Assembly (NCBI GenBank): GCA_965204635.1
Contig: OZ242001.1
Coordinates: 3,946,780 to 4,010,779 of the forward strand
From: Phototrophicaceae bacterium
Lineage (GTDB): Bacteria; Chloroflexota; Anaerolineae; Aggregatilineales; Phototrophicaceae
Length of the DNA stretch: 64,000 nt
Direction: 5' to 3'
The notes beneath the pieces are model-generated. The model was not told where the DNA came from. It was given only the letters and a program-made list of their open reading frames with translations, and ran no database searches. A program made the position numbers and the translations under genes. How positions within the stretch are numbered: the stretch's first letter is position 1; every line of letters starts with the position of its first letter. Shown here piece after piece: positions 1-64,000 of the stretch.

Positions 1-1047
1 CTGATACGTATTCGCGTCCCAGACGCGGATATCCAGTTTGCCGACAATTGCAAATCGATTGCCATCCGGGCGCCAAGCGATCGAGTCGGCGTGGAAACGT
101 CCATAGCTCCACGCATGGCTGCCTTGGAGTTCCGCTCGCAATTCAAAGGTATTGCCGTCAAAGATACCGATCCGACAAAGCCCCGCGTTTCCATTGGTTG
201 CAATCTGCGAGCCGTCTGGCGACCAGCGAATGGCAACGATAGGAGATTCATCGTACCAGTAGTCCTTAAATGTGAAGGAATTGTCGTGAGAGTATATACG
301 CTGCTCGGTGGCGCCGACGGAGTCAATGAAGTAGCCAAGATCGGTGATGATCTTTCCCGAGGGATGACAATCCGCCACTTCGAAACCCAAGCCTGATCGA
401 GGGTTTTCGGTGCTGATCGTATGCACAGTCAGTTTCTTGACATAATCGACGACGTACACCTCATAACGGGTTACGATGGACAGGAGGCTGTGGGATAACC
501 AGCAAAGTGCGATTGCCCGATTGTACTCATGGTAAGGCGCGGCGCGACTCTTGAGATAGGTGAATGGGAATCCACCCGACATCGGGTCCAGGATCTTCAC
601 CGTGCCGTCATACTCGCCGCCCAGGATGAGCATGTCCTGCGGGTGCCAGCGTATTTCAGTTGCAAGGCGGGGGAACTGGACGGCCGAAATAACGGTCTGT
701 CTGCTCACATCAATGACAAGTACGGGAAAATCGTTTTCGAAGGACCGGCCACGGCTGTGCCGTTTCCTTTCGTGGTAATTGTGATTGCTGATAGCGATCC
801 AATCGCCGCTCGAGTGCCAGTCGAGGGTTGACGCGGGATAAACATCGAGCTCGGGCGTCGGAATATATCCGATCTCGTTGAATTCGGTGTCAAAGAGCCA
901 GAGCCCGGTCGTGCTGGCGACCGCTATAGTTTCACCGTCAGGGCTCCACGCGATGGCCGTTGCTATGCCGCGGTCCTCGGCACGCGAGACTACAGCGCTA
1001 TACAGTAGGCAGATCGCGGTCAGGGCAATTGCGAGCTGTTTCATCAT
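1..1047 (-). CDS. secreted beta-propeller (WD40/TolB-like) repeat protein; C-terminus cut by window edge
   Basis: Own minus-strand translation from ATG at 1047 (MMKQLAIALTAICLLYSAVVSRAEDRGIATAIAWSPDGETIAV...) stays open to position 1 (349 codons). Signal-peptide-like N-terminus. AWSPDG / RWSPDGSQIA / AWRPDGNRFAIVGKLDIRVWD repeats. Collinear paralog of 1079..2173. Absent from the ORF track because it runs off the window. Confidence 0.6.
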   Translation of the reverse strand, partial: MMKQLAIALTAICLLYSAVVSRAEDRGIATAIAWSPDGETIAVASTTGLWLFDTEFNEIGYIPTPELDVYPASTLDWHSSGDWIAISNHNYHERKRHSRGRSFENDFPVLVIDVSRQTVISAVQFPRLATEIRWHPQDMLILGGEYDGTVKILDPMSGGFPFTYLKSRAAPYHEYNRAIALCWLSHSLLSIVTRYEVYVVDYVKKLTVHTISTENPRSGLGFEVADCHPSGKIITDLGYFIDSVGATEQRIYSHDNSFTFKDYWYDESPIVAIRWSPDGSQIATNGNAGLCRIGIFDGNTFELRAELQGSHAWSYGRFHADSIAWRPDGNRFAIVGKLDIRVWDANTYQ

Positions 1048-1078
1048 TGGTCCTCCAGGCAGACGCGCTGAGGCAGGC

Positions 1079-2173
1079 TCATAACTCCGGGCACTTCACA
1101 TGATGGCTGTGCAAATACTCGATGCGTTCCGCTTCGCTCCAGTTTTCATCCATGGAAGACGGGTAAAAGGGGACGTCAAAACCGGCGAATCGTCTGAGCA
1201 GGGTGAAGGTCTCGGCATCCCAAAGGCGAATGTCAAATTGGCCGAGCGTAGCAAAGCGACTGCCATCCGGACGCCAGGCAACGGAATTGGCATAACGCAG
1301 ATAGTTGTGCACACGTGAATAGCTGCCCGGCAGCTCCGCAATTATTTCGGTGGTATCGCCGTCAAAGACGCCGAAGCGGCACATGCCGCCGTTGCCATTG
1401 GCGACGATCTTGCTGCCATCGGGCGACCAAGCCACTGAGACATATTCGAATGCGTAATCGTCGAGCGTCGCCAGATGAGAATCCTTCACTAAGCGGCGGC
1501 CGTCATCAATGTCGAAGACCAGACCATAACTTGTAGCAAGTTTTTCATCTTGGTAACAGTCAATCGCGCCGGTGCCGCTATTGCCGAAGGTCTTGACCAC
1601 CTCTTGATCGGAGACACGAACGATAATGATGTCGTAGTCGCCTGCCAAAGCTATCAAATCGTTGTTCAGCCAGCAGCCCGAATACAGATGGTTGAAATGA
1701 CGCGCATCAGGCTCTTGGATATCCGGCGGATCAATATGGATGAGTTCTTCGCCGGTCAGCGCGTCCCATATGCTGACTTCAAAGAAGCTAACAGACAGGA
1801 TGATGTTCTCTTCCGGGCGCCACCGTAGCGATAAAGGCATGTCGACCTTGAGTAGGTTGATTACGCGCTGGCTTTGCGCAGAGATGATTACTATAGGCGC
1901 GTCATTATTGCGTAAGCTAATGGCGATCAGATCGCCTTCCGCATTCCAATCGAGCGAATCGGGGGGCATTCCGCCTAATTCCGGTGTCGGCACATAGCCC
2001 GTTTCATTGAACTCAGTATCAAAGAACCAAACCCCGGTGCTACTCCCGACCGCGATCGTCTTGCCGTTCGGGCTCCAGGCGATTGCCGTCGCCCAGCCGC
2101 GCTCTTGCGCATAGCCCGCGCCCCCTGAGGCCAGCGCCCAAGCCAGCGCTAGTAGCGCAACCCATCTCAACAT
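1079..2173 (-). CDS. secreted beta-propeller (WD40/TolB-like) repeat protein
   Basis: ORF 1079..2266(-). Start placed at internal ATG 2173 (MLRWVALLALAWALASGGAGYAQ, signal peptide). Repeats AWSPNGKTIAV, AWSPDGSKIV, AWRPDGSRFATLGQFDIRLWD. Clearly paralogous to 1..1047. Confidence 0.65.
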   Translation of the reverse strand: MLRWVALLALAWALASGGAGYAQERGWATAIAWSPNGKTIAVGSSTGVWFFDTEFNETGYVPTPELGGMPPDSLDWNAEGDLIAISLRNNDAPIVIISAQSQRVINLLKVDMPLSLRWRPEENIILSVSFFEVSIWDALTGEELIHIDPPDIQEPDARHFNHLYSGCWLNNDLIALAGDYDIIIVRVSDQEVVKTFGNSGTGAIDCYQDEKLATSYGLVFDIDDGRRLVKDSHLATLDDYAFEYVSVAWSPDGSKIVANGNGGMCRFGVFDGDTTEIIAELPGSYSRVHNYLRYANSVAWRPDGSRFATLGQFDIRLWDAETFTLLRRFAGFDVPFYPSSMDENWSEAERIEYLHSHHVKCPEL

Positions 2174-2290
2174 TGCAGTCTGCCCCAAGGTCTGCCTTCG
2201 TGACTTTGACGCAGTATATACGCAAGCGGCGCAACTGCGCCGCAGCAGTGGAAAGCCGTAAGGCAAAGCGGTGGTTAGGGCGGGAATGGT

Positions 2291-3088
2291 CTATCCCAAG
2301 ACCGGATTCAAAGGCGTCGCCGCCAGATCGCCCGGCGCCGTGCCCGGCAGCCAGTGGTCGCGATCGCTAACGCGGTTCTTGTTATCCAGTTCGCTTACGC
2401 GCGTCCCATCGGCGAAATAGATCACCGTCATCGCCGGGCGCATCCGGTCGGAGAAATTGGGCGGCGCCGAGTGCAGCGTCCAGCCGCTGTGGAAGGTGGC
2501 CGCGCCCGCCGGCATGACATCGGCTTGCGTCAGCCGGAAGCCCTTTTGCTCGACGAATGCGCGCAGCTGCGCCTCGGATTCGTCCGAGATGGGAATATCG
2601 CCGAGGTAGCCTTCGACATGCGAGCCGGAAGCGAAACGCAGCGTGCCCATTTCGGCCTTGATATCGACCAGCGTCATCCACATGGTGATCGTCTTGTTGG
2701 TGGCCAGCGGCCAATAATGCTGATCCTGATGCCAGGGGGTGATGCCGCCGCCGGCTTCCTTGAACAGGGCCTGATCGTGATAGAGCCGCACGCGCTCCAC
2801 GCCCATCAGGCGCGCGGCGATGCCGGCAAAGCGCCCGGCCAGCACATATTCTTTTACCACATCGTTGTATTCCCAAAGATTGGTCGTCTGCAGGAAGGCG
2901 CGGCCGTAAGTGTCGCGGTCTTTCAGGGCCCGCGTTTCCTTGTTGCGCTCGGCGACTGTCCGGACGATGGCGTCATGGTAGGGCGGGATGTATTCGGCGG
3001 GCAGCACGGCATCAAGCAGGATATGCCCGTCGCGCTGGTACTTCGCCACTTGCTCGTCGGCGATTGGATAGTCGGTATCCAGAATCAT
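2291..3088 (-). CDS. phytanoyl-CoA dioxygenase (PhyH) family Fe(II)/2-oxoglutarate oxygenase
   Basis: 265-aa ORF with AAGGAG 8 nt upstream of ATG 3088. YQRDGHILL N-terminus, WHQDQHYWP (HxD iron ligands) and distal His in TFHSGWTLHSAPPN are typical of the PhyH family. Confidence 0.8.
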   Translation of the reverse strand: MILDTDYPIADEQVAKYQRDGHILLDAVLPAEYIPPYHDAIVRTVAERNKETRALKDRDTYGRAFLQTTNLWEYNDVVKEYVLAGRFAGIAARLMGVERVRLYHDQALFKEAGGGITPWHQDQHYWPLATNKTITMWMTLVDIKAEMGTLRFASGSHVEGYLGDIPISDESEAQLRAFVEQKGFRLTQADVMPAGAATFHSGWTLHSAPPNFSDRMRPAMTVIYFADGTRVSELDNKNRVSDRDHWLPGTAPGDLAATPLNPVLG

Positions 3089-3114
3089 CTTGACGCTCCT
3101 TCTACCCTAGCTTT

Positions 3115-3323
3115 CTCAGTAAGCGCAAGTAAATAATTGAAAAAATGCGCATCGTTTTTCGCGGCATACTTGCGGGCGACCCAAGGGTCGCCCCTACGAC
3201 ATAAGAGGAAACTCGGTGTACGGGCGAGCCGGTGGCTCGCATGTCATATTGAGATTGTGAATTCGGGCGAGCCAAGGCTCGCCCCTACAATGTTCTGAAT
3301 TTTGCAAGACTTGCTTGCGCCTG
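3115..3323 (+). mobile_element. MITE-like composite repeat (copy 1)
   Basis: CTCAGTAAGCGCAAGTAAATAATTGAAAAAATGCGCATCG...three REP hairpins (3174-3194, 3222-3240, 3265-3285)...GCAAGACTTGCTTGCGCCTG. The ends are imperfect inverted repeats (GCGCAAGTAA / TTGCTTGCGC). Confidence 0.5.
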
Positions 3324-3400
3324 CTTTCCTGTCGGCGGTCAGTGTCGGCGGTCAGTGTCTACGCGACCTACGCGACCTACGCGATCTCTGCCGCCGAGAT

Positions 3401-4435
3401 TCAATGATCGTGGTCGACATCTTCGTGCGGCACAAGCACCATAAAACCGGCATCGTCGCCCATCATGGATTTCACGCGATTGTCATCAAAGCGCTCGCCG
3501 TAGAGTTCGGGGGCGTTGGCGGCGCAAAGCGAGCCGAATTTGGGCTGGGCGTAGGGCAGGTGGGTCGCGCCGCGCGCCAGGATATGTTCATGATTGCGCG
3601 AGACATTCCCGTCCGCGCCCTCGTAATTGGCGCGTTTGCCGCCGTGGTTCCAGGCCACGCGCGAGCGGGCATTGCAATAATGACTCACGAAGGCGCGCCG
3701 CGGCCGGTCGGAATTGTTGCGATGGGAACGGTGGAAGACATGCCCGCCGAAGAACACGACATCGCCCGGCTCGGCGTAAATCGGTACTTCCCGCTCGTAG
3801 CGCAGCGCGATCTGCGCCAGCGTGTTGACCTGCACATCGGGATGGCTGACGCTCTTGATCGAGTCGATATCGCTGAGGATGGTGTCGCCTTGCTGCGTCA
3901 CCCCGTCGCAATCGGGATAGATCGGTTCATGCTGGGAGCCCGGCGTCATCCAGAGGCAGCCGTTCTCCTCATCGGCCGGGTCAATCGCCATCCAGGCGCC
4001 GATCAGCGTGTCGGGCTGGGTGGGAATGTAATAGGAATCCTGGTGGAATCCCTGGCCGCCCTGGCCCGGCTGCTTGAAGAAGAGCATGGTTTGCAAGCAG
4101 AGCACATCGGGACCGATTAATGCCTCCAGCACATCGACGATGCGCGGATGCAGAAGGAAGCGCTCGGCGATTTCGCTAGTGCGGTGCGGCATGTGGATGC
4201 GGTCATAGAAATGGCGCCGTTCCGCGGCGGTCGCCTCGGCCGGCGGCGCCGGGAGGCCGGGCATCGTCCGTCGGCCCGCCATCATATCATCGGTGAAGTC
4301 AGCCCATTCCCGCGCTTCCTCCGGCGCGACCAGACCGCGAACGACCAGGTAGCCATCGCGCCGAAAGGCTTTGTATTCTTCCACCCGCACTTGATAAGTC
4401 TCGTGACTGCGCGTCGCCGCCTCTGCCAATACCAT
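3401..4435 (-). CDS. phytanoyl-CoA dioxygenase (PhyH) family Fe(II)/2-oxoglutarate oxygenase
   Basis: 344-aa ORF. FRRDGYLVVRGL, FHQDSYYIP (HxD) and VFFGGHVFHRSHRN motifs. Confidence 0.8.
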   Translation of the reverse strand: MVLAEAATRSHETYQVRVEEYKAFRRDGYLVVRGLVAPEEAREWADFTDDMMAGRRTMPGLPAPPAEATAAERRHFYDRIHMPHRTSEIAERFLLHPRIVDVLEALIGPDVLCLQTMLFFKQPGQGGQGFHQDSYYIPTQPDTLIGAWMAIDPADEENGCLWMTPGSQHEPIYPDCDGVTQQGDTILSDIDSIKSVSHPDVQVNTLAQIALRYEREVPIYAEPGDVVFFGGHVFHRSHRNNSDRPRRAFVSHYCNARSRVAWNHGGKRANYEGADGNVSRNHEHILARGATHLPYAQPKFGSLCAANAPELYGERFDDNRVKSMMGDDAGFMVLVPHEDVDHDH

Positions 4436-4571
4436 GTTGCTTGCCTCTCACATCTTATCTGCCACAAACATCACCTCAAGATTATCCGATTTGCGCCAGA
4501 TTTCAATGAATTGCCGGGCAACCGCTTCAAAATCATAATAAGATATTCGCCACAAAAAATGTGAAAACGTA

Positions 4572-4592
4572 GGGGCGTCTCGTGAGACGCCC
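4572..4592. repeat. REP-type hairpin (second sequence class)
   Basis: GTAGGGGCGTCTCGTGAGACGCCC. Identical module at 8291-8311, with ~100 bp of flanking similarity. Confidence 0.7.
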
Positions 4593-4667
4593 GTTGCAAA
4601 TGGCCTGCAAATTGCGAGCGTTTCAGCGGGTCGCGTAGGTCGCGTGGACACTGACCTTCAGCGCCGA

Positions 4668-4824
4668 GAAATGCGATTAATCGGGGATATGGCGACATAC
4701 ATGCGGGCGAGCCAAGGCTCGCCCCTACGGCATACGAGGAGACTCGGTGTACGGGCGAGCCGGTGGCTCGTCCTCTGATGCTATAGAATTCCAATCAGTT
4801 TTTGTATGACTTACTTGCATTTAA
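4668..4824 (+). mobile_element. MITE-like composite repeat (copy 2, partial)
   Basis: ...ATGCGGGCGAGCCAAGGCTCGCCCCTACGGCATACGAGGAGACTCGGTGTACGGGCGAGCCGGTGGCTCG...GACTTACTTGCATTTAA. Core collinear with copies 1, 3 and 4. Confidence 0.45.
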
Positions 4825-4901
4825 TTCTGTGTTCTCTGCGTTTAAGAAAAATTTGAAGCGACTGCCCTGTTAATGGTCCGCCGGCACAAGCGCGAATTTT
4901 C

Positions 4902-4923
4902 GGGCGACACACAGTGTCGCCCC
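4902..4923. repeat. REP-type hairpin
   Basis: GGGCGACACACAGTGTCGCCCCTAC, the inverted version of the module at 30887 and 52626. Confidence 0.7.
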
Positions 4924-5209
4924 TACATATCGAACTTATACCGAGTTTCACAAGACTTAATTTGTGTTGCTTGCGCCTCTGTGGTGAAATAATCGCTCCC
5001 TAAAGCCTTGGAGACGCCTTTACAAAGGTTGGCGATTCCAACATTGTTCAAGAGAAAACACTTTGCGCCCTTTGCGTCTTTGTGATGAAAAACATCCCTA
5101 CCTTCAGTAAACGCAAGTAATTCGCACAAAACCCCGACGCGGATGCCGGCAATTGCAGACGTCGCTATAATCGCAAGTTGAAAAGAACGCCTTGACAAGG
5201 AGAATCGAC

Positions 5210-6250
5210 ATGGAACAGAGAAGCTTCGGCAATACCGACCTGACATGCTCGGCGCTTGGCTTCGGCACCTGGGAATTGGGCACAACCCAATACGGCGAGA
5301 TCGACATCGACGAAGCTGTGCGCGCCGTGCACATGGCGATCGACCATGGCGTCACCCTCTTCGATACGGCCGAAGTTTACGGTCCATTCACCTCTGAAGA
5401 GTTGTTGGCGCGCGGCTTGGGGCAGCGCCGCCAGGACATCGTCCTGGTGACGAAGGTCGGCTTCATCTTTCACGATGACCCGACCATCGTTGGCGACGCC
5501 GCTATCGCGGGCCGGAACGCCTCGGCGGCCTACATTACCGAACGGACGGAAGGCTGCCTCAAGCGCCTCAATACCGATTATGTCGATCTCATGCTGATCC
5601 ATTGGCCCGATCTTGTGACGCCGCACGAAGAGACGATGGGCGCGCTGGAAGCGCTGAAGGCCGCGGGCAAAATCCGGCATTATGGTGTATCCAATTATGA
5701 CGTGTCGATGATGGCGCAATGCCAGGAATACGGCAGCCTGGCCGCCAACCAGGTCGGCTACAACATGTTTGACCGGCGGATGGAAGCGGCCGTTCTGCCC
5801 TATTGCCTGGAGCAGGGCATCGGCTTCATGGCTTATGGCAGCCTGGCTTTCGGTTTGTTGACTGGCGCCCTGACGCCGGACACGGTCTTTGCCGAGAACG
5901 ACTGGCGCCGCCGCGGCATGGCTTTTGGCTTGCCGGTCTTTCAGCGCGAGAATTTCCTCAAAGAACTGCGGGTCACCGAGCGGCTCAAGGCGGTGGCGGC
6001 CGGTTACAACCGGTCAGTCGCGCAGTTGGCGCTGGCCTGGGTGCTGAGCCATCCGGCTGTGACCGTCGGCTTGGTGGGCATGCGCAACGAGCGCGAACTG
6101 GAAGAGAATATCGCCGCTGTCGATTGGCGTTTGAGCGATGGCGACCGCGCCGAGATCGACCGCATCTTCGCCGAAGAAGGCGTGCCGACTTACGCCGATG
6201 GCCGGCAAATGACGGATGTCGGCAAAGGCGGCGAGTCACACGCGGAGTAG
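5210..6250 (+). CDS. aldo/keto reductase
   Basis: ORF 5192..6250. Start at ATG 5210 preceded by AAGGAG. MEQRSFGNTDLTCSALGFGTWELG, LFDTAEVYG, HYGVSNY motifs of the AKR superfamily. Confidence 0.9.
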   Translation: MEQRSFGNTDLTCSALGFGTWELGTTQYGEIDIDEAVRAVHMAIDHGVTLFDTAEVYGPFTSEELLARGLGQRRQDIVLVTKVGFIFHDDPTIVGDAAIAGRNASAAYITERTEGCLKRLNTDYVDLMLIHWPDLVTPHEETMGALEALKAAGKIRHYGVSNYDVSMMAQCQEYGSLAANQVGYNMFDRRMEAAVLPYCLEQGIGFMAYGSLAFGLLTGALTPDTVFAENDWRRRGMAFGLPVFQRENFLKELRVTERLKAVAAGYNRSVAQLALAWVLSHPAVTVGLVGMRNERELEENIAAVDWRLSDGDRAEIDRIFAEEGVPTYADGRQMTDVGKGGESHAE

Positions 6251-6574
6251 GCTAAGGCGCGTTGATGTGGCGGCGGGCTAGCCGTCACTCTTCTTGCCGC
6301 TCGGCGGCTGTGGTCTGGCAGGCGGGCGCCTATGCAGTAATGGCGCAGCGCGCTTCAACGGTGGGTCTGAAGGACTGCGAGGCTTCACAGGAGGCAAGCT
6401 CCCAATGTCAATCTTGACCCGGTTGATTGGTTCAACTCTTAGCTCGCGCATGGCTGACTCCTTGAGTTCGGCGCTTTGCGATATATGCCTCTCGTTCCCA
6501 TAGATGTGGAACTGCTACAGATAGTTACGTTTGAGAATTTAGCGTAATATAAAGAATAGTAACCATGATTTGCT

Positions 6575-6605
6575 TTGACTATTGATGTCTGCATAGTGTT
6601 ATGCT
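6575..6605 (+). promoter_or_regulatory. possible sigma70-like promoter (TTGACT - 18/19 nt - TATGCT)
   Basis: TTGACT at 6575-6580 and TATGCT at 6600-6605 in an AT-rich spacer about 45 nt upstream of the small ORF starting at 6650. Spacing is slightly long. Pattern match only. Confidence 0.25.
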
Positions 6606-6649
6606 ACACTATTGTAGCCAGAGTTTCACGGTACGGGAGCGGCAAAGCT

Positions 6650-6913
6650 ATGTCTGGGCAACTTCTAGAGCGAGTTCGAGGCGAGCAGATTCAAACTCCA
6701 CGTTCTGACGAGGCGAGCACCGCCAGATTTATAAGAGAAGATATTGAGACATTAGCCGCGCTAAAGGCAGATGTCAGATGGATCAAGTGGGTTTTGGGCA
6801 TAATGGCCACTCTAGGGACTGCTCTAGGAATTGCAGCATTCTTCCATATTCTGCATCGGTTTGGACAAATCAATGCGATTCTTTTGGAGATCGTTCAGAG
6901 GCTTCCACCCTAA
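6650..6913 (+). CDS. hypothetical small membrane-anchored protein
   Basis: ORF 6575..6913 opens with TTG. The more plausible start is ATG 6650 (MSGQLLERV...). One C-terminal hydrophobic helix (WVLGIMATLGTALGIAAFFHIL). Lies in a low-GC islet. No recognisable family. Confidence 0.3.
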   Translation: MSGQLLERVRGEQIQTPRSDEASTARFIREDIETLAALKADVRWIKWVLGIMATLGTALGIAAFFHILHRFGQINAILLEIVQRLPP

Positions 6914-6978
6914 GATAATGAACCACGATTTCTATACGCAGTTCCTAGAATTTGCTTATCAGACCAACCCCAAAAGGC

Positions 6979-8154
6979 TCAGCCCTCCTGCAAGCCGGCC
7001 GGCGCCAACTCGCCGATTGAGCGCTCTAAATCGCTAGCCGCGCGTGCGGGCTCGCTCTCCTCCAGCGGCGGTTCCGGATTCGCCGTGGGCGGCAAGGGCG
7101 TATCGAACTCATAATCCGGTTCGCGCCGTTGCCGGTCCCAGGCCTGGCGCATCTCTTTCCAGGCGCCGATCAGCGTGCGCGGAACGGGCATATCGTCCTT
7201 GATTTCTTCGTACAGCTTCGCCAGGTTGTAGCAGGGCACGCCGGCGTACATGTGATGCTCGATATGCCAGTTCATCCGCCAATACAGGAAAGAAAATAGC
7301 GGATTCAACTTGACCGAGCGCGTATTCTTGCGGAAATCGCGGCTGTGTTCGCGCAAGCCGCAGTGCTGCGTCAAACCGACAAAGTAGGACAACCAATTGC
7401 CGATGAATACCGCGCCGGTGAAGATCAACGGGAGTACCCACCAGCCGCTGACGATCGCAATCAGCAATACGCCGCCATGAAAGGCCAGCAGAATGCGGCA
7501 CCAGATGATCGAACGCCGATGCTGCTCCGGTTGATCCGTATGTAAAGCCTTTAGCCATTCATTGATCGGTGCCCGCTCATCCGAGGGGACACGGCCCACC
7601 GCTCCCAATAGCGTGATGATCAGCGTCGAAATCAAGCCGCCTTTGCCGAAGGTGCGTCCGCGCTGCGTCAGCAGATTGATGGTGAACATCTGCAGCATGA
7701 ATGTCGACGCCAGCGACGGCTCCAGCGGCAGCAGGTTCTCGCGGTCGCCTTCCGCGTGCAAGGTGTAACGATGGTGGTAGGTGTGGCTGCTGGCATAGTC
7801 GAACTGGTCCCACCAGCCGATCAAGCTGAAAAAGTACAAGAAGAATTTGTTGAGCCATTTGGTCTTGAAAACCGTGCCATGGCCGAGCTCATGCGGCGCC
7901 GTGCCCGTGAAAAAGCTGGCGACCGTGCCGTGAAAAAACAGCGCCACCAGCATCGCCAGCCAGAGCTCATTCCACCAGAAGCCGAAAACCAGCGCGCCGG
8001 TGAAGATGAAGAGGGCGGTATGCCCGCCGGCTTGAAACCAGCCTTGGGCGTCGCTTCGGCGCGAAAGCTCGCGCAGACGCCCCGGTTTCATCGGGCAGCG
8101 GTACCAATCCACCCGAAGGCTCTTCCGCACTTCCGAAAGGGGTTGGTAAGTCAT
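6979..8154 (-). CDS. membrane fatty-acid desaturase family protein
   Basis: 391-aa ORF with three His boxes (HELGH, HTYHHRYTLH, HIEHHMY) and multiple TM segments. Confidence 0.85.
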   Translation of the reverse strand: MTYQPLSEVRKSLRVDWYRCPMKPGRLRELSRRSDAQGWFQAGGHTALFIFTGALVFGFWWNELWLAMLVALFFHGTVASFFTGTAPHELGHGTVFKTKWLNKFFLYFFSLIGWWDQFDYASSHTYHHRYTLHAEGDRENLLPLEPSLASTFMLQMFTINLLTQRGRTFGKGGLISTLIITLLGAVGRVPSDERAPINEWLKALHTDQPEQHRRSIIWCRILLAFHGGVLLIAIVSGWWVLPLIFTGAVFIGNWLSYFVGLTQHCGLREHSRDFRKNTRSVKLNPLFSFLYWRMNWHIEHHMYAGVPCYNLAKLYEEIKDDMPVPRTLIGAWKEMRQAWDRQRREPDYEFDTPLPPTANPEPPLEESEPARAASDLERSIGELAPAGLQEG

Positions 8155-8290
8155 CGCTGCGCCCCGCTTGAATCCAAGAATTCATCCGCGCATATTATAG
8201 CCAAAGCGACCACATAAAAGGCAACTATTTGCGGCCTGCTCCGGGCAAGCGCTTCAAAACATTATCCGCCGATGGCCATGCAAAAATGTA

Positions 8291-8311
8291 GGGGCGTCTC
8301 GTGAGACGCCC
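8291..8311. repeat. REP-type hairpin within a ~330-bp dispersed repeat block (8270-8620)
   Basis: GGGGCGTCTCGTGAGACGCCC. The block continues with sequence shared with 4560-4680 and with 25600-25830 (…AAGCCTGCCCAATT(C/T)AAGCAGTGGATTTAGG…CTCTG(T/C)GTCCTCTGTAGTTAAA). Confidence 0.65.
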
Positions 8312-8704
8312 GTTGAAAATGGTCTACAAATTGTGGGCGTTTCGGCGGGTCGCGTGGGTCGCGTATAGACTGACCGCCGACACTGACCTTCAGCAGCGAG
8401 AAAAGCGATTGATCAGAGACTTCGCGACGCTTTGTCGCAAGAGCTTTGATCGAGAAGCGAAGCTTATGAACAAGGAAGTTTATGAACATGTTAGTGGCAA
8501 GCCTGCCCAATTCAAGCAGTGGATTTAGGCGAAAATCCGTAAATGGAACCTAAACTCTGTGCCCTCTGCGTCCTCTGTAGTTAAAGAGTTAAAGAAAAGA
8601 CTGATGCGATTGCTGCGCCTTGCGCGGGGGTTTGTGGCGATACAGAGTCTATCTGTGTTACCATTCAATCTAGCGCAAGCGATAGATCAAAGGAAAGTGT
8701 AAAC

Positions 8705-10048
8705 ATGTTCAACAAGTTACGTCTTGGGCTTTTGTTTGTCTTGCTGTTGGGATTGCTAACCGGGATCGCAGTCGCGCAGGACGCGGTAAGCATCACGGTT
8801 CGTTGCAAAGCCAGCCCGCCGGAAGAGGACTGGCGCTGCAACAATTTCGCTTCTGTCGAAGCCGAGGTCGAAGCCGCGCTTGGCATCGATATCGAATTGA
8901 ATCTGATTCAGGACAATGCCGGTTGGGGCGATTACAAGAACGAATTCGTCCTGGCGTCAGAGGCGGGTGAAGCGCCTGATATCATCCTGTCGGGTCACGA
9001 GGATATTGGCGCCTGGGCGCCGGCCGGCTTCATCATCCCGCTGGATGATGTCATCGGCATGCACACTGAATTCGACGATATCGTGCCCTCGCTCTGGGAA
9101 TCGCACGGCTATGCCGGTCAGATTTGGGGTATCCCGCAGGATGCCGAAGCCCGTCCCATCTTCTACAGCAAGCTCTTGCTGCGGGATCTGGGCTGGAGCG
9201 AAGAGGATATCGAGTCCCTGCCCGACCGCGTTGCCGCCGGCGAATTCACCTTTGCCGATATGCTGGCGACGGCCGAAGCCGCCATAGATGAAGGCATCGT
9301 CGACAGTGGCAACGGTTGGTGGCATCGTCCCAGCAATGGTCCGGACTTCCTCTACTACTACTACGGCAATGGCGGTGAAGTCCTGGATATGGACGGCAAC
9401 CTCATGGTGGACCGCGAAGCCCTGGTCGCCGCTTATGAGCTCTTGGGCGGCGCCGTCGCCTCGGGCGTGCTGCGTTCCGATGTGATCGGTCTCGACTGGA
9501 ACGAAGTTTGGCATCCGACCGTGGCGCAGGCTGATACCGTGCTCTTCGCCGCCGGCGGAACCTGGAACTGGCCGAACTGGGCGATCAATTATGTCGCCGA
9601 CAAGGGCGGCGACGCCTATCTCTTCGAGAATATCGGCCTCACGCTGATCCCGGCCATGGGCACGGGCGAAGCCATCACGCTGACGCATCCGCTGACCTAC
9701 ATGATCAGCAGCGGCAGCGAGAACCCGGATGTCGCCCTCAAGCTGATTGCGGCGATCACCACGCCCGAGCATAACAACAAACACGCCATCGACAGCTTCC
9801 ACCTGGGCATTCTGAACGCGCAGTTGGAGTCGGAAGCTTATGCCGACAACCGCTTGCTCAGCAGCGCGCACTACATGCTGGATCACACCACGGCGCTGCC
9901 GAATCATCCGGGCTGGAATGCCTGGTCGAACGCCTACTTCCTGGGCATTCAAGCGGTGGAAACGGGTGAAGCCGATGCCGCGGGCGCTGCCGATATCGCC
10001 ATCGCGCAGATGGAGAACGAACTCGGCGACGGCATAATGGTCCGCTAG
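8705..10048 (+). CDS. ABC transporter extracellular solute-binding protein (sugar/glycerophosphodiester type)
   Basis: 447-aa ORF with signal peptide MFNKLRLGLLFVLLLGLLTGIAVAQ. First gene of an SBP-permease-permease-ATPase operon. Confidence 0.8.
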   Translation: MFNKLRLGLLFVLLLGLLTGIAVAQDAVSITVRCKASPPEEDWRCNNFASVEAEVEAALGIDIELNLIQDNAGWGDYKNEFVLASEAGEAPDIILSGHEDIGAWAPAGFIIPLDDVIGMHTEFDDIVPSLWESHGYAGQIWGIPQDAEARPIFYSKLLLRDLGWSEEDIESLPDRVAAGEFTFADMLATAEAAIDEGIVDSGNGWWHRPSNGPDFLYYYYGNGGEVLDMDGNLMVDREALVAAYELLGGAVASGVLRSDVIGLDWNEVWHPTVAQADTVLFAAGGTWNWPNWAINYVADKGGDAYLFENIGLTLIPAMGTGEAITLTHPLTYMISSGSENPDVALKLIAAITTPEHNNKHAIDSFHLGILNAQLESEAYADNRLLSSAHYMLDHTTALPNHPGWNAWSNAYFLGIQAVETGEADAAGAADIAIAQMENELGDGIMVR

Positions 10049-10080
10049 CGGTTCCCTGCCGAGTTTTCTCTTTGACCGTA

Positions 10081-10101
10081 GGGGCGAGCCACCGGCTCGC
10101 C
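10081..10101. repeat. REP-type hairpin
   Basis: GTAGGGGCGAGCCACCGGCTCGCCC, 33 nt after the SBP gene stop. Confidence 0.7.
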
Positions 10102-10217
10102 CACACAAGTTTGGTCCAATGAGATGATTTCCAGGGGCGACTTGCGGTAAGCGTCGAAGGGCGATGTTTAGGCGCCCGACGCGACCCGGCGAGTCGCCCA
10201 CAGGCCAATCCCAACTC

Positions 10218-11201
10218 ATGTCCGAGCCAGTTGCCAATTCCAATTCATCAGCCGCTCTTTTGCAGAGCCGCCGGAACGCCCTGCGCTCCTATCTGGGCGC
10301 TTATGGCTTCATGGCGCCGGCGGGCATTCTTGTCATCGTCTTTTTCTTGATTCCCGTCGCTATCGTTCTTTATCTCAGCGTCACCAATCTGGCGAGCTCC
10401 AATTTCACCTCCGACCTCGCCAAGATGGAATTCATCGGCCTGAAGAATTATGACACCCTATTCAACGATCAGTTCGCGCGCAAGATTTTCTCCAATACGA
10501 TCTTTTATGTGCTGGTCACGCTGTCCATTTTTAATGTTTCGCTTGCGCTTATCGTCTCGCTCTTGACAACGCATATCGACCGCAATGCCGGTTTTATCTT
10601 CCGGGCCATGTGGATCTTGCCGCGCATCACCTCGCCGGTCGTCTACATTTTGATCTGGAAGCGCATGATCGCCGAGGCGCCCTTCGGGATTATCAACCAG
10701 TTCAATGAGTTCCTGGGGCAGCCGACCTACAACTACATCTCGACCAATCCCTGGGTCTTTGTTGTCGTCGTCAATGGCTTCATCGGCGTGTCATTCGGCA
10801 TGATCATTTTCACCTCCGCCATCGAGTCGATCCCCAAAGACCTGCTGAACGCGTCGCTGGTCGACGGCTCCTCGCGGCTGCAGCGCATCCGTTTTGTCAT
10901 CTTGCCTTTGATTCGCTGGCCGCTTCTTTTTGTTGTCACCTATCAGACGCTCTCCTTGTTGACTTCCTTTGTCGAAATCCAGTTGTTGACCGACGGCGGT
11001 CCCGGGCTCTATCGCACTGAAGTCTGGTCCTTGACCGCCTACCACCGCGCATTGTCCAATTATTTCGGCAATGCGCAGTGGGGTTATGGCTCCGCCTTTG
11101 CTGTGCTTCTGGTGTTGATCGGCGTCGTGCTCGCCGTGATATATATGCGCGTGTTCCGCTTTGACGAACTCATTGCGGAACCGCGGGTGGAGGCGCTGTA
11201 A
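10218..11201 (+). CDS. ABC transporter permease (MalF/UgpA-like)
   Basis: ORF 10164..11201, likely start ATG 10218. About 6 TM segments and an EAA-type loop (SAIESIPKDLLNASLVDGSSRLQRIRFVILPLIRWP). Stop overlaps the next start (ATGA-type junction at 11201). Confidence 0.85.
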   Translation: MSEPVANSNSSAALLQSRRNALRSYLGAYGFMAPAGILVIVFFLIPVAIVLYLSVTNLASSNFTSDLAKMEFIGLKNYDTLFNDQFARKIFSNTIFYVLVTLSIFNVSLALIVSLLTTHIDRNAGFIFRAMWILPRITSPVVYILIWKRMIAEAPFGIINQFNEFLGQPTYNYISTNPWVFVVVVNGFIGVSFGMIIFTSAIESIPKDLLNASLVDGSSRLQRIRFVILPLIRWPLLFVVTYQTLSLLTSFVEIQLLTDGGPGLYRTEVWSLTAYHRALSNYFGNAQWGYGSAFAVLLVLIGVVLAVIYMRVFRFDELIAEPRVEAL

Positions 11202-12775
11202 TGGCGCGCGCGGAACTGTTCGCTTCGGCCAAAGTCAAAACCGATGAGGTTCAGCCGACGCTGCAAGCGGACTTTGTCGAAGCGCTGCGCGTCGCCGCCA
11301 TCAGCATCCTTGTCCTGCTGGTCGCGGCTTTCTTTTTCAGCGGCGTTGTGGGCCCCTTCTTCGCCCTGGGCAGCGTCGAAGAAACCGTGACCGATGTCTT
11401 GACCCGGCTCGCGCTGCTTGTTCTTCCCTACGTCGCCTATATTTCGGCGGCCAGCGTCGCCCGCCGCTACGTATATCGCGCTACGACGCGCGCCCTCGGC
11501 CTGGCGTTCAGCAGCACCATCGTGATCTTCTTAATCATTTCCGCCGGGCACTATGTGCTTGACTACGGCGTCTTTGCGCCGCGCCCCTCCCTGCAGATGA
11601 CCCTGAGCCAAAGCGATGCCGGGATCCGCGTTGACGCGGTCGCCCCCGGCGGCGCCGCCGAGACCGCCGGCATTTTGGCGGGCGATATAATCACGGCGAT
11701 ACGGCGCGACCCGGTGGACCTGTCCGCCTTCAACAAACGGCTGAACCAATCCGAGCTTGACGCGCCGCTGCGCTTGCGCTTCCTCCGCGACGGCGAAGAA
11801 ATGCAGGAGACCGCGCGCGTCGTCCTGGTCTCCAATAAGGAACTTGGCGTCCTCTTGCCGGGCTTGATGATCGGCCTGGTTTTCACGGCGATTATCGTCT
11901 TCCTGCCCGGGCATTGGGCGCCGTATATAGCCTTGGTTGGTCTGCTCTTCCCCTTGCTCATCGGCTATTTCTGGGTCATCGTGGCGACCTTCTCCTACCG
12001 CACCAAGGGCCTTGTCCCGCTGGACGGCAATGACAATTTCGGCGGCTTCACCTTAAAGAACTGGGAATCGATCTTCGCCGGCAATATCGCCGGCCTGGAA
12101 TTTAACATCTGGCCCATCTTGATGACCTCGCTGGCCATCGCCGTGTTGATGACCTTCGTGGTCTTGTTGGTCTCGTCGATGGCCGGTTATGCCCTGTCGC
12201 GGATGGATTTCCCCGGACGGCGCTTTTTCTTGTCCTTTACCTTGATCCTGCATGGCTTTCCGGCGATTACGCTGCTTATCCCGATCTTCATTGTGCTGCT
12301 GCGAATGGGCGATACGCCAATCATCGGCGATTTGATCGGTTTCAATACGGTCGGCGGCATCGCCATGGTCATGGTCGCCTTTCAACTGCCCCTCGGCGTT
12401 TGGCTGATGAAAGGCTTCTTCGACAATATCCCCTGGGATATGGAACGCTCGGCTCTGATTGACGGCGCCTCGCGCTTCCGCACTTATTGGGAGATCCTCC
12501 TGCCGCAGATCCGGCCCGGCTTGTTAGCCCTGGGCATCTTCGCTTTCATCGGCGGCTGGAACGCCTACATCATTCCGGCGACATATTCCATCGGCACCGG
12601 CTTGAGCAATTTGCCGGTCTTCCTGAATGAATTGATTGACGAGACGGCGCCGGTGGATTGGAATCAGGTGGCGGCGGTCGGGCTCTTCCAATTGATTCCC
12701 ATCTTTATCTTCTTCATCTTCGCCCAGGAATACCTCTTGAATATCTACGCCGGCGGCACGAAGGGAAGCTCATAA
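11201..12775 (+). CDS. ABC transporter permease (MalG/UgpE-like) with N-terminal TM extension containing a PDZ domain
   Basis: 524-aa ORF. C-terminal half is a permease with EAA loop (FDNIPWDMERSALIDGASRFRTYWEILLPQIRPG). Residues ~135-205 (GIRVDAVAPGGAAETAGILAGDIITAIRRDPV...LRLRFLRDGEEMQETARVV) match the PDZ pattern and are flanked by TM helices. Confidence 0.8.
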   Translation: MARAELFASAKVKTDEVQPTLQADFVEALRVAAISILVLLVAAFFFSGVVGPFFALGSVEETVTDVLTRLALLVLPYVAYISAASVARRYVYRATTRALGLAFSSTIVIFLIISAGHYVLDYGVFAPRPSLQMTLSQSDAGIRVDAVAPGGAAETAGILAGDIITAIRRDPVDLSAFNKRLNQSELDAPLRLRFLRDGEEMQETARVVLVSNKELGVLLPGLMIGLVFTAIIVFLPGHWAPYIALVGLLFPLLIGYFWVIVATFSYRTKGLVPLDGNDNFGGFTLKNWESIFAGNIAGLEFNIWPILMTSLAIAVLMTFVVLLVSSMAGYALSRMDFPGRRFFLSFTLILHGFPAITLLIPIFIVLLRMGDTPIIGDLIGFNTVGGIAMVMVAFQLPLGVWLMKGFFDNIPWDMERSALIDGASRFRTYWEILLPQIRPGLLALGIFAFIGGWNAYIIPATYSIGTGLSNLPVFLNELIDETAPVDWNQVAAVGLFQLIPIFIFFIFAQEYLLNIYAGGTKGSS

Positions 12776-12801
12776 GGCCGCATTGCCGGGAGCGCGAGGC
12801 C

Positions 12802-13884
12802 ATGGAAATAAGAATCGACAATTTGACCAAGAAGTTCGGCGAAGTGGTCGGCGTCGAAGACCTGACCTTGCATATCGACGATGGCGAATTTGTGGCTTTC
12901 CTGGGGCCCTCCGGTTGCGGCAAAACGACGACGCTGCTCACCTTGGCCGGCATCTACAAACCGACAGACGGCCTCATTCGCTTCGGCGACCGCATCGTCA
13001 ACACGGTGCAGCCCAAGGACCGCAACATCGGCATGGTCTTCCAGAGCTACGCCCTCTACCCGCACATGACCGTCTTCCAAAATATCGCCTATCCGCTCAA
13101 ACTCAAAAAGGCGCCCAAGAATGTACAGAACGAGCGCGTGCGGCAAGTCGCGGGGGTGATGGGCATCGGCGAATTGCTTGACCGCCGCCCCGGCCAGCTT
13201 TCCGGCGGCCAACAGCAGCGCGTCGCCTTGGGGCGGGCATTGGTCAAGGAACCGGACGTCCTGCTCTTCGATGAACCGCTCTCCAATCTGGATGCGCGCC
13301 TGCGCCTGACGATGCGCGGCGAGATCAAGCACCTGCAGAAGAACCTCGGCATCACGTCCATCTATGTCACGCATGATCAAGTGGAAGCCATGACGATGGC
13401 CGATCGCATCGCGGTGATGAGCGGCGGCCACTTGCAGGCATTTGACTCGCCGGAGGAACTGTACGACCGCCCGAAGACGCAGTTCGTCGCCGGCTTCGTC
13501 GGCAATCCGCCGATGAATTTTGTCGATGTGAACGTATCGCAAGCGAACGGCGCTTTCATCGCGGAGACGGATTCGATTCGCCTGAACGTGCCGGCCGCGC
13601 GCGGGGCGCCGGCGGCGGAACATGCCGGCGCTGTTGTCATGGGTCTGCGCCCGGAAGATATCGCGATTGCGAGCGAAGGCGAGGTCGCCGGCGAGATTTT
13701 TGTTGTCGAACCGCTGGGGCGGGAAGATCTGATTGATGTCCGCGTCGGCGATCACAGCTTCATCTTGCTGGCGAACACGGAGAGCCAGCACCGCGCCGGC
13801 GAGCAGGTTTCGCTGCAATTCGACATGAACCAGGTTCAATTCTTCGATCCGCAAACCGAGAGATCGCTCCTTTGGCGGCAGTGA
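12802..13884 (+). CDS. ABC transporter ATP-binding protein (MalK/UgpC-like)
   Basis: ORF 12658..13884. Start at ATG 12802 (MEIRIDNLTKKFG). Walker A GPSGCGKTT, signature LSGGQQQRV, Walker B LLFDEP, plus a C-terminal regulatory/TOBE-like domain. Confidence 0.9.
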   Translation: MEIRIDNLTKKFGEVVGVEDLTLHIDDGEFVAFLGPSGCGKTTTLLTLAGIYKPTDGLIRFGDRIVNTVQPKDRNIGMVFQSYALYPHMTVFQNIAYPLKLKKAPKNVQNERVRQVAGVMGIGELLDRRPGQLSGGQQQRVALGRALVKEPDVLLFDEPLSNLDARLRLTMRGEIKHLQKNLGITSIYVTHDQVEAMTMADRIAVMSGGHLQAFDSPEELYDRPKTQFVAGFVGNPPMNFVDVNVSQANGAFIAETDSIRLNVPAARGAPAAEHAGAVVMGLRPEDIAIASEGEVAGEIFVVEPLGREDLIDVRVGDHSFILLANTESQHRAGEQVSLQFDMNQVQFFDPQTERSLLWRQ

Positions 13885-13902
13885 GAGTCCGCGAGTGCCG
13901 TC

Positions 13903-15327
13903 ATGGATGAGGAGCAATTGCGCGGGCTGGACCGCCGACAGGTTTCCGAACGCGATCACGAACTGGCGCTGCGCCATGCGCCCGTTTTATGTTTCGACGC
14001 GCGCGAGCCATTCTTGCCGACGGTCGTCGGCTATACCGTCTTTCGACAATCGGCCGCATCCGAGTCCTTCCCGCGTGAGCTCGAGCTAACGGGCGATATC
14101 GCCTGCGCGATCGAATATGCGATCTGGTGGGATTGGGATATCCAGCATCTCTACGAATTGGAACATGCCTGGGTCTATCTTGATTCCGGCGGCAATCTCA
14201 TCGCGGCCGAAGCGAGCTGGCACGGACGCTTCAATCGCATGCTGGCGGACGACTCGCGGCCGCCGCAGCAAGATGGCCGCCTGCTGCTCAACTCGGAACC
14301 GGGCAAGCACGCCTTCGCGGCCGCGCCGGAACGCTTGCTACAGCGCGAGGCGATAACGCGGGCGAGTTGCGGTCGCCATGCCGGCCGCGCGGGCTTGCTT
14401 GTCACCCCCTTGTTTGAGGGCATCATCCGCGCTGACAGACCTTATAACAACCGCCTCATCCACACCTGGCTGGAGCGCCAGCAATTTGAACCCAGCTATG
14501 AATTCTCCAAGCGCTTTGACCTCAGGACAGCGGCTTTTGTGCCCTGGGCCAATCTCTTCGCCTGGATACCGGGTCGCGTCGAGGCCTTGCTGGCGGAATT
14601 GCGGGCGTCGATCCGGCCCGATCAACTGCGCGTCCTGCGCATCGCTCATCGCGGCGCATCGGCTTATGCCCGGGAGAATTCGCCGGCATCCTTGCACAAG
14701 GCGGCCGAATTGGGCGCCGACATGGTAGAAATCGATATCCGCACTACGGCCGATGATGTGCCGGTCGTGACGCATGACAGCAGCTTGAAACGCGTATATG
14801 GCATCAGCGGCAGCGTCTCGGATTACAGCATGGCCGAGCTGCGGCGCTTGACGGCCGGGCCGGGCGCGCTAATCAGCTTTGACGAGGCCGTCGCTCTTTG
14901 CAAGCCGCTGCGCCTGGGACTCTATCTCGATATCAAACAGCTTTCAGTGGCCTCGGCGCGGGCCATGCTGGAAGCGCTCGATCGCCAGCATTACATGAAA
15001 AGCACCATATTTGCGTCCTTCAGGCCCGACTATGTGGCCGATATCAAAGCGGCCCGCCCCGACGTTAAGACTTCGATCCTGTTCGGCGCGGTGACGATCG
15101 ATCCGGTTAAGCTGGCGCGCTCGGTCGGGGCGGATTATGTACATCCCTGCTGGGAGAATCGGGCCGAGCAGCCGCACCGTCTGCTAACTCGGGAATGGCT
15201 GGATGCCGTTCGACGTGCCGACTTGGGCATCGTTTGCTGGCATGAGGAACGGCCGGCGGAAATCGCGGCGCTGAAGGCTCTGGGCGTCGACGCGATATGT
15301 TCTGACAAGCCGGAGTTGCTGGTGTAG
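13903..15327 (+). CDS. glycerophosphodiester phosphodiesterase (GDPD) domain protein with ~240-aa unknown N-terminal domain
   Basis: 474-aa ORF. C-terminal half has the GDPD signature LRIAHRGASAYARENSPASL...MVEIDIRTTADDVPVVTHD. I do not recognise the N-terminal domain. Confidence 0.75.
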   Translation: MDEEQLRGLDRRQVSERDHELALRHAPVLCFDAREPFLPTVVGYTVFRQSAASESFPRELELTGDIACAIEYAIWWDWDIQHLYELEHAWVYLDSGGNLIAAEASWHGRFNRMLADDSRPPQQDGRLLLNSEPGKHAFAAAPERLLQREAITRASCGRHAGRAGLLVTPLFEGIIRADRPYNNRLIHTWLERQQFEPSYEFSKRFDLRTAAFVPWANLFAWIPGRVEALLAELRASIRPDQLRVLRIAHRGASAYARENSPASLHKAAELGADMVEIDIRTTADDVPVVTHDSSLKRVYGISGSVSDYSMAELRRLTAGPGALISFDEAVALCKPLRLGLYLDIKQLSVASARAMLEALDRQHYMKSTIFASFRPDYVADIKAARPDVKTSILFGAVTIDPVKLARSVGADYVHPCWENRAEQPHRLLTREWLDAVRRADLGIVCWHEERPAEIAALKALGVDAICSDKPELLV

Positions 15328-15335
15328 GGCTCAAT

Positions 15336-16478
15336 ATGAACGAGAAAGCCGAGATAAAGGCCGGGGGGCTTTTCCCGACGACAGTCATCGGCAGTTTGCC
15401 GCGCCCTACGTGGGTGATTGACCTGCTCATCAAGCATCAGAATGGCAGCCTCAGCGATGCAGCGCTGGACGAGGCGCTGGACAAAGCCATCGGCTTCGCG
15501 ATTGGCCTGCAGGAAGCGGCCGGCATCGACATCATCTCCGATGGCGAGTGGCGCCGGATCGGCTATTTTGAAGTCTTTGCGCAGAAGATCGACGGCTTTC
15601 AAGGCGCCGAATATCGCACGCAGGCGCTTGCGCCCGAGGTCCTGCCGACCACGGGCCTGTCCGCGCCGCAGCAATGGACGCTGAAAGAATTCAAGCAAGC
15701 CCTGGTCGTGGGCAGGATGAGCTATTCGCGCCCGATTGCCGCCGCCGGCGCCGCCTTTCTGCGCCGGCATACGGGGAGAAAAATAAAGGTGGCTTTGCCG
15801 TCGCCGCACATGATCGGCGGGCGACTCTGGCACCCGGAGCATTCCAGCGCCGCCTATGCGACGCGCCGGGATTTTATCGAGGACGTGATTCCCATTCTGC
15901 GTGAGGAGGTTTTGGCCCTGCGCGATGCTGGCGTCGATGTTCTTCAGTTTGATGATCCCTGGCTCTGCTTCTTCGTGGATCCGGAACACCGGGCGCGCTT
16001 CGCCGACCCGGAGGCTGAGATGGCGGGGGCGATTGAAGATCTCAACCGCGTTCTGGCCGGCATTGACGGCATCAAGACGGCGCTGCATGTCTGCCGCGGC
16101 AATCGCGCGCGCACCGTATACGCCAACGGAGATTATGAGCCGATCATGCCACATCTGCTGGCTGCCGATGTCGATCAGCTGGCGATGGAGTTCGCCGTTT
16201 CGGAAGCGGGCGATGTCGCGATCTTTGAACAATTCCCCACCGATAAAGAGATTGGCTTGGGCGTTGTTGACGTCCGCGGCGAAGTTGTCGATACGCCGGC
16301 GCTCATTGTGGAACGGGTGGAAAAGGCGCTGCGCTACCTGAAGCCGGAACAGATCGCGCTGAACCCGGACTGCGGCTTCGCGCCGACGAGCACGAATCCC
16401 ATCTCGCTGGAAGAAGCCAGCCGGAAGCTGGTCGCCTTGGCCCGGGCGGCTGAGATTCTGCGCGAACGCTACGCTTGA
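15336..16478 (+). CDS. cobalamin-independent methionine synthase C-terminal-domain-like (Meth_synt_2 family) protein
   Basis: 380-aa ORF. TTVIGSLPRPTW, HVCRGN and LNPDCGFAP motifs typical of the MetE catalytic-domain family. Lies 8 nt after the GDPD gene. Confidence 0.7.
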   Translation: MNEKAEIKAGGLFPTTVIGSLPRPTWVIDLLIKHQNGSLSDAALDEALDKAIGFAIGLQEAAGIDIISDGEWRRIGYFEVFAQKIDGFQGAEYRTQALAPEVLPTTGLSAPQQWTLKEFKQALVVGRMSYSRPIAAAGAAFLRRHTGRKIKVALPSPHMIGGRLWHPEHSSAAYATRRDFIEDVIPILREEVLALRDAGVDVLQFDDPWLCFFVDPEHRARFADPEAEMAGAIEDLNRVLAGIDGIKTALHVCRGNRARTVYANGDYEPIMPHLLAADVDQLAMEFAVSEAGDVAIFEQFPTDKEIGLGVVDVRGEVVDTPALIVERVEKALRYLKPEQIALNPDCGFAPTSTNPISLEEASRKLVALARAAEILRERYA

Positions 16479-16487
16479 CCGGGTGAA

Positions 16488-16958
16488 TCATGTATTCCCG
16501 GTTGCACCATCGAGAGTGAGCAAATAGGCAATGATGTGACCGATTTCCGTCAGCGTTAAGCGGTCGCGAAAATTGGCCGGCATCGCATTGGCGTAACCGT
16601 CAAGGACCAGCGCGCCCGGATACAAGATCGATTCGAAAAGATACTGTTCTGCCGATAAAGGCGGCCGCCTGCGCCCAGCCCTTGCGGCGATGCCGGCGAA
16701 CAGTGGCGCCACGCGCCCCTCGCCGGATACATGGCAAGCGCCGCAGCCATATTCGACGATGAGCGAGTGCCCGCTCGTCGCCGACGATCCCGCCATCGCC
16801 GTAGCGACTTCCTCAGCGTAAGAATGCGCGTCGATGGTTATTGTCGGCGTCGTCAGGGATGCGCTTGCGACGACGAAGGCGATCGCAAAAATCGTGGTCA
16901 CAGCCGCAAGCAAGCAGATGCTGAGGACGATCGCGGGCTTGGCTCGTCGCGTAGCCAC
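16488..16958 (-). CDS. membrane-anchored c-type cytochrome
   Basis: ORF 16488..16994 opens with TTG. I prefer GTG 16958, preceded by AGGAGG at 9 nt. One TM helix, then a single CGACH heme-binding motif. Immediately downstream of ctaB. Confidence 0.6.
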   Translation of the reverse strand: MATRRAKPAIVLSICLLAAVTTIFAIAFVVASASLTTPTITIDAHSYAEEVATAMAGSSATSGHSLIVEYGCGACHVSGEGRVAPLFAGIAARAGRRRPPLSAEQYLFESILYPGALVLDGYANAMPANFRDRLTLTEIGHIIAYLLTLDGATGNT

Positions 16959-16971
16959 TCCGGGGCGCCTC

Positions 16972-17886
16972 CTAGAGCAGCAGCCGGTCGACAATCATCG
17001 CCAGGAAAAGCAGCGCCAGATAAAGTGAAGAATATTTGTAGAGGGCGCGCGCTGTCGCCTTGTCCTTCTTGATGATGAGTTTGACTGACTGCCAGATCAG
17101 AAGCAGACCAAGCAGCGCCGCCAGCGCGAGGTAGACGGGTCCCAGAAAATCAGGCGCTTGTGGCATACGCAGCAGTAGGGCGGGCGAGAGACTGATGATC
17201 AGCAGTTGAAGGGAATAGAAGAGGATTTGATATCGAGTAATGCCTTCCCCGCGCGCCACCGGCATCATCGGGATATCGGCAGCGGCATAATCCTTGTTGA
17301 CGAGGATCGCCAAAGCCCAGGAGTGCGGCGGCGTCCAATAGAATACGATGGCGAATAAGATGAAGGCTTGCAGGTCAATCCGTCCCGTTGCCGCGGCCCA
17401 GCCGACCAGCACGGGCATGGCGCCGGCGCCACCGCCAATCAAAATGTTGACCACGGTGTTGCGCTTCAGCACGATGGTGTAAATGACAATGTAATAGAGT
17501 GCGCCGGCCAAGGCAACCGCAGCCGCCAGCGCATTCACCAGCGTACCCAGAATGAGCGCGGATGCCGCGATCAAAGCCAAGCCATAACGCAGCGCATTTT
17601 GCGCGCTGATGCGGCCCGACGGGATCGGCCGTCGGGCGGTCCGCGTCATTTTGACATCGACTTCCCGGTCAAGATAGTGGTTGATGGCGCTCGCGCCGCC
17701 CGCCGAAAGCGCGCCGCCAATGATCGTGAAGATAAGAATGTCGATTGGAGGTATGCGATTCGCCGCAACAATCATGCTGGTGACACAGGTGAATACCAAC
17801 AGCGTCACGATGCGCGGTTTCATCAGTTCAATGTAGGCCCGCGGCGTATCGCCGATGGATATTGTGCGGCGTAAGGCACTGATCAT
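16972..17886 (-). CDS. ctaB: protoheme IX farnesyltransferase (heme O synthase)
   Basis: 304-aa polytopic ORF. YIELMKPRIVTLLVFT N-terminus and UbiA-type Asp-rich loop (NHYLDREVDVKMTRTARRP). ATGA overlap with ctaA stop. Confidence 0.9.
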   Translation of the reverse strand: MISALRRTISIGDTPRAYIELMKPRIVTLLVFTCVTSMIVAANRIPPIDILIFTIIGGALSAGGASAINHYLDREVDVKMTRTARRPIPSGRISAQNALRYGLALIAASALILGTLVNALAAAVALAGALYYIVIYTIVLKRNTVVNILIGGGAGAMPVLVGWAAATGRIDLQAFILFAIVFYWTPPHSWALAILVNKDYAAADIPMMPVARGEGITRYQILFYSLQLLIISLSPALLLRMPQAPDFLGPVYLALAALLGLLLIWQSVKLIIKKDKATARALYKYSSLYLALLFLAMIVDRLLL

Positions 17887-18827
17887 GTCGACCTCAATTC
17901 TCCGCGCGCAAAGCTCAGATGGTTAATGCGTTCCATGGAAACGAGTATGATCAACAAGCCCCAGACCGTTGCCGCCAAACCCACGTGCAGGGCGCCCCAG
18001 GCCGGTCCCGCTGTGCTGATCACAAACATCGCGCCCGATCCGATTTGCAGCAAATACGCGCCGCCCGCCGCCAAAGCAAACAAACGAATGCTAGTCTCGC
18101 CGCGCTGCCGCAAGACTTGTCGAATCATCAAGAATAGAGACAGCGCCATTGCCGCCACTGAAAACCGGTGAATCATGTGTATGACCGCGAGCGCTCCCTG
18201 ATCCAGCGGGAGCAGAGCGCCGCCGTTGCAGAGCGGCCATTCGGTACAAGCCAAGGTGGCGCCGCTGCCGCGAACGAGGGCGCCCGTCAAAATGATCAGC
18301 AAGGCAAACAGGGCGTTGATTTGGGTTAAGGAACTGACCGAGTCGGCCGCGAATGGCTTGGGTGGCGCGTATACCGCCATGACAAGCGCGCCCAGCAAGG
18401 CGGCCAGGAGCAGCATCGCAACGCCGAGATGAAGCGTGACGAAGGTCGGAGGCAGGTCCAAAAACACAACAATAGCGCCCAATGCGCTCTGAATAAGAAA
18501 AAGAAGCGCCGCCAGCCCGACCAACTTCAAGACCGGTCTATCGTGCTGCCGGTAGTGACGCCGGGCCAGGGCAAGTGTCGCCAACCCAAACACGCCGATG
18601 AGCAAAGCGAAGAGTCGATGCAGCCATTCGATCCAGGCGCTGATATTGTCCAGGGGCGGGAAAATGGCGCCATTGCAAAGTGGCCAGTCATTGCCACAGC
18701 CCAAGCCCGATTCCGTCACCCGCACCACTGCGCCGAATACAATCAGGCCCAAGGTAAGCGCCGCTGTAGCGAGGCAAAGCGCGACGAACGAGCTAGAGAT
18801 GCGCTGCTGTGGTAGCTGATCCGCCAA
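17883..18827 (-). CDS. ctaA: heme A synthase (COX15/CtaA)
   Basis: 314-aa polytopic ORF (TTG start at 18827). VRVTESGLGCGNDWPLCNG and second-half TEWPLCNG Cys pairs plus conserved His residues. Confidence 0.85.
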   Translation of the reverse strand: MADQLPQQRISSSFVALCLATAALTLGLIVFGAVVRVTESGLGCGNDWPLCNGAIFPPLDNISAWIEWLHRLFALLIGVFGLATLALARRHYRQHDRPVLKLVGLAALLFLIQSALGAIVVFLDLPPTFVTLHLGVAMLLLAALLGALVMAVYAPPKPFAADSVSSLTQINALFALLIILTGALVRGSGATLACTEWPLCNGGALLPLDQGALAVIHMIHRFSVAAMALSLFLMIRQVLRQRGETSIRLFALAAGGAYLLQIGSGAMFVISTAGPAWGALHVGLAATVWGLLIILVSMERINHLSFARGELRST

Positions 18828-18885
18828 ATGCCTGGGCTCGCTTTACAATGGAAGGCCGACGGACGGCCTATGCCAACGGGCGAAC

Positions 18886-19068
18886 AGAAGTAATCCCAAG
18901 TAAGTAATTAAAAAATTGCGCATCGTTTTACGCGGTATACTTGCGGGCGACCCAAGGGTCGCCCCTACGGCATAATAGGAGACTCAGTGTACGGGCGAGC
19001 CGGTGGCTCGCCCACTCTTGCTTCAAAATGCCCATCAGATTTTGCACGACTTGCTTGCGTTTACTGAG
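18886..19068 (+). mobile_element. MITE-like composite repeat (copy 3)
   Basis: ...AAGTAAGTAATTAAAAAATTGCGCATCG...GGGCGACCCAAGGGTCGCCCCTACGGCATAATAGGAGACTCAGTGTACGGGCGAGCCGGTGGCTCGCCC...GCACGACTTGCTTGCGTTTACTGAG. Confidence 0.5.
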
Positions 19069-19263
19069 AATAGACTACGGATTGTACTATTTGTCACAAA
19101 GTCCTTCAAGTGGGCCTGGCCTTTGCAGGTCTTGTGCGCAATTGCGCTTGGCAGGGCGCTGCGCTTGACCCACTTGTCGTCTGCTCGCAAGCACTGAAAT
19201 GTGACAGCCGCCGCCGCATGTGTTAAATTTTCTCTGCAATGCCGGAATAGTGGATTCGACAGT

Positions 19264-21501
19264 ATGGAACGCTCAAAACGTTTTGACCTGCTCGCGAAGC
19301 GCGACATCAACAAAGAGACCTATGTCGAGCCTTGGCCCGAAGCCGGATTGATCGTCGCCGACAGCCCTTATGATCCGCGACCCAGCCTCGAGATAGAATC
19401 GGGCGCCGTCCTTGAGCTGGACGGCCGGCGCCGCGCCGACTTCGATGCGCTCGACTGTTTCATCGTCTCCCATGCTCTGGATCTGAATATCGCTGAAGAA
19501 GCGATGGCGCTGCCGTCGGCGGATTACGCGCGCATGTTGGCCGATATCAACGTGCCGCGCGAGGACATCGCGCGCTTGATCGCCGGGTGCAGCCCGGCCA
19601 AGCTGACCGACATCGTCCGCCACATGAATGTGCTGGAAATGATGATGGCTTTGGCGAAGATGCGCGTGCGCCGGACGCCGGCCAATCAAGCCCATGTGAC
19701 CAATTGGCGCGAGCATCCGGCGCTCTTGGCGGCCGATGCCGCGGAAGCGGCGCTGCGCGGCTTCGCCGAGGTCGAGACGACCGTGCGCGTGGCGCGTTTT
19801 GCCCCCTTCAATGCGCTGGCCATCCTGGTCGGCACCCAGACCGGGCGCGGCGGCGTCCTGACGCAGTGCTCGGTCGAAGAAGCCCTGGGCTTGCGCCTGG
19901 CGATGAAGGGGCTGACCAGCTACGCCGAGACCCTTTCCGTGTACGGCACGGAATTGACCTTCACCGATGGCGACGACACGCCCTGGTCAAAAGCCTTCCT
20001 CGCTTCCGCCTACGCCTCGCGCGGGGTGAAGATCCGCTTCACCTCCGGCACCGGTTCGGAAGCGCTGATGGGCCGGGCCGAACAGAAATCGATGCTTTAT
20101 CTCGAAGCGCGCTGCCTGCTTGTGGTCAAGGGCGCGGGCAGCCAAGGCGTGCAGAATGGCTCGATCTCTTGCATTGCCTTGCCCGAAGCGCTGCCGGGCG
20201 GCGTGCGGGCGGTGCTGGCGGAGAATCTGCTGGCCTCCATGCTCGGCCTGGAAGTGGCCTCGGGTAATGACGCCCTCGCCTCGCACTCCAGCATCCGCAA
20301 GACGGCCAAGCTGATGACGCAGTTCATCCCGGGCACGGATTTCATCTTCAGCGGCTACAGCGCGATTCCCAAGCGCGACAACCTCTTCGGCGGCGGCAAC
20401 TTCGATGCCGAGGATTTCGATGACTACAATGTCTTGCAGCGCGATATGCAGATTGATGGCGGCGTCCGCCCGATCAGCGAAGACGAGGCGCTGGAGATCC
20501 GGCGCAAGGCGGCCCGCGCGATTCAAGCCGTTTATGGGGAGCTCGAGCTGCCGCCGATTACCGATGCCGAGGTGGACGCGGCGACCGTGGCGCATAGCAG
20601 CGACGACATGCCGGAGCGCGAGCTCCTGCCGGACCTGGAAGCGGCCGATGCCTTTCTCGCCGGCGACGCCGACTTTCTGACGGTGATTCGCGCCCTGCGC
20701 AACTGTGGTTTCAGTGATGTCGCCGACAATATCCTGGAGATGGGGCGGCAGCGCATCGCCGGCGATTATCTGCAGCCATCGGCGATCTTCGATGAGGACT
20801 TCAAAGTACTAAGCGCGATCAACGATGGCAACGACTACATCGGGCCCGGCAGCGGCTATCGCCCGGCCGGCCGGCGCTGGCGGGAGATGCAGGCGATCCC
20901 GCAGGCGAAATCGCCCGAGGGTTTCGTCGATCCGCATGTCGGCGCGCCCCTCTCGCGCCTGGTCGAACTTGGGCCGGCCGCCAAGGGCCGACAGAAAGAA
21001 GTTGTATTGGCGCTGGGTCCGGCCTTCGGCGGCGCATTGGGCCGGACGATCGGCGGCCTGGAACATGAAGATGTGCTGAAGGCCATCCTGTCCGGCATTG
21101 CCAGCGAAGGCTTGGTGGCGCGCATCGTTCGCGTCTGCCACTCGTCGGATTGCGCTGCCATCGGCTACGTTGGGGCGCGCCTCAGCGGCAGCGGCATCGG
21201 CATCGGCTTGCAATCGCGCGGCACGACCGTCATCCATCAGCAAGATCTGGCCCCGCTTAACAACCTCGAGCTCTTCCCGCAGTCGCCGAGCCTGACGCTC
21301 GAGACCTACGAGCGCATCGGCAGCAATGCCGCCCGTTATGCCTTGGGGCGGGCGACCGTGCCGGTGGCGGTCAAAATCGACAATGGCGCCCGGCTGCGCC
21401 TGATCGTGAAGACGGCGTTGCTGCATCGCCGCGAAACCGACGCCGTCGACGCCCAAAAGCCGCCGCAAGAATTGCATTTCGCCTGGGAGCCCGATTCATG
21501 A
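19264..21501 (+). CDS. pduC: B12-dependent diol/glycerol dehydratase, fused large (alpha, PduC-like) and medium (beta, PduD-like) subunits
   Basis: ORF 19201..21501. Start at ATG 19264 (MERSKRFDLLAKRDINKETYVEPWPEAGLIVADSPYDP). Collinear with PduC throughout (VETTVRVARFAPFNALAILVGTQTGRGGVLTQCSVEEA, YGTELTFTDGDDTPWSKAFLASAYASRGVKIRFTSGTGSE). The C-terminal ~190 aa match PduD (LSGSGIGIGLQSRGTTVIHQQDLAPLNNLELFPQSPSLTLETYERIGSNAARYA). Confidence 0.9.
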   Translation: MERSKRFDLLAKRDINKETYVEPWPEAGLIVADSPYDPRPSLEIESGAVLELDGRRRADFDALDCFIVSHALDLNIAEEAMALPSADYARMLADINVPREDIARLIAGCSPAKLTDIVRHMNVLEMMMALAKMRVRRTPANQAHVTNWREHPALLAADAAEAALRGFAEVETTVRVARFAPFNALAILVGTQTGRGGVLTQCSVEEALGLRLAMKGLTSYAETLSVYGTELTFTDGDDTPWSKAFLASAYASRGVKIRFTSGTGSEALMGRAEQKSMLYLEARCLLVVKGAGSQGVQNGSISCIALPEALPGGVRAVLAENLLASMLGLEVASGNDALASHSSIRKTAKLMTQFIPGTDFIFSGYSAIPKRDNLFGGGNFDAEDFDDYNVLQRDMQIDGGVRPISEDEALEIRRKAARAIQAVYGELELPPITDAEVDAATVAHSSDDMPERELLPDLEAADAFLAGDADFLTVIRALRNCGFSDVADNILEMGRQRIAGDYLQPSAIFDEDFKVLSAINDGNDYIGPGSGYRPAGRRWREMQAIPQAKSPEGFVDPHVGAPLSRLVELGPAAKGRQKEVVLALGPAFGGALGRTIGGLEHEDVLKAILSGIASEGLVARIVRVCHSSDCAAIGYVGARLSGSGIGIGLQSRGTTVIHQQDLAPLNNLELFPQSPSLTLETYERIGSNAARYALGRATVPVAVKIDNGARLRLIVKTALLHRRETDAVDAQKPPQELHFAWEPDS

Positions 21502-21896
21502 GCGAGTATCCGCTGCGCGAGAACGCAGCCGATCAACTGCGAACATTCAGCGGCAAGGCCTTCGACGAGATCACGGCGGAAGCGGTCGCTGCCGGCGAAT
21601 TGACCGGCGAAGATTTGCGCACGCACGGCGATACCCTGCGCCAACAAGCGCAGATCGCGCGCGCCGGCGGTTTCCCGCAATTGGCGGCGAACCTGCTGCG
21701 CGCGGCCGAATTGACCGAAGTGCCAAATGAAGAATTACTGAAAATCTATGAATTGCTGCGGCCGGAACGCGCCGCCTACGACGACTTGCTGAAGCTCGCC
21801 GAACATCTGGACCGGACTTATGGAGCGACGGAGAACGGCGCTATGCTGCGGGAGGCGGCCCAGGTCTATCGAGAGCGGAATCTGCTGCGGCGCTGA
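21498..21896 (+). CDS. pduE: diol/glycerol dehydratase small (gamma, PduE-like) subunit
   Basis: 132-aa ORF overlapping the previous stop by 4 nt. The ...TLRQQAQIARAGGFPQLAANLLRAAELTEVPNEELLKIYELLRP... region resembles PduE/DhaB3. Confidence 0.8.
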   Translation: MSEYPLRENAADQLRTFSGKAFDEITAEAVAAGELTGEDLRTHGDTLRQQAQIARAGGFPQLAANLLRAAELTEVPNEELLKIYELLRPERAAYDDLLKLAEHLDRTYGATENGAMLREAAQVYRERNLLRR

Positions 21897-21964
21897 TATG
21901 TCGGCGCGGCCAACATTGAAGATTGCTTACTGGAATTAGCACGCGGAAAAGCAAAGGAAGATTG

Positions 21965-23575
21965 ATGAAAGAGCGACATACGGACATTCTAATTGTAGGT
22001 GGAGGAACCGGCGCGATCGGGGCGGCCCTGGCGGCGCTGCGCATGGGCAAGTCGGTGATTATGAGCGAAGAAACAGACTGGATCGGCGGGCAGTTGACAG
22101 CCCAGGCGGTCCCGCCCGATGAAAACCCCTGGGTGGACCAATGCGGCGCGACCGCGACCTATATGCGCTTCTCCGATGGCGTGCGCGATTATTATCGCCG
22201 CAATTATCCCCTGACCGAAAAGGCGCGCCACACCATGAACTGGAATCCGGGGCAGGGCAATGTCAGCCGCCTCTGCCACGAACCGCGCATCGGCCTGGCC
22301 GTGATCGAGGAGATGCTGGCGCCCTACCGGTCGAGCATGCAGCTCGATGTCTTGCTCTATCATATTCCGATGGCGGCCGAGACCGATGGCGATCGCGTTC
22401 TGGCTGTCACGCTGGAAGACACGCGGACGGGCGATCAAGTCGCGATATCCGCGCCGTATATCCTGGATGCCACCGAGCTGGGCGATCTGCTGGAACTGGC
22501 GGATGTCGAATCCATCATCGGCGCGGAGAGCCAGGCGCAAACGGGCGAGATGCACGCGGTCGAGGGCGATCCCCAACCGCTGGATCAGCAGGCGATCTCC
22601 TGGTGCTTCGCCCTCGATCACCTGGAAGGCGAAGACCATACCATCGACAAGCCGGAAGATTATGACTTCTGGCGCGAATACCAGGCGGATTTCTGGCCCG
22701 GCAAGCAATTGAGCTGGCTCTATCCCAGCCCGGTCACGCTGGAGACGGTGCACCGCAATATATTCCACGCCGATTTCCGCCACCGTTACACGGGCGGACC
22801 CGGCGACCTCTGGCACTTCCGCCGTATCTTGTACAAAGGGCATTATCCCGAAGGCGCATTCCCCAGCGACATCACGCTGGTCAACTGGCCGCAGATTGAT
22901 TATTGGCTGAAGCCGCTGCTGGGCGTCAGTGAAGATGTCAAGCAGGCGGCCTTGCGCGAATGCAAGCAGTTGAGCTTCTCCCTGCTCTACTGGATGCAAA
23001 CCGAAGCGCCGCGTCATGCTGACGACGGTTATGGCTATCCCGGCTTGCGCTTGCGTCCGGATGTGGTCGGCACGAGCGATGGCATGGCGAAATATGTCTA
23101 CGTGCGCGAGGCGCGGCGGATCCTCGCTGAGTTCACCGTGCTGGAAGAGCATGTCGGCCTAGACCAGCGGGCGGGTATGGATTCCGCCGAGCCCTTCGAC
23201 GACAGCGTCGGCATCGGCAGTTATCGGATCGATTTGCATCCGAGCACGGCGCCGCGCACCTATGTCGATATCAGTTGCTATCCATTCCAGATTCCGCTCG
23301 GCACCTTGATACCGCAGCGGGTGGAGAACCTGTTGCCGGCTTGCAAGAATCTTGGCGTCACTCATATCACAAACGGCTGCTACCGCCTGCATCCGGTGGA
23401 GTGGAATATCGGCGAAGCGGCCGGCGCGCTGGCGGCCTATTGCCTGGACAATGAGTTGAGTCCGCGGCAGGTGCGCAATACGGAAAGCCACCTGCGTGAT
23501 TTTCAGCGGCTGCTGGCCGATCAACTGGGTATCCCGCTGGAGTGGCCGCCCTACGCCAGGCGCACGGTGCGCTGA
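21965..23575 (+). CDS. FAD-dependent oxidoreductase (PF12831-like)
   Basis: ORF 21923..23575. Start ATG 21965 preceded by AAGGAAG. Dinucleotide-binding motif ILIVGGGTGAIGAALAA...EETDWIGGQLTAQAVPPDE. Confidence 0.7.
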   Translation: MKERHTDILIVGGGTGAIGAALAALRMGKSVIMSEETDWIGGQLTAQAVPPDENPWVDQCGATATYMRFSDGVRDYYRRNYPLTEKARHTMNWNPGQGNVSRLCHEPRIGLAVIEEMLAPYRSSMQLDVLLYHIPMAAETDGDRVLAVTLEDTRTGDQVAISAPYILDATELGDLLELADVESIIGAESQAQTGEMHAVEGDPQPLDQQAISWCFALDHLEGEDHTIDKPEDYDFWREYQADFWPGKQLSWLYPSPVTLETVHRNIFHADFRHRYTGGPGDLWHFRRILYKGHYPEGAFPSDITLVNWPQIDYWLKPLLGVSEDVKQAALRECKQLSFSLLYWMQTEAPRHADDGYGYPGLRLRPDVVGTSDGMAKYVYVREARRILAEFTVLEEHVGLDQRAGMDSAEPFDDSVGIGSYRIDLHPSTAPRTYVDISCYPFQIPLGTLIPQRVENLLPACKNLGVTHITNGCYRLHPVEWNIGEAAGALAAYCLDNELSPRQVRNTESHLRDFQRLLADQLGIPLEWPPYARRTVR

Positions 23576-23619
23576 TGCCCCCGCAGAATCGGTGGTATTT
23601 CTAGGCATGGGTCGTTCCG

Positions 23620-25233
23620 ATGCTACTTAAGCTGCGGGAAGCGATTGCCCTACTGCTGGGACTCTGCCTGAGCGCGGCGGCCATGGCGCAGGCTGAGCAG
23701 GCCCCCGCGCCACTATTCCGCGATGTCAGCGCCGAGGCCGGCATTAGCGCGACCCACCGCGCTGTCTGGGATCCGGATGAGGCGCTCGAGGGCTACCTGG
23801 CGATCGGTCAAGCCTGGGGCGATTACGACCGCGACGGCTGGATCGATCTCTTCGTGACCGGCAACCTGGATCCCAATGCGCTGTACCGCAACAACGGCGA
23901 TGGCAGTTTTTCTCTCTCGGAGCATTCGGCCGCGCTCAGTCCCCCCGATGTGCCAAGCGGCGGCGCCGTTTGGGCCGATTACAACAACGACGGCTGGCCC
24001 GATCTATACCTGGTCAACTTCGGCGCCAATCGCCTTTTCCGCAACGAGGGCGGGGTCGGCTTCAAAGACGTTACCGCCGAGGCCGGCGTGGGCGATACCG
24101 GCAAAGGCACATCGGCCGCCTGGGGCGATTACGACAGCGACGGCTGGCTGGATCTCTACCTGACCAACTGGTCCTGTTTCCCGGAATGCGACACGGATGA
24201 CTTTTCCCTGCAGCAGGATCGGCTCTATCACAATAACGGCGATGGCAGCTTCACCGATGTCACAGCGACGCTGGATTACGCGCTGACGCTCGGCGCCGGT
24301 TTTGCGCCGGCCTTCTTCGACTACGATGGCGATGGCGATCTTGACATCTATGTGGTGAACGACAAGCTGAAAAACGAAATCGGCAATGTGCTCTGGCGCA
24401 ACGATGGCGCCGGCTGCGGCCACTGGTGCTGGACCAATGTGTCCGCGGCCGCCGGCGCCGACCTTTTGATCAACGGCATGGGCGTCGACGCAAGCGATTA
24501 CGACAACGACGGCGATATCGACTTGTATGTCACCGACATGGTCTACAACATGTATCTGCTGACCAATGATGGCGCCGGCGCATTCCACGATCGCTCGCGC
24601 GTTTCCGGCAGCGCCATCAACATGGGCCCGGATCACGGCGTAGGCTGGGGCGCTGTATTCTTCGATTATGACAACGATGGCTGGCAAGACATTTATGTGG
24701 CGTCAACCGAGTACTTCCAGACCTTTCCCGAGCTGGAAGTCAGCTTTATGAACGCCCGCCCCGATGCGCTCTTCCGCAACGACGGTCAGCGCGCCTTTGA
24801 TGATGTCAGCGCCGGCAGCGGCATCGACATCGCCCTGCCCACGCTGGGCGTCGCCTATGCCGATTACGACAATGACGGCGACCTGGATCTCGTGACGGGC
24901 AACTGGAATAGCGGCTATCGCCTCTTCCAGAACCAGGGCGGCGGCGGGCGCTGGCTTTCGCTGGAGCTATTGGGCGGCGGCGATGTCAATCGGGATGCGG
25001 TTGGCGCGCAAGTCTGGCTGACGACGGCTGACGGGGCGACGCAGTTGCAGACCGTCAGCATCGGCGCGGGCCTGGGCGGCAACAATCAATTGGCGCTGCA
25101 CTTCGGCTTGGGCGATTCAGCCGCCGCCGACCTGCGCATCGTCTGGAGCAATGGCGCGGAATGCAGCTTTGAGGCGGTGCCGGCGCAGCAAAGGCTGCGT
25201 CTGCAATATGGCCTGACCGCGGGCTGCGGCTAG
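23620..25233 (+). CDS. secreted FG-GAP/VCBS repeat protein with ASPIC/UnbV C-terminal domain (CRTAC1 family)
   Basis: 537-aa ORF with signal peptide. Repeated WGDYDxDGWxDLYxxN...YRNNGDGSF units. C-terminal WLSLELLGGGDVNRDAVGAQVWL...QLALHFGLG is UnbV/ASPIC-like. Confidence 0.85.
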   Translation: MLLKLREAIALLLGLCLSAAAMAQAEQAPAPLFRDVSAEAGISATHRAVWDPDEALEGYLAIGQAWGDYDRDGWIDLFVTGNLDPNALYRNNGDGSFSLSEHSAALSPPDVPSGGAVWADYNNDGWPDLYLVNFGANRLFRNEGGVGFKDVTAEAGVGDTGKGTSAAWGDYDSDGWLDLYLTNWSCFPECDTDDFSLQQDRLYHNNGDGSFTDVTATLDYALTLGAGFAPAFFDYDGDGDLDIYVVNDKLKNEIGNVLWRNDGAGCGHWCWTNVSAAAGADLLINGMGVDASDYDNDGDIDLYVTDMVYNMYLLTNDGAGAFHDRSRVSGSAINMGPDHGVGWGAVFFDYDNDGWQDIYVASTEYFQTFPELEVSFMNARPDALFRNDGQRAFDDVSAGSGIDIALPTLGVAYADYDNDGDLDLVTGNWNSGYRLFQNQGGGGRWLSLELLGGGDVNRDAVGAQVWLTTADGATQLQTVSIGAGLGGNNQLALHFGLGDSAAADLRIVWSNGAECSFEAVPAQQRLRLQYGLTAGCG

Positions 25234-25252
25234 AATTTCAGCACAGAGACAC

Positions 25253-25436
25253 AGAAGTAAGTGCAAGTAAACAATTGATAAAATGCGCATCGCCTTTAGC
25301 GGCATACTTTCGAGCGCAATTCCGGGTCGTCCCTACGGCATACGGGGAGACTGCGTGTACGGGCGAGCCGGTGGCTCGCCCTCTCTTGCTATAAACTGCT
25401 CATCAGACTTTGCACGACTTACATGCGTTTACTGAG
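25253..25436 (+). mobile_element. MITE-like composite repeat (copy 4), followed by further dispersed-repeat modules to ~25830
   Basis: AGAAGTAAGTGCAAGTAAACAATTGATAAAATGCGCATCG...GTACGGGCGAGCCGGTGGCTCGCCC...GCACGACTTACATGCGTTTACTGAG. Confidence 0.5.
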
Positions 25437-25965
25437 ACACGGAAGCAAGTGCAAGTAAATCGTGAAAAATCAGGCTCCTAATCTACTAGATCTGGATCTT
25501 TCCCCTATGCCAGCAGAATCACAAGAGGTTCTTTTTGTTTATGCCTCAGGGCAATCGCTTCAAAACTGGCGCCGCTGCGACGAGCAAAACTAAACTGAAA
25601 TTTAACCACCGAGGACACCGAGGACGCCGAGGAAAGCGATTGATCGGAGATTTCGCGGCATATTGTCGCAAAATTTTTGGGCGGGAAGGAAGTTCATCGG
25701 CCAGGTTGCGTCAAGCCTGCCCAATTTAAGCAGTGGATTTAGGGAAAGGTCGTCAAAAGCATCTAAACTCTTTGTCCTCTGCGTCCTCTGTAGTTAAAAG
25801 AATTTGAAGCGATTGCCCTGGTTTATGCCTATGTTGTGCCGATTTCCGTGCTGAGGTATGTTGGAAGTGCCAGCTACGATATCCGAATTGACCACTTGCT
25901 GCCTGACGGTAGCGTATCGGAGGTAGGTTCAGTGCAATTTACCTTTGTGGAAAAGGAGTGAATTC

Positions 25966-26148
25966 ATGCGATTCAAGCGGGAGGATTTTCCCAAGAAAAC
26001 TAAGAATGTAATTATTGAGTTCCCGGAGTTGTGCGAGGCCGCTCCCAAGGCTGAAATAGCAGCTCTTAAAGCCGCTGTGGCAACGCATAACAAAGCCATT
26101 AATGACAAGATCAAGGATTCGCCAATTCGGCCCAAGACTGTTGAATAA
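25966..26148 (+). CDS. hypothetical small protein
   Basis: ATG 25966 preceded by AAAAGGAG (6-nt spacer). 60 aa (MRFKREDFPKKTKNVIIEFPELCEAAPKAEIAALKAAV...). Followed by a hairpin terminator. Low-GC islet. No family recognised. Confidence 0.35.
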   Translation: MRFKREDFPKKTKNVIIEFPELCEAAPKAEIAALKAAVATHNKAINDKIKDSPIRPKTVE

Positions 26149-26166
26149 GCCCCGTGCAAAGTAATA

Positions 26167-26195
26167 ACAGCCCGCTTGCAAAGCGGGCTGTTTAC
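26167..26195 (+). terminator. Rho-independent-type terminator hairpin
   Basis: ACAGCCCGC-TTGCAAA-GCGGGCTGT followed by TTACCTTT, 19 nt after the stop of the small ORF. Confidence 0.5.
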
Positions 26196-26348
26196 CTTTA
26201 GAGAGAATTTCGCAATTGGCAATGCTCTCGCCGGCCATCTCTATTTCGGACATTTGATTCGGTGACGAGACCGGAAGTTGGGGTAGAAACTTAGCATCTC
26301 CTAGACTTTTGCCGCTAACTTGGAATCTTAGAGAACATTGACAGAACC

Positions 26349-27848
26349 TCAGCGCACATCGGTTTTGTAAGGCACGACATCGCATGTCGTCTGATACCAG
26401 GTCAAGAGGCGATCCCGTAAATCCGCCAGCGCCTCAGCATAGCTCGGATCATCAATGACGTTGTTGACTTCGCCCGGATCCTTGCGCAGGTCGTACAGTT
26501 CATCCAGTTCGTAAAGACGGCGCACGTATTTGTAGTTGGCTGTACGGCACATGGTCGCCTTGCTGTGTGAGCCGGATTCGCTGCGCTGCATCTCGGCGCG
26601 GGGCCAATATAAGACGCTTGGATTGTTGTAAGCCGGGCTTTCCTTTTCTTTCGCCTGCTCCTCGCCGTAGCGGCGTCCGCCTTCACAGAAAACGGCATCG
26701 CGATGGACATCGGACGAACCGGCGACCAGATCTGTCAGCGAGCGGCCGAAGTGATCGTAGCCCGGGTCAATGCCGGCCCATTCATAAGCGGTGGCGCTGA
26801 AGTCGATCAACTCGACCAGTTGATCGCGGATGCCGGGTTGAATCGCTGCATCGGCCGGCGGCTTGACGATCAAGGGGACGCGCGTCAGGCAGTCCTCAAA
26901 AGTGTTCTGCGTCTTTTCCACCAGGCCATAATCGCCGGTGAAGTCGCCATGATCGGAGAAGAAGAAGATCGCCGTGTCAGCGTAGATGCCGCTTTCCTTG
27001 AGCGCGGCGATCACCTTGCCAAACTGCGCATCGACGCGCGCGCACATGCCGTAGTAAGTGGCGCGCAGTTCGGTGAAGCGTTCTTCGCTCCAGCCTTGCA
27101 GGCCTTGCCGCTCGTAAATGCCGGCGACGAGCTTGGGCTTCTTGTCCCAGTCGGGCGCGGGGATGCGCGCTGGAAGCAGGTCACGATCGATTTGACTATA
27201 CCAGGGGTCTTCCACGCCATAAGGCGGATGCGGATAGCCCAAGGGCAGGTAGATGCAAAGCGGCTGATCGGCCGGCGCGTTGCGAATCTGTTCCACCGCG
27301 CCATCGACCATCGCCCAGTCGTTGTCGTAATAGACCTCGTCGCCGCCGCTTCCCTCTGATGCATCGGCGGGTTCGTTGGGAGCGGTCGAAAGCTTGCCGG
27401 CATAGAACGAATAATAGTTGTCGCCTTCGGGGTCGCCCCGCCAGGCGTCGGCGCGGTGCAAGTTGGGGCGGAGTTCGCGCGGCGCTTCATATTTGACATC
27501 GCAATACTCGGCGAATCCGTTTTGGCGCGGCACCAGGTCGTTCTTGCCGCCCCAGAAGACGAAGTACCCGGCATCCTTGAGGATCTTCAGCAGCACAGGT
27601 TCATCCGGCTGCAGCATGTGGAACATCGTGCGGTGGCCGCGGACGTGCGGATACCATCCGGTCATGAAGGAGCAGCGGCTGGGCGTGCAGACCGGGTTCT
27701 GGCAGAAGGCCTGGCGAAAGGAAACGGCGTCAGTCTCGATGATGCGGTCGAGGTTAGGCGTGACAGCGGCGGGATTGCCGAGGTGCCGCATGACATCCCC
27801 GCGCCATTGGTCCGGGTTGAAGATGATGATGTTAGGCCGGCTTTTCAT
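26349..27848 (-). CDS. sulfatase (formylglycine-dependent arylsulfatase family)
   Basis: ORF 26349..27890. Start placed at ATG 27848 (MKSRPNIIIFNPDQW), supported by the duplicated fragment at 28648-28741. CTPSRCSFMTGWYP contains the C-x-P-x-R formylglycine motif. Confidence 0.9.
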   Translation of the reverse strand: MKSRPNIIIFNPDQWRGDVMRHLGNPAAVTPNLDRIIETDAVSFRQAFCQNPVCTPSRCSFMTGWYPHVRGHRTMFHMLQPDEPVLLKILKDAGYFVFWGGKNDLVPRQNGFAEYCDVKYEAPRELRPNLHRADAWRGDPEGDNYYSFYAGKLSTAPNEPADASEGSGGDEVYYDNDWAMVDGAVEQIRNAPADQPLCIYLPLGYPHPPYGVEDPWYSQIDRDLLPARIPAPDWDKKPKLVAGIYERQGLQGWSEERFTELRATYYGMCARVDAQFGKVIAALKESGIYADTAIFFFSDHGDFTGDYGLVEKTQNTFEDCLTRVPLIVKPPADAAIQPGIRDQLVELIDFSATAYEWAGIDPGYDHFGRSLTDLVAGSSDVHRDAVFCEGGRRYGEEQAKEKESPAYNNPSVLYWPRAEMQRSESGSHSKATMCRTANYKYVRRLYELDELYDLRKDPGEVNNVIDDPSYAEALADLRDRLLTWYQTTCDVVPYKTDVR

Positions 27849-27874
27849 ATACGCATCCGCCTCAAAGTTGATGG

Positions 27875-28282
27875 CTACTCGCTTGTCCAATCTTCAATCG
27901 GCAGCTCGGGAAGCCGCAAAAATCCGCGCAGATCATGTGTCACGACGGTCAGGCTATTTGCCATAGCAATTGCTGCAATCTGCATATCGGCGACGCCCAT
28001 GAGCTGTCCTCGGTCTCTTAAGAATGCGTGTATGCGGCCGTAGACTTCTGCTGCAACATCATTAAAGGGCAAGCTGGGAAAGTAGGAAAAGAACTCTTCC
28101 TGCTCCTGCCGATACACTGCGGGCGACTGCCGACGGTACGAACCGGCATACATTTCCGCTTTGGAAATCGCGCTGATGGCAACGCCGGTACTTTGATGCC
28201 GCAGGCGCACTCTATCGAATAGCTGCGGATATCTTCCGCTGATGCAATAGATGCAGATGTTCGTATCGAGCAGGTATCTCAT
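27875..28282 (-). CDS. vapC: PIN-domain ribonuclease toxin VapC
   Basis: 135-aa ORF. MRYLLDTNICIY N-terminus and conserved acidic residues (...SKAEMY..., ...GVADMQIAAIAMANSLTVVTHD...) of VapC-type PIN domains. Confidence 0.85.
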   Translation of the reverse strand: MRYLLDTNICIYCISGRYPQLFDRVRLRHQSTGVAISAISKAEMYAGSYRRQSPAVYRQEQEEFFSYFPSLPFNDVAAEVYGRIHAFLRDRGQLMGVADMQIAAIAMANSLTVVTHDLRGFLRLPELPIEDWTSE

Positions 28283-28288
28283 CCAGCA

Positions 28289-28597
28289 TCAAAACACATA
28301 CTTCCAGACACCGTGATCAACTTCCCGCATCACAATTAGCGCCGGATCATCCTCAAAGGTGCCAAAGCCTAACTCATCAGCCATCCACACAGGCATGCGG
28401 CGGTAAAATTCCAACTCGATTTCGCGGGGCAACTGCTTCAAGCCTTCGCGCGTCAGCGGCAAACTCTGGTTGTGCTCCTCGCAGAAAGCACAGAAGTCGG
28501 CGTCGGCCTTGCGCGTGCCATTCTGATGCACAGTCCAATTGAACTCTTTGCGCTTGTGCATTGTCGCGCTGCTTTCAATCTCCCAGAGTACGAACAT
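28289..28597 (-). CDS. hypothetical protein in antitoxin position upstream of vapC (non-canonical)
   Basis: ORF 28289..28624 (TTG). Alternative starts are ATG 28597 or 28561, so the start is uncertain. Stop lies 6 nt before the vapC ATG. No AbrB/RHH/Phd-like N-terminus recognisable (…HKRKEFNWTVHQNGTRKADADFCAFCEEHNQ…). Confidence 0.45.
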   Translation of the reverse strand: MFVLWEIESSATMHKRKEFNWTVHQNGTRKADADFCAFCEEHNQSLPLTREGLKQLPREIELEFYRRMPVWMADELGFGTFEDDPALIVMREVDHGVWKYVF

Positions 28598-28647
28598 CCT
28601 AGCGAAAACTCTGCTAGCTGTCAAACCTGTCCGCGCCAGTGCTTACA

Positions 28648-28741
28648 TAGGCGTGACGGCGGCGGGATTGCCGAGGCGCCGCATGACGTCCCCGCGCCAT
28701 TGATCCGGGTTGAAGATGATGATGTGAGTTTGCCTGGGCAT
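28648..28741 (-). pseudogene. duplicated 5' fragment of the sulfatase gene (first ~31 codons only)
   Basis: 28651-28723 is ~95% identical by eye to 27759-27831. It reads MPRQTHIIIFNPDQWRGDVMRRLGNPAAVTP and then homology ends. Confidence 0.75.
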
Positions 28742-28764
28742 TGGCGCATACCTTCCGGACTGCT

Positions 28765-29178
28765 CTAGTTCGTCGAAGCCAGCGTCCAGTCCTCGATTAT
28801 GAGGTCAGGCACCCGGCTGAAGTGGCGAGTATTGTGGGTGACGAGGGTCAAATTGTGTACAAGAGCGATGGCGGCGATCTGTGTATCAAGTGGTCCGATA
28901 CTCATTCCGCGACTTTTCAAAAGACCGTCAATTCGTCCGTATTCATTGGCGGCAGCATCGTCAAAGGGCAGACTAGCGAAACGCGCAAAGAAACTTTCCT
29001 GAGAAGCTCGGGTTTGCGAGGGCTGCTCACTTCGGGCAGCGCCAGAATACATTTCGGCTATGGTAATCGTACATATTGCTACTTCTGAATCTCGTATAGA
29101 CTGTAAGCGTCGGCTCACCCGCGGCTCGCGTCCACTCAGAACATAAACGCAAGAATCAGTGTCAAGGAGATATTCCAC
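28765..29178 (-). CDS. vapC: PIN-domain ribonuclease toxin VapC
   Basis: 137-aa ORF. MEYLLDTDSCVYVL, ...TIAEMYSG..., ...GPLDTQIAAIALVHNLTLVTHNTRHF. Paralogous to 27875..28282 at a moderate level. Confidence 0.85.
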   Translation of the reverse strand: MEYLLDTDSCVYVLSGREPRVSRRLQSIRDSEVAICTITIAEMYSGAARSEQPSQTRASQESFFARFASLPFDDAAANEYGRIDGLLKSRGMSIGPLDTQIAAIALVHNLTLVTHNTRHFSRVPDLIIEDWTLASTN

Positions 29179-29187
29179 TCGGTTATC

Positions 29188-29454
29188 TTACCCGACCTTA
29201 GAGTCGTCATGCTGTTCGCGTTCTAATGTGAATTCTGGCAAACTGCCGAAACTGCGGTCGACAAACTCTTCCCAAGATATGTCTTTATACTCTTCCTGTC
29301 TTATGCCGTATTGTAGCGCTCTGCTTAGGTACTCCAAGAGTTTCGCTTTTTCCTCCAGAGTCAGCTTATGCATCGCTTGCACAACATCCATCAGCGCGCT
29401 CTCCGACCCGGCCACTGCTACGTCAGATGCTTTGTTCTTCACCAAATCAGCCAT
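29188..29454 (-). CDS. putative antitoxin of the downstream VapC (helical addiction-module-component-like)
   Basis: 88-aa ORF ending 9 nt before the vapC ATG. LTLEEKAKLLEYLSRAL resembles the short helical 'putative addiction module component' type of antitoxin. Assignment rests mainly on position. Confidence 0.55.
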   Translation of the reverse strand: MADLVKNKASDVAVAGSESALMDVVQAMHKLTLEEKAKLLEYLSRALQYGIRQEEYKDISWEEFVDRSFGSLPEFTLEREQHDDSKVG

Positions 29455-29581
29455 GTCCTATGTCCTTTCCATCGCGCCACTCAACGCTGCCGAATCCTTA
29501 CTTTGCTACGGTCAATGGCGATCCAATTATAACTTGGCGTGATTTGCATACCAAGATCTGAGAAACAGCAAGGACTGTGGT

Positions 29582-30700
29582 CTACAGCAAATCCCCCGGC
29601 AGAGGAGAGAATTCCGCATCGTAACCAAAGGCTCTCGGACCCACCACCGACAGCGCTTCAGGCGTCTTGAGTTCTTTGGGCGCCGGCATGGCCAGAACCG
29701 CCACGCGCAAGCCATAACGCAGGGACTCGGTGCCGATGGGCTCGCCGTCATCGAGCGTGACAAGCGTGAGCAAGTCGGGTACGGTGCAAAGCACTTCCCC
29801 GTTGCTGCGGGCGATCAGGTTTTCGTTCTGGAAGTCGATTTCGAGTTGCGCTACCCCCCTCGGTCCCCCCATTGCAATGGGGGGAGGCTGAATGGGATTA
29901 AAGGCGCTAATGACGAGCTTGCCGCGGGCGAAGCCTTGGACGGTGCGCCGCTCGACATCGATGATTTTGCCGGTGAAAAGCACCTTGCCGTTGCAAAGCG
30001 CGGCCACGGTCTCGGCCGGGTCGACGCTGCGGGCGCGGCAGTCCAGCACAGTCTCGCCGATGCGTTTGGCCAAGCTTACTGTATCGCGGATGACTGTTCC
30101 TTTGAGTTCGGCGCCGGTCATCACCGGCATGACAAGGGCGGCCGACCCGCCCATCTCGATGGTCATGCTGCGGGCGAATTCTTCCGCTTGTTTGGCCGAG
30201 CCAATCCGTGTGAAGATCGAGACATTGCCATGGGAATCGGCCAGGACGAAGGGCGCGGGAGCGACGCCGTAGATCATGAAGGTATCCATATCCAGCTCAG
30301 GGAAGGCGCGGCCCATGCCATCGCCATCCACGACCGGCAAGCCGAGTTGCAGCGCCGCGACCATCGGGCCCAGCGCATTGCCGCCGCCGATCTCGCCGAT
30401 GACGATGGCATAGATCTTGCGCCGCAGGTGCGCTTCCAAGGCGCGGACGGCGGTCGCGATCTCGTTGCCGGCTTGCAGCTTTTCGTTGCTGACCGTCGGC
30501 GCGCCCATGCCGCCGACGGCGCAGACCAGCGCGTCATCCGGCACATCGTCGGCTTGCACGACCTGCACGTTGCGTCCCTGCTTGCGGATTTCGTTCTCGA
30601 GCCGCAGGCGGTTGAGATAGGTGCTGCCGCCGCCGCCGGTGCCCAGAACGCCGGCGCCGATTGCGATGGCCTGTGTGTCATTTAGGGTGACTTGCTTCAT
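29582..30700 (-). CDS. DUF917-family protein (paralog d, divergent subfamily)
   Basis: 372-aa ORF. N-terminal IAIGAGVLGTGGGGSTYL glycine motif, GGMGAPTV, DGDGMGRAFPEL and C-terminal RYGLRVAVLAMP are collinear with the four other paralogs. Contains the 32-nt palindromic element in frame. Confidence 0.75.
   Translation of the reverse strand: MKQVTLNDTQAIAIGAGVLGTGGGGSTYLNRLRLENEIRKQGRNVQVVQADDVPDDALVCAVGGMGAPTVSNEKLQAGNEIATAVRALEAHLRRKIYAIVIGEIGGGNALGPMVAALQLGLPVVDGDGMGRAFPELDMDTFMIYGVAPAPFVLADSHGNVSIFTRIGSAKQAEEFARSMTIEMGGSAALVMPVMTGAELKGTVIRDTVSLAKRIGETVLDCRARSVDPAETVAALCNGKVLFTGKIIDVERRTVQGFARGKLVISAFNPIQPPPIAMGGPRGVAQLEIDFQNENLIARSNGEVLCTVPDLLTLVTLDDGEPIGTESLRYGLRVAVLAMPAPKELKTPEALSVVGPRAFGYDAEFSPLPGDLL
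29854..29885. repeat. 32-nt C6/G6/G6 palindromic element, copy inside a CDS
   Basis: CCCCCCTCGGTCCCCCCATTGCAATGGGGGGA. Encodes PPPIAMGGPRGV in DUF917 paralog d. Confidence 0.7.
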
Positions 30701-30886
30701 GGCTTGGTGAACTTGCTCATGTCAGTATGGGGAGTCCATTTCGATCCGTCGGGGAGTGTAGTTTCCTGACCGTATTTCGGGTATGCCAAATCCGCACACT
30801 TAGGATTTGCGGGTGTCAAATCCGCCGGATTTTTTCTCAGTAACACCAAGTAAGTCATGCGAAATTCAGCATAAGGTCGATATGTA

Positions 30887-30947
30887 GGGGCGACACTGTG
30901 TGTCGCCCAAGAATCCGCGCTTGCGTCGGCGGGCGACCGAATCGCCC
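30887..30947. repeat. REP-type hairpins (GTAG-headed)
   Basis: GTAGGGGCGACACTGTGTGTCGCCC and GGGCGACCGAATCGCCC. The same module is seen at 52626-52690 and inverted at 4902-4923. Confidence 0.7.
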
Positions 30948-31005
30948 CTGCAAAGTCCCATTATTTTCGCATCAATTTATCGGAACCACTTCTGTGCCTC
31001 TATTC

Positions 31006-31180
31006 CTCAGTAAGCGCAAATTAGCCGCGCAAAATCTGATTGGCATTTTGAAGTAACAGAGGGCGAGCCACCGGCTCGCCCGTACATCGAGTCTCCTATT
31101 ATGCCGTAGGGACAAGCCTTGGCTCGCCCGAATGTATGTCGCGAAAGACAATGCGCATTTTTTCAATTTCTTACTTGCGT
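31006..31180 (-). mobile_element. MITE-like composite repeat (copy 5, inverted)
   Basis: CTCAGTAAGCGCAAA...GGGCGAGCCACCGGCTCGCCCGTACA...GCCGTAGGGACAAGCCTTGGCTCGCCC...ATGCGCATTTTTTCAATTTCTTACTTGCG. Collinear reverse complement of copies at 3115, 18886 and 25253. Confidence 0.5.
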
Positions 31181-31204
31181 ATGCTTTTGCGCCTCTGTGG
31201 TGAA

Positions 31205-32284
31205 TCAAGCAAATCGCTCCTCGACAGGCACATAATCCACATCGTAGCCGAAATAGCGCGGGTGGACGAGAGCCAGCGCCGCTGGCGTCCGCCATTGCGG
31301 CGCGCAGGGAATGGCGATGACGGCGACGCGCATGCCGTAGCGCAGCGCCTCAGTTGTGATGGGCCGGGCGGTTTCGCTGTCCAAGACGGCAATCAGATCG
31401 GGCGTGGTGGCGACGAATTCGCCGTCGACGCGGACGACGAGATGTTCATTCTGAAACTCGAGCATCAGCTCCTTCCCTTCAAAGTCAGCGATGCCTTCCA
31501 TCGTCGCGCCACCGCGGGCGAAACCCGTAACTACGCGCCGATCGACATCGGAGATTTTGCCGCGAAATACGAGAAATCCGCCGACGGATCGCCGCAGGGC
31601 ATCGACCGGATCGGTCTCCGTCAAGCGGGCTTGGCGCAGGGTCTTGCCAATCTCCTCCGCCAGGGTGATTGTGCCCGGGATGGCCGTTTGCTTTAGCTGG
31701 CGTACAGTCGCCGAATATAGCGCTATCGCGCCGGTCGCCCCCATGTGCATGACGCATGAGCGGGCGAAGGTCTCCACCCACTTGTTGCTTACGGCGTTCA
31801 TCAGCAGGGTGTTGCCGCGTTCGTCGCTCATCACAAAGGGACTGGCCTGGATCCCGCCGGCCGTCATTACGGTCATTTGGATCTCGGGGAAGGCGCGGCC
31901 CATGCCGTCGCAATCGACGACCGGGATGCCCAGACGGGCGCCGACATAAATCGGCCGGATGGAGTTCATGCCGCCGGCTTCAATACTCATGGTGGCGCGC
32001 GGCGCTCGCCCCAAGAATTTGCCCAGCGCATGGAAGGCGCGGATGACATCGTGGCCTGCCGGCAGTTTTTCCACAATGACGGTGGGCGCGCCCATGCCGG
32101 CGGTTGGCACGATCAGGTCATCGTCGTCCAGTTCTTCTAGCTGGTAGAGCGCGACCGGCCCATATTGCCGAATCGCTTCCCGCGCCATCAGTTTGCCGAT
32201 GTACGGGTCGCTGCCACCGCCCGAGCCCAGCACCGCCGCGCCGATTGCTATGTCTTCAATATTGGCTTCGTCCAGCAGTCGCAC
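31205..32284 (-). CDS. DUF917-family protein (paralog c)
   Basis: 359-aa ORF, GTG start at 32284. IAIGAAVLGSGGGSDPYIGKLMAREAIRQYGP, VDCDGMGRAFPEIQM. Roughly two-thirds identical by eye to paralogs a and b. Confidence 0.8.
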   Translation of the reverse strand: MRLLDEANIEDIAIGAAVLGSGGGSDPYIGKLMAREAIRQYGPVALYQLEELDDDDLIVPTAGMGAPTVIVEKLPAGHDVIRAFHALGKFLGRAPRATMSIEAGGMNSIRPIYVGARLGIPVVDCDGMGRAFPEIQMTVMTAGGIQASPFVMSDERGNTLLMNAVSNKWVETFARSCVMHMGATGAIALYSATVRQLKQTAIPGTITLAEEIGKTLRQARLTETDPVDALRRSVGGFLVFRGKISDVDRRVVTGFARGGATMEGIADFEGKELMLEFQNEHLVVRVDGEFVATTPDLIAVLDSETARPITTEALRYGMRVAVIAIPCAPQWRTPAALALVHPRYFGYDVDYVPVEERFA

Positions 32285-32361
32285 TAACGGCCCCCATCCC
32301 TAGACCTCCCGCACAAGGAGGGAGGGGAATCAGCTTCTATTTCAGCGGATATTGCAGCATT

Positions 32362-32432
32362 GGGCCAGCCAAGGCTGACCCCTACATGGTTCACAATATG
32401 TCTGAATTGTAGGGGCGAGCCTTGGCTCGCCC
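32362..32432. repeat. two REP-type hairpins
   Basis: GGGCCAGCCAAGGCTGACCCCTAC and GTAGGGGCGAGCCTTGGCTCGCCC between DUF917 paralogs b and c. Confidence 0.7.
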
Positions 32433-32445
32433 ACCGCAGGTAAAC

Positions 32446-33528
32446 TCAAGCGCCGAAGCGCTCCTCGACCGGCACATAATCGACATCGTAGCCGAAGTAG
32501 CGCGGGTGAGCGAGTTCGAGGGCGGCCGGCAACCGCCATTGCGGCGCGCAGGGAAAAGCGATGACGGCGACGCGCATGCCATAGCGCAGCGCCTCGGTTG
32601 TGATCGGCTCGCCGGTTTCGCCATCCAGCACGGCGATGAGATCGGGCACGGTGGCGGCGAACTCGCCATCGACGCGGGCTGCCAGGTGCTCGTTTTGGAA
32701 ATCGAGGGACAGCGTCCGCCCTTCAAAGTCTTCGATGCCGGCCATTGTGGCGTCGCCGCGGTTCCAGCCGCCTTCGATGCGCCGGTCGACATCGGTGATC
32801 TTGCCGCGAAAGAGCAGGAAGCCGCCGACAGCCGCGCGCACGGCATCGACTGGATTGGCTTCGTCGCGCCGGGCCAGGCGCACCGTTTTGCCGATGTCCT
32901 CGGCGAGCGTGATCGTGCCGTGAATCGCCGCCTCCTTGAGCTGTTTCACGGTCGCCGAGTAGAGCGCGATCATGCCTTCGGCGCCCATGTGCACGACGCA
33001 GGAGCGGGCGAAAGTCTCCACCCAGTGATTGCTGACGGTGTCCATCAGCAGCACATTGCCCCGTTCATCGGACATGGCGAAGGGGCTGGCGGTGATGCCG
33101 TGGGCGGTGAATATCGTCATCTGGATCTCGGGGAAGGCGCGGCCCATGCCATCGCAATCGACCATGGGGATGCGCAGCCGGGCGGCGACATAAATCGGCA
33201 TGACCGAGTTGAGACCGCCGGCTTCAATGCTCATGGTGCCGCGCGGCTCTCGACCGGAATATCGGCCCAGCGCCTCAAAGGCGCGTATCATGTCATCGCC
33301 GGCCGGCAGCTTCTCCACAATCACGATAGGCGCGCCCATGCCGGCAGCCGGCACGATCAGGTCGTCGTCATCGAGCTCGTCCAGCGTGTAAAGTTCAACC
33401 GGGCCGTATTGCCTGATGGCTTCGCGCGCCATCAGTTTGCCGACGTAGGGATCGCCGCCGCCACCGGTACCCAGCACGGCGGCGCCCAGGGCGATGTCTT
33501 CAATGTTTTCTTCGTGCAGCAGTCGCAT
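32446..33528 (-). CDS. DUF917-family protein (paralog b)
   Basis: ORF 32446..33597. Start placed at the second ATG of ATGATG (33528; MRLLHEENIEDIALGAAVLGTGGGGDPYVGK), with AAGGAAG upstream. Confidence 0.8.
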   Translation of the reverse strand: MRLLHEENIEDIALGAAVLGTGGGGDPYVGKLMAREAIRQYGPVELYTLDELDDDDLIVPAAGMGAPIVIVEKLPAGDDMIRAFEALGRYSGREPRGTMSIEAGGLNSVMPIYVAARLRIPMVDCDGMGRAFPEIQMTIFTAHGITASPFAMSDERGNVLLMDTVSNHWVETFARSCVVHMGAEGMIALYSATVKQLKEAAIHGTITLAEDIGKTVRLARRDEANPVDAVRAAVGGFLLFRGKITDVDRRIEGGWNRGDATMAGIEDFEGRTLSLDFQNEHLAARVDGEFAATVPDLIAVLDGETGEPITTEALRYGMRVAVIAFPCAPQWRLPAALELAHPRYFGYDVDYVPVEERFGA

Positions 33529-33563
33529 CATTCTTCCTTTTCCGTGGCCCTCATTCGGCTTGC

Positions 33564-33584
33564 GGGCGACCCACCGGGTCGCCC
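33564..33584. repeat. REP-type hairpin
   Basis: GGGCGACCCACCGGGTCGCCC followed by CTAC, between DUF917 paralogs a and b. Confidence 0.7.
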
Positions 33585-33638
33585 CTACCAACGTCAAATT
33601 TCAACTATCCGGTAGGGTTCAGCCGGTGGCTGTCCCGC

Positions 33639-34721
33639 TCAAGCGCCGTATCGTTCTTCGACCGGGACATATTCAGCGTCGTAGCCAAAATAAGCCGGTC
33701 CGACGATTTCCAGTCCCTTGGCTGTGCGCCATTTGTCGGCGCAGGGGATGGCGATAATGGCGACGCGGAAGCCGTAGCGCAATGCCTCGGTCGTGATCGG
33801 TTCGCCCGTATCTACATCCAGCACGGCCAGCAGATCAGGCACGGTCACTTTGAATTCCCCATCGATGCGCGCGGCCAGGTGTTCGTTCTGGAAGCTCAAC
33901 TGGAGCTTCTGCCCGGCGTATTCGTCGATGCCATCGATGAAGGCGTCGCCTTTGGCGAAGCCGGCCTCGGTGCGGCGTTCCACATCGCCGATTTTGCCTT
34001 TGAATATCAGGAAGCCGCCGACCGCCTCGCGGATGGTTTCCACCGGTTCATCTTCTTCCAGCCGGGCGCGGCGCACCACTTTGCCGATCTCCTCGGCCAG
34101 CGTGATCGTGCCCGGGATGGCGGCTTCGCGCAATTCGGCCGCGGTGGCGGCGTAAAGGGCGATCATCGCCATCGCGCCCATATTGACGGTGACGCTGCGG
34201 GCGAATGTCTCCGTCCACAAATTGCTGATCGTCTCCATCAGCACGGTGTTGCCGCGCTCATCGGACATGGCGAAGGGCGTCGAGGAGATGCCGTGGATCG
34301 TGTGCGTGACCATCTGGAGCTCGGGGAAAGCGCGGCCCATGCCATCGCAATCGACCATGGGCACGCGCAGGCGGGCGGCGCAATAGATCGGCACGACCGA
34401 GTTCAAGCCGCCGGCTTCAATACTCATCGTCGCCTTCACCGGCTGCCCGATGTACTTGCCCACCGAAAGGAAGGCGTTGACGATATCATCGCCGTTTGGC
34501 ACTTTCTCGACCATGACGGTCGGCGCGCCCATCATCGCCGTTGGCACGACCAGATCGTCGTCGTCAAGTTCGTCGAGGCTGTAAAGCTCGACCGGGCCAT
34601 AATCTCGGATGGCTTGCCGCGCCATCAATTTGCCGATGTAGGGGTCGCCGCCGCCGCCCGTGCCCAGGACGGCCGCGCCCAGCGCCAGATCTTCCAGGAC
34701 CGCTTCGTCAATGATTCGCAT
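33639..34721 (-). CDS. DUF917-family protein (paralog a)
   Basis: ORF 33639..34958. True start ATG 34721 (MRIIDEAVLEDLALGAAVLGTGGGGDPYIGK) overlaps the hydantoinase TAA as TAATG. GGAGG sits 6 nt upstream. Confidence 0.8.
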   Translation of the reverse strand: MRIIDEAVLEDLALGAAVLGTGGGGDPYIGKLMARQAIRDYGPVELYSLDELDDDDLVVPTAMMGAPTVMVEKVPNGDDIVNAFLSVGKYIGQPVKATMSIEAGGLNSVVPIYCAARLRVPMVDCDGMGRAFPELQMVTHTIHGISSTPFAMSDERGNTVLMETISNLWTETFARSVTVNMGAMAMIALYAATAAELREAAIPGTITLAEEIGKVVRRARLEEDEPVETIREAVGGFLIFKGKIGDVERRTEAGFAKGDAFIDGIDEYAGQKLQLSFQNEHLAARIDGEFKVTVPDLLAVLDVDTGEPITTEALRYGFRVAIIAIPCADKWRTAKGLEIVGPAYFGYDAEYVPVEERYGA

Positions 34722-36292
34722 TACTTCCCTCCATTCAATGGGGGGACCGAGGGGGGTGTCGCTAAATCGCCGATGGCTTTGACCATGATGCGCGTGGCGT
34801 TGCCGGGCAAATAGGCCAAGGGCACTTCTTCCACATCGACGATTTCGATGCTTTCGGCGCTGGCGCCGGCATTCACAGCGCGCTCGCTCGCCTCCGCTTT
34901 GGCTTGGTCCAGGGCGTCGGTCCGGCTGAGCTCGGCCAGAGAGAAGATGCGGTCGCATTCACCTCCCACCTGGGCGATGGCCGCGCCGATGGCATTGGCG
35001 ACCGGGAAGTGATCGGGTTTGATGATCTCCGATGCGCCTTCGATTGCGCCGGTGACCAGGATGCTGCCGCCGCCGACCACGATGACCGGCACCGGCGTCG
35101 CGCTGGTTTTCATGCGGTCAACAGCGATGGCAATCATCTCCATAATCCGCGCTTGCACGGCGGAGACGAGCGACGCATCAAGGCGGCTGACGGCGCTTGC
35201 GTCGCCGATATCTTCCGAGCCACCGGCCACAATAACATCGGTGGCGGTTAAAACATCGCCGCCGAAGACCAGCGCCTTCTCCGTTAGCTCGTAGCCGACG
35301 CTGCGAGGCCCGACTTTGAGCGGGTCGCTTTCGATCAGGCTGCCGCCGCCCAGACCGATGGAGTAGGTATCGGGCATGCGGAAGTTGGTCCGCACGCCGC
35401 CGATATCAACCGCCAGGGCGGCCACGCGCGGGAAACCATGCTGCAGCACGCCGATATCGGTTGTCGTCCCGCCGACATCGACGACGATGGCATCGCGCAA
35501 GCCGCTAAGAAAAGCCGCGCCGCGCATGCTGTTGGTCGGGCCCGAGGCGAAGGTCAACACCGGGTATTCTTTGGCGAAGTCGGCGTTCATCAACGTGCCG
35601 TCATTCTGGCTGATGTAGAAGGGCGCCTCGATGTTCAACTCGTCCAGAGCGGCTTTGAAGCCGTCTACGGTGCGCGCCGCCAATTGCCGCAGGCAAGAAT
35701 TCATGATGGCGGCATTCTCTCGCTCGAGCAGGCCGATGCGCCCGATCTCGCTCGAGAGCGTGATATTGGCGCCGGGGATGACCGAACGCACGATCTCCGC
35801 GCTCTGTTCTTCAAATGTCGAGTTGACCGGCGAGAACACGGATGAGATAGCGATGGCATCCAGGCCGGCATCACGAATCTTCTGCGCGATTTCACGCACT
35901 TCTTCGGGCTGATAAGCCGAGATTTCCCGCCCATCGAATTCGTGCCCGCCATGCGCCAGATGCGCCTCGCCGCCGACAATCTCCCGCAGGTCATCGGGCC
36001 AATCCACCATCGGCGGCAAGCAGACGGTCGCCGGCAAGCCGAGGCGGATGCAGGCGGTCGGCGTCAAATGCTTGCGTTCGACCACGGCATTTGTGAAATG
36101 CGTCGTGCCGATCATCACGCCATCGATCTTGGCGCGATCGATGCCCGAATCCTCGATCACTTCTCGCAGGGCTTTGGCGATGCCCTCCGATACATTGGCG
36201 GTCGTGGGCGTCTTGGTTGAACTGACGACGGCCGCGCCATCCATCAAGACGGCGTCGGTGTTGGTCCCGCCGACATCTACTCCGATTCTCAT
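34721..36292 (-). CDS. hydantoinase/oxoprolinase family protein (HyuA-like, ASKHA fold)
   Basis: ORF 34721..36418. Start ATG 36292 (MRIGVDVGGTNTDAVLMDG). Second phosphate motif VVDVGGTTTDIGVL. About 524 aa. No HyuB-like partner in the window. Confidence 0.8.
   Translation of the reverse strand: MRIGVDVGGTNTDAVLMDGAAVVSSTKTPTTANVSEGIAKALREVIEDSGIDRAKIDGVMIGTTHFTNAVVERKHLTPTACIRLGLPATVCLPPMVDWPDDLREIVGGEAHLAHGGHEFDGREISAYQPEEVREIAQKIRDAGLDAIAISSVFSPVNSTFEEQSAEIVRSVIPGANITLSSEIGRIGLLERENAAIMNSCLRQLAARTVDGFKAALDELNIEAPFYISQNDGTLMNADFAKEYPVLTFASGPTNSMRGAAFLSGLRDAIVVDVGGTTTDIGVLQHGFPRVAALAVDIGGVRTNFRMPDTYSIGLGGGSLIESDPLKVGPRSVGYELTEKALVFGGDVLTATDVIVAGGSEDIGDASAVSRLDASLVSAVQARIMEMIAIAVDRMKTSATPVPVIVVGGGSILVTGAIEGASEIIKPDHFPVANAIGAAIAQVGGECDRIFSLAELSRTDALDQAKAEASERAVNAGASAESIEIVDVEEVPLAYLPGNATRIMVKAIGDLATPPSVPPLNGGK
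34727..34759. repeat. 32-nt C6/G6/G6 palindromic element, copy at hydantoinase 3' end (opposite orientation, one arm degenerate)
   Basis: Plus strand TCCCTCCATTCAATGGGGGGACCGAGGGGGG. Encodes the last residues PPSVPPLNGGK of the hydantoinase-like gene and contains the SD of the next gene. Confidence 0.65.
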
Positions 36293-36356
36293 AGGTGTTT
36301 TCTCCGCTTCTGTGATTTGCGATATGTCACGGTCGAGCGTCGCCTTCACTCTACTG

Positions 36357-37802
36357 CTAGTAAGTCCACCACCAGGTCTCCGGGTTGCCGATGTTGCGGA
36401 TGATGGCGAGATACCCATAGTGATTCTGGTAGGGCGCGATGAGGTTCAAAAGCGCATACTGCGCTTCGACGCAGGGCAACTCATTCTGCCAGCCGATGGC
36501 GCTTTGCGTGTAGGCTCGCTGCTGGGCGGAATGGCAGGCTTCGTGGATGAGGCTGCTGGCGGCGTCCACGATGTCGCCCATGCTTGGCGCCGCATCCGGA
36601 TTGTCGCTGTGCCGGTAACTGATGTCGACTATCCACTGCCGATTCAAAAAGCCGGCGCCGCCCCCATTCGGCGACATTTGAATCTTGCGCACGCCGCTGT
36701 TGTACAGATATTGCAACCAAGCCGGCGCTCTGTTCTGCATGAGTTCGAGCGTCTTGTTGATCAGATCGACGAAGCTCCGATTGCCTTCGATTTCCGGGCG
36801 CGTTCCAAGCGGCGCCGGGTGAACGCACTGGTTCGCCCGATACTGATGCCCGCCTTGCGCCCATTGGTCGGGGGTATGGCATGTGGCGTAATTCATGTAA
36901 CAGCAGTTGTCAAAGGGACGGGAGGTATCGCGGCCCAGGCCGAATGATCGCATCGTTTGCGGCGTGGCATTCAAGTTGCGCGCAACCTGAGAAACACGAT
37001 ACTGCGTGTGATAGCAGATGTTGTGCCGGAACGTCCAATAGCCGTCATTGAAATCCACATCGCTATGGCAATCCCAGCCCAGGGAGCAGCAGTTGTCCGC
37101 CCGCCCTGCAGCGCCACCCACGGGCGCGCCGCATTGATTATTCTGGTAAGCCCAATAGCCGTCTTGCCATTCCTGGTCGCTGTTGCATTGCCTGTCAACG
37201 AAGCAGCAATTGTCGACGGCTGCGGTTGCGCTGCTCACCGGCTGTACGGAGCTTTCTTGCCCGGCTGTCGCCCCGCTCGGGCATTGATTATTCTGGTATG
37301 CCCAATAGCCGTCTTGCCATTCCTGATCGCTGTTGCATTGCCGGTCCACGAAACAGCAATTGTCGACGCTGGCGGCTGTGCTTACGGTCGGCTGCACGGC
37401 GCTTTCCTGCCCGGCGGGCGCCCCGACCGGGCACTGATTGCGCTGGTAAGCCCAATAGCCATCGATCCAGTCTTTGTTGCTGTGGCACTGCCGGTCCACA
37501 TAGCAACAGTTGTCTACTTCCGCGGCCGCCGGCGCCTGGCTGCTCTGCGTCACGCGACGGTGCCCGACCCAACTCGCCATCCAAAGCTCGCGCCCGTTCC
37601 GGTTGATCTTTAGCCAGCGGTTGTAACTGTCGATGACTTGCAGAATGCTGCCAGCCGGCGCGGATTCGACCACGGCGCTCTCGAGGCTGTAGCCGGCGCG
37701 CAGATTCGTGTTGAATTCGACGCGTATCGAATAACCCTGCGCCATTGCGACATGGCAAAAAATGAAGATTGCAATTAAAACCGAGAATCGCATTGCTTTC
37801 AT
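36357..37802 (-). CDS. secreted Cys-rich repeat protein with SH3b-like N-terminal domain and C-terminal HExxH motif
   Basis: ORF 36357..37826. Start probably ATG 37802 or 37793 (MKAMRFSVLIAIFIFCHVAMAQ signal peptide). Five copies of a 28-aa module DNCC-x5-C-x15/16-C (e.g. DNCCFVDRQCNSDQEWQDGYWAYQNNQC). LIHEACHSAQQ near the C-terminus. Confidence 0.7.
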   Translation of the reverse strand: MKAMRFSVLIAIFIFCHVAMAQGYSIRVEFNTNLRAGYSLESAVVESAPAGSILQVIDSYNRWLKINRNGRELWMASWVGHRRVTQSSQAPAAAEVDNCCYVDRQCHSNKDWIDGYWAYQRNQCPVGAPAGQESAVQPTVSTAASVDNCCFVDRQCNSDQEWQDGYWAYQNNQCPSGATAGQESSVQPVSSATAAVDNCCFVDRQCNSDQEWQDGYWAYQNNQCGAPVGGAAGRADNCCSLGWDCHSDVDFNDGYWTFRHNICYHTQYRVSQVARNLNATPQTMRSFGLGRDTSRPFDNCCYMNYATCHTPDQWAQGGHQYRANQCVHPAPLGTRPEIEGNRSFVDLINKTLELMQNRAPAWLQYLYNSGVRKIQMSPNGGGAGFLNRQWIVDISYRHSDNPDAAPSMGDIVDAASSLIHEACHSAQQRAYTQSAIGWQNELPCVEAQYALLNLIAPYQNHYGYLAIIRNIGNPETWWWTY

Positions 37803-37988
37803 AGGTCGAAAGTCCTGTAGCTTCAATCCGCTAAAAGAAATCCTAGTATGTCAGCGATGCCGATGCAAAGCAATCAATCCGCCGCATTGCGGACCGACCG
37901 GATGCACGGAGGGCTCGGTGTTGCGATGGGGAAACTTGGCGGCCGTCCCGCAGGCGAAGTCGAATTGAGCCATTTGTGGCTCATTTCG

Positions 37989-39002
37989 CTATTCCTCTCC
38001 CGGCGGCAGCATCTTGTTGCCGGCATCCTGCAGGCGCCGCGTGAATTCCTCTTCAGAGAGCTTTTCTTCGATCATTAATCGATCTCGATAGGCCTCGTAT
38101 TCGTCCCTGACGCGCGCCTTCATCGCATCCCGCGACACCTTGCCAGCATTGTGCAGCAATGGCATTTCGTTCAGATCGCCAATGAACTGGTCAAGCTTCT
38201 TCACCCAGTCCGTCATATACATCGGCTTCTGATCGACAACCTGCAATTCGGCGAAGGACAAGAATTGCTCCACGAGTAGATTCAAGCGCTTCAACTCAAT
38301 GGCTTCAAGATAATTCTTGGCGATATAGGCATCGCGCAGGGACATCGTATCGCGCTTCCAGGTGGTCAAACCCATATTGAGTTTGTCGCTGCCGACCCGC
38401 TCCAGAATCAGTTCGGCGGCGGTATGCCCATGTATCGCATAATGGAATTTGTTCTGCACGGTCCCAAAGAACTTCTTCGCCACTGGTTTGCTCGACTGAT
38501 AATCAATGCTGGTGGCGAAGACATCAAGGACTTTGCGATAGAAGTTGTATTCTGAACTGCGGATATTGCGTATCCGCTGTTCGAGTTCCTCAAAATAATT
38601 CGAGCCGCCATGCGCCAGACGGTCATCGTCCATGACGAATCCCTTGACGATGAATTCGCGCAGTTGCCGTGTCGCCCATATACGGAATTGCGTGCCGCGA
38701 TAAGAATTGACGCGATAGCCAACGGAGATAATCATGTCGAGGTTGTAGTGGGCAATTTCTCTTGAAACCCTGCGCCCGCCTTCGATTTGAACTCGGAAGA
38801 AATACTTCCGAGTTGGATCTTCAGCCAATTCTCCTTCTGCATAAATGTTATTGATATGGCCGCTGATGTTTCTAGCGGTGACCTGCAGTAACTCCGCCAT
38901 ATCGCGCTGACTGAGCCAGACGCTTTCGTCCTGATACAGCACTTCCAGGCGCGTTTCGCCATCCGCCGTCTCGTAGAGAAGTATCTGATTGTCTTTCGCC
39001 AT
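37989..39002 (-). CDS. rhuM: RhuM-family (virulence protein RhuM-like) protein
   Basis: ORF 37989..39017. Start ATG 39002 (MAKDNQILLYETADGETRLEV...). LSQRDMAELLQVTARNISGHI..., REIAHYNLDMIISVGYRVNSYRGTQFRIWATRQLREFIVKGF are typical of the RhuM family. Low-GC islet. Confidence 0.75.
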   Translation of the reverse strand: MAKDNQILLYETADGETRLEVLYQDESVWLSQRDMAELLQVTARNISGHINNIYAEGELAEDPTRKYFFRVQIEGGRRVSREIAHYNLDMIISVGYRVNSYRGTQFRIWATRQLREFIVKGFVMDDDRLAHGGSNYFEELEQRIRNIRSSEYNFYRKVLDVFATSIDYQSSKPVAKKFFGTVQNKFHYAIHGHTAAELILERVGSDKLNMGLTTWKRDTMSLRDAYIAKNYLEAIELKRLNLLVEQFLSFAELQVVDQKPMYMTDWVKKLDQFIGDLNEMPLLHNAGKVSRDAMKARVRDEYEAYRDRLMIEEKLSEEEFTRRLQDAGNKMLPPGEE

Positions 39003-39140
39003 ATTCCCAGACTCCAAGGCCGTCCAAGACGCTAGGATAGCATGAATGTTCGATTATAGCCGAGTGCCGATCGCAAGCCAATAACCCCGCCGCATTGCGC
39101 AGCGACCAACTGCTGCGCAACTTCGGTGCAGGGCAGGGGC

Positions 39141-39332
39141 CTAGACTCCATTGCAATCGAAGGCTGGATCGCAAAAGACGAAATCCATGCTATCGCTGTC
39201 TGTGTTCTGCATAATCGTCAATTTGTCGGTCGTTGCAGCGGTGCCGATTTCGAGATTATAGTGGGCGACTTCGCGGGAAAACCAGCGGCCACCTTTGTTT
39301 TGAACTCTTGCAGAAAATGCAATAGTTGCCAC
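39141..39332 (-). pseudogene. decayed fragment of a second rhuM-like copy
   Basis: FSARVQNKGGRWFSREVAHYNLEI aligns with FFRVQIEGGRRVSREIAHYNLDMI of the intact gene. Its downstream ~60 bp (39069-39128) also resembles the stretch downstream of rhuM (37859-37920). Confidence 0.6.
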
Positions 39333-39437
39333 AACTCTTAGCGTCCTCGTCGAACTATTCGGAACTTCCGAGTAGTTGACCGCTAAATTGAACTAGAAAG
39401 TATTTCTTTCAAGTTGCGCCTGTCATTCATCGTTTTT

Positions 39438-39640
39438 CTCTGTAACTGTAAGAAAGTCGTGCAAAATGTGATGAGCAGTTTGTAGCAAGAGAGGGCGAGC
39501 CGCCGGGTCGCGTAGACACTGACCGCCGCTCGCCCGTACAGCGAGTCTTCTCTTATGCCGTAGGGGCGAGCCTTGGCTCGCCCGCATGTATGTCGCGAAA
39601 GACGATGCGCATTTTTTCAATTACTTACTTGCGTTTACTT
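39438..39640 (-). mobile_element. MITE-like composite repeat (copy 6, inverted)
   Basis: Collinear with copy 5 (…GTCGTGCAAAATGTGATGAGC…GCCGTAGGGGCGAGCCTTGGCTCGCCC…ATGCGCATTTTTTCAATTACTTACTTGCGTTTAC). Confidence 0.5.
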
Positions 39641-39672
39641 TCGTGCCTCTGCGCCCTCTGCGTACTCTGTAG

Positions 39673-40824
39673 TTAGATCCCCGGATGCAAGCCAATCACC
39701 CCGCCGGGCAGGGGCCGAAAGGGCGCATCGTAACCAAAGGCGCCGGGACCGACTACCTGCAGCGCGGCCTCGCTCTTGAGCTGGGGCGGTGCCGGCGCCG
39801 TTATGACGGCGACCCGCGTCCCATAGCGCAGCGCTTCGGTCGTGACCGGCTCGCCTTCCTCTTCCGTCACGATACATATCAGATCTGGCGTGGTCGCCGC
39901 AACTTCTCCATTGAGACGGGCGATCAGGAATTCGTTCTGAAATTCAATTTCCAGCACCCCCCTCGGTCCCCCCAATGCATTGGGGGGATGTTGCTTGGGA
40001 TCAAAAGCGCTGATTCGCACTTTTCCACGGGCGAAACCTTTGGTCGTGCGCCGCTCCACATCGGCAATCTTGCCGCGAAAGATGACCTGGCCATCCAGCG
40101 CGGCCGCCACCACCGGCGGCACATCGGACTTTTGCGCCTGGGCTTCGATGACCCGGGCGCCGAGGCGGCGCGCCAGGCTCAGGGTATAGTGCACGCCGGC
40201 GCATTTGACTTGCGCGCCCGTCATGATCGTGCCGGCCAGGCCGGCGCGCGCGCCCATGCTGACGGCGATATTGCGGGCGATCTTTTCCGCCCAGACATCG
40301 CTGACCGCCGCCGGAACCACCGCGGCATTATCGGCGGCGTCGACCATCGCCAGGGGCGCGGCGGTGGCGCTGGTATCGAAGAGGAAGGACGACATCTGGA
40401 TTTCGGGAAATGCCCGGCCCATGCTGTCGCTGTCAACGGTCGGGATGCCGACCTGCAAGCCCCCGATCAGCGGCTGCATGGAATTGGCGCCGCCAATCTC
40501 GGCGATGGCGATCGCGTCGAAGCGGCGGCCGATATGCGCCTCCAGCAGGCGGATTGCCCGCATCATCTCCGTGCCTTCCGGCAGTTTCTCAATGCTGACC
40601 GTCGGCGCGCCGATGCTGCCGACTACGCAGCACAAGGCGTCGTCCGCCAAATCAAACGGGTCGATGATCGCTTGCGGGCCCTTCTCGCGAATTACCGACG
40701 CCAGGTGCAAGCCGCCGAGGTAAGGGTTGCCGCCGCCGCCCGTGCCCAGGATGCCGGCGCCGATCCCGATCGGCCGGATATCATCCAGGGTCACTTCCCG
40801 CAGCAGACCGCGTTCTCCGTCCAT
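39673..40824 (-). CDS. DUF917-family protein (paralog e, divergent subfamily)
   Basis: ORF 39673..40989. Start ATG 40824 (MDGERGLLREVTLDDIRPIGIGAGILGTGGGGNPYLGG). Closest to paralog d and carries the same in-frame palindromic element. Lies 14 nt after the Gfo/Idh/MocA gene. Confidence 0.75.
   Translation of the reverse strand: MDGERGLLREVTLDDIRPIGIGAGILGTGGGGNPYLGGLHLASVIREKGPQAIIDPFDLADDALCCVVGSIGAPTVSIEKLPEGTEMMRAIRLLEAHIGRRFDAIAIAEIGGANSMQPLIGGLQVGIPTVDSDSMGRAFPEIQMSSFLFDTSATAAPLAMVDAADNAAVVPAAVSDVWAEKIARNIAVSMGARAGLAGTIMTGAQVKCAGVHYTLSLARRLGARVIEAQAQKSDVPPVVAAALDGQVIFRGKIADVERRTTKGFARGKVRISAFDPKQHPPNALGGPRGVLEIEFQNEFLIARLNGEVAATTPDLICIVTEEEGEPVTTEALRYGTRVAVITAPAPPQLKSEAALQVVGPGAFGYDAPFRPLPGGVIGLHPGI
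39957..39988. repeat. 32-nt C6/G6/G6 palindromic element, copy inside a CDS
   Basis: CCCCCCTCGGTCCCCCCAATGCATTGGGGGGA. Encodes HPPNALGGPRGV in DUF917 paralog e. Confidence 0.7.
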
Positions 40825-40838
40825 GTGCGGGCAATCCC

Positions 40839-41924
40839 TCAGGCCGGCTCGCCGTCGGCCATGAGCTGGATCATATCGCGATACAAGAGCAGATCCTGGC
40901 GGAAGTCTTGGGGAGAGGCCTTCGTCGGCTCGCCGCTGCTGACGCTGTGGTGGAAGGCGCGCCATTCTTCGGTGAAGGCATCGCCCCAAGCGGGCTGGCT
41001 TATTGTATGCGTCGTGCGCGCCCCGTCGCTGGATTCGACGAGGCTGAGCCGGATCGGCAGATTGCGCACGAAGGGCGTGTCATAATCGACCCGAATCACT
41101 TTGTCGGCGCCAAATACCTCCAGATAGGTGTCATAACGCGGGATATTGTCGCTGCCGCTGCTGAACAGGCAGACGAAGTCGCCATAATCAAAGACCGCCG
41201 TCAGATTGCGTCCGCCGTGCCGCTGCGCGGCGTGCAGCAGGCCTTTTGGCATCCCGAGCATTTCGCGCATGGCGGATGTATCGTGCGTGCTCAAGCCGAG
41301 CATCATGTTATATGCCGTCTTGAGCGCCTCAGGCTGCTCGCCGATGGCGGCGCGAATCTGCTCGTCTTGACGCTGGCGCAGGTCTGCGGCCGCGGATTCC
41401 GGAATGTCATCGGACGCGACGACGCTCGAAGTCGGATCGATGATCAAGTTGTTGCGGCCGATAATGTCATGCACTTTCGCCAGGCGAATCTCACCCATCT
41501 CTTTGACGATGCGGCAGGCTTCAAGAAAGGCGGGCGCATAGCGGCGCATCGTGCCGACCTGGACGATTTTTCCCGTTCTTTCTTCTTCCGCGATGACGGC
41601 GTCGTTTTCGGCCAGGTTCAGGCACATGGGTTTCTCGACCAGCACATGTTTTCCCGCTCGCATCGCCGCGATTGTCGCCTCGGCATGGAAAGCGTTGGGG
41701 TTGGCGATAAGCACGGCGTCGACCGTATCCAATGCCAGGAGCTCTTGATAGCGGCTGAAGCGCGCGGCGATGTTCCAGGCCTCTCCCACGCCCGCCAGCG
41801 CCTTCGGGCTGACATCGCAGATTGCGGTGACTTCAAAGAGATGGCGCAGTTGATAAAGCGTCGGCAGATGCACGATCTGCGCCACGGAACCGCAGCCGAT
41901 AATGCCGATTCTAAGTCGCGACAC
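40839..41924 (-). CDS. Gfo/Idh/MocA family oxidoreductase
   Basis: 361-aa ORF. Rossmann N-terminus MSRLRIGIIGCGSVAQ and EKPM motif (HVLVEKPMCL). Confidence 0.85.
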   Translation of the reverse strand: MSRLRIGIIGCGSVAQIVHLPTLYQLRHLFEVTAICDVSPKALAGVGEAWNIAARFSRYQELLALDTVDAVLIANPNAFHAEATIAAMRAGKHVLVEKPMCLNLAENDAVIAEEERTGKIVQVGTMRRYAPAFLEACRIVKEMGEIRLAKVHDIIGRNNLIIDPTSSVVASDDIPESAAADLRQRQDEQIRAAIGEQPEALKTAYNMMLGLSTHDTSAMREMLGMPKGLLHAAQRHGGRNLTAVFDYGDFVCLFSSGSDNIPRYDTYLEVFGADKVIRVDYDTPFVRNLPIRLSLVESSDGARTTHTISQPAWGDAFTEEWRAFHHSVSSGEPTKASPQDFRQDLLLYRDMIQLMADGEPA

Positions 41925-41966
41925 GCTCGCCTAATCCTTTCAATGCCATTCGATAATACTGGAGAT

Positions 41967-42944
41967 TCAGGTCGCTGCGGCCGGGTGCAGGTGACAAGCG
42001 ACTTGATGCGCCCGGTCCACCTCGATCAGAGGCGGCGGAATAGTCTCGCAAGTCGCCAATTTATCCGCATGGCAGCGCGGCGCAAAGGGACAGCCCTTCT
42101 GCGGAAAATTGTGCGACAGGTCGCCGCGAATGATGATCTCCTCGCGCTGAAGATCCGGGTCGGGCTCGGGTATGGCCGAGATCAAAGCTTGCGTATATGG
42201 GTGTTTCGGCTCTTCGAATATGACTTCGGTCTCTGCCACTTCGACGATCTTGCCCAAATAAAGCAGCGCCACTTCGTCGCACATATAACGCACGACGCCC
42301 AAATCATGCGAGATGAACAAATAGGTCAGGCCGAACTGGTCTTGCAAGTCCTGCAAGAGGTTTAGAATCTGGGCCTGCACCGAGACATCAAGCGCCGAGG
42401 TCGGCTCGTCCAGCACGATCAAGCGCGGCTGCACAGCGAGGGCGCGGGCGATGCCGATGCGCTGCTGCTGCCCGCCGCTGAATTCATGCGGATAGCGATA
42501 ATAATGTTCTTCTTTCAGGCCAACCACATGCATCAGTTCCAGCACGCGCTCGCGCGCCGCGTCGCCTTTGAGGCTTTCGTGAATCCAAAGCGGTTCGCTG
42601 ACGATCTGCCCGACCGTCATGCGGCCGTTGAGCGAGGCGGCCGGCGCCTGATAAATCATCTGGATCTCGCTGCGCAGGCGGCGCAATTCGCGCTGCTTGA
42701 GATGGGTGATATCTTGCTCGTCATAAAGAATCTGCCCGGCCGTGGGCTCCAGCAGGCGCAGGATGCACTTGCCGATGGTGGTCTTGCCCGAGCCCGATTC
42801 GCCCACCAGCCCCAGGGTTTTGCCCGCTTGCAGGGCGAAACTGACATCGTCGACGGCGCGGAAGTCGGCCGTCTTCTGATTGAACAAGCCGCCGCGGACC
42901 GGGAAGAACTTGCATAGACGATTGACTTCCAGCAGGTAGCTCAT
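41967..42944 (-). CDS. peptide/oligosaccharide ABC transporter ATP-binding protein (DppF/OppF-like)
   Basis: ORF 41967..43043. Start ATG 42944 ([14 protein letters not shown]) overlaps the upstream stop. [29 protein letters not shown]. Confidence 0.9.
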
Positions 42945-43966
42945 GCGTCCTCCGGGTAGAGGAAGCAGGAAGCCGTGTGCTGCGCGCCGACGGGAATCGC
43001 GTCCGGCACGGCATTCCGACAGATGTCCATCGCCTGTTCGCAACGCGGGTGAAAGCGGCAGCCGGCCGGCGGGTTGATGAGGTTGGGAATCATGCCCGGG
43101 ATGCCTTCCAAACCGCCGCGGCTGATATCTTTCTGCGGCACAGCCGCTATCAGACCGCGCGTGTAGGGATGCTTTGGGTTCTTGAAGAGCTCGCGAACGG
43201 GCGACTCTTCAATGACCCGGCCGGCGTACATGACGGCGACCCGCTCACAACTGCGGGCGACCACGCCTAAATTATGCGTGATCAGCAGCACGGTCAAGCC
43301 CAGCTGCGCCACGAGCGAGCGGATCAGGCGCAGGATCTGCGCTTGAATGGTGACATCAAGGGCGGTGGTCGGCTCGTCGGCAATGAGCAGGTCCGGGTCG
43401 CCGGCCAAGGCCATCGCAATCAGCACCCGCTGCCGCATGCCGCCGCTGAATTGATGCGGGTAATCGTTGATGCGCACATCGCCATCCGGGATGCCGGTCA
43501 GTCGCATCAGCTCAACCGCTCGCTCATGCGCCTCGCGGCGCAACTGCCGCGCCGATGGCAGAAAGCCGCGCCAGCGCCCGGGCACCTTCTTGCCCTGCGC
43601 GCGCTGATAGAGCACGGCATCCACCAACTGCTCGCGAATGGTGAAGAGCGGGTTCAGGTTTGTCACCGGGTCTTGAAAGATCATGCCGACATGGCGGGCG
43701 CGAAAGGCTTCCATTTCGCTCTCGGTCTTGCTCAGGATGTCTTCGCCGGCGAATGTGACGCGCCCGGCCGTGATGAGCCCGGGCGGCATGGGGATCAAGC
43801 GGGGCACGGAGAGCGCGGTCATCGACTTGCCGCAGCCGGTTTCGCCCACCAGCCCAAGCACATCGCCGCGCCGCATCTGTAAGTTGACGCCGGCCAAGAC
43901 CTTGACCACGCCGTCATAAGTGTGGAACTCGAGGTGCAAGTCTTCTATGTTGAGCAGGTCCGTCAT
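42941..43966 (-). CDS. peptide/oligosaccharide ABC transporter ATP-binding protein (DppD/OppD-like)
   Basis: 341-aa [32 protein letters not shown]-terminal oligopeptide-ABC extension with Cys motif. Confidence 0.9.
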
Positions 43967-44056
43967 CTTAGCGCTCTATATCCAGACCAAGTCACGCGCA
44001 TGTCAAGGCGACCAACCTGGCCGCCGGCCTCGTCCAACGAGGCTTTAGAAAATCGC

Positions 44057-44077
44057 GGGCGACCGCGTCAGTCGCCC
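44057..44077. repeat. REP-type hairpin
   Basis: GGGCGACCGCGTCAGTCGCCC followed by CTAC, between the dppD-like and dppC-like genes. Confidence 0.6.
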
Positions 44078-44096
44078 CTACGAAGTTTTCCTGCCT

Positions 44097-45002
44097 TCAT
44101 CGCCGAGCCCGCGGATCAAGCACATCGCGCAGGCCGTCGCCGATCAAGTTCCAACTGAATACCATCAGCCAAATCGCCAAACCGGGAAAGGTGGCGATCC
44201 ACCACTCATCCGGGAAGTAGCGGCGGCCATCGTTGATCATGGCGCCCCATTCCGGCGTCGGCGGCTGCGCGCCCAGGCCGATAAAGCCGAGCGCGGCCGC
44301 GGTCAAAACGGCGAAACCAAAGTCCGTGGTCATCTTGATAATGATGGGCGAAACGGCATTGGGCAGGATGTGGCGGAAGATGATGCGCAGGTGGCCGGCG
44401 CCGATGCCGTACGCGGCTTCGACGAAGGGCTCTTCCCGCAGCGAAAGCACGAGACTGCGCGTCAGCCGGGCGAAGCCGGGCCACCAGACCAGCGAGATGC
44501 CAATCATGGCGTTGATGATGCCTTTTCCCAAGGCGGCCGAAATCGCGATCGCCAGCACCAGCGCCGGCACGGTCAAGAAGATATCGGTGATGCGCATCAG
44601 CAAGTCGTCAAGCCAGCCGCCAGCATAACCCGAGATCGCGCCGATGGTGACGCCGATGCTGGTCGCCAACAGGATGATCACCGTGCCGACTTGCAGCGCC
44701 AGCCCGGTGCCCATGACGACGCGGCTGAAGATATCGCGCCCAACCTTATCGGTGCCGAAGGCGAATTCCTCGTTGGGCGGCTGCAAGCGCGCGGCGACCC
44801 GGGTCTTGCCGGCGGCGTCTTCGGGATAGGGAGCGATGACCGGGGCGAAGATCGCCACCAGCAGGATGAAGATCAGCATCGCCAGCCCGACCATTGACAG
44901 CGTGTTGGAGCGAAAACGATAGACTCCGCGGGCGAAATTCTCCCAACGCGCCGAGCGCGCGGACTTGCGCTTGTCCGCCTGGAAACTGGGCAACTCAGCC
45001 AT
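44097..45002 (-). CDS. ABC transporter permease (DppC/OppC-like)
   Basis: ORF 44097..45020. Start probably ATG 45002 (AGGA 8 nt upstream). TM-rich, with a binding-protein-dependent permease loop (…EPFVEAAYGIGAGHLRIIFRHILPN…). Confidence 0.85.
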   Translation of the reverse strand: MAELPSFQADKRKSARSARWENFARGVYRFRSNTLSMVGLAMLIFILLVAIFAPVIAPYPEDAAGKTRVAARLQPPNEEFAFGTDKVGRDIFSRVVMGTGLALQVGTVIILLATSIGVTIGAISGYAGGWLDDLLMRITDIFLTVPALVLAIAISAALGKGIINAMIGISLVWWPGFARLTRSLVLSLREEPFVEAAYGIGAGHLRIIFRHILPNAVSPIIIKMTTDFGFAVLTAAALGFIGLGAQPPTPEWGAMINDGRRYFPDEWWIATFPGLAIWLMVFSWNLIGDGLRDVLDPRARR

Positions 45003-46008
45003 AGCGAATCCTGGGATCAAGGATGCCGTAGACGATATCGGTCAGAATATTCACGATGCTGAAGACGATGCCATAAAGAATGGCGATGCCCATAATCGGC
45101 TGAAAATCGAGGCTGAGCGACGCTTTGACCGCATATAGCCCGAGCCCGGGCCAATCGAAGATGGTTTCAATCAAAATCGCGCCCGCCATCAGCCAGCCGA
45201 AATTGAGCGAGATGACGGTGATGGTGGCGATGAGAGCGTTTCGAAGCACATATTTGAAAATGATGACGCGATAAGGGATGCCGATGGCGCGCTCCATGCG
45301 CACGAAGTCTTTCTCCAGCGCTTCGACCATGCTGGCGCGGGTGATGCGCGTGATGCTGGCGAAGGCGCCGAATGAGAGCACCAGCGCCGGAATGAACAAG
45401 TGCCGCAGCGATACGAGGAAGGTTTGGAAGTCCAGTTGGATGAGGCTGTCGACCAGGAACAAACCGGTCGTGGCGGCCGGCGGCGCAACCAGCACAGGCA
45501 ATCGCTTGCTGATCGGGAACCAGCCCAATTCGAGCCCGAACCAGGTCTGAAAGATCATCGCCAGCCAAAACGAAGGAAAGCTGACGAAGAAGAGGGATAG
45601 AACGCGGGCGACGTGGTCGGGCAGACGATTGCGATACATGGCCGAGATGACGCCGGCCGGGACGCCCAAGACCGTAGCGATGACGACGGCGGCGGTAGTC
45701 AGTTCGAGGGTGGCGGGCCAGAACGCGCGCAGGTCGCCGATGACAGCGCGGCGGGTGTAAAGCGATTCCCCCCAGTCGCCGCGGAAGAGCCCGGTCATGT
45801 AGTTGACGTATTGGATTGGCAAGGGCTGGTCCAAGCCCAGTTCGCGCCGCAAGGCCGCCTTGATTTCTTCGGTCGCTTGAGGACCGGCGGCTAAGCCGAC
45901 GGGATCGCCCGGGACGATGCGGGCGATGGAAAAAGTCAGGATGCTCAAGCCGAGCAGGGTCGGTATGACGAGGGCGATGCGCCGCAGGATGTAGAATCGG
46001 AGGTTCAT
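44995..46008 (-). CDS. ABC transporter permease (DppB/OppB-like)
   Basis: 337-aa ORF. MNLRFYILRRIALVIPTLLGLSILTF N-terminus typical of DppB/OppB. EAA-like loop …VEALEKDFVRMERAIGIPYRVIIFKYVLRNA. Confidence 0.9.
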   Translation of the reverse strand: MNLRFYILRRIALVIPTLLGLSILTFSIARIVPGDPVGLAAGPQATEEIKAALRRELGLDQPLPIQYVNYMTGLFRGDWGESLYTRRAVIGDLRAFWPATLELTTAAVVIATVLGVPAGVISAMYRNRLPDHVARVLSLFFVSFPSFWLAMIFQTWFGLELGWFPISKRLPVLVAPPAATTGLFLVDSLIQLDFQTFLVSLRHLFIPALVLSFGAFASITRITRASMVEALEKDFVRMERAIGIPYRVIIFKYVLRNALIATITVISLNFGWLMAGAILIETIFDWPGLGLYAVKASLSLDFQPIMGIAILYGIVFSIVNILTDIVYGILDPRIRYG

Positions 46009-46017
46009 GGGGCTGCG

Positions 46018-47208
46018 TCAAGCATTGAACAGCGATCTGTTTCCAGGTTCTGTAAGCTGTTTGCTTTTGCTTCGATCAGCTGGTCTGACATCCTCAAAGC
46101 GGTGTATCTCAATGCGTTTGACTCTGTTTGCCATTCTCATACGCTTGCCTGTAACGATAACGCGCTGGTCGAGGTAGGCTTGCGCGACCTGAACAATGAG
46201 ATCTTTGCCGCCTTCTATAGTCCAGTCGCCATCATCAGCCGTTTCCAATACCACGGTTGTATCCCGTACACTTACAATCAGCAGCTTACCTGTCTTGCTT
46301 ATGTCCTCATCGGTCGCTTCTGGAGTACGACCGAATTCTGGCAAGGGCAATGTACTTAGATGATGCTTGGATTTGCTAAGCGTTACTATCTTTGGCACAT
46401 CATCCACAACTGCTTGAAATTTCACTGACGAAATCTTTTGTCCGTCCGGAGCCAGCTTCGTCGCCGCTTTTATGAAATCTGCATAATCCTTTTGATTATC
46501 CAGATCTTCTTGCAGTTCCTCAACTTGGTCTCCTTCCAACAGGGACAAGTGGTCCAGGAACGGCTGAATTGCTTCATCAAAGAGACCGAAACCGGGCAAC
46601 GCGTCTTCCCTTTTTGGCTCGCCCAGGCGCAAATTGACAATGCAACTGCCTGCCTCAAAGCCTTCAAAAAAGACTGGTATATCCCCAATTTCGTTTGATA
46701 GGTTGGAAACCTCGTCGCGAGCTTTTCGAAAGGCGGACTTCGCTGAGATCCGCAGCATCGCGGCTATACTGGGCGTACGAGAAGACACCTCCTCTTCGGC
46801 GGCTTTGCCAAAGCCCACCACACTGCCTTGCAGAGCTAATTGCAATTTCGCCTCGCTCAAATGGATTCCCGACTTGGCAAGGTTTACCGTGCCTAGAAGA
46901 TCCTTGAGTTGCCACTCAATATCACTGCGCGGATTGCCTGCCAGCGCACGATAGATCAACTTTTCTGCGCCAGCATACATCCCGCAAAGCCAGCCCAATG
47001 TGGCCGCGCTACGATGTATGACGCCGCGAGAAGGCTCAACATGGACGTCCGCCATCTGGTCGGCGGCGGCTTTTTCCGTTTCGAAAGCCATCTTCATCAG
47101 CCGCAGATACTTATCACGCTCGCCGAAGAGCTTCGCCTGGTCCGCCTCGTCGGCGTATTCCATGGCAATTCTGTGCAGTCTCTTTACTTCACGGGCGGTA
47201 TGGTTCAT
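46018..47208 (-). CDS. hypothetical protein (large gene of the low-GC two-gene cassette)
   Basis: ORF 46018..47253. Candidate starts are ATG 47208 (overlaps the upstream gene by 20 nt) or ATG 47163. About 396 aa. AT-richer than flanks. No recognisable catalytic motif. An uninterrupted ORF of this length in ~50% GC DNA is unlikely by chance. Confidence 0.6.
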   Translation of the reverse strand: MNHTAREVKRLHRIAMEYADEADQAKLFGERDKYLRLMKMAFETEKAAADQMADVHVEPSRGVIHRSAATLGWLCGMYAGAEKLIYRALAGNPRSDIEWQLKDLLGTVNLAKSGIHLSEAKLQLALQGSVVGFGKAAEEEVSSRTPSIAAMLRISAKSAFRKARDEVSNLSNEIGDIPVFFEGFEAGSCIVNLRLGEPKREDALPGFGLFDEAIQPFLDHLSLLEGDQVEELQEDLDNQKDYADFIKAATKLAPDGQKISSVKFQAVVDDVPKIVTLSKSKHHLSTLPLPEFGRTPEATDEDISKTGKLLIVSVRDTTVVLETADDGDWTIEGGKDLIVQVAQAYLDQRVIVTGKRMRMANRVKRIEIHRFEDVRPADRSKSKQLTEPGNRSLFNA

Positions 47209-47758
47209 ATCGCACCATGTAGATAGTCGGTCTGCTGAAATCAGTTGCAACAACTATCGCCGGTACCTGCGCGTTTACGGATTCAGCAATCTGCGCTATT
47301 CCGTCTTTGATCGCCCCAGTAATATCGCTTGGATATCGTGCATGGGACAAACCTTTGGCTTCCAATCCCATTTCGTGTTGAAACAGATAGTCATCGTCAC
47401 TATCTGTTTGGCTTAGCCAGAAATCAAACCCGCTCTTTATTCGCGCGCGTTCAACCACGGTATAATTCGTAAACGCCAGAATTATCAGAATAGCAATGGC
47501 TTCGCCTGCTCGTTCGGCTGCATTGCGCGAATCTCCAAAGGATTGGCGAATTCTCTCCGAATAAGACATCTTCCATTGTATCCGCAAATCAGCCAGCACT
47601 TCATCAAAATTTCGCAGGTCGCACGGGACCCCAGATGAATGCCTGTGCGGTTCCATGCACATTACAACCGCTTCTTGCATCCGCAAAGTCAGAGCGTCTG
47701 TTAGAGCAGGAATATCCGCATTCAAGTCATCCATATCCAAAATGACTGTATCTGCCAT
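47189..47758 (-). CDS. hypothetical protein with PD-(D/E)xK nuclease-like motif arrangement (small gene of the low-GC cassette)
   Basis: 189-aa ORF. E86 (GEAIAILII), D112 (GFDFWL) and E133-A-K135 (GLEAKG) occur in the order and spacing of restriction-endonuclease-like folds. Low GC. Confidence 0.55.
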   Translation of the reverse strand: MADTVILDMDDLNADIPALTDALTLRMQEAVVMCMEPHRHSSGVPCDLRNFDEVLADLRIQWKMSYSERIRQSFGDSRNAAERAGEAIAILIILAFTNYTVVERARIKSGFDFWLSQTDSDDDYLFQHEMGLEAKGLSHARYPSDITGAIKDGIAQIAESVNAQVPAIVVATDFSRPTIYMVRYEPYRP

Positions 47759-47822
47759 TCTCGCCTTCTATAGGTGTGGTTGGATATGCGCAGTAAAGCC
47801 TGAGTCTGGCAAATCGGAAGAA

Positions 47823-47848
47823 TCTCCCCTCAGAGGTCTGAGGGGAGA
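47823..47848 (-). terminator. perfect hairpin downstream of the SBP gene (possible terminator/attenuator)
   Basis: TCTCCCCTCAGA-GG-TCTGAGGGGAGA (12-bp arms), 15 nt after the SBP stop (47863). On the minus strand it is followed by a moderately T-rich TTCTTCCGATTT. Confidence 0.45.
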
Positions 47849-47862
47849 CAAACCATGACTGA

Positions 47863-49419
47863 CTAACAGCCTTCCATCCACAGGTCCTGGAAGAGCGCGG
47901 TCAGCGGGTACATCGGCGAGTAGACAAACCCTTTCACGCAGGTATTGAGCGCGAAGCTGCTGTCCTCGGTATACATCCAGACCGAGGGCTGCTCGGCGGA
48001 GATGAGTTCCTGCGCTTCCGTGTACATCGCTTGCCGCGTCTCGGCGTCGCCGATTGTGCGCGCCTGGTCCAGCAGTTCATTCACCCGATCATTCTGGTAG
48101 AAGCTGCAGGAATTGAAGCTGCCCCATTGGTCCGAGTGATACTGGTTGTAGAGATGCGCGTCCGGATCCAGGAAGGGCGGCAAGGTGTAGATGTTGATGA
48201 TATCCGGACCCGTATCCGGCGTGGCGCAACTTGCGACCATATCGGGCCAGAGCATCGGGATCATGTTGAGCTCAATACCGATCTCGGCCAAGCCTTCCAG
48301 CAGAATCAGCCCCGGGATTTCTTCGCGCGGGAATTCGGTCACGTAGACGTAGTCCAGCGTGATGCCGCCCTCGGGCCAGGCCGACTGCGCCAGATGGGCG
48401 CGCGCCGCGTCCAGATCATAAGTCGGGTAGCTCAAGCCTTCGACATAGCCGACAAAGTTGGCCGGCGTTGGCCCAGGCAATACTGTGATCTTGACGTCTT
48501 GCGCGTCAACCATCGCATCGTAGTTCATGGCATGGGCGATAGCCTTGCGCAAGTGGATATCGCTGGTGTACTCGCCCAGGTTGTTCATCTTGAGGGTATT
48601 GGTGAAGAAGCCGCCATGCTCTTCCCAAACGTGATCCGGGGAATCGATAATCTTTTCCTTATCGCTCGCGGCGACGGTATCGGCGATATGAGTTTCACCT
48701 GCCAGCAGCGAATTCAACTGAGTAGAGGCGTCGCGCTGGATGATCCAGAAGAAGCCGTCCAGGTGATCGTCGCCGGTCCAGCCCGCCCAGTAATCGTCGA
48801 CAGCGACGAACTCGTAGATATTGCCGATTTCCCACCGCCCTTGCGTGAAGGGACCGGAACCGGCCGCGTTTTCCTTTAGGAAAGTCTGGCCCATGTCATC
48901 GCCCAGGTTGGCTTCGACGATAGCCGGGTTGACCACGAAAAGCTGCGGCAGCGTGCCGATGAAGGGGGCGTAGGGCTGGGTGAGCGTGAATTGAACGGTA
49001 TGTTCATCGAGGGCCTGCGCCGAATTCTCATCGGTGATTGTTTCCCAGCGCCAGGTCGGCGGGCCGGAGATCGCCATCGCGCGGTTGAAGCTGTAAACGA
49101 CGGCATCGGCGGTCACCGGGCTGCCATCGTGGAAGACGGCGTTGTCGTGCAGGGTGAAGGTCCAGACGGTGGCGTCATCGTTGACTTCATGGCTCTTCAC
49201 GAGATGCGGAATGGTATCGCTGCCGCGATAGATGTACAGCGCGTCATACAGGCTGCGCAAGGCGGCGTTGATCGAATAATTCTCGCCGGTTGCCGGGTCG
49301 ATATTGTCGATATCCTGGTTGCCGCCGTAGAGCAGGATATCGTCTTGGGCGACGGCGACGGACGACGTGAAAAGCGCGAGGCTCAACACTAGCAGTGCAA
49401 ATGTGACACGTCGAAACAT
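47863..49419 (-). CDS. ABC transporter substrate-binding protein, family 5 (DppA/OppA-like)
   Basis: ORF 47863..49797. True start ATG 49419 (MFRRVTFALLVLSLALFTSSVAVAQ, signal peptide) preceded by AAGGAG. About 518 aa, typical size and composition of SBP_bac_5. Confidence 0.85.
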   Translation of the reverse strand: MFRRVTFALLVLSLALFTSSVAVAQDDILLYGGNQDIDNIDPATGENYSINAALRSLYDALYIYRGSDTIPHLVKSHEVNDDATVWTFTLHDNAVFHDGSPVTADAVVYSFNRAMAISGPPTWRWETITDENSAQALDEHTVQFTLTQPYAPFIGTLPQLFVVNPAIVEANLGDDMGQTFLKENAAGSGPFTQGRWEIGNIYEFVAVDDYWAGWTGDDHLDGFFWIIQRDASTQLNSLLAGETHIADTVAASDKEKIIDSPDHVWEEHGGFFTNTLKMNNLGEYTSDIHLRKAIAHAMNYDAMVDAQDVKITVLPGPTPANFVGYVEGLSYPTYDLDAARAHLAQSAWPEGGITLDYVYVTEFPREEIPGLILLEGLAEIGIELNMIPMLWPDMVASCATPDTGPDIINIYTLPPFLDPDAHLYNQYHSDQWGSFNSCSFYQNDRVNELLDQARTIGDAETRQAMYTEAQELISAEQPSVWMYTEDSSFALNTCVKGFVYSPMYPLTALFQDLWMEGC

Positions 49420-49582
49420 GACTATCTCCTTTGCGATAGATTGGAAAATAGGCCGTAGAATCTGTAATCTGCGCCGTAGTTTAACGAAATTCGCTAAGGC
49501 TTGCAATTCAGCGGCGGGCAGCGCATACTGGCGCCGATGTAGCCAAATCGGTCCGGCTGCGAGGCGCGAAGGAGTTATCTGC

Positions 49583-50599
49583 ATGCGAGTGATCCAAGTC
49601 GGCATCGGCGGAATGGGCGACACCTGGCTGCGCGCTGTGCAAAATTCGGAGAGCGTCGACTTCGCCGGCTTCGTCGAGATCAACGACGGCATCGCGCGCG
49701 CCCAAGCCGAAGCGCACCAGCTCGATCGCTCGCTGATTTTCCGGTCCCTGCCCGAGGCGCTCGCGCGCGTGGAAGCCGATGCCGTCATCAACGTCACGCC
49801 GCCGGATGTTCACCGCGAAATAAGCATCGCCGCCCTGGAAGCGGGCTTGCCAGTGCTGACCGAGAAACCGCTGGCGGGCAACCTGGAGGACTCGAGGGCG
49901 ATTGTCGCGGCGGCCGAAGCAACCGGCGTCTTGTGCAGCGTCGCCCAGAATTATCGCTATCGCCCGCTGGCGCAGACGGTCAAGTCTGCGCTGGACGGTT
50001 CCGATCTGGGCCGGGTTGGCGCGGTACGCGTCGAGTTCTACCGGGGGCCGCATTTTGGCGGCTTCCGCGAAGAGATGGCCCAGCCGCTGATCATCGACAT
50101 GTCCATTCATCACTTCGACATGATGCGCCTTTTCCTCGGCAGCGACGCCACAAAGATAAGCGCGCGCAGTTGGAATCCGTCCTGGAGTTGGTTCAAGGGC
50201 GACGCCAGCGCGGCCGCGCAGATCGGCTTCGCTAATGGCGTCGAGGTCAGCTACAGCGCCTCTTGGTGTTCACAAGCTTGGGAGACCAGTTGGAACGCGA
50301 ACTGGCGCTTTGACTGCGAGCGCGGCGTACTGCTGGTCGAGGATGACAAGGTCTTCATGCAGCAACTGCTCAGCGCAGGCGATGGCGAGCGGGGCCGCGC
50401 CAACAAGCATAGCGAAAAGCGGGAACTGCCGCTGCTCCCGATGGCGCGCGAAAGCCAGGATTACCTGCTGCAGGAGTTCTATGAAGCGGTGAAGCGGGGC
50501 GCGCCCACCGCCACAACGGCGCAGGACAACCTCAAGACGATGGAATTCGTTTTTGGGGTGGAGCAAGCCTGCGACAGCGGTCAGCCAGTCAAGCTCTAA
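49583..50599 (+). CDS. Gfo/Idh/MocA family oxidoreductase
   Basis: ORF 49367..50599. Start ATG 49583 preceded by GAAGGAG. MRVIQVGIGGMGDTW Rossmann motif and PVLTEKPL motif. Confidence 0.85.
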   Translation: MRVIQVGIGGMGDTWLRAVQNSESVDFAGFVEINDGIARAQAEAHQLDRSLIFRSLPEALARVEADAVINVTPPDVHREISIAALEAGLPVLTEKPLAGNLEDSRAIVAAAEATGVLCSVAQNYRYRPLAQTVKSALDGSDLGRVGAVRVEFYRGPHFGGFREEMAQPLIIDMSIHHFDMMRLFLGSDATKISARSWNPSWSWFKGDASAAAQIGFANGVEVSYSASWCSQAWETSWNANWRFDCERGVLLVEDDKVFMQQLLSAGDGERGRANKHSEKRELPLLPMARESQDYLLQEFYEAVKRGAPTATTAQDNLKTMEFVFGVEQACDSGQPVKL

Positions 50600-51256
50600 G
50601 GCGTCGCCTGCTCACAGCCCTCATCCCGCTATCTCTTCGGCGGGCAATTCCACTACCAGAAATTCCAGGCTGATCCTGCGCGAGAATGGCTTCCCCCCAT
50701 TGCTATGGGGGGATTGAGGGGGGTTCGTCGCGCAAGCCTGCGACAGCGGTCAGCCAGTCAAGCTCTAAGGCGTCGCCTGCTCACAGCCCTCATCCCGCTA
50801 TCTCTTCGGCGGGCAATTCCACTACCAGAAATTCCAGGCTGATCCTGCGCGAGAATGGCTTCCCCCCATTGCTATGGGGGGATTGAGGGGGGTTCGTCGC
50901 GCAAGCCTGCGACAGCGGTCACCCAGTCAAGCTCTAAGGCGTCGCCTGCTCACAGCCCTCATCCCGCTATCTCTTCGGCGGGCAATTCCAGTACCAAAAA
51001 TTCCAGGCTGATCCTGTGCGAGAATGGCTTCCCCCCATTGCTATGGGGAGATTGAGGGGGGTTCGTCGCGCAAGCCTGCGACAGCGGTCAGCCAGTCAAG
51101 CTCTAAGGCGTCGCCTGCTCACAGCCCTCATCCCACTATCTCTTCGGCGGGCAATTCCAGTACCAAAAATTCCAGGCTGATCCTGCGCGAGAATGGCTTC
51201 CCCCCATTGCTATGGGGGGATTGAGGGGGGTTCGTCGCGCAAGCCTGCGACAGCGG
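50563..51256. repeat. tandem array, 169-bp unit x ~4.1, beginning inside the 3' end of the oxidoreductase CDS
   Basis: GCAAGCCTGCGACAGCGGTCAGCCAGTCAAGCTCTAA recurs at 50563, 50732, 50901, 51070 and (partial) 51239. Units differ by a few substitutions. Each unit carries one copy of the 32-nt C6/G6/G6 element (50692, 50861, 51030, 51199). Confidence 0.9.
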
Positions 51257-51289
51257 CGAGACGGTCAGTCTGTAGGGAGCCGCCCTCTC

Positions 51290-52453
51290 TCAATCGAAAT
51301 AGCTGTCCCCATTCCACAGCAGTGATTTGGCGACCGCGTCGTTCAACTCGACGCCGATGCCCGGCGCCTCCGAAACAATCATGCTGCCGTCGCGCAGGAA
51401 AGGCTTGTCGCCGTCGCAGAGCTCGCTCCACCAGGAAATCGAGCGCGCATGAAACTCCAGGAAGAGGAAATTCGGCACCGCCGCCAGTACGTGGCAAGCC
51501 GCCATCATGCCCAGCGGGGAAGAGACGTTATGGGGCGCAATCGGGATATAATGCGCATCGGCGAGGTCGGCGATGCGCAATCCCTCGGCGATGCCGCCGG
51601 CTTTAGCCAAATCCGGCATGATGACATCCACCGCCGCCTTGTTGAAGAGCTCCAGGAAGTCAAAGCGGGTGTATTGATTTTCGCCGGTGCAGATCACGGT
51701 TGAGGTCGAGGCGCGCACCTGCGCCAGCGCGTCCACATTTTCGGCGGGCACCGGCTCTTCCAGCCAAAGCAGGCGCAACGGCTCCAGCGCCCGCGCCAGC
51801 GTGATCGCGGAAGGCAGATCAAATTGGCCATGGCAGTCGATGGCCAGGTCAATCTCGAAGCCGATCGCCTCGCGCACGCCTTCAACCAGGCCGATGACAT
51901 GCGACATTTCCCGCGCGCCCACCGTCCAGTTGTAGGCATCGAGCCTGCCGTGCCCGGTGTGATCGACATCGAACTTGACCGCGCCGAAGCCCTCCGCCAC
52001 CGCTTCCAGGGCCTTCTCGCCGAATGAGGCCGGGCTGTCTTCTTCGCCGAAGTGACAATCGGCGTAGAGCCGGATTCTGTCGCGGTACTTGCCCCCAAGC
52101 AGCTTGTAGACCGGCACGCCCAGGGCCTTGCCGACGATGTCATGCAGGGCGTTGTCGATGCCCGTCAGCGCGAAAATCAGGGGCGCGCTGCCGGCGCCGC
52201 CATAGCGCCCGGCCCGCCGCAGCTTCTCGTAGAGCGGCTTGATGTTAAAGGGGTCTTCGCCGATCAGCAACTCCTTGAGCGCCAGGATGGCATATTTGGT
52301 GGCGAAGCCGGAATAGCCGGGGCCGCCCGAATTGCATTCGCCGGTGCCGACGATGCCTTCGTCGGTGTAGACGCGGACGAAGGTCCAGACGCTGCCGCCG
52401 CTATCGGGCTCTTGCCGGCCGATCACACAAGCTTGTACATCGGTGATTTTCAT
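51290..52453 (-). CDS. enolase-superfamily dehydratase (mandelate racemase/muconate lactonizing enzyme family)
   Basis: 387-aa ORF. MKITDVQACVI...VRVYTDEGIVGTGEC N-terminal capping domain. Barrel with metal ligands in VKFDVDH / LWLEEP / TGEN context. Confidence 0.8.
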   Translation of the reverse strand: MKITDVQACVIGRQEPDSGGSVWTFVRVYTDEGIVGTGECNSGGPGYSGFATKYAILALKELLIGEDPFNIKPLYEKLRRAGRYGGAGSAPLIFALTGIDNALHDIVGKALGVPVYKLLGGKYRDRIRLYADCHFGEEDSPASFGEKALEAVAEGFGAVKFDVDHTGHGRLDAYNWTVGAREMSHVIGLVEGVREAIGFEIDLAIDCHGQFDLPSAITLARALEPLRLLWLEEPVPAENVDALAQVRASTSTVICTGENQYTRFDFLELFNKAAVDVIMPDLAKAGGIAEGLRIADLADAHYIPIAPHNVSSPLGMMAACHVLAAVPNFLFLEFHARSISWWSELCDGDKPFLRDGSMIVSEAPGIGVELNDAVAKSLLWNGDSYFD

Positions 52454-52625
52454 TTAGAGTCCCTTCTTAAGAAGGCAGTCGATATTGTTCTCATACTGGT
52501 CGGGTTGGCGAGAGGCCAGGGTGTCCTTGAGCGTTGGATGCATCCCAAGCTACAATGAATTCTTCAGTCATCGCCCCAGTAATACCATGTAAGTCATGCG
52601 AAATTCAGCGTAAGGTCGATATGTA

Positions 52626-52690
52626 GGGGCGACACTGTGTGTCGCCCGAAAATTCGCGCTTGTGTCGGCGGGCGATTCACAGAATCGCCC
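52626..52690. repeat. REP-type hairpins
   Basis: GTAGGGGCGACACTGTGTGTCGCCC ... GGGCGATTCACAGAATCGCCCCTAC. The ~110-bp block 52585-52695 is collinear with 30850-30955. Confidence 0.7.
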
Positions 52691-52715
52691 CTACACCGTT
52701 CTTCAGATTGTTGCA

Positions 52716-52940
52716 TTACTTTCTTGGTGTTGCTTCAGTCATCGCTTCTGTCATCTCGTGAAGTTGAGTTTGGCTCAAACCATCGCCCATTGCATCCAGC
52801 AAAACATTCAGTTGCTGCATCTTTTCTTTCGACGTCAATTCAACGGGCTTTTCGGAGACAGGATCAAGATAGCGGCGCAGGAACTGACGCTCCTCATCAT
52901 TCAATTCAGCTACGGCGCGCAAAATGTCTTCGAAAATCAC
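52716..52940 (-). CDS. small helical protein, addiction-module-component-like (orphan)
   Basis: 74 aa, GTG start 52940 preceded by GAGGGAGGAG (5-nt spacer). ...AELNDEERQFLRRYLD... resembles short helical antitoxin components. No toxin gene adjacent. Confidence 0.45.
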   Translation of the reverse strand: MIFEDILRAVAELNDEERQFLRRYLDPVSEKPVELTSKEKMQQLNVLLDAMGDGLSQTQLHEMTEAMTEATPRK

Positions 52941-53179
52941 TTGTTCTCCTCCCTCTGGCGAGGCATGGCGCTGCGATAGAGTTGATGAAGCGTCGCGCCT
53001 ATTATAGCAGTAATCGAGTTGATTCCTTCATCGAAGGTCTGGACTAGTGTCTTAGCGGTTTGAGAAAGGCGCTGCCGAAGAATCACTCTTCCAGCAAGCT
53101 GGCAATTAGGAGACAAAGTCCACTGCTGCCCATTGACGAAACAGACTCAGGGACTTTCGTTGGCGGATGGGCGCAGCGA

Positions 53180-54121
53180 CTAATAGTGATATTGCTCAAG
53201 CGACGCCAAGATCCGCTGAATCTCGCGCGCGATATCCGGCGGAACCCGCGGGTTGAAGGGTCCGCCTGTGCCGCCGACCACGTCATCAAAGCCGCTGCAA
53301 TTGATCGCTTCCATCACCGCGGAATAATTGTAAGCGCGTTCCTGCATGAAGCGGATGTCCTCCAGGGGCGAAATGACTTCTTCGATTTGCCGCGCCGCTT
53401 CATAATCGCGCGCCCGTTGCGCATTGTTGATCTCGTCCGAGGCGCGCGCCACCACGATGTTGATGCCGGAGGTATGGCCCTTGGCGCCGAGCTCCGCCGC
53501 CGCCGTCGAGCGGTCGCCGATGCCCCAAATGACGATCTTGCTCGCGTCCAGCGCCTCCATAAAAGGCGCGACATCGTCTTCATCCGTGCCGATCTTGACG
53601 CCGACGAAATGGGGAGAATCTTGCAGCAGGCGGATGATCATCTCGCGGTCGCGCGGGCGGCGATAGTAATAGAGGAAGCGCGCGCCGTTTTCCCGCGCCT
53701 GCTCCTCAGCGAATTGCATCAAGGTCTCGTAGAGCCCTTGCGGCCCATAAGTGCCGCTGAGCGGCATGATCAGGGTGACATTGGGCGGGCGCGGCAGGGC
53801 GGCCAAACGCCGCATCAAGTCGGCGGCCGCCGGCAGCGGATTCGGCAGGACCGCCGCCATCAGAACGCCGGCGCCATCCATGCGCTGACCGGCGATATCG
53901 AGCAATTTGACCTGGTCGTCATAAGCGATGTGGTGGATGAGGCTGGTCCCAGCGATGGAGATGACGCGCGGCCGGCCGTTGCTCAGGTTGTTGTTGCGCA
54001 TCAAGTATTCGACATTCTTCGCATGTCCGGCGAAGTCGATCTCGCGCCCGGCGAAGGGAATCAGCGGAATGCCGATCACTGAGTTGAGCGCGTCGAGGAG
54101 TTCCGGCGCATCAATTGTCAT
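53180..54121 (-). CDS. DHDPS/N-acetylneuraminate lyase family protein (possibly KdgD-like 5-dehydro-4-deoxyglucarate dehydratase)
   Basis: 313-aa ORF. (beta/alpha)8-like pattern with candidate Schiff-base lysine in HFVGVKIG. Context is next to a glucarate-dehydratase-like gene. Family call is moderate and the specific activity is inferred. Confidence 0.55.
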   Translation of the reverse strand: MTIDAPELLDALNSVIGIPLIPFAGREIDFAGHAKNVEYLMRNNNLSNGRPRVISIAGTSLIHHIAYDDQVKLLDIAGQRMDGAGVLMAAVLPNPLPAAADLMRRLAALPRPPNVTLIMPLSGTYGPQGLYETLMQFAEEQARENGARFLYYYRRPRDREMIIRLLQDSPHFVGVKIGTDEDDVAPFMEALDASKIVIWGIGDRSTAAAELGAKGHTSGINIVVARASDEINNAQRARDYEAARQIEEVISPLEDIRFMQERAYNYSAVMEAINCSGFDDVVGGTGGPFNPRVPPDIAREIQRILASLEQYHY

Positions 54122-54137
54122 GAATTCTTAGCCCTCC

Positions 54138-54685
54138 CCCGGCCCCTCCTCGAAGCATCGGCTGCGGAGCGGACACGTTTACGTCTGCCGCGATATCGCA
54201 GCAAAACCTGGAATGATTTTAGTGATTTTCAGTCGTCCCTACAATTTACGCCATGTAGGGGTCAGCCATTGGCTGACCCGCCGCTATCCTACCACGTTGC
54301 ATTAAACATGTCCGCTGCTCCCCGAAGCATCGGCTGGGGAGCGGACACCTTTACGTCTGCCGTGATATCGGTGCAAAATCTGGAATTGTTTCGGTGATTT
54401 TCGATCGCCCCTGCAATTTACGCCATGTAGGGGTCAGCCATTGGCTGACCCGCCGCTATCCTACCATGTTGCATCAAACATGTCCGCCGCTGCCCGAAGC
54501 ATCGGCTACGGAGCGGGCACCTTTAGGTCAGCCGTGAAATCGCTGCAAAACCTGGAATGCTTTTAGTGATTTTCGGTCGCCCCTGCAATTTACGCCATGT
54601 AGGGGTCAGCCATTGGCTGACCCGCCGCTATCCTACCATGTTGCATCAAACATGTCCGCCGCTGCCCGAAGCATCGGGCAGGGCC
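54138..54685. repeat. tandem array, 172-bp unit x ~3.2
   Basis: GTAGGGGTCAGCCATTGGCTGACCC recurs at 54255, 54427 and 54599. Unit starts (GTCCGC...) are at 54310, 54482 and 54654. Each unit has a REP-like hairpin plus a second hairpin GTCCGCTGCTCCCC-GAAGCATCGGCT-GGGGAGCGGAC. Confidence 0.9.
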
Positions 54686-54931
54686 GACTCTAGCGCCGAG
54701 ATTAAATCTACAAGAATCTTTTCGCAATGTGCTGAATCGGACAATCGCCTGAAATTGTATTTTCGCCAAAGAGACACAAAGATTTTACTACCGAGGACAC
54801 CGAGATAGAAAGATAAACTGGTCTCTCTCTGCGCCCTCTGCGTTCTCTGTAGTTTGAATTTAGTCTGCGCCCTCTGCGATCTCTGTAGTTAGATTTTATT
54901 TTGAATTTGCTGCAATTCATGCAGGCTTGCG

Positions 54932-56209
54932 CTACCAGCGCGTCGCCTGAAAGGTCCAGCCCGGCTGCACCTTCTGCATCTCGACTTCATCATTGCGTTC
55001 GCTCAGCCCGCATTCGAGATACTGCTGATGCAATTGCGCCAGTCGTCCGCGATTGACTTCCACGCCCAGGCCGGGCGCCTGCGGTACCGCGACCGCGCCC
55101 TCTTCAAATGCGAGCGGTTCAAGCAACAAGTCATGCCCGTCTTGCCAGGGATAATGGGTATCGCAGTCGTAGGTCAGATTGGGCACAGCCGCCGCCAGAT
55201 GCGCCATCGCCGCCAACGAAATGCCAAGGTGGCTGTTGGAATGCATGGACATGCCGCGCCCGAAAACGGCGCAGAAACGCGCCAGATCCAGCGACGCGCG
55301 GAAGCCGCCCCAGAAGTGATGATCGGACAAGATAATCGCTTCGGATTGATGCGCGACGCTGCCGGGCAGATCGGCGAAGGAGGTGGTGCACATATTGGTC
55401 GCCAGGGGAATATCCAGGGCCCGCGCCACTTCCGCCATATTCGCCTGACCGCGGACCGGGTCCTCATAATATTCGAGCGCGCCTTCAAGCTGTTTTCCGG
55501 CGGCGATGGCGGTGTCGACGCGCCAGATCGCATTGGGGTCGAGGCGCAGCGGCATATCCGGCCCGAATGCCTCGCGCAGCGCCAGAATGGAATCGACTTC
55601 AACTTGCGGCTCGAGGGCGCCGCCTTTGAGTTTAATCGATCGGAAGCCGTAATGCGGGACCATGGCCTGCGCCTGCGCCACGATGCCTTCCGGATCGAGC
55701 GCCGCTTCCTGCCGCGCCGCCGCCCAGCCGCTCGCCGCCGGGTCGCGCTCGAAGCCGAATGCGCCGCCCGCGCCCTCATACTTAAAGAAGAGGTAGGCGG
55801 CGAAAGGCACGCGCTCCCGCGCGGGCCCGCCCAGCAAATCGACAAGCGGCCGCCCGATCGACTTGGCCATCAAGTCGTAACAGGCGACTTCGATGGCGCT
55901 GTGGACGTGCACCCAGGTCCGCTGATCCCAGGGCGCCGCGCCGCGCGCATCCGGATTCGCCAGCGCCTCCAGCGCCGCGTCGATCGTGTTGAGCCGCCAG
56001 GGATCCAGGCCGATGATCTGGTCGGCCGCGCTCTCCAGGGCGGCGTGAGCGGCGTCGCTGCCCGGGATTTCGCCCCAGCCGGAGAGACCGTCGTCGCTGA
56101 CGAGTTCGACGATGATGCGCAAGGCATAAGGCGCGTGCAAGCCGGCCGCGTTCAGAAGGGGCGGGTCGGCCACGGCGACCGGTGTGATGTGAATTTCGCT
56201 GATTTGCAT
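54932..56209 (-). CDS. gudD: glucarate dehydratase-like enolase-superfamily enzyme
   Basis: 425-aa ORF collinear with GudD as I recall it (ITPVAVADPPLLNAAGLHAPYALRIIV...GWGEIPG; KLKGG; LDPN; YYEDP; ATNM; HSNSHLGISLAAM; DTHYPWQ; C-terminal PGWTF). Confidence 0.75.
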   Translation of the reverse strand: MQISEIHITPVAVADPPLLNAAGLHAPYALRIIVELVSDDGLSGWGEIPGSDAAHAALESAADQIIGLDPWRLNTIDAALEALANPDARGAAPWDQRTWVHVHSAIEVACYDLMAKSIGRPLVDLLGGPARERVPFAAYLFFKYEGAGGAFGFERDPAASGWAAARQEAALDPEGIVAQAQAMVPHYGFRSIKLKGGALEPQVEVDSILALREAFGPDMPLRLDPNAIWRVDTAIAAGKQLEGALEYYEDPVRGQANMAEVARALDIPLATNMCTTSFADLPGSVAHQSEAIILSDHHFWGGFRASLDLARFCAVFGRGMSMHSNSHLGISLAAMAHLAAAVPNLTYDCDTHYPWQDGHDLLLEPLAFEEGAVAVPQAPGLGVEVNRGRLAQLHQQYLECGLSERNDEVEMQKVQPGWTFQATRW

Positions 56210-56411
56210 TTATCGGTTCCGGACGAACTTCTAGTTGGCGATTTGCCACAGAGACACAGAGGCACAGAGTAAACTGCCTTAATTTGTCTAGCTCACGCGC
56301 CCCTCAGCCTGTCATCGATTGTTGCGCTTCAAAGGTTTAACACAAAGGCAGGAAGTTCACAAATGCAGGCAACTACGGAACTATTTCCGTTTCAGTTGAA
56401 ATAGTCCGGTA

Positions 56412-56501
56412 GGGGCGATCCGGTGGATCGCCCGATGGGTACGAACAGGATCGAAATTGGGCGACTCACCGGGGCGCGTGGACACAGCCCGTCAGTCGCC
56501 C
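56412..56501. repeat. REP-type hairpins
   Basis: GTAGGGGCGATCCGGTGGATCGCCC and GGGCGACTCACC...GTCAGTCGCCCCTAC in the 405-bp spacer between two enolase-family genes. Confidence 0.6.
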
Positions 56502-56615
56502 CTACCAGATCGCCGGTATTTGATGAAATTCAACCGACTCTGATACACACCCGCAACTTCGCGAGGATCGAATCTCGGTGTACTCGGTGGTCAGGCAAAA
56601 GCATTATGCCCAACA

Positions 56616-57896
56616 TCAGCTCCACAAGTGATCCAGCGACCACTCGTCGTCCCAGGCGTCGCTCGCTTCGAAGTAGCCGGCGTCCCGCCCGGGGCGCCGA
56701 TCCATGCGCTCGCGGATGGCTTCTTCATTCAACTCGCCGAAGCCCAGGCCCGGCCCTTCCGGCGCCGGCGCGTAGCCGTCGACGACCAGCGGCTTGTCGA
56801 TGCCATCGATCAGATCCTCCCACCAGGGCAGATCAACCGAGTGATTCTCCAGCACATAGAAGTTCTCTGTCGCGGCGGCGCAGTGCACATTCGCCAGGAA
56901 TGAGACGGGCGAGCCGGCCATGTGCATCGCCATCGGCACGCCGTAATCTTGCGCCAGGTCGCCGATCTTCTTCGTCTCCATGATGCCGCCCGAGGTGGCG
57001 AGATCGGGATGAATCACCGAGACGGCGCCCGCTTCCAGCAGGGGCAGGAAACCCTCTTTCAGATAGATGTCCTCGCCCGTGCAGACCGGGGTCAAGACGG
57101 ATTGCTTGAGCTGCCGCCACTGCTCGGTCAATTGCCAGGCGATCATGTCTTCGTACCAAGCCAGCGAGAATGGATCCAGCGCCCGCCCCAGCCGGATGCA
57201 GGATTCGACATTGATGGGGCCGAAGTGATCAGCCGCCAGCGGGATCTCGTAGCCGATAACTTCGCGCACTTGCCGCACATATTCCACCAGGTAGTCGACG
57301 CCGATGTCCGTGAGTTGAACGCCGCTGAAGGGGTGCATGAGGCCGCGCCGCTGGGGGGCGCCAGCCGGCGCCGCGATCGCGCCGTCGATGCCTTCAAGCA
57401 GGCCGATGCCGATGTCCATCTTGAGGAATTTGAAACCGGCTTCCATGCGCTTTTTCAGGCGTTCGCCCATTTGCGCGCCGTCGGCCACCGAGTCAGTATC
57501 GCAGTAAACCAGGACGCTATCGCGGAACTTGCCGCCGGCCAATTGATAAGCGGGCGCGCCATAAGCCTTGCCCGCCAAATCGAAGAGCGCCATCTCGATG
57601 CCGCATACGCCGCCGCCCTGCCGGCCGTGAAAGCCGAACTGCTTGATCTTGCGGAATATCTTGTCGATATTGCAGGGGTTCTCGCCGATCAAGCGCGACT
57701 TGAGCAGCAGGGCATAAGTCGGGCTGGCGCCGTCGCGCACCTCGCCATAACCGCTGATGCCTTGATTCGTATCGAGCCGCAGCAGCGAAACATCAAAGGG
57801 CAGGGCTTTCATGTTGACGACGCGCAGATCGGTGATGCGCAGATCTGTCGGCCGTGAAAAAGTATTGACGTTGCCTTCGAGGCTAGTCTCGCTCAT
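56616..57896 (-). CDS. enolase-superfamily dehydratase (mandelate racemase/muconate lactonizing enzyme family)
   Basis: 426-aa ORF. ...RITDLRVVNM...RLDTNQGISGYGEV capping domain, KMDIG / AWYEDM / TGED metal-ligand contexts, HMAGSP. Confidence 0.8.
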   Translation of the reverse strand: MSETSLEGNVNTFSRPTDLRITDLRVVNMKALPFDVSLLRLDTNQGISGYGEVRDGASPTYALLLKSRLIGENPCNIDKIFRKIKQFGFHGRQGGGVCGIEMALFDLAGKAYGAPAYQLAGGKFRDSVLVYCDTDSVADGAQMGERLKKRMEAGFKFLKMDIGIGLLEGIDGAIAAPAGAPQRRGLMHPFSGVQLTDIGVDYLVEYVRQVREVIGYEIPLAADHFGPINVESCIRLGRALDPFSLAWYEDMIAWQLTEQWRQLKQSVLTPVCTGEDIYLKEGFLPLLEAGAVSVIHPDLATSGGIMETKKIGDLAQDYGVPMAMHMAGSPVSFLANVHCAAATENFYVLENHSVDLPWWEDLIDGIDKPLVVDGYAPAPEGPGLGFGELNEEAIRERMDRRPGRDAGYFEASDAWDDEWSLDHLWS

Positions 57897-57914
57897 TCTG
57901 CCGCCTTGATTTGC

Positions 57915-59327
57915 CTACTCATCTTCTGTCGTATCGACAAGCACTGGACCGGGCTCGAGGTCTTTCCCGGCGAGTCCCGGGTGATCGGCCGCGTATTTGC
58001 GAACGCGGAAGAGCCGGTTGTTTTCGGAACTGACGGGATTGATGAACTCCCAGACGACACGGCCCTCGGGCGTGACCTCAATCAGGCGGCCGGGGGCGCC
58101 GGCCGTGATGAGCGTATTGCCGTTGGGCAAGCGCTGCACGCCGGAAATGAAGGAGGAATAAAAGTCCCGATCGTACTGCCAGACGATTTCGGCGTCCGCG
58201 TTCCAATCATAGCTGCCATCCTCCAACAGCGGCAGTTTCAATTCCAGAATCGACGAGTACTCATCCTCCGCTATTTCGTCTTCGCGAATCACGTTATTGC
58301 GGTTGTTGTACAAGATGATATTTCCGGCGCCGGGCAAGCCCGCGTCTATCCATTGAATGTCATGCTGTTGAAAGAGTTTGCGGTCTTCCACCTTGCGGCC
58401 CTTGCCATAAGCGAAGGGATTGCCCCAACGGTATAGCAGGTCGCCGGCCGGGCCCGCGCTGTCCGCAGTGGAAGGGCTGTGGTCGATGATCCACATCTCG
58501 TCAAAGCGCAGCACGCTGATGACGATTTGGTCGAGGTCGGGATTGTAGTTGACGGAGTTGGAGTGCATCCAGTCAGCGGGGCCGGCGCTCCATTTCAATG
58601 GAATTCCTTTGAGATAGTATTGCTCATAGTTAATGTCAATTCGCTGGGGATTGCCTGCGATGAGACCGAAGTCGGGCAGATTCTGATCGAGATTCTGTAT
58701 GAGATGATCCCAAGCGCTCCATTCCCAGACGATCTCGCCGCTTGGGTTTTCAATTTCTACGACGACATCCGGCAGAAAGACCTCCTCCTCCTCGAAGCTG
58801 GCGGCAACAATCGCCGGGCTCAGGCCCTTGGCGATCGCGTCATCGAGGGGATAGTAGTCCCAAAGCAGTGCCAGGACGTTGCCGTTGGGCAGGATATCGA
58901 TTCCATGATGGTGGCGTCTTTCCGCGCTCGTGAAAGCGCGCTCCCAAACGAGGGCGCCATCCCAGGTATACTCTGCAACTGCGCCATCGGGAGGATAGCC
59001 CAGGTCGTAAAGCGATTCGTCGATTTCGTCGCGCGGCGCATGCACAACCATCAGGTTGCCGTTGTCCAGCAAGTGTATTTCCCGCGTAGGAACGCCAAAG
59101 TCCCATTGCTGGACGACGCGTCCCTGATTGTCGATGGCGTAGGCCCTGCTGTTTATGAGCGGGGCTATGAAGGTGTAGCCGTCAAGCGCCTGTTCCTCGT
59201 GGATCAGAACGCCTGTCTTTTGCTCTTCATTTTGAACCAGGCCGGCCGCGGTGATGCCGCAACCGATTAGCAGTATTGCCGCAAATCGCAACAAGACAGA
59301 CATAGGATCTGCACTCCGATTTGGCAT
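57915..59327 (-). CDS. arylsulfotransferase (ASST)-like beta-propeller protein, membrane anchored/secreted
   Basis: 470-aa ORF. N-terminal hydrophobic anchor. Recurrent DNGNLMVV / LPNGNVLAL / LPNGNTLIT blades and HHHG, WMHSNSV motifs recalling ASST-family proteins. Family call is tentative. Confidence 0.5.
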   Translation of the reverse strand: MPNRSADPMSVLLRFAAILLIGCGITAAGLVQNEEQKTGVLIHEEQALDGYTFIAPLINSRAYAIDNQGRVVQQWDFGVPTREIHLLDNGNLMVVHAPRDEIDESLYDLGYPPDGAVAEYTWDGALVWERAFTSAERRHHHGIDILPNGNVLALLWDYYPLDDAIAKGLSPAIVAASFEEEEVFLPDVVVEIENPSGEIVWEWSAWDHLIQNLDQNLPDFGLIAGNPQRIDINYEQYYLKGIPLKWSAGPADWMHSNSVNYNPDLDQIVISVLRFDEMWIIDHSPSTADSAGPAGDLLYRWGNPFAYGKGRKVEDRKLFQQHDIQWIDAGLPGAGNIILYNNRNNVIREDEIAEDEYSSILELKLPLLEDGSYDWNADAEIVWQYDRDFYSSFISGVQRLPNGNTLITAGAPGRLIEVTPEGRVVWEFINPVSSENNRLFRVRKYAADHPGLAGKDLEPGPVLVDTTEDE

Positions 59328-59412
59328 AGTTTAGCAATTCCACTCAATCTGTACCGAATCTCCCGCCACATATTAGTTAGCGAAGGCGAAATCTTCAAGT
59401 GAATTGTCAGGT

Positions 59413-59452
59413 AAATTCCAAACCGCCGCGCCATTGCCTCGTGGCGCGGCGG
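59413..59452 (-). terminator. Rho-independent-type terminator after the FAD/PhyH gene pair
   Basis: CCGCCGCGCCA-(8-nt loop)-TGGCGCGGCGG. On the minus strand it is followed by TTTGGAATTT. About 165 nt downstream of the PhyH stop. Confidence 0.5.
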
Positions 59453-59618
59453 GTACCGCTGCAAGATAAGCGGGTGGCAGACGCGTCTCGCTCTCAGGCG
59501 GTATCGGCCGCGGACGGGCAAGGGCCCGCCGGGTCGTAAAATTCGGGCGAATTAAAGCTGTAAAGAGGCTGAAGCGCCGGGCGCTGGCGGGCCGCGGCTA
59601 ATGCGCCGGCCGCTGTTT

Positions 59619-60443
59619 TCAGCCCGCGTCGCGGCGCCAGTCGGCGATGGGATTGGGGCCGCCGGTGTAATCGAATTCGGCCCTGTCATCAACCGGCTCG
59701 CCCACCAGGTAGCGCTGCATCGCGCTCAACTTCTCGACCATTGCGCGCGGCTGCCGCAGATAGTCGGTGGGCCGAATCCAGTCGTAGCAATAACCGATCA
59801 TCACGGCCTTGCGAATGCGGTCGGTCAAATTGGCGGCGCCGGCATGCCAGGTGCGATTCTCGAAGAAGACACAATCGCCGGGTTTCAGCAGCGACTCAAC
59901 CTTGGAAGCCGGGTCGGCGGCGCCGGCCGGAATCTCAATGCGCTCCTTCAGTTGGTTGCTGCCGGCCGCCATCAGCGTAACGCCGGTGTTCGGCTCGCTC
60001 AAATCCGTCAGATAATAGGCGACCTTCAGCGAATGCCGGGCGATTCGGCTGTGCCCCAGGTCGCGCATTGAGGGATAGTGATCGCGGTGCCAACCCGGCA
60101 GGCGCGTGGATGCGGGCGAATCCGGCGGATCGGGATGCCGGTAAATCAGGTGGCTCGTCAGCAGCGAAAGATGCGGCCCCAGAAGCTGCGTCACGATGGA
60201 AAAGGTGGCGGGATGCGTAATCAATGGCAAGAAGGCGTCGTCCATGGAGACGCAGTTGCGGAAGCCATCGTACAAGCCGCCGTTGCTGCGCTGCCTGTTT
60301 TCCAGTCGATCGCTGGCCGTGAGCCGGTCGCCGGCCTCAATCAAAGCGGAGACGGTTTCACCGTCCAGCGCGCCGCGAACGATTAAGTAGCCTTCGTCAT
60401 CGAATTGGCGTTTCTGTTCCGGCGCGATCTTGATGAAGTCCAT
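59619..60443 (-). CDS. phytanoyl-CoA dioxygenase (PhyH) family Fe(II)/2-oxoglutarate oxygenase
   Basis: 274-aa ORF. FDDEGYLIVRGAL, WHRDHY (HxD), VFFENRTWHAGAAN. Confidence 0.8.
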   Translation of the reverse strand: MDFIKIAPEQKRQFDDEGYLIVRGALDGETVSALIEAGDRLTASDRLENRQRSNGGLYDGFRNCVSMDDAFLPLITHPATFSIVTQLLGPHLSLLTSHLIYRHPDPPDSPASTRLPGWHRDHYPSMRDLGHSRIARHSLKVAYYLTDLSEPNTGVTLMAAGSNQLKERIEIPAGAADPASKVESLLKPGDCVFFENRTWHAGAANLTDRIRKAVMIGYCYDWIRPTDYLRQPRAMVEKLSAMQRYLVGEPVDDRAEFDYTGGPNPIADWRRDAG

Positions 60444-60446
60444 CTG

Positions 60447-62237
60447 TCACTCCTGACTGTGTAAATACAGTTCGGATAATTCAGCGTCCGGGCGCGCCCT
60501 CAGCGCCTCATAGATTGCGTCAAGCAATTGGCCGCGCGTCCCGGAAAAATCGGCCAGCTCGGGCGCGTTCGCCGCCGCTGTCCAGCGTTCTCGATCCCGG
60601 TCGGAAACTGCCGCATCCAAGTTCGCCCTGTAATCCGCGCCGAGGAAGCCGCGCAAGGCGAAAAACTGCAGCGCCTCGTAATAGCTGTCGCCCGGCGCCG
60701 CATCTTCATAGTAGGTCAGAACGGCGCCCGCCGCCAGCAATCGCCGCTGCAGCTCAAGCGCGTTGACGTCGCGGACGGAAGTACCGGCATCCAGGCTGAC
60801 GTTGATCGCCATCCCGGCCGCTTCGCCCAGGGCCATCCAGCAGGGCTCCATCCGCAGCGTGCTGAAACCGATATGCGTTCCCGAAGCCGGCGCCGGGATC
60901 AAGAGATTCTCGACATCCAGCGGCACGATGACGCCATAAGGCACGCTGTAGGGTTGGGTGCGATAGGTGAAAATGCCGTCGGTGTGCGGCCGCCCTTCTT
61001 CGCGTTTCAGGCAGGCATGCGAGTCCAGGGCGTAGTGGCTGGCGGTGACGCTGGTTATATGCTCGCGGCTGTGGCGTTTGGACAAGGCGTCATGGGCGGT
61101 GAAGAGATATTCGCCGCGGATGCGCCGGCCTTCGCGCACATAGATCTGGCGCGGGAAGTTGCCGTTGTCAGTGAATTCATCGCTCGCCAAGCCCCAATTG
61201 CGGCAGCGTTCGCGGAAATCGGCCGGCAGGTCCGGATCATTTTGGGCGAAATAGAAGAGGCCGAGGATGTAATCGCGCAGGCGCTGGGCGAAGCGATCGC
61301 GCCAATCCCAGCTGGCGGTCGGGTAGGGCCAATTCTCTTCCGGCAGATCGGTGGAAATGAAAGCGGCGTGCTGATTGTTGCCGTCCACCTTGTCGTTCGG
61401 CACCTTGACCATATTGGTGATCGCGCCGATGCCGTCGAACTCCATCGGCGTCGGCGGACCCGCGAAGCGATTCAAGCGCACATCGTCCACCAGGGACAGG
61501 TATTCCTCGCGGTTGTAAGCCGCAGGTTTTTCGATCCTGGTCCTATTGGCCGGGTTCTTGGTCAGCGGCAAGCGGTAGTTGTAGGACTGGACGGCGTTGT
61601 CGCCTTGGCCGGTGGAGTAGTATTCGTCGACCGGGGCGCCCCAGCGCTGATAGAATTTGCCGGCGCAGGGCTCGCCGTATTCCTCCGCGCCTTCCCGCCC
61701 CAGCATGTACGGCGCGCCGGCGGCGGCCGCCAGGTCGCCTTCATAAGTAGCGTCGACGAAAACGGCCGCGCGGTAAATTTCCGCGCCGCCGCTGTCGCGG
61801 TTAAGGATCTTGATTGCCGTCAGGGCGGCGCCGTCTTTGCTCACGTTGCTCGGCTCGAAGTCGAATTGCCGCCGCGCGCGGACCTCGAGCTTGTCGCCTT
61901 GCTCGGCGATCATCTCGAGCAGGATCTTCTCGGCGACATGCGGCTCGAAGCGGTAGCCGTCGGAGCAGTCGATGACCTGCTGCGAATCCGCGCCGTAAGT
62001 TTCGCTGTAGTGCCGCTTGATGCGCGTCACAAACTCGAGGAACAGGCCGCCGGTGGCGCCGCGGGTGTGGATGTCGGTGGCGCCCAGCCCGTTTGCCGGC
62101 AAGCCGCCGATATGCGCGCTGCGCTCCAGGATGACGGCGCGCCGCCCCGATTTGGCGACGGTGATGCCCGCCATGATGCCGGCCGGCGTGCCGCCGACGA
62201 TGACGGCGTCAAACTCGAAATGCGAGGGAGATGACAT
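60447..62237 (-). CDS. FAD-dependent oxidoreductase (PF12831-like)
   Basis: 596-aa ORF. FDAVIVGGTPAGIMAGITVAKSGRRAVILERSAHIGG dinucleotide-binding motif. Same family as 21965..23575 by eye. Confidence 0.7.
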   Translation of the reverse strand: MSSPSHFEFDAVIVGGTPAGIMAGITVAKSGRRAVILERSAHIGGLPANGLGATDIHTRGATGGLFLEFVTRIKRHYSETYGADSQQVIDCSDGYRFEPHVAEKILLEMIAEQGDKLEVRARRQFDFEPSNVSKDGAALTAIKILNRDSGGAEIYRAAVFVDATYEGDLAAAAGAPYMLGREGAEEYGEPCAGKFYQRWGAPVDEYYSTGQGDNAVQSYNYRLPLTKNPANRTRIEKPAAYNREEYLSLVDDVRLNRFAGPPTPMEFDGIGAITNMVKVPNDKVDGNNQHAAFISTDLPEENWPYPTASWDWRDRFAQRLRDYILGLFYFAQNDPDLPADFRERCRNWGLASDEFTDNGNFPRQIYVREGRRIRGEYLFTAHDALSKRHSREHITSVTASHYALDSHACLKREEGRPHTDGIFTYRTQPYSVPYGVIVPLDVENLLIPAPASGTHIGFSTLRMEPCWMALGEAAGMAINVSLDAGTSVRDVNALELQRRLLAAGAVLTYYEDAAPGDSYYEALQFFALRGFLGADYRANLDAAVSDRDRERWTAAANAPELADFSGTRGQLLDAIYEALRARPDAELSELYLHSQE

Positions 62238-62269
62238 ATAGGGATCCTAGGATTAGTGTGCGATTGAGA

Positions 62270-62526
62270 GGGCGAGCCACCGGCTCGCCCGTACAGATCA
62301 GCGTTTGGCGGGCGACGCGATTGTCGCCCATACAGATTTTCATTTAGCGGGCGAGCCAAGGCTCGCCCCTACAAACTTACGATTGGCGGACGATGCGACT
62401 GTTGCCCCTACAGATTTTCATTTGGCGGGCGAGCCAATGGCTCGCCCCTACAGATCGACATTTGGCGGGCGAGCCAATGGCTCGCCCCTACAGATCAACA
62501 TTTGGCGGGCGACGCAAGGGTCGTCC
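62270..62526. repeat. tandem array of seven REP hairpins, ~40-bp period (BIME-like)
   Basis: GGGCGAGCC-NNNN-GGCTCGCCC-type hairpins start at 62270, 62310, 62349, ~62385 (degenerate), 62427, 62467 and 62507. They are separated by a conserved linker CTACAGATnnnCATTTGGC. Confidence 0.9.
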
Positions 62527-62557
62527 AAACGGAAATTTGATTGACGGGCGCATTCAT

Positions 62558-62896
62558 TTATTCTTTCAGCGCCAGAGACACCAAAACGCGGAGCTCCGCC
62601 GGCGGCCGCACTTCGCCAGCAATGCGCAGGAAGCCGCCGAAATGGCTGACCTTGCAGAACGTCACCTCATCTCTTGCCGCGGGCAGCTCCATTTCCGTGC
62701 CTTCGTCGGCCCAGTGTATGCCGTCGGCGGAGATTTGAACGCGGGCTGTTGCGGCGAGCTTAGGCGAAACATCCAAAGCGCGAACGAAAAAGATCGCCTC
62801 GCTCGCCCAGGCCGCCTCATAGGGTTCCGTCGCGAACTCGCCCTGCCAGAGGACGTTGCGCTCGACAATCGCCGTGTAGCTCCGCCGCAGCGCCAT
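62558..62896 (-). CDS. hypothetical protein
   Basis: ORF 62558..62992. Start ATG 62896 (MALRRSYTAIVERNVLWQGEF) lies 2 nt after the upstream stop (TGATCATG). No family recognised. Confidence 0.5.
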   Translation of the reverse strand: MALRRSYTAIVERNVLWQGEFATEPYEAAWASEAIFFVRALDVSPKLAATARVQISADGIHWADEGTEMELPAARDEVTFCKVSHFGGFLRIAGEVRPPAELRVLVSLALKE

Positions 62897-62898
62897 GA

Positions 62899-63753
62899 TC
62901 AGAATTCTCCCGAGAGCAGCGCGGAATCGAGGTAGAGGAAGGCGCGTTTGTCGCGATTGGTCTCGACCCAAAAAGCGGTATTCAGCATGCAATTCAAATT
63001 GGGCATGGCGGGAATGGAAATGTATTTCAGCGGCTCGCCTTCATAAATGAGGTCGTTGCACTGGAAGCCCAGAAAGCGCCGTTCCGCCAGGTCGACATTG
63101 ACGCGCAGGTAATGCCAATTCATCTTGGTGGCAATCTCGTTGTAAGCGAGAGTTTGGGCGGGCGCGTCGATGAATTCCCAATTCTCGGGCCCTAGGTGGA
63201 AATGCGAGACGGTCTCGCCCGAATCACCGATCTTGCTGAAGGCGCGGGTCGCGCCTTTCATCTGCCAGCGGTTGACCATTTCGCCGCCCATGGCGTTGAG
63301 GTAGCGCAGGTGCGGCATCCAGCGGTACTCGGGATTCATGCCGTCTTGCAGGTCGAAAAGCACGCCGAAGGCGCGCACATCGTTGAGGGACAAGCGCAGT
63401 TCGCTCGCTTCCGGCTTGAATGTGAAGTAGCACTCCAATTGGATATGGCCGCGTCGGCGGAAGGTCAAGCGTTTGATGCTGGTCGCCAGCGCGCCTTCCC
63501 GCGCCCGGCTGGCCAATTTGAGCGAGTATGTGCCTTCCATGGAGCCGGCCGTACCCGTGTCCCACATCGATTGGTTGCTGAGCATGGGCGGCCGCATGTC
63601 GGCATATTCCGGCAGCATCGAATCAAGGCTGTGCTCGTAATTGCCGATCAACTCGGACCAGCCGTGAACCCCTTCGTCGAAGTCGTCATAAAAGATGATC
63701 CGCTCCAGAGGATCGAAGCGGCTGAGGCGGGGGTCGGCTGCGTACATGCTCAT
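62899..63753 (-). CDS. hypothetical protein
   Basis: 284-aa ORF (MSMYAADPRLSRFDPLERIIFYDDFDEGVHGWSEL...). High-GC codon pattern consistent with coding. No family recognised. Confidence 0.55.
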   Translation of the reverse strand: MSMYAADPRLSRFDPLERIIFYDDFDEGVHGWSELIGNYEHSLDSMLPEYADMRPPMLSNQSMWDTGTAGSMEGTYSLKLASRAREGALATSIKRLTFRRRGHIQLECYFTFKPEASELRLSLNDVRAFGVLFDLQDGMNPEYRWMPHLRYLNAMGGEMVNRWQMKGATRAFSKIGDSGETVSHFHLGPENWEFIDAPAQTLAYNEIATKMNWHYLRVNVDLAERRFLGFQCNDLIYEGEPLKYISIPAMPNLNCMLNTAFWVETNRDKRAFLYLDSALLSGEF

Positions 63754-63805
63754 TTTGTTCTGTGTGATCCTCTTGCTTTTCTGGCCTTGCCAGGACCAGC
63801 AATAT

Positions 63806-64000
63806 CTACGTGTCCATCAGCGACGGCAGCACGTACCAGTCTTCTTCGCCAGGAGAATCGTATTTCATCCAGTCCGTGTCCGGCGATATGAGGATGTCCA
63901 CCAGCAGCTCAAGCGCGCCGCTGCCCCGGCTTATTTCCGCAATGTCGACCGTATTGGCGCCGTTGATATCGTCCATGTGCTTGAGGTCAGCGCGGATCCA
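63806..64000 (-). CDS. hypothetical protein, N-terminus outside window
   Basis: Own minus-strand translation is open from 64000 to TAG at 63808-63806 (...DINGANTVDIAEISRGSGALELLVDILISPDTDWMKYDSPGEEDWYVLPSLMDT*). Lies 52 nt upstream of the next gene. Confidence 0.45.
   Translation of the reverse strand, partial: WIRADLKHMDDINGANTVDIAEISRGSGALELLVDILISPDTDWMKYDSPGEEDWYVLPSLMDT

Follow-up and report, generated by a model that had tools for sequence, protein, structure and literature searches.

The window analysed here, a 64-kb stretch of DNA, contains 2 genes for DUF917 proteins, paralog d (S-Me-THD; 29582..30700, minus strand; PF06032/PF20906) and paralog e (39673..40806, minus strand; assigned by paralog alignment), a gene for a hydantoinase/oxoprolinase-family protein (34721..36292, minus strand; PF01968, PF05378), and a tandem array between convergent genes (50563..51256, plus strand; period 169 bp, 4.1 copies, 98% matches). 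All of these carry the same short sequence, T-CCCCCC-N8-GGGGGG-AYYGA-GGGGGG, of which the window holds 7 copies at 4 independent sites. The 7 copies counted in the initial sequence-only reading were recovered both by a pattern search (CCCCCC-N8-GGGGGG-N5-GGGGGG, with up to 2 mismatches allowed; 0.01 copies expected by chance in the window, and 7 reached in 0/100 shuffles) and by a covariance model trained on 56 foreign copies, which found exactly those 7 and no others.

One copy lies inside paralog d (29848..29890, core 29854-29884, minus strand; covariance model, 61.5 bits) and another inside paralog e (39951..39993, core 39957-39987, minus strand; covariance model, 52 bits). A degenerate copy occupies the hydantoinase/DUF917c junction (34721..34762, core 34726-34756, plus strand; 35.5 bits, 2 mismatches), and the remaining 4, all on the plus strand, form part of the array: copy 1, with an ATTGA spacer (50687..50729, match at 50693; pattern search and covariance model, 60.1 bits), copy 2 (50856..50898, match at 50862; both searches), copy 3, a GGGGAG variant (51025..51067, match at 51031; covariance model, 49.6 bits), and copy 4 (51194..51236, match at 51200; both searches). 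A decayed eighth copy sits in the window's sulfatase gene as a reverse-oriented relic (approximately 27351..27383, minus strand; …STAPNEPADASEGSGG…). The covariance model gives no match to it; in the L060 sulfatase ortholog, this site holds an intact copy (AACCCCCCTCGGTCCCCCCGACGAGTCAGGGGGA), and the two align gap-free. Rfam yielded no match for the whole window at the gathering threshold, nor for the array at E<=10, and a tRNA/tmRNA scan returned none. Classical GTAG-REPs are also present in the window, at 54.2 kb and 62.3 kb.

Homology among copies spans only approximately 33-43 nt, beyond which the flanking DNA is unrelated. The full unit of approximately 38 nt (36-40) reads GCTT-C6-NN(loop)NN-G6-AYYGA-G6-T(AG), and flank logos show C at -3 (92%), T at -1 (96%), and T at +1 (91%), often with TAGACC next. 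Its three blocks, C6 / G6 / G6, are present in 7/7 window copies and in at least 130 foreign copies. The central box occurs as ATTGCAAT or AATGCATT, both palindromic, in keeping with the claim that changes in this box preserve the palindrome. Covariation analysis of the 2 stem pairs that are free of the search pattern gave AU 29 / UA 14 / GC 11 for the first and UA 36 / AU 12 / CG 2 for the second; 98.7% of cells are paired, a value reached in 0/500 shuffles. Since these 2 unconstrained pairs covary strongly, the hairpin is under selection. Its folding energy, computed as DNA, is -10 kcal/mol. Two alternative hairpins had been proposed, with C6 pairing to either G6 run, and this holds in part. 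The proximal C6:G6 hairpin, lengthened by 2 pairs, has the support of covariation; the distal G6 fits better as the third arm of the published intrastrand-triplex architecture (PMC4666352), and as the outer end of the inverted repeats that bracket DUF559 genes (see below). Loop 1 has a nominal length of 8 nt, which falls to 4 nt if the 2 extra covarying pairs are counted, and loop 2 is 5 nt. Approximately one-third of type-A copies end in ...GGGGGG-TAG, which spells GTAG. We set aside a G-quadruplex, because the element has just 2 G-runs; an uptake-signal sequence, because copies arise by insertion and not by point mutation; and removal at the RNA level (splicing or bypass), because genic copies keep the frame and avoid stop codons.

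In paralog d the element encodes PPPIAMGGPRGV (residues approximately 271-282), and in paralog e HPPNALGGPRGV. Compared with paralogs a-c, d has 11 and e has 9 extra residues directly before FQNE, the range of 9-11 that had been read from the letters. The element itself is identical at 29/31 positions between d and e, versus 64.5% identity in the remainder of the genes, bearing out the impression that it outlasts its surroundings; the flanks of the 2 copies are 63-79% identical, depending on the window compared. Orthologs of d, e, and the hydantoinase with flanks of 90-99% identity vary at these sites in whether the element is present, which way it points, and how many copies there are. Orthologs of d fall into length classes of 360/361, 370-372, 381-384, and 392-399 aa, and a single site holds all of this variation. 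The site is empty in P0005 (91% identical to d) and contains a reverse-oriented element in another ortholog; a deletion remnant and compound or nested inserts are found as well. P0108 and P0113 have near-identical flanks, with a handful of mismatches over the aligned stretch, and differ by 39 nt, i.e., by one element. Approximately 72/120 e orthologs are without the element, and in the others it is found in forward or reverse orientation, in tandem, or nested. Ortholog alignment, the check suggested for paralogs d and e, thus shows close orthologs that are empty or differently filled at the same sites, and not an equivalent loop in every ortholog. The empty site is the ancestral state, because it resembles paralogs a-c.

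None of the filled/empty pairs shows a target-site duplication or a clean junction, and at the d site a few codons beside the insert differ too. Given the missing duplication and the differing codons, replacement, gene conversion, and old insertions followed by drift are indistinguishable. In several ortholog pairs, including P0108/P0113, gains and losses are inseparable, and no transposition event was observed. For the protein, the AlphaFold model of d (mean pLDDT 88) places residues 271-281, with pLDDT <50, between strands 257-265 and 285-291. The insert is modelled, as anticipated, as a low-confidence loop between 2 strands, and the element-encoded peptide is accordingly predicted to be a surface loop that leaves the fold undisturbed. 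The alignment with the PDB homolog 2O3I stops at residue 265, short of the insert.

The hydantoinase copy, which has a TCCCTCC arm, runs opposite to the genes and codes for the final 12 residues of the protein, confirming the oppositely oriented copy reported at this 3' end; its reverse complement gives the C-terminus TPPSVPPLNGGK-stop. The hydantoinase and DUF917c genes have a TAATG stop/start overlap, and the junction copy gives GGAGGGAAGTAATG, with a Shine-Dalgarno-like GGAGG six bases upstream of the DUF917c ATG. Most hydantoinase orthologs end in ...DLVEA-stop, and approximately 20 have an additional PPSVPPMNGGK-stop. In an ortholog of 95% identity, the intergenic region is a different one, of 77 nt, and a GTAG-REP takes the element's place. 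Judging from these sequences, the element rewrites the C-terminus of the hydantoinase and supplies a putative ribosome-binding site for DUF917c.

The tandem array is real and contains, as claimed, one element in each 169-bp unit, 4 in all. A unit consists, in order, of the last 36 nt of the gene at 49367..50599 (…QACDSGQPVKL-stop), approximately 94 nt, the element, and approximately 8 nt. Directly past the array, the gene's 3' end can be read a second time in diverged form (QACDSGETVSL-stop; 51240..51275, plus strand), which is probably the ancestral C-terminus, pushed away by the duplicated segment. Relatives end in ACDSAQTVNLD-stop and ACETGEPVQLSG-stop. Metagenome relatives, of which the nearest are 70-73% identical and have other downstream DNA, lack the array, and an ancestral array state was not found among them.

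A scan of public genomes returned at least 120 matching stretches with at least 130 copies, compared to a chance estimate of <1 match, so the element occurs far outside the paralogous or duplicated contexts to which it could have been confined. Among the stretches listed, Chloroflexota predominate, together with Cyanobacteria, Planctomycetota, and Desulfuromonadales; the element is found on 13 viral contigs as well. In L074, the element itself forms intergenic arrays that include tandem partial units. Flank logos and filled/empty pairs revealed no consistent insertion target and no consistent duplication, and we therefore rejected insertion of the IS200/IS605 type 3' of a fixed target as well as duplication of a TA or TT target. 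Literature searches gave no match for the exact element sequence and, among the papers searched, none on in-frame palindromes of Chloroflexi.

Copies occur in all 6 frames inside long ORFs with coding-like GC1/2/3. Among the matches listed, 92/135 copies (68%) lie in spanning ORFs versus 84% of random positions, a crude fraction that is based on raw ORFs in GC-rich DNA. Candidate hosts, by reading of translations, include an aminoacyl-tRNA synthetase, NuoL, ThiL, ValRS, alpha-2-macroglobulin, and ABC transporters. The variant with an ACCGA spacer is stop-free in every frame, and the encoded peptides are Pro/Gly-rich. Several copies lie 3-8 nt upstream of start codons, where GAGGGGGG might serve as a Shine-Dalgarno sequence (L004, L057, L096, and L114). 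All-against-all clustering of ORFs from 120 loci produced recurrent families that are housekeeping genes by translation reading, none of them transposase-like. Together, the ortholog turnover, the occurrence in 6 frames, and the modelled loop support the original proposal of a mobile or structure-selected palindrome that enters ORFs in either orientation, and the comparison with Rickettsia palindromic elements (RPEs) made there is likewise supported.

A possible partner gene emerged from the surroundings of related repeats. Inverted three-arm repeats bracket small genes for DUF559 (Vsr-like nuclease) proteins in Chloroflexota, Cyanobacteria, and Deinococcus. In the L030 and L096 cassettes and the pseudogenised L114, the inverted arms are 35-41 nt long and 89-98% complementary, and 2 of the 3 close "tails-outward" inverted pairs in approximately 1.3 Mb of fetched loci enclose DUF559 genes. 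Bracketing is also seen in Pseudanabaena, Picosynechococcus, and 3 Deinococcus plasmids, and copies adjoin DUF559 genes in E. coli (ycjD), Neisseria, Sinorhizobium, and Azospirillum; the table of Holder et al. places TMECO #9 beside ycjD (PMC4666352). The sample is small, at approximately 14 independent loci. No DUF559 gene is present within the 64-kb window, 2 Synechocystis DUF559 genes have no flanking repeats, and no DUF559 relative was confirmed on the viral contigs. Besides DUF559, ORF clustering of the fetched loci found no small family that recurrently adjoins copies, and among the papers searched none ties DUF559 to repeats.

We consider it probable that the sequence is a selfish, non-autonomous, and structurally unstable three-arm DNA element, with the behaviour and gene tolerance originally proposed. 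The C6:G6 hairpin, for which covariation provides support, would fold on single-stranded DNA, and the second G-run may lie back on it as a G·G:C triplex, as suggested by the published family of such repeats. Copies would be gained, inverted, tandemly duplicated, and nested, and lost via microhomology deletion. Because the unit measures 36-39 nt and the ACCGA variant is stop-free and Pro/Gly-rich, copies in genes would persist solely where a surface loop is permissive or a gene ends, which would account for the repeated occupation of the d/e loop and of 4 hydantoinase sites. In the window, the element lengthens a predicted beta-hairpin loop in 2 DUF917 paralogs and is present in each unit of the 169-bp tandem duplication.

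Transposition is not the only conceivable route to such a pattern. A few ancient insertions might have been spread between alleles and paralogs by gene conversion or homologous recombination, with replication slippage in the hairpin and G-runs expanding or shrinking them locally, and this would be consistent with the fuzzy junctions, the replaced neighbouring codons, the lack of target-site duplications, the deletion remnant, and the tandem partial units in L074; even the P0108/P0113 difference can be explained by recombination in the 20-nt 5' part common to 2 tandem copies. However, a sharp-edged unit of approximately 38 nt is found in dozens of unrelated genes and intergenic sites across several phyla, so that a non-homologous insertion must have come first at each site. 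One site is found with the element in either orientation, and the d/e flanks, being only 63-79% identical, point to no recent conversion tract, making this explanation unlikely. Slightly less probable still is an ordinary REP moved by a RAYT in the manner of GTAG-REPs. The size and palindromic form would fit, the terminal GTAG of about a third of type-A copies and the coexistence of classical GTAG-REPs in the window could be taken as hints, and GTAG-REPs, some of them in frame, are known in Chloroflexi, Cyanobacteria, and PVC bacteria (PMC3733652). Yet the GTAG is found on the 3' side of the hairpin, past the spacer and second G-run, whereas in REPs it directly adjoins the 5' side of the stem; REPs have nothing that corresponds to the conserved third arm, and, unlike REPs, the element is frequent inside genes. 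Moreover, the bracketed gene is DUF559, and the recurrent ORF families of the fetched loci contain nothing transposase-like by translation reading.

We regard as very improbable that the element is a host-selected signal that arose in place, be it an mRNA hairpin, a ribosome-binding module, a terminator or protein-binding site, or a Pro/Gly loop. Covariation of the stem and the copies located 3-8 nt before start codons, and the hydantoinase copy with its GGAGG for DUF917c, would suit such a role, but the element occurs in 6 frames, on both strands, within genes, and between convergent genes, and Rfam has no match even at E<=10. In addition, it is missing from close strains at each examined site, copies decay in place, and the published triplex family is without promoter or terminator activity (PMC4666352). 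Finally, G/C homopolymers are error-prone on some sequencing platforms, but an assembly or sequencing artefact is hardly credible for a unit of approximately 38 nt that recurs in many independent assemblies, including chromosome-titled records, that is always in frame in conserved genes, and that shows compensatory stem changes.

We tentatively suggest, at rather less than even odds, that DUF559 nucleases are the missing partner of three-arm repeats (BoxC, PIT, and TMECO as well as C6/G6/G6), with the bracketed cassette as the autonomous unit. Such a unit of approximately 0.6 kb would consist of a DUF559 gene with an inverted element on either side. The folded repeat of its own lineage would be recognised by the nuclease and nicked or cut, and repair or strand invasion would copy cassette ends into new sites. 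The hundreds of solo copies of approximately 38 nt, translated ones included, would then be non-autonomous offspring; that the present element spreads via DUF559-bracketed cassettes is a possibility we hold with the same reserve. If true, this would be a second REP/RAYT-like system of independent origin, with a different nuclease fold and triplex-forming DNA, extending from E. coli to Chloroflexota. DUF559 genes with cognate inverted repeats, found in 5 phyla, would be testable enzyme candidates for the whole repeat class, and the proposal offers a first functional hypothesis for DUF559, a large domain of unknown function to which E. coli YcjD belongs. Irrespective of the enzyme, the element repeatedly writes 11-13 Pro/Gly-rich residues into enzyme loops and alters gene ends and ribosome-binding sites. 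Annotation is affected, since orthologs differ in length by steps of approximately 12 residues, and the element is relevant also to protein evolution and to quality control of MAGs.

How does the element relate to known repeats? RPEs, attributed to Ogata et al. (2000; cited in PMC3733652), are said to insert in frame into genes and to be tolerated as surface segments; they are approximately 100-150 bp long and restricted to Rickettsia. Both RPEs and the element are palindromic, lie in frame in functional genes, add a surface peptide, and are present or absent among orthologs, and in-frame insertions that are absent from orthologs are indeed found at the d, e, and hydantoinase sites. By contrast, RPEs are without the three-arm G/C-run architecture, and the element is a unit of approximately 38 nt in Chloroflexota and other phyla, so that a homopolymer three-arm repeat behaves like RPEs over a much wider taxonomic range. 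Small dispersed repeats (SDRs) of cyanobacteria, 21-27 nt long, were reportedly described by Elhai et al. in 2008, and only in Nostocaceae. Compared by description, SDRs and the element are both hairpins of <40 nt that are nested, present or absent between relatives, and without an obvious transposase. MITEs are 70-300 bp long, with terminal inverted repeats and target-site duplications, and the 38-nt unit, with no duplication at any filled/empty pair, does not belong to them.

REPs are palindromes of 20-40 nt with a GTAG or CGTC tag at one end, beside the stem, and GTAG-REPs have been reported in Chloroflexi, Cyanobacteria, and PVC bacteria, some in frame inside ORFs (PMC3733652). REPs/REPINs and the element are both short GC-rich hairpins with many solo copies and occasional intragenic ones (PMC3733652). 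The size fits, but a GTAG is present in only approximately one-third of copies, beyond the spacer and second G-run; the element further differs in its extra third arm, the lack of a GTAG 5' of the stem, and many more genic copies. The DUF559 cassette resembles REP/RAYT in that a nuclease gene is bracketed by inverted copies; the gene is DUF559 (PD-(D/E)XK, Vsr-like) for the element versus an HUH tyrosine transposase for REPs.

Knowledge of three-arm GC-rich repeats goes back to the 1990s (BoxC). The intrastrand triplex motif repeats comprise BoxC (Bachellier), PIT (Hoyne/Maher 2000), and TMECO (Holder et al. 2015); triplex formation has been demonstrated for them, their function and mobilising enzyme are not known, they are associated with rearranged loci and lack promoter or terminator activity, and TMECO was reported to be always intergenic in E. 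coli K-12 (PMC4666352). Class II (C-G-G) ITxF motifs are defined by a stem of at least 6 nt and loops of 1-6 nt (PMC4666352), and the element has the three consecutive blocks with 6-nt stems. Its loop 2, at 5 nt, lies inside this range; loop 1 exceeds it at the nominal 8 nt and would fall within it at 4 nt. Triplex repeats and the element have in common a C-rich arm, a loop, a complementary G-rich arm, a short spacer, and a second G-rich arm, in a highly conserved, multi-copy unit of approximately 37 nt that occurs on either strand, with frequent inverted pairs, abundance in Cyanobacteria, and ties to local rearrangement. The sequences differ: the element does not follow the TMECO/BoxC consensus CCCTCNCCC-N3-6-GGGNGAGGG-N3-GGGNGAGGG, having C6/G6 homopolymer arms in place of CCCTCNCCC/GGGNGAGGG and a 5-nt spacer (A-NN-GA) in place of 3 nt in TMECO, and its loop 1, nominally 8 nt, comes with 2 extra covarying pairs. 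Whereas TMECO is always intergenic in E. coli, the element is often genic and translated, with 2 window copies inside DUF917 genes and one at a gene end; its host range is centred on Chloroflexota, and the association with DUF559 has not been reported for published triplex repeats. With the same architecture in a different sequence, the element is probably a homopolymer member of the widespread family of three-arm repeats, whose architecture has been published as intrastrand-triplex motifs.

A search of the window for CCCCCC-N8-GGGGGG-N5-GGGGGG with up to two mismatches returned seven matches, while dinucleotide-preserving shuffles predict 0.01. Two are on the minus strand inside DUF917 genes, at 29854-29884 in paralog d and at 39957-39987 in paralog e. 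A third lies on the plus strand at the junction of the hydantoinase gene and DUF917 paralog c (34726-34756), and the other four are within a tandem array at 50563-51256 (169 bp x 4.1). When the window copies were aligned with 60-nt flanks, likeness ended sharply beyond approximately 33-43 nt. At the element, d has 11 and e has 9 residues more than paralogs a-c. The element itself is identical at 29/31 positions between d and e, compared to 67-79% in the nearest 30-60 nt and 64.5% in the remainder of the genes. The sequence-only reading had described the seven copies, the array, the extra residues and flanks that are more diverged than the element, and was correct in every detail checked. A covariance model made from foreign copies recovered the same seven copies and no others, and no Rfam family matches the element. 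There are five DUF917 paralogs (29582-34721 and 39673-40806), four consecutive behind the hydantoinase gene and the fifth 5 kb off; in a relative (L121, 221-2544), two of the upstream paralogs are each broken into an N-terminal and a C-terminal ORF, as if by frameshifts.

A genome-wide pattern search, as suggested by the same reading, was run on public genomes (one genome per species; CCCCCC-N8-GGGGGG-A-NN-GA-GGGGGG). It found the motif far outside the window and in several phyla: at least 130 copies in at least 120 stretches, with well under one chance match estimated. The matches listed are mostly from Chloroflexota (Anaerolineae, Aggregatilineales, Phototrophicaceae, Caldilineaceae and many unclassified Chloroflexota MAGs), the others from Cyanobacteria (Microcoleus, Nostoc, Coleofasciculus, Pseudanabaena), Planctomycetota, Desulfuromonadales and a few more. 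The motif is also present in 13 contigs classed as viral, L132 and L134 (IMGVR_UViG_3300042731_011251) and 11 others, which may be phages, prophage flanks or misclassified host DNA; one 41-kb contig has two copies.

The N8 of the pattern is constrained, comprising two additional base pairs and a 4-nt loop. In 56 distinct copies of the window's subtype, the first extra pair is AU (29), UA (14) or GC (11) and the second UA (36), AU (12) or CG (2); 98.7% of cells are paired, and none of 500 shuffles reached the observed covariation. Since the 5' flank has a conserved GCTT (C 92%, T 96%) and the 3' flank a T, often as TAGACC, the full unit is approximately 38-40 nt. This agrees with the 39-40-nt period of intergenic arrays of the element in an Aggregatilineales chromosome (L074) and with a 39-nt difference between two orthologs of d (P0108 and P0113). 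A second subtype, C7...G7, has an additional C-run upstream, giving a symmetric two-tier hairpin. The proximal hairpin is computed to fold at approximately -10 kcal/mol as single-stranded DNA, and the second G-run may fold as a triplex. The element is present in many copies, and its hairpin is under selection.

Among 135 copies, 92 fall within stop-free ORFs of 150 codons or longer, compared to 84% of random positions, which is a crude measure. Genic copies use all three frames and both orientations, encoding peptides of the types PPxxxGGxRG[GV], SPPxxGGTEGG, FPPxFGGDRGG, PPSVPPxxGGE, PPLSPPxxKGG and PPQSPPxxGG, and their sequence is translation-compatible. Judged by translation only, with no tool-based annotation, the ORFs that contain copies resemble aminoacyl-tRNA synthetase, NuoL, ThiL, ValRS, alpha-2-macroglobulin and ABC transporters. 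When d is modelled with AlphaFold (mean pLDDT 88.4), residues 271-281 score below 50 and are placed between strands 257-265 and 285-291, i.e., the insert is predicted to form a loop between two strands, as the sequence-only reading had expected.

The nearest 120 homologs of d, at 73-100% identity, group into length classes of 360/361, 370-372, 381-384 and 392-399 residues, and they vary only at a single alignment site, immediately preceding LEIDFQNE. The loop is short in 63 of them (e.g., FDDFDQQLEID) and resembles that of paralogs a-c, so the empty state is ancestral. The remaining homologs have one element (PQHPPNALGGPRGV), a reverse-oriented element (TPLGPPNALGGS), tandem copies or compound inserts. 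For e, approximately 72 of 120 orthologs are empty, and the others have forward, reverse, triple tandem or nested copies. At the DNA level, a 91%-identical d ortholog (P0005) has no insert, and P0108 and P0113, which come from the same metagenome and have almost the same flanks where aligned, differ by exactly one element. In the same place, L129 has the reverse complement (A-CCCCCC-TCGGT-CCCCCC-AATGCCTT-GGGAGG-AAG), while L122 and L123 have one element inside another, and also a 21-nt insertion within the C-run. Only a remnant (…CCGACGACGAT…) is left in L128, of which a 98.6%-identical relative is full, consistent with microhomology deletion followed by decay. The site therefore shows turnover between close strains, both orientations, and tandem, nested and decayed states. 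Comparisons of filled and empty d sites revealed no target duplication, and adjoining codons are often replaced; many apparent gains may instead be conversions or losses. The mechanism we propose would involve structure-induced slippage at the element.

That one loop is repeatedly occupied in two paralogs probably reflects a selection filter, as 12-13 floppy residues would be tolerated in few places, although the recurrent sites could instead be truly preferred targets. The in-frame copies, their presence or absence in close relatives and the loop location support the sequence-only proposal of a palindrome that behaves like the Rickettsia RPEs.

Other sites behave similarly. Most hydantoinase orthologs end ...DLVEA*, and approximately 20 have an element-encoded extension, +PPSVPPMNGGK*. 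The reverse complement of the junction element encodes the final 12 codons of the window's hydantoinase and also provides a TAATG stop/start overlap and, six bases ahead of the ATG, a GGAGG. A 95%-identical relative has a 77-nt hydantoinase/DUF917c spacer with a GTAG-REP, in the place of which the window has the element. Three internal sites of hydantoinase orthologs are also hypervariable, with the element and other palindromic families. A relic of a reverse copy, decayed but without gaps, is present in the window's sulfatase gene; the L060 ortholog has this copy intact. The hot sites also harbour other families of in-frame palindromic inserts (L123, ~1300-1420; L127, ~1120-1230; hydantoinase orthologs): CCCCTCTCCC…GGGAGAGGGG with peptide YPTPDPSPTGWRGESKV, a family of approximately 30 residues (SPHPKSLPHKEGGTS…SPSLLVGEGAGGWG), and a 21-nt insert (QGQCLRD) splitting the element's C-run.

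In each unit of the 169-bp array, the final 36 nt of gene 49367..50599 are followed by a spacer and the element. Directly after the fourth unit, at 51240-51275, the last 12 codons of that gene recur in diverged form (QACDSGETVSL* versus QACDSGQPVKL*), sharing an identical 18-nt stretch (GCAAGCCTGCGACAGCGG) with the upstream gene end before likeness falls sharply; the QACDSGETVSL* copy is probably the original C-terminus. Relatives that are 70-73% identical lack the array. A second array between genes (54142-54677; 172 bp x 3.1, 90% matches) has a classical GTAG-REP (GTAGGGGTCAGCCATTGGCTGACCC) per unit, so that both ~170-bp arrays have one palindromic repeat per unit. Tandem duplication near hairpin repeats agrees with the reported instability of triplex motifs, and the repeats may cause it. 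At 62263-62523, approximately six GTAG-type REPs (reverse complement GTAGGGGCGAGCCATGGCTCGCCC) are spaced 39-40 bp apart in a BIME-like cluster; classical REPs and the C6/G6/G6 element coexist in the source genome. In L074 (OY760098.2), the element itself forms two intergenic tandem arrays (988-1120 and 2580-2850), one with approximately seven 39-40-nt units immediately before a start codon, the other with partial units (TGACTCGAC-G6-ACCGA-G6) every 27 nt. The window has two further repeats: a 150-nt tandem repeat (37131-37499; 2.5 copies, 82% matches) within ORF 36357..37826 that encodes repeated Cys-rich modules (…DNCCFVDRQCNSDQEWQDGYWAYQNNQC…), and, past the 172-bp array, an intergenic 36-nt direct repeat x 2 (54828-54898; TCTGCGCCCTCTGCGATCTCTGTAGTTAGAATTTAG).

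The most interesting by-product of the analysis is a nuclease gene bracketed by the element. Two unrelated loci, L030 (265-848) and L096 (1866-2378), have cassettes of approximately 0.6 kb in which two inverted copies, G6 tails outward, enclose a 137-143-aa ORF. The ORF is a DUF559 protein (PF04480, E ~1e-37), a Vsr-like PD-(D/E)XK nuclease, and the two proteins are only 56-59% identical. A pseudogenised ortholog of the L096 cassette (L114, ~7000-7520) has a 4-nt deletion and an in-frame stop. The inverted arms of the Chloroflexota cassettes are 35-41 nt and 89-98% complementary, TAGACC end included. Only three close tails-outward pairs exist in the ~1.3 Mb of loci searched, and two enclose DUF559. 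Beyond these, a cyanobacterial MAG (L061) contains a third DUF559 gene, and a C7-GG-C6-loop-G6 copy lies 30 nt past its stop.

Stand-alone DUF559 genes in public plasmid records were inspected for flanking three-arm repeats of local flavour. Inverted three-arm repeats bracket the gene in Pseudanabaena (CCCCCCAGAATTGGGGGGCTAGGGGGG; arms 35-40 nt, 97-100% complementary), in Picosynechococcus PCC 7002, and in Deinococcus aetherius, D. proteolyticus and D. psychrotolerans (arms 35-56 nt, 86-98% complementary), the last between paaD and paaZ. Copies adjoin the gene in Neisseria, Sinorhizobium and Azospirillum; two Synechocystis DUF559 genes have no flanking repeats. The E. coli DUF559 gene, ycjD, ends within a BoxC/TMECO copy encoding …LSPSPQPSP* (strain KE47; L230, 680-935), with two further copies within 250 nt, and TMECO #9 is placed between fabI and ycjD (supplementary table of Holder et al., PMC4666352). 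DUF559 genes are thus bracketed by inverted copies in several phyla, in a layout that parallels the REPtron, where REPs flank a RAYT gene. By analogy, this suggests that DUF559 nucleases may maintain or spread three-arm repeats, in which case DUF559 would be the acting enzyme. The 64-kb window has no DUF559 gene, and our literature search found no paper linking DUF559 to three-arm repeats.

The order of blocks, C-run, loop, G-run, short spacer and G-run, is that of the class II (C-G-G) intrastrand triplex motif, seen first in E. coli as BoxC, later as PIT elements, and then as TMECO, CCCTCNCCC-N3-6-GGGNGAGGG-N3-GGGNGAGGG, by Holder et al. (PMC4666352). This family is approximately 37 nt long, highly conserved, found on either strand and often in inverted pairs, and is abundant in Enterobacteria and Cyanobacteria; it adopts a triplex structure in vitro and is over-represented at loci that have been rearranged, with no link to mobile elements found (PMC4666352). 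The window element shares the architecture but differs in sequence, and it is common inside genes, whereas TMECO/BoxC was reported as exclusively intergenic in E. coli K-12 (PMC4666352). It is also not tagged by GTAG/CGTC in the way that defines REPs. The element is a new homopolymer, gene-invading variant of the known three-arm triplex-type repeat class, behaving in genes like the Rickettsia RPEs and like the REPs that Di Nocera et al. list as intragenic (PMC3733652).

Follow-up and report, generated by a model that had tools for sequence, protein, structure and literature searches.

Type II toxin-antitoxin and abortive-infection modules, such as PemK/MazF-type pairs and pairs with sensor-bearing antitoxins, are compact units of two overlapping genes. 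They are patchily distributed, AT-rich, and found near other toxin-antitoxin, restriction-modification, and mobile genes. Where the toxin gene decays the partner gene is kept, and co-variation links the effector to the neighboring domain of its partner. A pair of genes lodged within a Dpp-type transporter operon of a Phototrophicaceae bacterium, in a 64,000-nucleotide stretch of DNA (the window, to which all coordinates refer), shares each of these features, with the product of its small gene as the putative toxin. There are also differences from type II systems. Neither protein is related in sequence to a catalogued toxin or antitoxin. The effector gene precedes the partner gene, the less common order in type II modules, and the partner may bear large additional domains (a middle domain and an OB-like barrel) and is fused to the effector in one sequence. 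The partner lacks the HTH or RHH autoregulatory DNA-binding domain that is typical of, but not universal in, type II antitoxins; Pfam searches with 15 partner alleles detected no HTH, RHH, or AbrB domain.

Hachiman, which joins the HamA (DUF1837) nuclease to the superfamily-2 helicase HamB, is likewise a two-gene system that combines a PD-(D/E)xK-type effector, putative in the pair described here, with a larger partner. However, the partner encoded in the window consists of TPR-like helices, an alpha/beta domain, and an OB-like barrel, and its model contains neither helicase or ATPase motifs nor a helicase-like domain. The original prediction had pointed to a loose likeness to HamA/HamB. This was unsupported, with no PADLOC match to HamA or HamB among 14 + 15 diverse alleles, no Pfam match, and no helicase.

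Both genes lie on the minus strand. The small gene (47189..47758) encodes 189 amino acids. The large gene (46018..47208) encodes 396 amino acids from the ATG at 47208, the position at which its homologues begin, or 411 amino acids if translation were to start at the TTG at 47253. With ATG 47208 as the start, the large gene overlaps the small gene by 20 nt. These open reading frames, their overlap, the 9-nt gap to dppB, and a hairpin upstream of the small gene were described in the original prediction and were all confirmed from the sequence. Both open reading frames are real genes, because they have many homologues and evolve under purifying selection (dN/dS of 0.10 to 0.42). The composition of the cassette is foreign to the host operon: the small gene has a GC content of 0.479 and the large gene one of 0.510, compared with 0.586 to 0.637 for the dpp genes, and GC3 values are 0.46 and 0.53, compared with 0.75 to 0.83. 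Thus, the cassette is AT-richer by both measures, as had been judged by eye, but the flanks, at about 59 to 64% GC, fall slightly short of the "over 60%" ascribed to them.

The operon in which the cassette resides is otherwise of the expected kind. An SBP_bac_5 (DppA/OppA-type) substrate-binding protein (SBP) gene (47863..49419) precedes the cassette, and dppB (44995-46008), dppC (44097-45020), dppD (42941-43966), and dppF (41967-42944) follow it, so that the downstream flank spans 41967..46008. All of these genes are on the minus strand and were assigned from their open reading frames and the Pfam domains of their orthologues; they are native to the operon, and dppB through dppF have high GC3. 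The minus-strand spacer between the SBP gene and the small gene (47759..47862) contains the hairpin (47823-47848; 12-nt arms with 100% complementarity and a 2-nt loop), followed downstream by a cassette-specific leader with a GAAGG Shine-Dalgarno-like motif. The hairpin is an element of the operon rather than of the cassette. Assigning it to the cassette was rejected because equivalent stem-loops are present at the empty sites of relatives and because homology to one such relative (L023) runs about 39 nt beyond the SBP stop codon, across the hairpin. On the other side, the cassette is bounded by the 9-nt spacer (46009..46017, minus strand) between the stop codon of the large gene and the dppB ATG at 46008. 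In the closest pair of occupied and empty sites, native homology with the empty allele restarts about 8 nt before the dppB ATG, and the spacing between the large gene and dppB in other alleles is usually -4 to +10 nt.

Scans for a promoter or terminator belonging to the cassette gave signals that were not above those of shuffled controls, and an Rfam search of the cassette locus returned no match. Tight spacing, together with promoter and terminator signals at chance level, makes co-transcription of the cassette with dppBCDF plausible from the sequence. Transposon-like or integrase-mediated insertion was considered and rejected, because the cassette is not bracketed by terminal inverted or direct repeats, has no target-site duplication, and has no recombinase gene nearby.

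The AlphaFold2 (AF2) model of the small protein (pLDDT 87.8, pTM 0.86) has an N-terminal alpha/beta domain (amino acids 1 to 75) and a C-terminal alpha-beta-beta-beta-alpha-beta core (amino acids 77 to 173) that is composed of a helix (77-96), three strands (99-107, 110-117, and 130-137), a second helix (143-159), and a final strand (167-173). This predicted structure has the element order of a PD-(D/E)xK core, and it resembles small PD-(D/E)xK effector domains in its size and in having an N-terminal domain ahead of the core. Glutamates 82 and 86 lie on the first helix, D112 lies on the second strand (GFDFWL), and E133-x-K135 lies on the third (LEAKG). The original prediction had proposed E86, D112, E133, and K135 as matching a PD-(D/E)xK nuclease core. 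D112 and E133 are invariant in 32 of 32 alleles that span 26 to 93% identity. The other two residues are less strictly kept: K135 is present in 28 of the 32 alleles, with Ser throughout one subclade, and E86 is also present in 28, whereas the adjacent E82 is better kept (31 of 32). In some active PD-(D/E)xK enzymes, for example BamHI and BglII, the Lys at the equivalent position is replaced. D112 and K135 are among the residues mutated in L085, the sole fully decaying copy of the cassette.

Structure searches agreed less well with a nuclease than the topology did. The best Foldseek match in the PDB had an E value of 0.07 and a TM score of about 0.35, and the matches as a group had E values of 0.07 to 0.4 and TM scores of 0.3 to 0.35. 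Several of the leading matches are nucleases with endonuclease-type folds, including the tRNA-splicing endonuclease EndA, CinB, the SPARDA nuclease domain, and DREN/DUF4365-type proteins, but none of these matches is significant. EndA has a different catalytic triad. The best match in BFVD had an E value of 0.12, and neither database yielded a match at E ≤ 0.001. A profile of the small protein matched no nuclease family in Pfam or among PDB sequences, DUF4365 and other PDDEXK families in Pfam included. We designate the C-terminal half of the small protein a putative PD-(D/E)xK-type nuclease, a designation that fits the predicted topology and is weakly supported by the structure searches.

The large protein is made up of three domains and a tail. 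Its N-terminal domain (amino acids 1 to 118; 46855..47208, minus strand) is helical and TPR-like, with AF2 helices spanning residues 3 to 114, confirming the helical N-terminal third that had been noted from the sequence. TPR proteins are among the Foldseek matches of the large protein in the PDB, none of which reached E ≤ 0.001. This domain is universally conserved in the partner family, with the motif EPTRSVLHRSAATLA...AEKLI..ALAGNPP, and is homologous to a stand-alone partner of 116 to 129 amino acids found in other phyla (40% identity to the short partners; hhalign probability 99.9%, E value 3e-36). The middle alpha/beta domain (amino acids 119 to 292; 46333..46854, minus strand), delimited from the AF2 model and alignments, carries conserved LPGF and LAPDG..IS.V motifs. 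It has no recognizable relative, and an exhaustive search showed that it is nearly exclusive to the long architecture. The C-terminal beta-barrel (amino acids 293 to 376; 46081..46332, minus strand; AF2 strands within 297 to 376) is OB-fold-like. Its Foldseek matches are CST TEN1/STN1, IF1, the N-domain of LysRS, and the S1 domain of RNase E (E values of 0.02 to 0.15, probability ≤1.0, low TM scores), and it has a sub-threshold Pfam match to DUF5818 (E value 9e-5). The barrel is a putative nucleic-acid-binding or ligand-binding module. A low-confidence tail (amino acids 377 to 396, with pLDDT below 50 for residues 382 to 396) and the stop codon occupy 46018..46080 on the minus strand.

Partners at the dpp site come in three architectures, each compact and intact. 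The window encodes the long form, in which a helical domain of about 120 amino acids is followed by the middle domain and the OB-like barrel; the middle domain is missing from the medium and short forms. Large genes that appear truncated were considered as products of decay, an explanation that was mostly rejected because the short and medium forms are intact and match the stand-alone partners of other phyla. The N-terminal domain shows the strongest co-variation of any partner domain with the C-terminal domain of the small protein (rho 0.66), and the middle and OB-like domains co-vary with each other (rho 0.70) mostly independently of the small protein. No signal peptide or membrane segment can be discerned in the sequence or model of either cassette protein.

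The core of the family is a protein of about 185 amino acids with an overlapping helical partner of about 120. The small-protein family comprises 3,628 clusters at 90% identity and occurs in Chloroflexota, Cyanobacteria, Desulfobacteraceae, and Poribacteria; no Pfam domains were present among 120 listed members. The original prediction had asked whether the two genes co-occur outside this locus. They do, in unrelated genomes and surroundings, and in all of the contexts examined, whatever the phylum, the two genes lie side by side and overlap. In one sequence (P0219) the two proteins are naturally fused. The pair adjoins an EVE/NmeDI_C gene in one unrelated context, PemK/Prim-Pol/HTH_17 genes in another, and a UPF0175/DUF3368 pair elsewhere; methyltransferase genes are also among the neighbors, and one cyanobacterial conjugative plasmid carries the pair. 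The culturable Anabaena cylindrica PCC 7122 has a pair on pANACY.01 (WP_015217606/WP_015217607).

The pair could not be assigned to any named system, as had been stated at the outset. The window proteins had no matches in Pfam, PADLOC, NCBIfam, or PHROGs. Searches of curated libraries with 14 + 15 diverse alleles gave nothing consistent; the only recurring matches were sub-threshold ones of the partner to DUF5818 and TPR_14, and those to PADLOC-DB 2.0 were isolated, single-member matches with E values of 0.003 or higher. Profile searches with both families found no relatives among PDB sequences, and literature searches on DUF5818, PDDEXK toxin-antitoxin systems and TPR proteins, sponge Chloroflexi defense, and hotspots and balancing selection turned up no account of the gene-pair family. 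A phage or plasmid origin was rejected because none of 50,697 isolated phage genomes carries the family, and only 4 of 72,556 plasmid records and 14 IMG/VR contigs do. Given these counts, it is unlikely that the family serves mainly in classic plasmid addiction.

The flanking SBP gene has 80 related loci. On a backbone tree that included outgroups, the dppA-dppB site was occupied at 29 of 74 loci and empty at 45, with at least 15 changes between the two states. All outgroup loci were empty. The ingroup contained 22 empty sites among 56 loci, in operons that seemed otherwise intact, so that the empty junctions sought in close relatives do exist. The dpp-site alleles form one clade in the small-protein tree (trees were built by neighbor joining and carry no support values), which implies that the cassette was inserted once, long ago, and that its alleles were afterward lost, diversified, and exchanged. 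A recent, one-off insertion was rejected, because the orthologous site is occupied in many relatives by alleles that are 31 to 93% identical and fall into that single clade.

Pure vertical inheritance was also rejected. Close relatives have empty sites, changes of state are frequent, and cassette divergence is decoupled from that of the flanks: the median identity is 43/49% for alleles compared with 82/90.5% for flanks, and the two are uncorrelated. In pairs of loci that share an allele, the dS of the cassette (0.09 to 0.5) is lower than that of the flanks (0.6 to 1.6). Alleles have been exchanged between related hosts, because similar alleles are common to hosts whose flanks are more diverged. 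The flanks themselves recombine (rho 0.33 for SBP versus DppB). All 21 full alleles have a low GC3, as do L007 and L010, so that what is observed is patchy occupancy with low GC3 rather than vertical conservation with normal composition. At two loci (L029 and L060) the small gene has been lost and the partner is intact; the reverse was seen at no locus, an asymmetry that rests on those two loci. The site resembles a defense or accessory hotspot in its fixed position between conserved genes, in its variable content among close relatives, and in the exchange of that content through flank recombination. However, it differs from such hotspots in being internal to an operon, where it separates the SBP gene from the first permease gene, and in that its content is not a mix of systems but a single family whose alleles have three architectures.

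Presence/absence polymorphism between conserved genes, co-transfer with the flanks, and decaying copies are also characteristic of free-standing homing endonuclease genes. If the cassette were a selfish element of this type, its nuclease would cleave dppA-dppB junctions that lack the cassette, and repair of the break would then copy the cassette, along with adjoining markers, into the cut genome. The exact intergenic insertion, the decayed copies, and the lower dS of the cassette would then be expected, as would the apparent co-transfer of markers between the window and L052, which are 97% identical in DppB and 91 to 93% identical in the cassette but only 80% identical in the SBP. One of 14 members even gave a marginal PADLOC match to "HEase" (E value 0.017), but a single match of this kind is at chance level. 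Recent homing spread predicts cassettes more uniform than their flanks, whereas alleles at the same site can be as little as 31 to 49% identical and are under purifying selection. Unlike homing endonuclease genes, the cassette has deeply diverged and selectively maintained alleles, an obligatory second gene, and many target contexts; those contexts are unrelated and have no common flanks. At the dpp site, the variable domains change while the target stays constant, and even the spacer of empty sites is hypervariable. We regard homing as quite improbable. A polymorphic-toxin-type cassette for interbacterial competition, with the small protein as a toxin of the restriction-endonuclease fold and the helical partner conferring immunity to it, would account for the toxin-then-immunity gene order, the extreme allele diversity and AT-rich composition, the co-variation of the helical partner with the putative toxin domain, and the persistence of the partner after loss of the small gene. 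However, the small protein lacks any secretion or trafficking domain, no RHS, CDI, T6SS, or T7SS genes and no LXG-like carriers were found near the examined loci, and there was no Pfam match to Tox-REase or Imm families. Fusion of effector and partner and the OB-fold extension poorly suit an immunity protein. This explanation is very unlikely.

It is somewhat more conceivable, if still unlikely, that the small protein is not a nuclease and that it keeps an endonuclease-like fold in a regulatory, sensing, or other non-catalytic complex, which could still be an accessory, mobile module. Nonsignificant Foldseek matches, the absence of a profile match to nuclease families, the replacement of K135 by Ser in a large subclade, and the variability of E86 would all be understandable if this were so. 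On the other hand, D112, E133, and E82, which lie on canonical elements of the fold, vary little or not at all over the whole range of allele identity, and in the one fully decaying copy D112 and K135 are among the mutated residues. That the pair instead does housekeeping work, as an accessory to the Dpp-type transporter or to local metabolism, and is inherited vertically with the operon, is suggested by its recurrence at the same tightly packed dppA-dppB position in many relatives with wider synteny. This reading is effectively refuted by the empty sites in operons that seem otherwise intact and by the homologous pairs in non-dpp contexts and other phyla. The foreign composition, the decoupling of allele divergence from the operon, and two proteins with no visible signal peptide or membrane segment are further points against it.

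The reading that we favor, and in which we place about half of our belief, is that the pair belongs to a widespread, undescribed family of two-gene conflict modules of the toxin-antitoxin or abortive-infection type. It is the evolutionary behavior of the cassette that points to a role in defense or addiction. In such a conflict module, the upstream protein of about 185 amino acids would be the effector, with its C-terminal half acting as a metal-dependent nuclease of the PD-(D/E)xK-like type, and the gene overlap suggests that translation of the effector and partner is coupled. The helical N-terminal domain of the partner would bind the effector and restrain or regulate it; a direct interaction is suggested by the co-variation of the two domains and by the one natural fusion. 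In the long form, the middle domain and OB-like barrel would probably have a sensing or targeting role directed at nucleic acid or a trigger molecule. On this reading, a single entry into the dppA-dppB spacer took place in the ancestor of one Chloroflexota clade (whose metagenome-assembled genomes are labeled Phototrophicaceae, Aggregatilineales, or Anaerolineae), and the module came to lie immediately after the native post-SBP hairpin, about 9 nt short of dppB. There it would presumably be transcribed by readthrough from the promoter of the operon, as weakly as the permease genes are. It has since persisted as a presence/absence polymorphism with many old, functionally constrained allele lineages and has been lost repeatedly, and related hosts have exchanged its alleles and three architectures through homologous recombination within the conserved flanks. 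We put forward more tentatively, and with more doubt than belief, a broader version in which the pair represents a hitherto unrecognized, phylum-spanning family of nuclease-based immune or abortive-infection systems, a cognate helical adaptor restrains the PD-(D/E)xK effector, the exchangeable adaptor extensions (none, OB barrel, or middle domain plus OB barrel) are trigger sensors, and balancing (frequency-dependent) selection maintains the polymorphism in the Chloroflexota clade.

If the conflict module reading holds, the pair would represent a new and widespread family of conflict systems, with about 3,600 protein clusters and no Pfam, NCBIfam, PADLOC, or PHROG model. Its logic would be modular and testable, with a constant effector and adaptor and swappable putative sensor domains. 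A transporter operon would be an unusual place for an immune locus, and the dpp site would show that accessory conflict genes can occupy a metabolic operon without breaking it. Even if the pair were inert or non-nucleolytic, it would still be a well-documented polymorphic accessory locus inside an operon. With dozens of diverged functional alleles, three architectures, empty sites, and decaying copies, the dpp site is a natural experiment, and its population is suited to the study of how immune or addiction genes are maintained, exchanged, and lost in uncultured symbionts.

The SBP_bac_5-type gene (47863..49419, minus strand) is followed by a hairpin with perfect 12-nt arms and a 2-nt loop (47823-47848) and then, on the same strand, by a small gene encoding 189 aa (47189..47758), a large gene encoding 396 aa (ATG 47208 to 46018), and the first permease gene, dppB (ATG 46008), all in the places given in the original prediction. 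Homologues of the large protein share the start at ATG 47208, which bears out both the predicted overlap of 20 nt with the small gene and the predicted spacer of 9 nt to dppB. The 1.75-kb segment had been judged AT-rich by eye, and its compositional contrast with the dpp genes is real and large: the GC of the two cassette genes is 0.479 and 0.510 versus 0.586 to 0.637 in the dpp genes, and the GC3 is 0.46 and 0.53 versus 0.75 to 0.83.

When genomes were scanned with the SBP protein, 80 loci were recovered, mostly from MAGs labelled Phototrophicaceae (a family of Chloroflexota), Aggregatilineales, Anaerolineae, or Chloroflexota. Among the 56 ingroup loci, the full cassette was present in 21 and a shorter cassette in 9, and the SBP-dppB junction was empty in 22, as an inspection of relatives had been expected to show if the segment was acquired; the empty spacers were 74 to 300 bp. 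More distant outgroups were all empty. In a neighbor-joining tree of SBP and DppB from 74 loci, occupied and empty sites were interspersed at the tips and occupied sites were limited to one clade, with an empty root state and at least 15 state changes required. In a neighbor-joining tree of 163 small proteins, every dpp-site allele fell in one clade and the known members from other contexts all fell outside it, a distribution that fits a single ancestral insertion at the dpp site.

Over 210 pairs of full alleles, the median identity was 82% for SBP and 90.5% for DppB versus 43% and 49% for the small and large proteins, respectively, and cassette and flank identities were uncorrelated (rho about 0). 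Host pairs with a similar allele had a lower dS in the cassette (0.09 to 0.5) than in the flanks (0.6 to 1.6), indicating that alleles moved between hosts that had already diverged, and the cassette dN/dS of 0.10 to 0.42 indicates purifying selection on its genes. Vertical inheritance within the dpp operon at normal GC, the alternative to acquisition, does not match the patchy occupancy or the low GC3 of all 21 full alleles (0.39 to 0.60 versus 0.69 to 0.82); at two loci in other genomes, L007 and L010, the module again has a higher AT content than the sequence around it. The proposed horizontal acquisition holds in the sense of a foreign, mobile module. A recent insertion was rejected because the occupied sites form one clade with deeply diverged alleles.

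The closest occupied and empty sites (L027 and L023) share homology that passes through the hairpin to about 39 nt beyond the SBP stop and is regained about 8 nt upstream of the dppB ATG; between these points, the empty allele has about 133 nt of unrelated spacer and the occupied allele about 1.77 kb. The hairpin after the SBP gene is native, because equivalent hairpins, many of them REP-like, are present at empty sites. The cassette has no terminal repeats, target-site duplication, or recombinase gene, and the simplest exchange mechanism is homologous recombination within the conserved dpp genes. This mechanism also fits the weak correlation between SBP and DppB identities across genomes (rho 0.33; dpp flanks of L014 to L067 and L092). 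For example, the window and L052 are 80% identical in SBP but 97% identical in DppB. Such comparisons point to frequent recombination breakpoints within the dpp operon, at or near the cassette. No promoter- or terminator-like signals above chance were found within or around the cassette, and the large-gene stop usually lies -4 to +10 nt from the dppB start; from both observations, read-through transcription with the permease genes would be the natural inference.

Empty-site spacers are hypervariable. Many contain one or two GC-rich REP-like palindromic units of the type GGGGCGACC...GGTCGCCCC and others contain CCCTCCC/GGGAGGG-type hairpins (palindromes from the SBP-dppB spacers of L019, L021, L026, L034, L051, L055, and L059, at about locus positions 7555-7740). 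It seems that a family of small palindromes is turning over at this junction.

In every context examined, an overlapping partner gene lay directly 3' of the small gene, usually with an overlap of 4 nt. Long partners (367 to 403 aa) occur at dpp sites, at L007, L010, L011, and L113, and on IMG/VR contigs, and short partners (116 to 129 aa) occur in Anabaena, Aliterella, a Desulfobacteraceae MAG, and the Anabaena cylindrica plasmid pANACY.01. Homology links the short partner to the N-terminal helical domain of the 396-aa protein (40% identity; hhalign probability 99.9%, E 3e-36). At the dpp site, three compact and intact architectures exist side by side: the short form, comprised of the N-domain only (118 to 141 aa); a medium form of about 205 aa, in which the N-domain is fused straight to the C-terminal barrel; and the long form. 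An exhaustive search found residues 119-396 in 240 representative clusters, almost exclusively in 365- to 400-aa proteins with the same placement. The one clear exception, the 575-aa metagenomic protein P0219, joins a small protein (E 2.8e-36) to a long partner (E 3.7e-67) and could be either a genuine Rosetta-stone fusion or an artefact of a frameshift or of assembly where the stop and start overlap. In L004/L028 (a contig of 3,163,893 bp), the gene caller split a medium-form partner at L004 8597-10211 and shortened dppB to 275 aa; ORF extraction gave an intact 206-aa partner, and a frameshift or assembly error may explain the shortened dppB.

The model of the small protein is confident (pLDDT 87.8, pTM 0.86), with an alpha/beta domain at the N terminus and then helix 77-96, strands 99-107, 110-117, and 130-137, helix 143-159, and strand 167-173. 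The predicted order of elements after the N-terminal domain is that of a PD-(D/E)xK core. Among 32 alleles at 26 to 93% identity, D112 (GxDxWL) and E133 were invariant, E82 was retained in 31, E86 in 28, and K135 in 28 (Ser in one subclade); R104, Q127, and Q156 were also almost invariant. Foldseek found no significant match in the PDB; the best hits (E 0.07 to 0.4, TM about 0.35) included a tRNA-splicing endonuclease, the CinB nuclease, and the SPARDA nuclease domain, and a BFVD search gave nothing better. Nuclease function is therefore treated as plausible rather than established. The large protein was modelled (pLDDT 83.8) as three parts: TPR-like helices at aa 3-114, matching the predicted helical N-terminal third and with TPR proteins among the Foldseek hits; an alpha/beta middle domain; and a C-terminal barrel with weak OB-fold likeness (CST TEN1/STN1, IF1, LysRS N-domain, and RNase E S1; E 0.02 to 0.15).

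The module has no named family. Pfam, PADLOC, NCBIfam, and PHROGs had no family for either protein, the sole match being a sub-threshold DUF5818 at the C terminus of the large protein, and a description of the gene-pair family was not found in the literature searched. Single-sequence searches gave 37 and 68 homologues for the two proteins, with all named ones in Chloroflexota MAGs at consecutive locus tags. A profile built from diverse small-protein alleles gave 3,628 clusters at E <= 0.001. None of the 120 matches listed had a Pfam domain, all source-named entries among them were labelled "hypothetical," and their hosts included Cyanobacteria (Anabaena, Microcoleus, Aliterella, and Leptolyngbyaceae), Desulfobacteraceae, and Poribacteria. 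The family has few plasmid occurrences, is sparse in IMG/VR, and was not found in isolated phage genomes.

Other features lie near the dpp operon. A second low-GC stretch (37600-39600; 0.50 to 0.535), 3' of the operon, contains a Virulence_RhuM gene (37989-39017, minus strand; E 1e-98); the equivalent position holds an N6_N4 methyltransferase-HNH fusion in L001 and L114 and both RhuM and methyltransferase-HNH genes in L004. This stretch seems to be a further site of variable accessory content beside the operon. A tandem array (50563-51256; 4.1 copies of a 169-bp unit, 98% identity), lying between a GFO_IDH_MocA-type gene (49367-50599, plus strand) and an MR_MLE enolase-type gene (51290-52453, minus strand), yields near-identical 66-aa ORFs and had no Rfam match; the relative L001 has a 99-aa ORF at this spot. 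A third low-GC patch (52400-53200; about 0.50) adjoining the MR_MLE gene has only short ORFs, such as one of 136 aa (52637-53047, plus strand).

The nuclease-like C-domain of the small protein co-varied most strongly with the partner N-domain (rho 0.66). Its co-variation with the middle domain (0.24) and the C-terminal domain (0.12) of the partner was weak, and those two domains instead co-varied with each other (0.70). The N-domain is likewise the best conserved of these domains (median identity 64% versus about 40% for the others). Decay was asymmetric: L029 has lost the small gene and retains an intact short partner, L060 retains 62 codons of the small gene and an intact 392-aa partner, and no locus had a small gene without the partner N-domain. 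At L085, the whole module is decaying, and D112 has become Gly and K135 Met. The asymmetry, seen at two loci only, is the pattern that would be expected if an unopposed small protein is harmful and the N-domain neutralises it.

Neighbours elsewhere include PemK, Prim-Pol, and HTH_17 genes (L011), methyltransferases (L010), a UPF0175/DUF3368 pair (L094), DUF4365 (L095), and, within a common low-GC islet, an EVE-NmeDI_C gene (L007). At L007 (3795-6651), the module lies directly 3' of this 367-aa EVE and NmeDI_C (restriction-endonuclease C-terminal) gene; the three genes, with a GC3 of 0.34 to 0.38 versus 0.72 in the adjoining acyl-CoA dehydrogenase gene, may form a three-gene island.

The original sequence observations are confirmed, and their interpretation as a nuclease-plus-partner conflict module is supported in part; the suggested resemblance to Hachiman is not: the module was judged not Hachiman-like. 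It is a foreign, mobile module of two genes, a nuclease-like effector and an obligatory partner, with putative nuclease activity and a putative defence or addiction phenotype. In evolution it behaves as a conflict locus of the toxin-antitoxin or defence type, showing presence/absence polymorphism, old allele lineages under purifying selection, horizontal exchange of alleles, AT-richness, and asymmetric decay.
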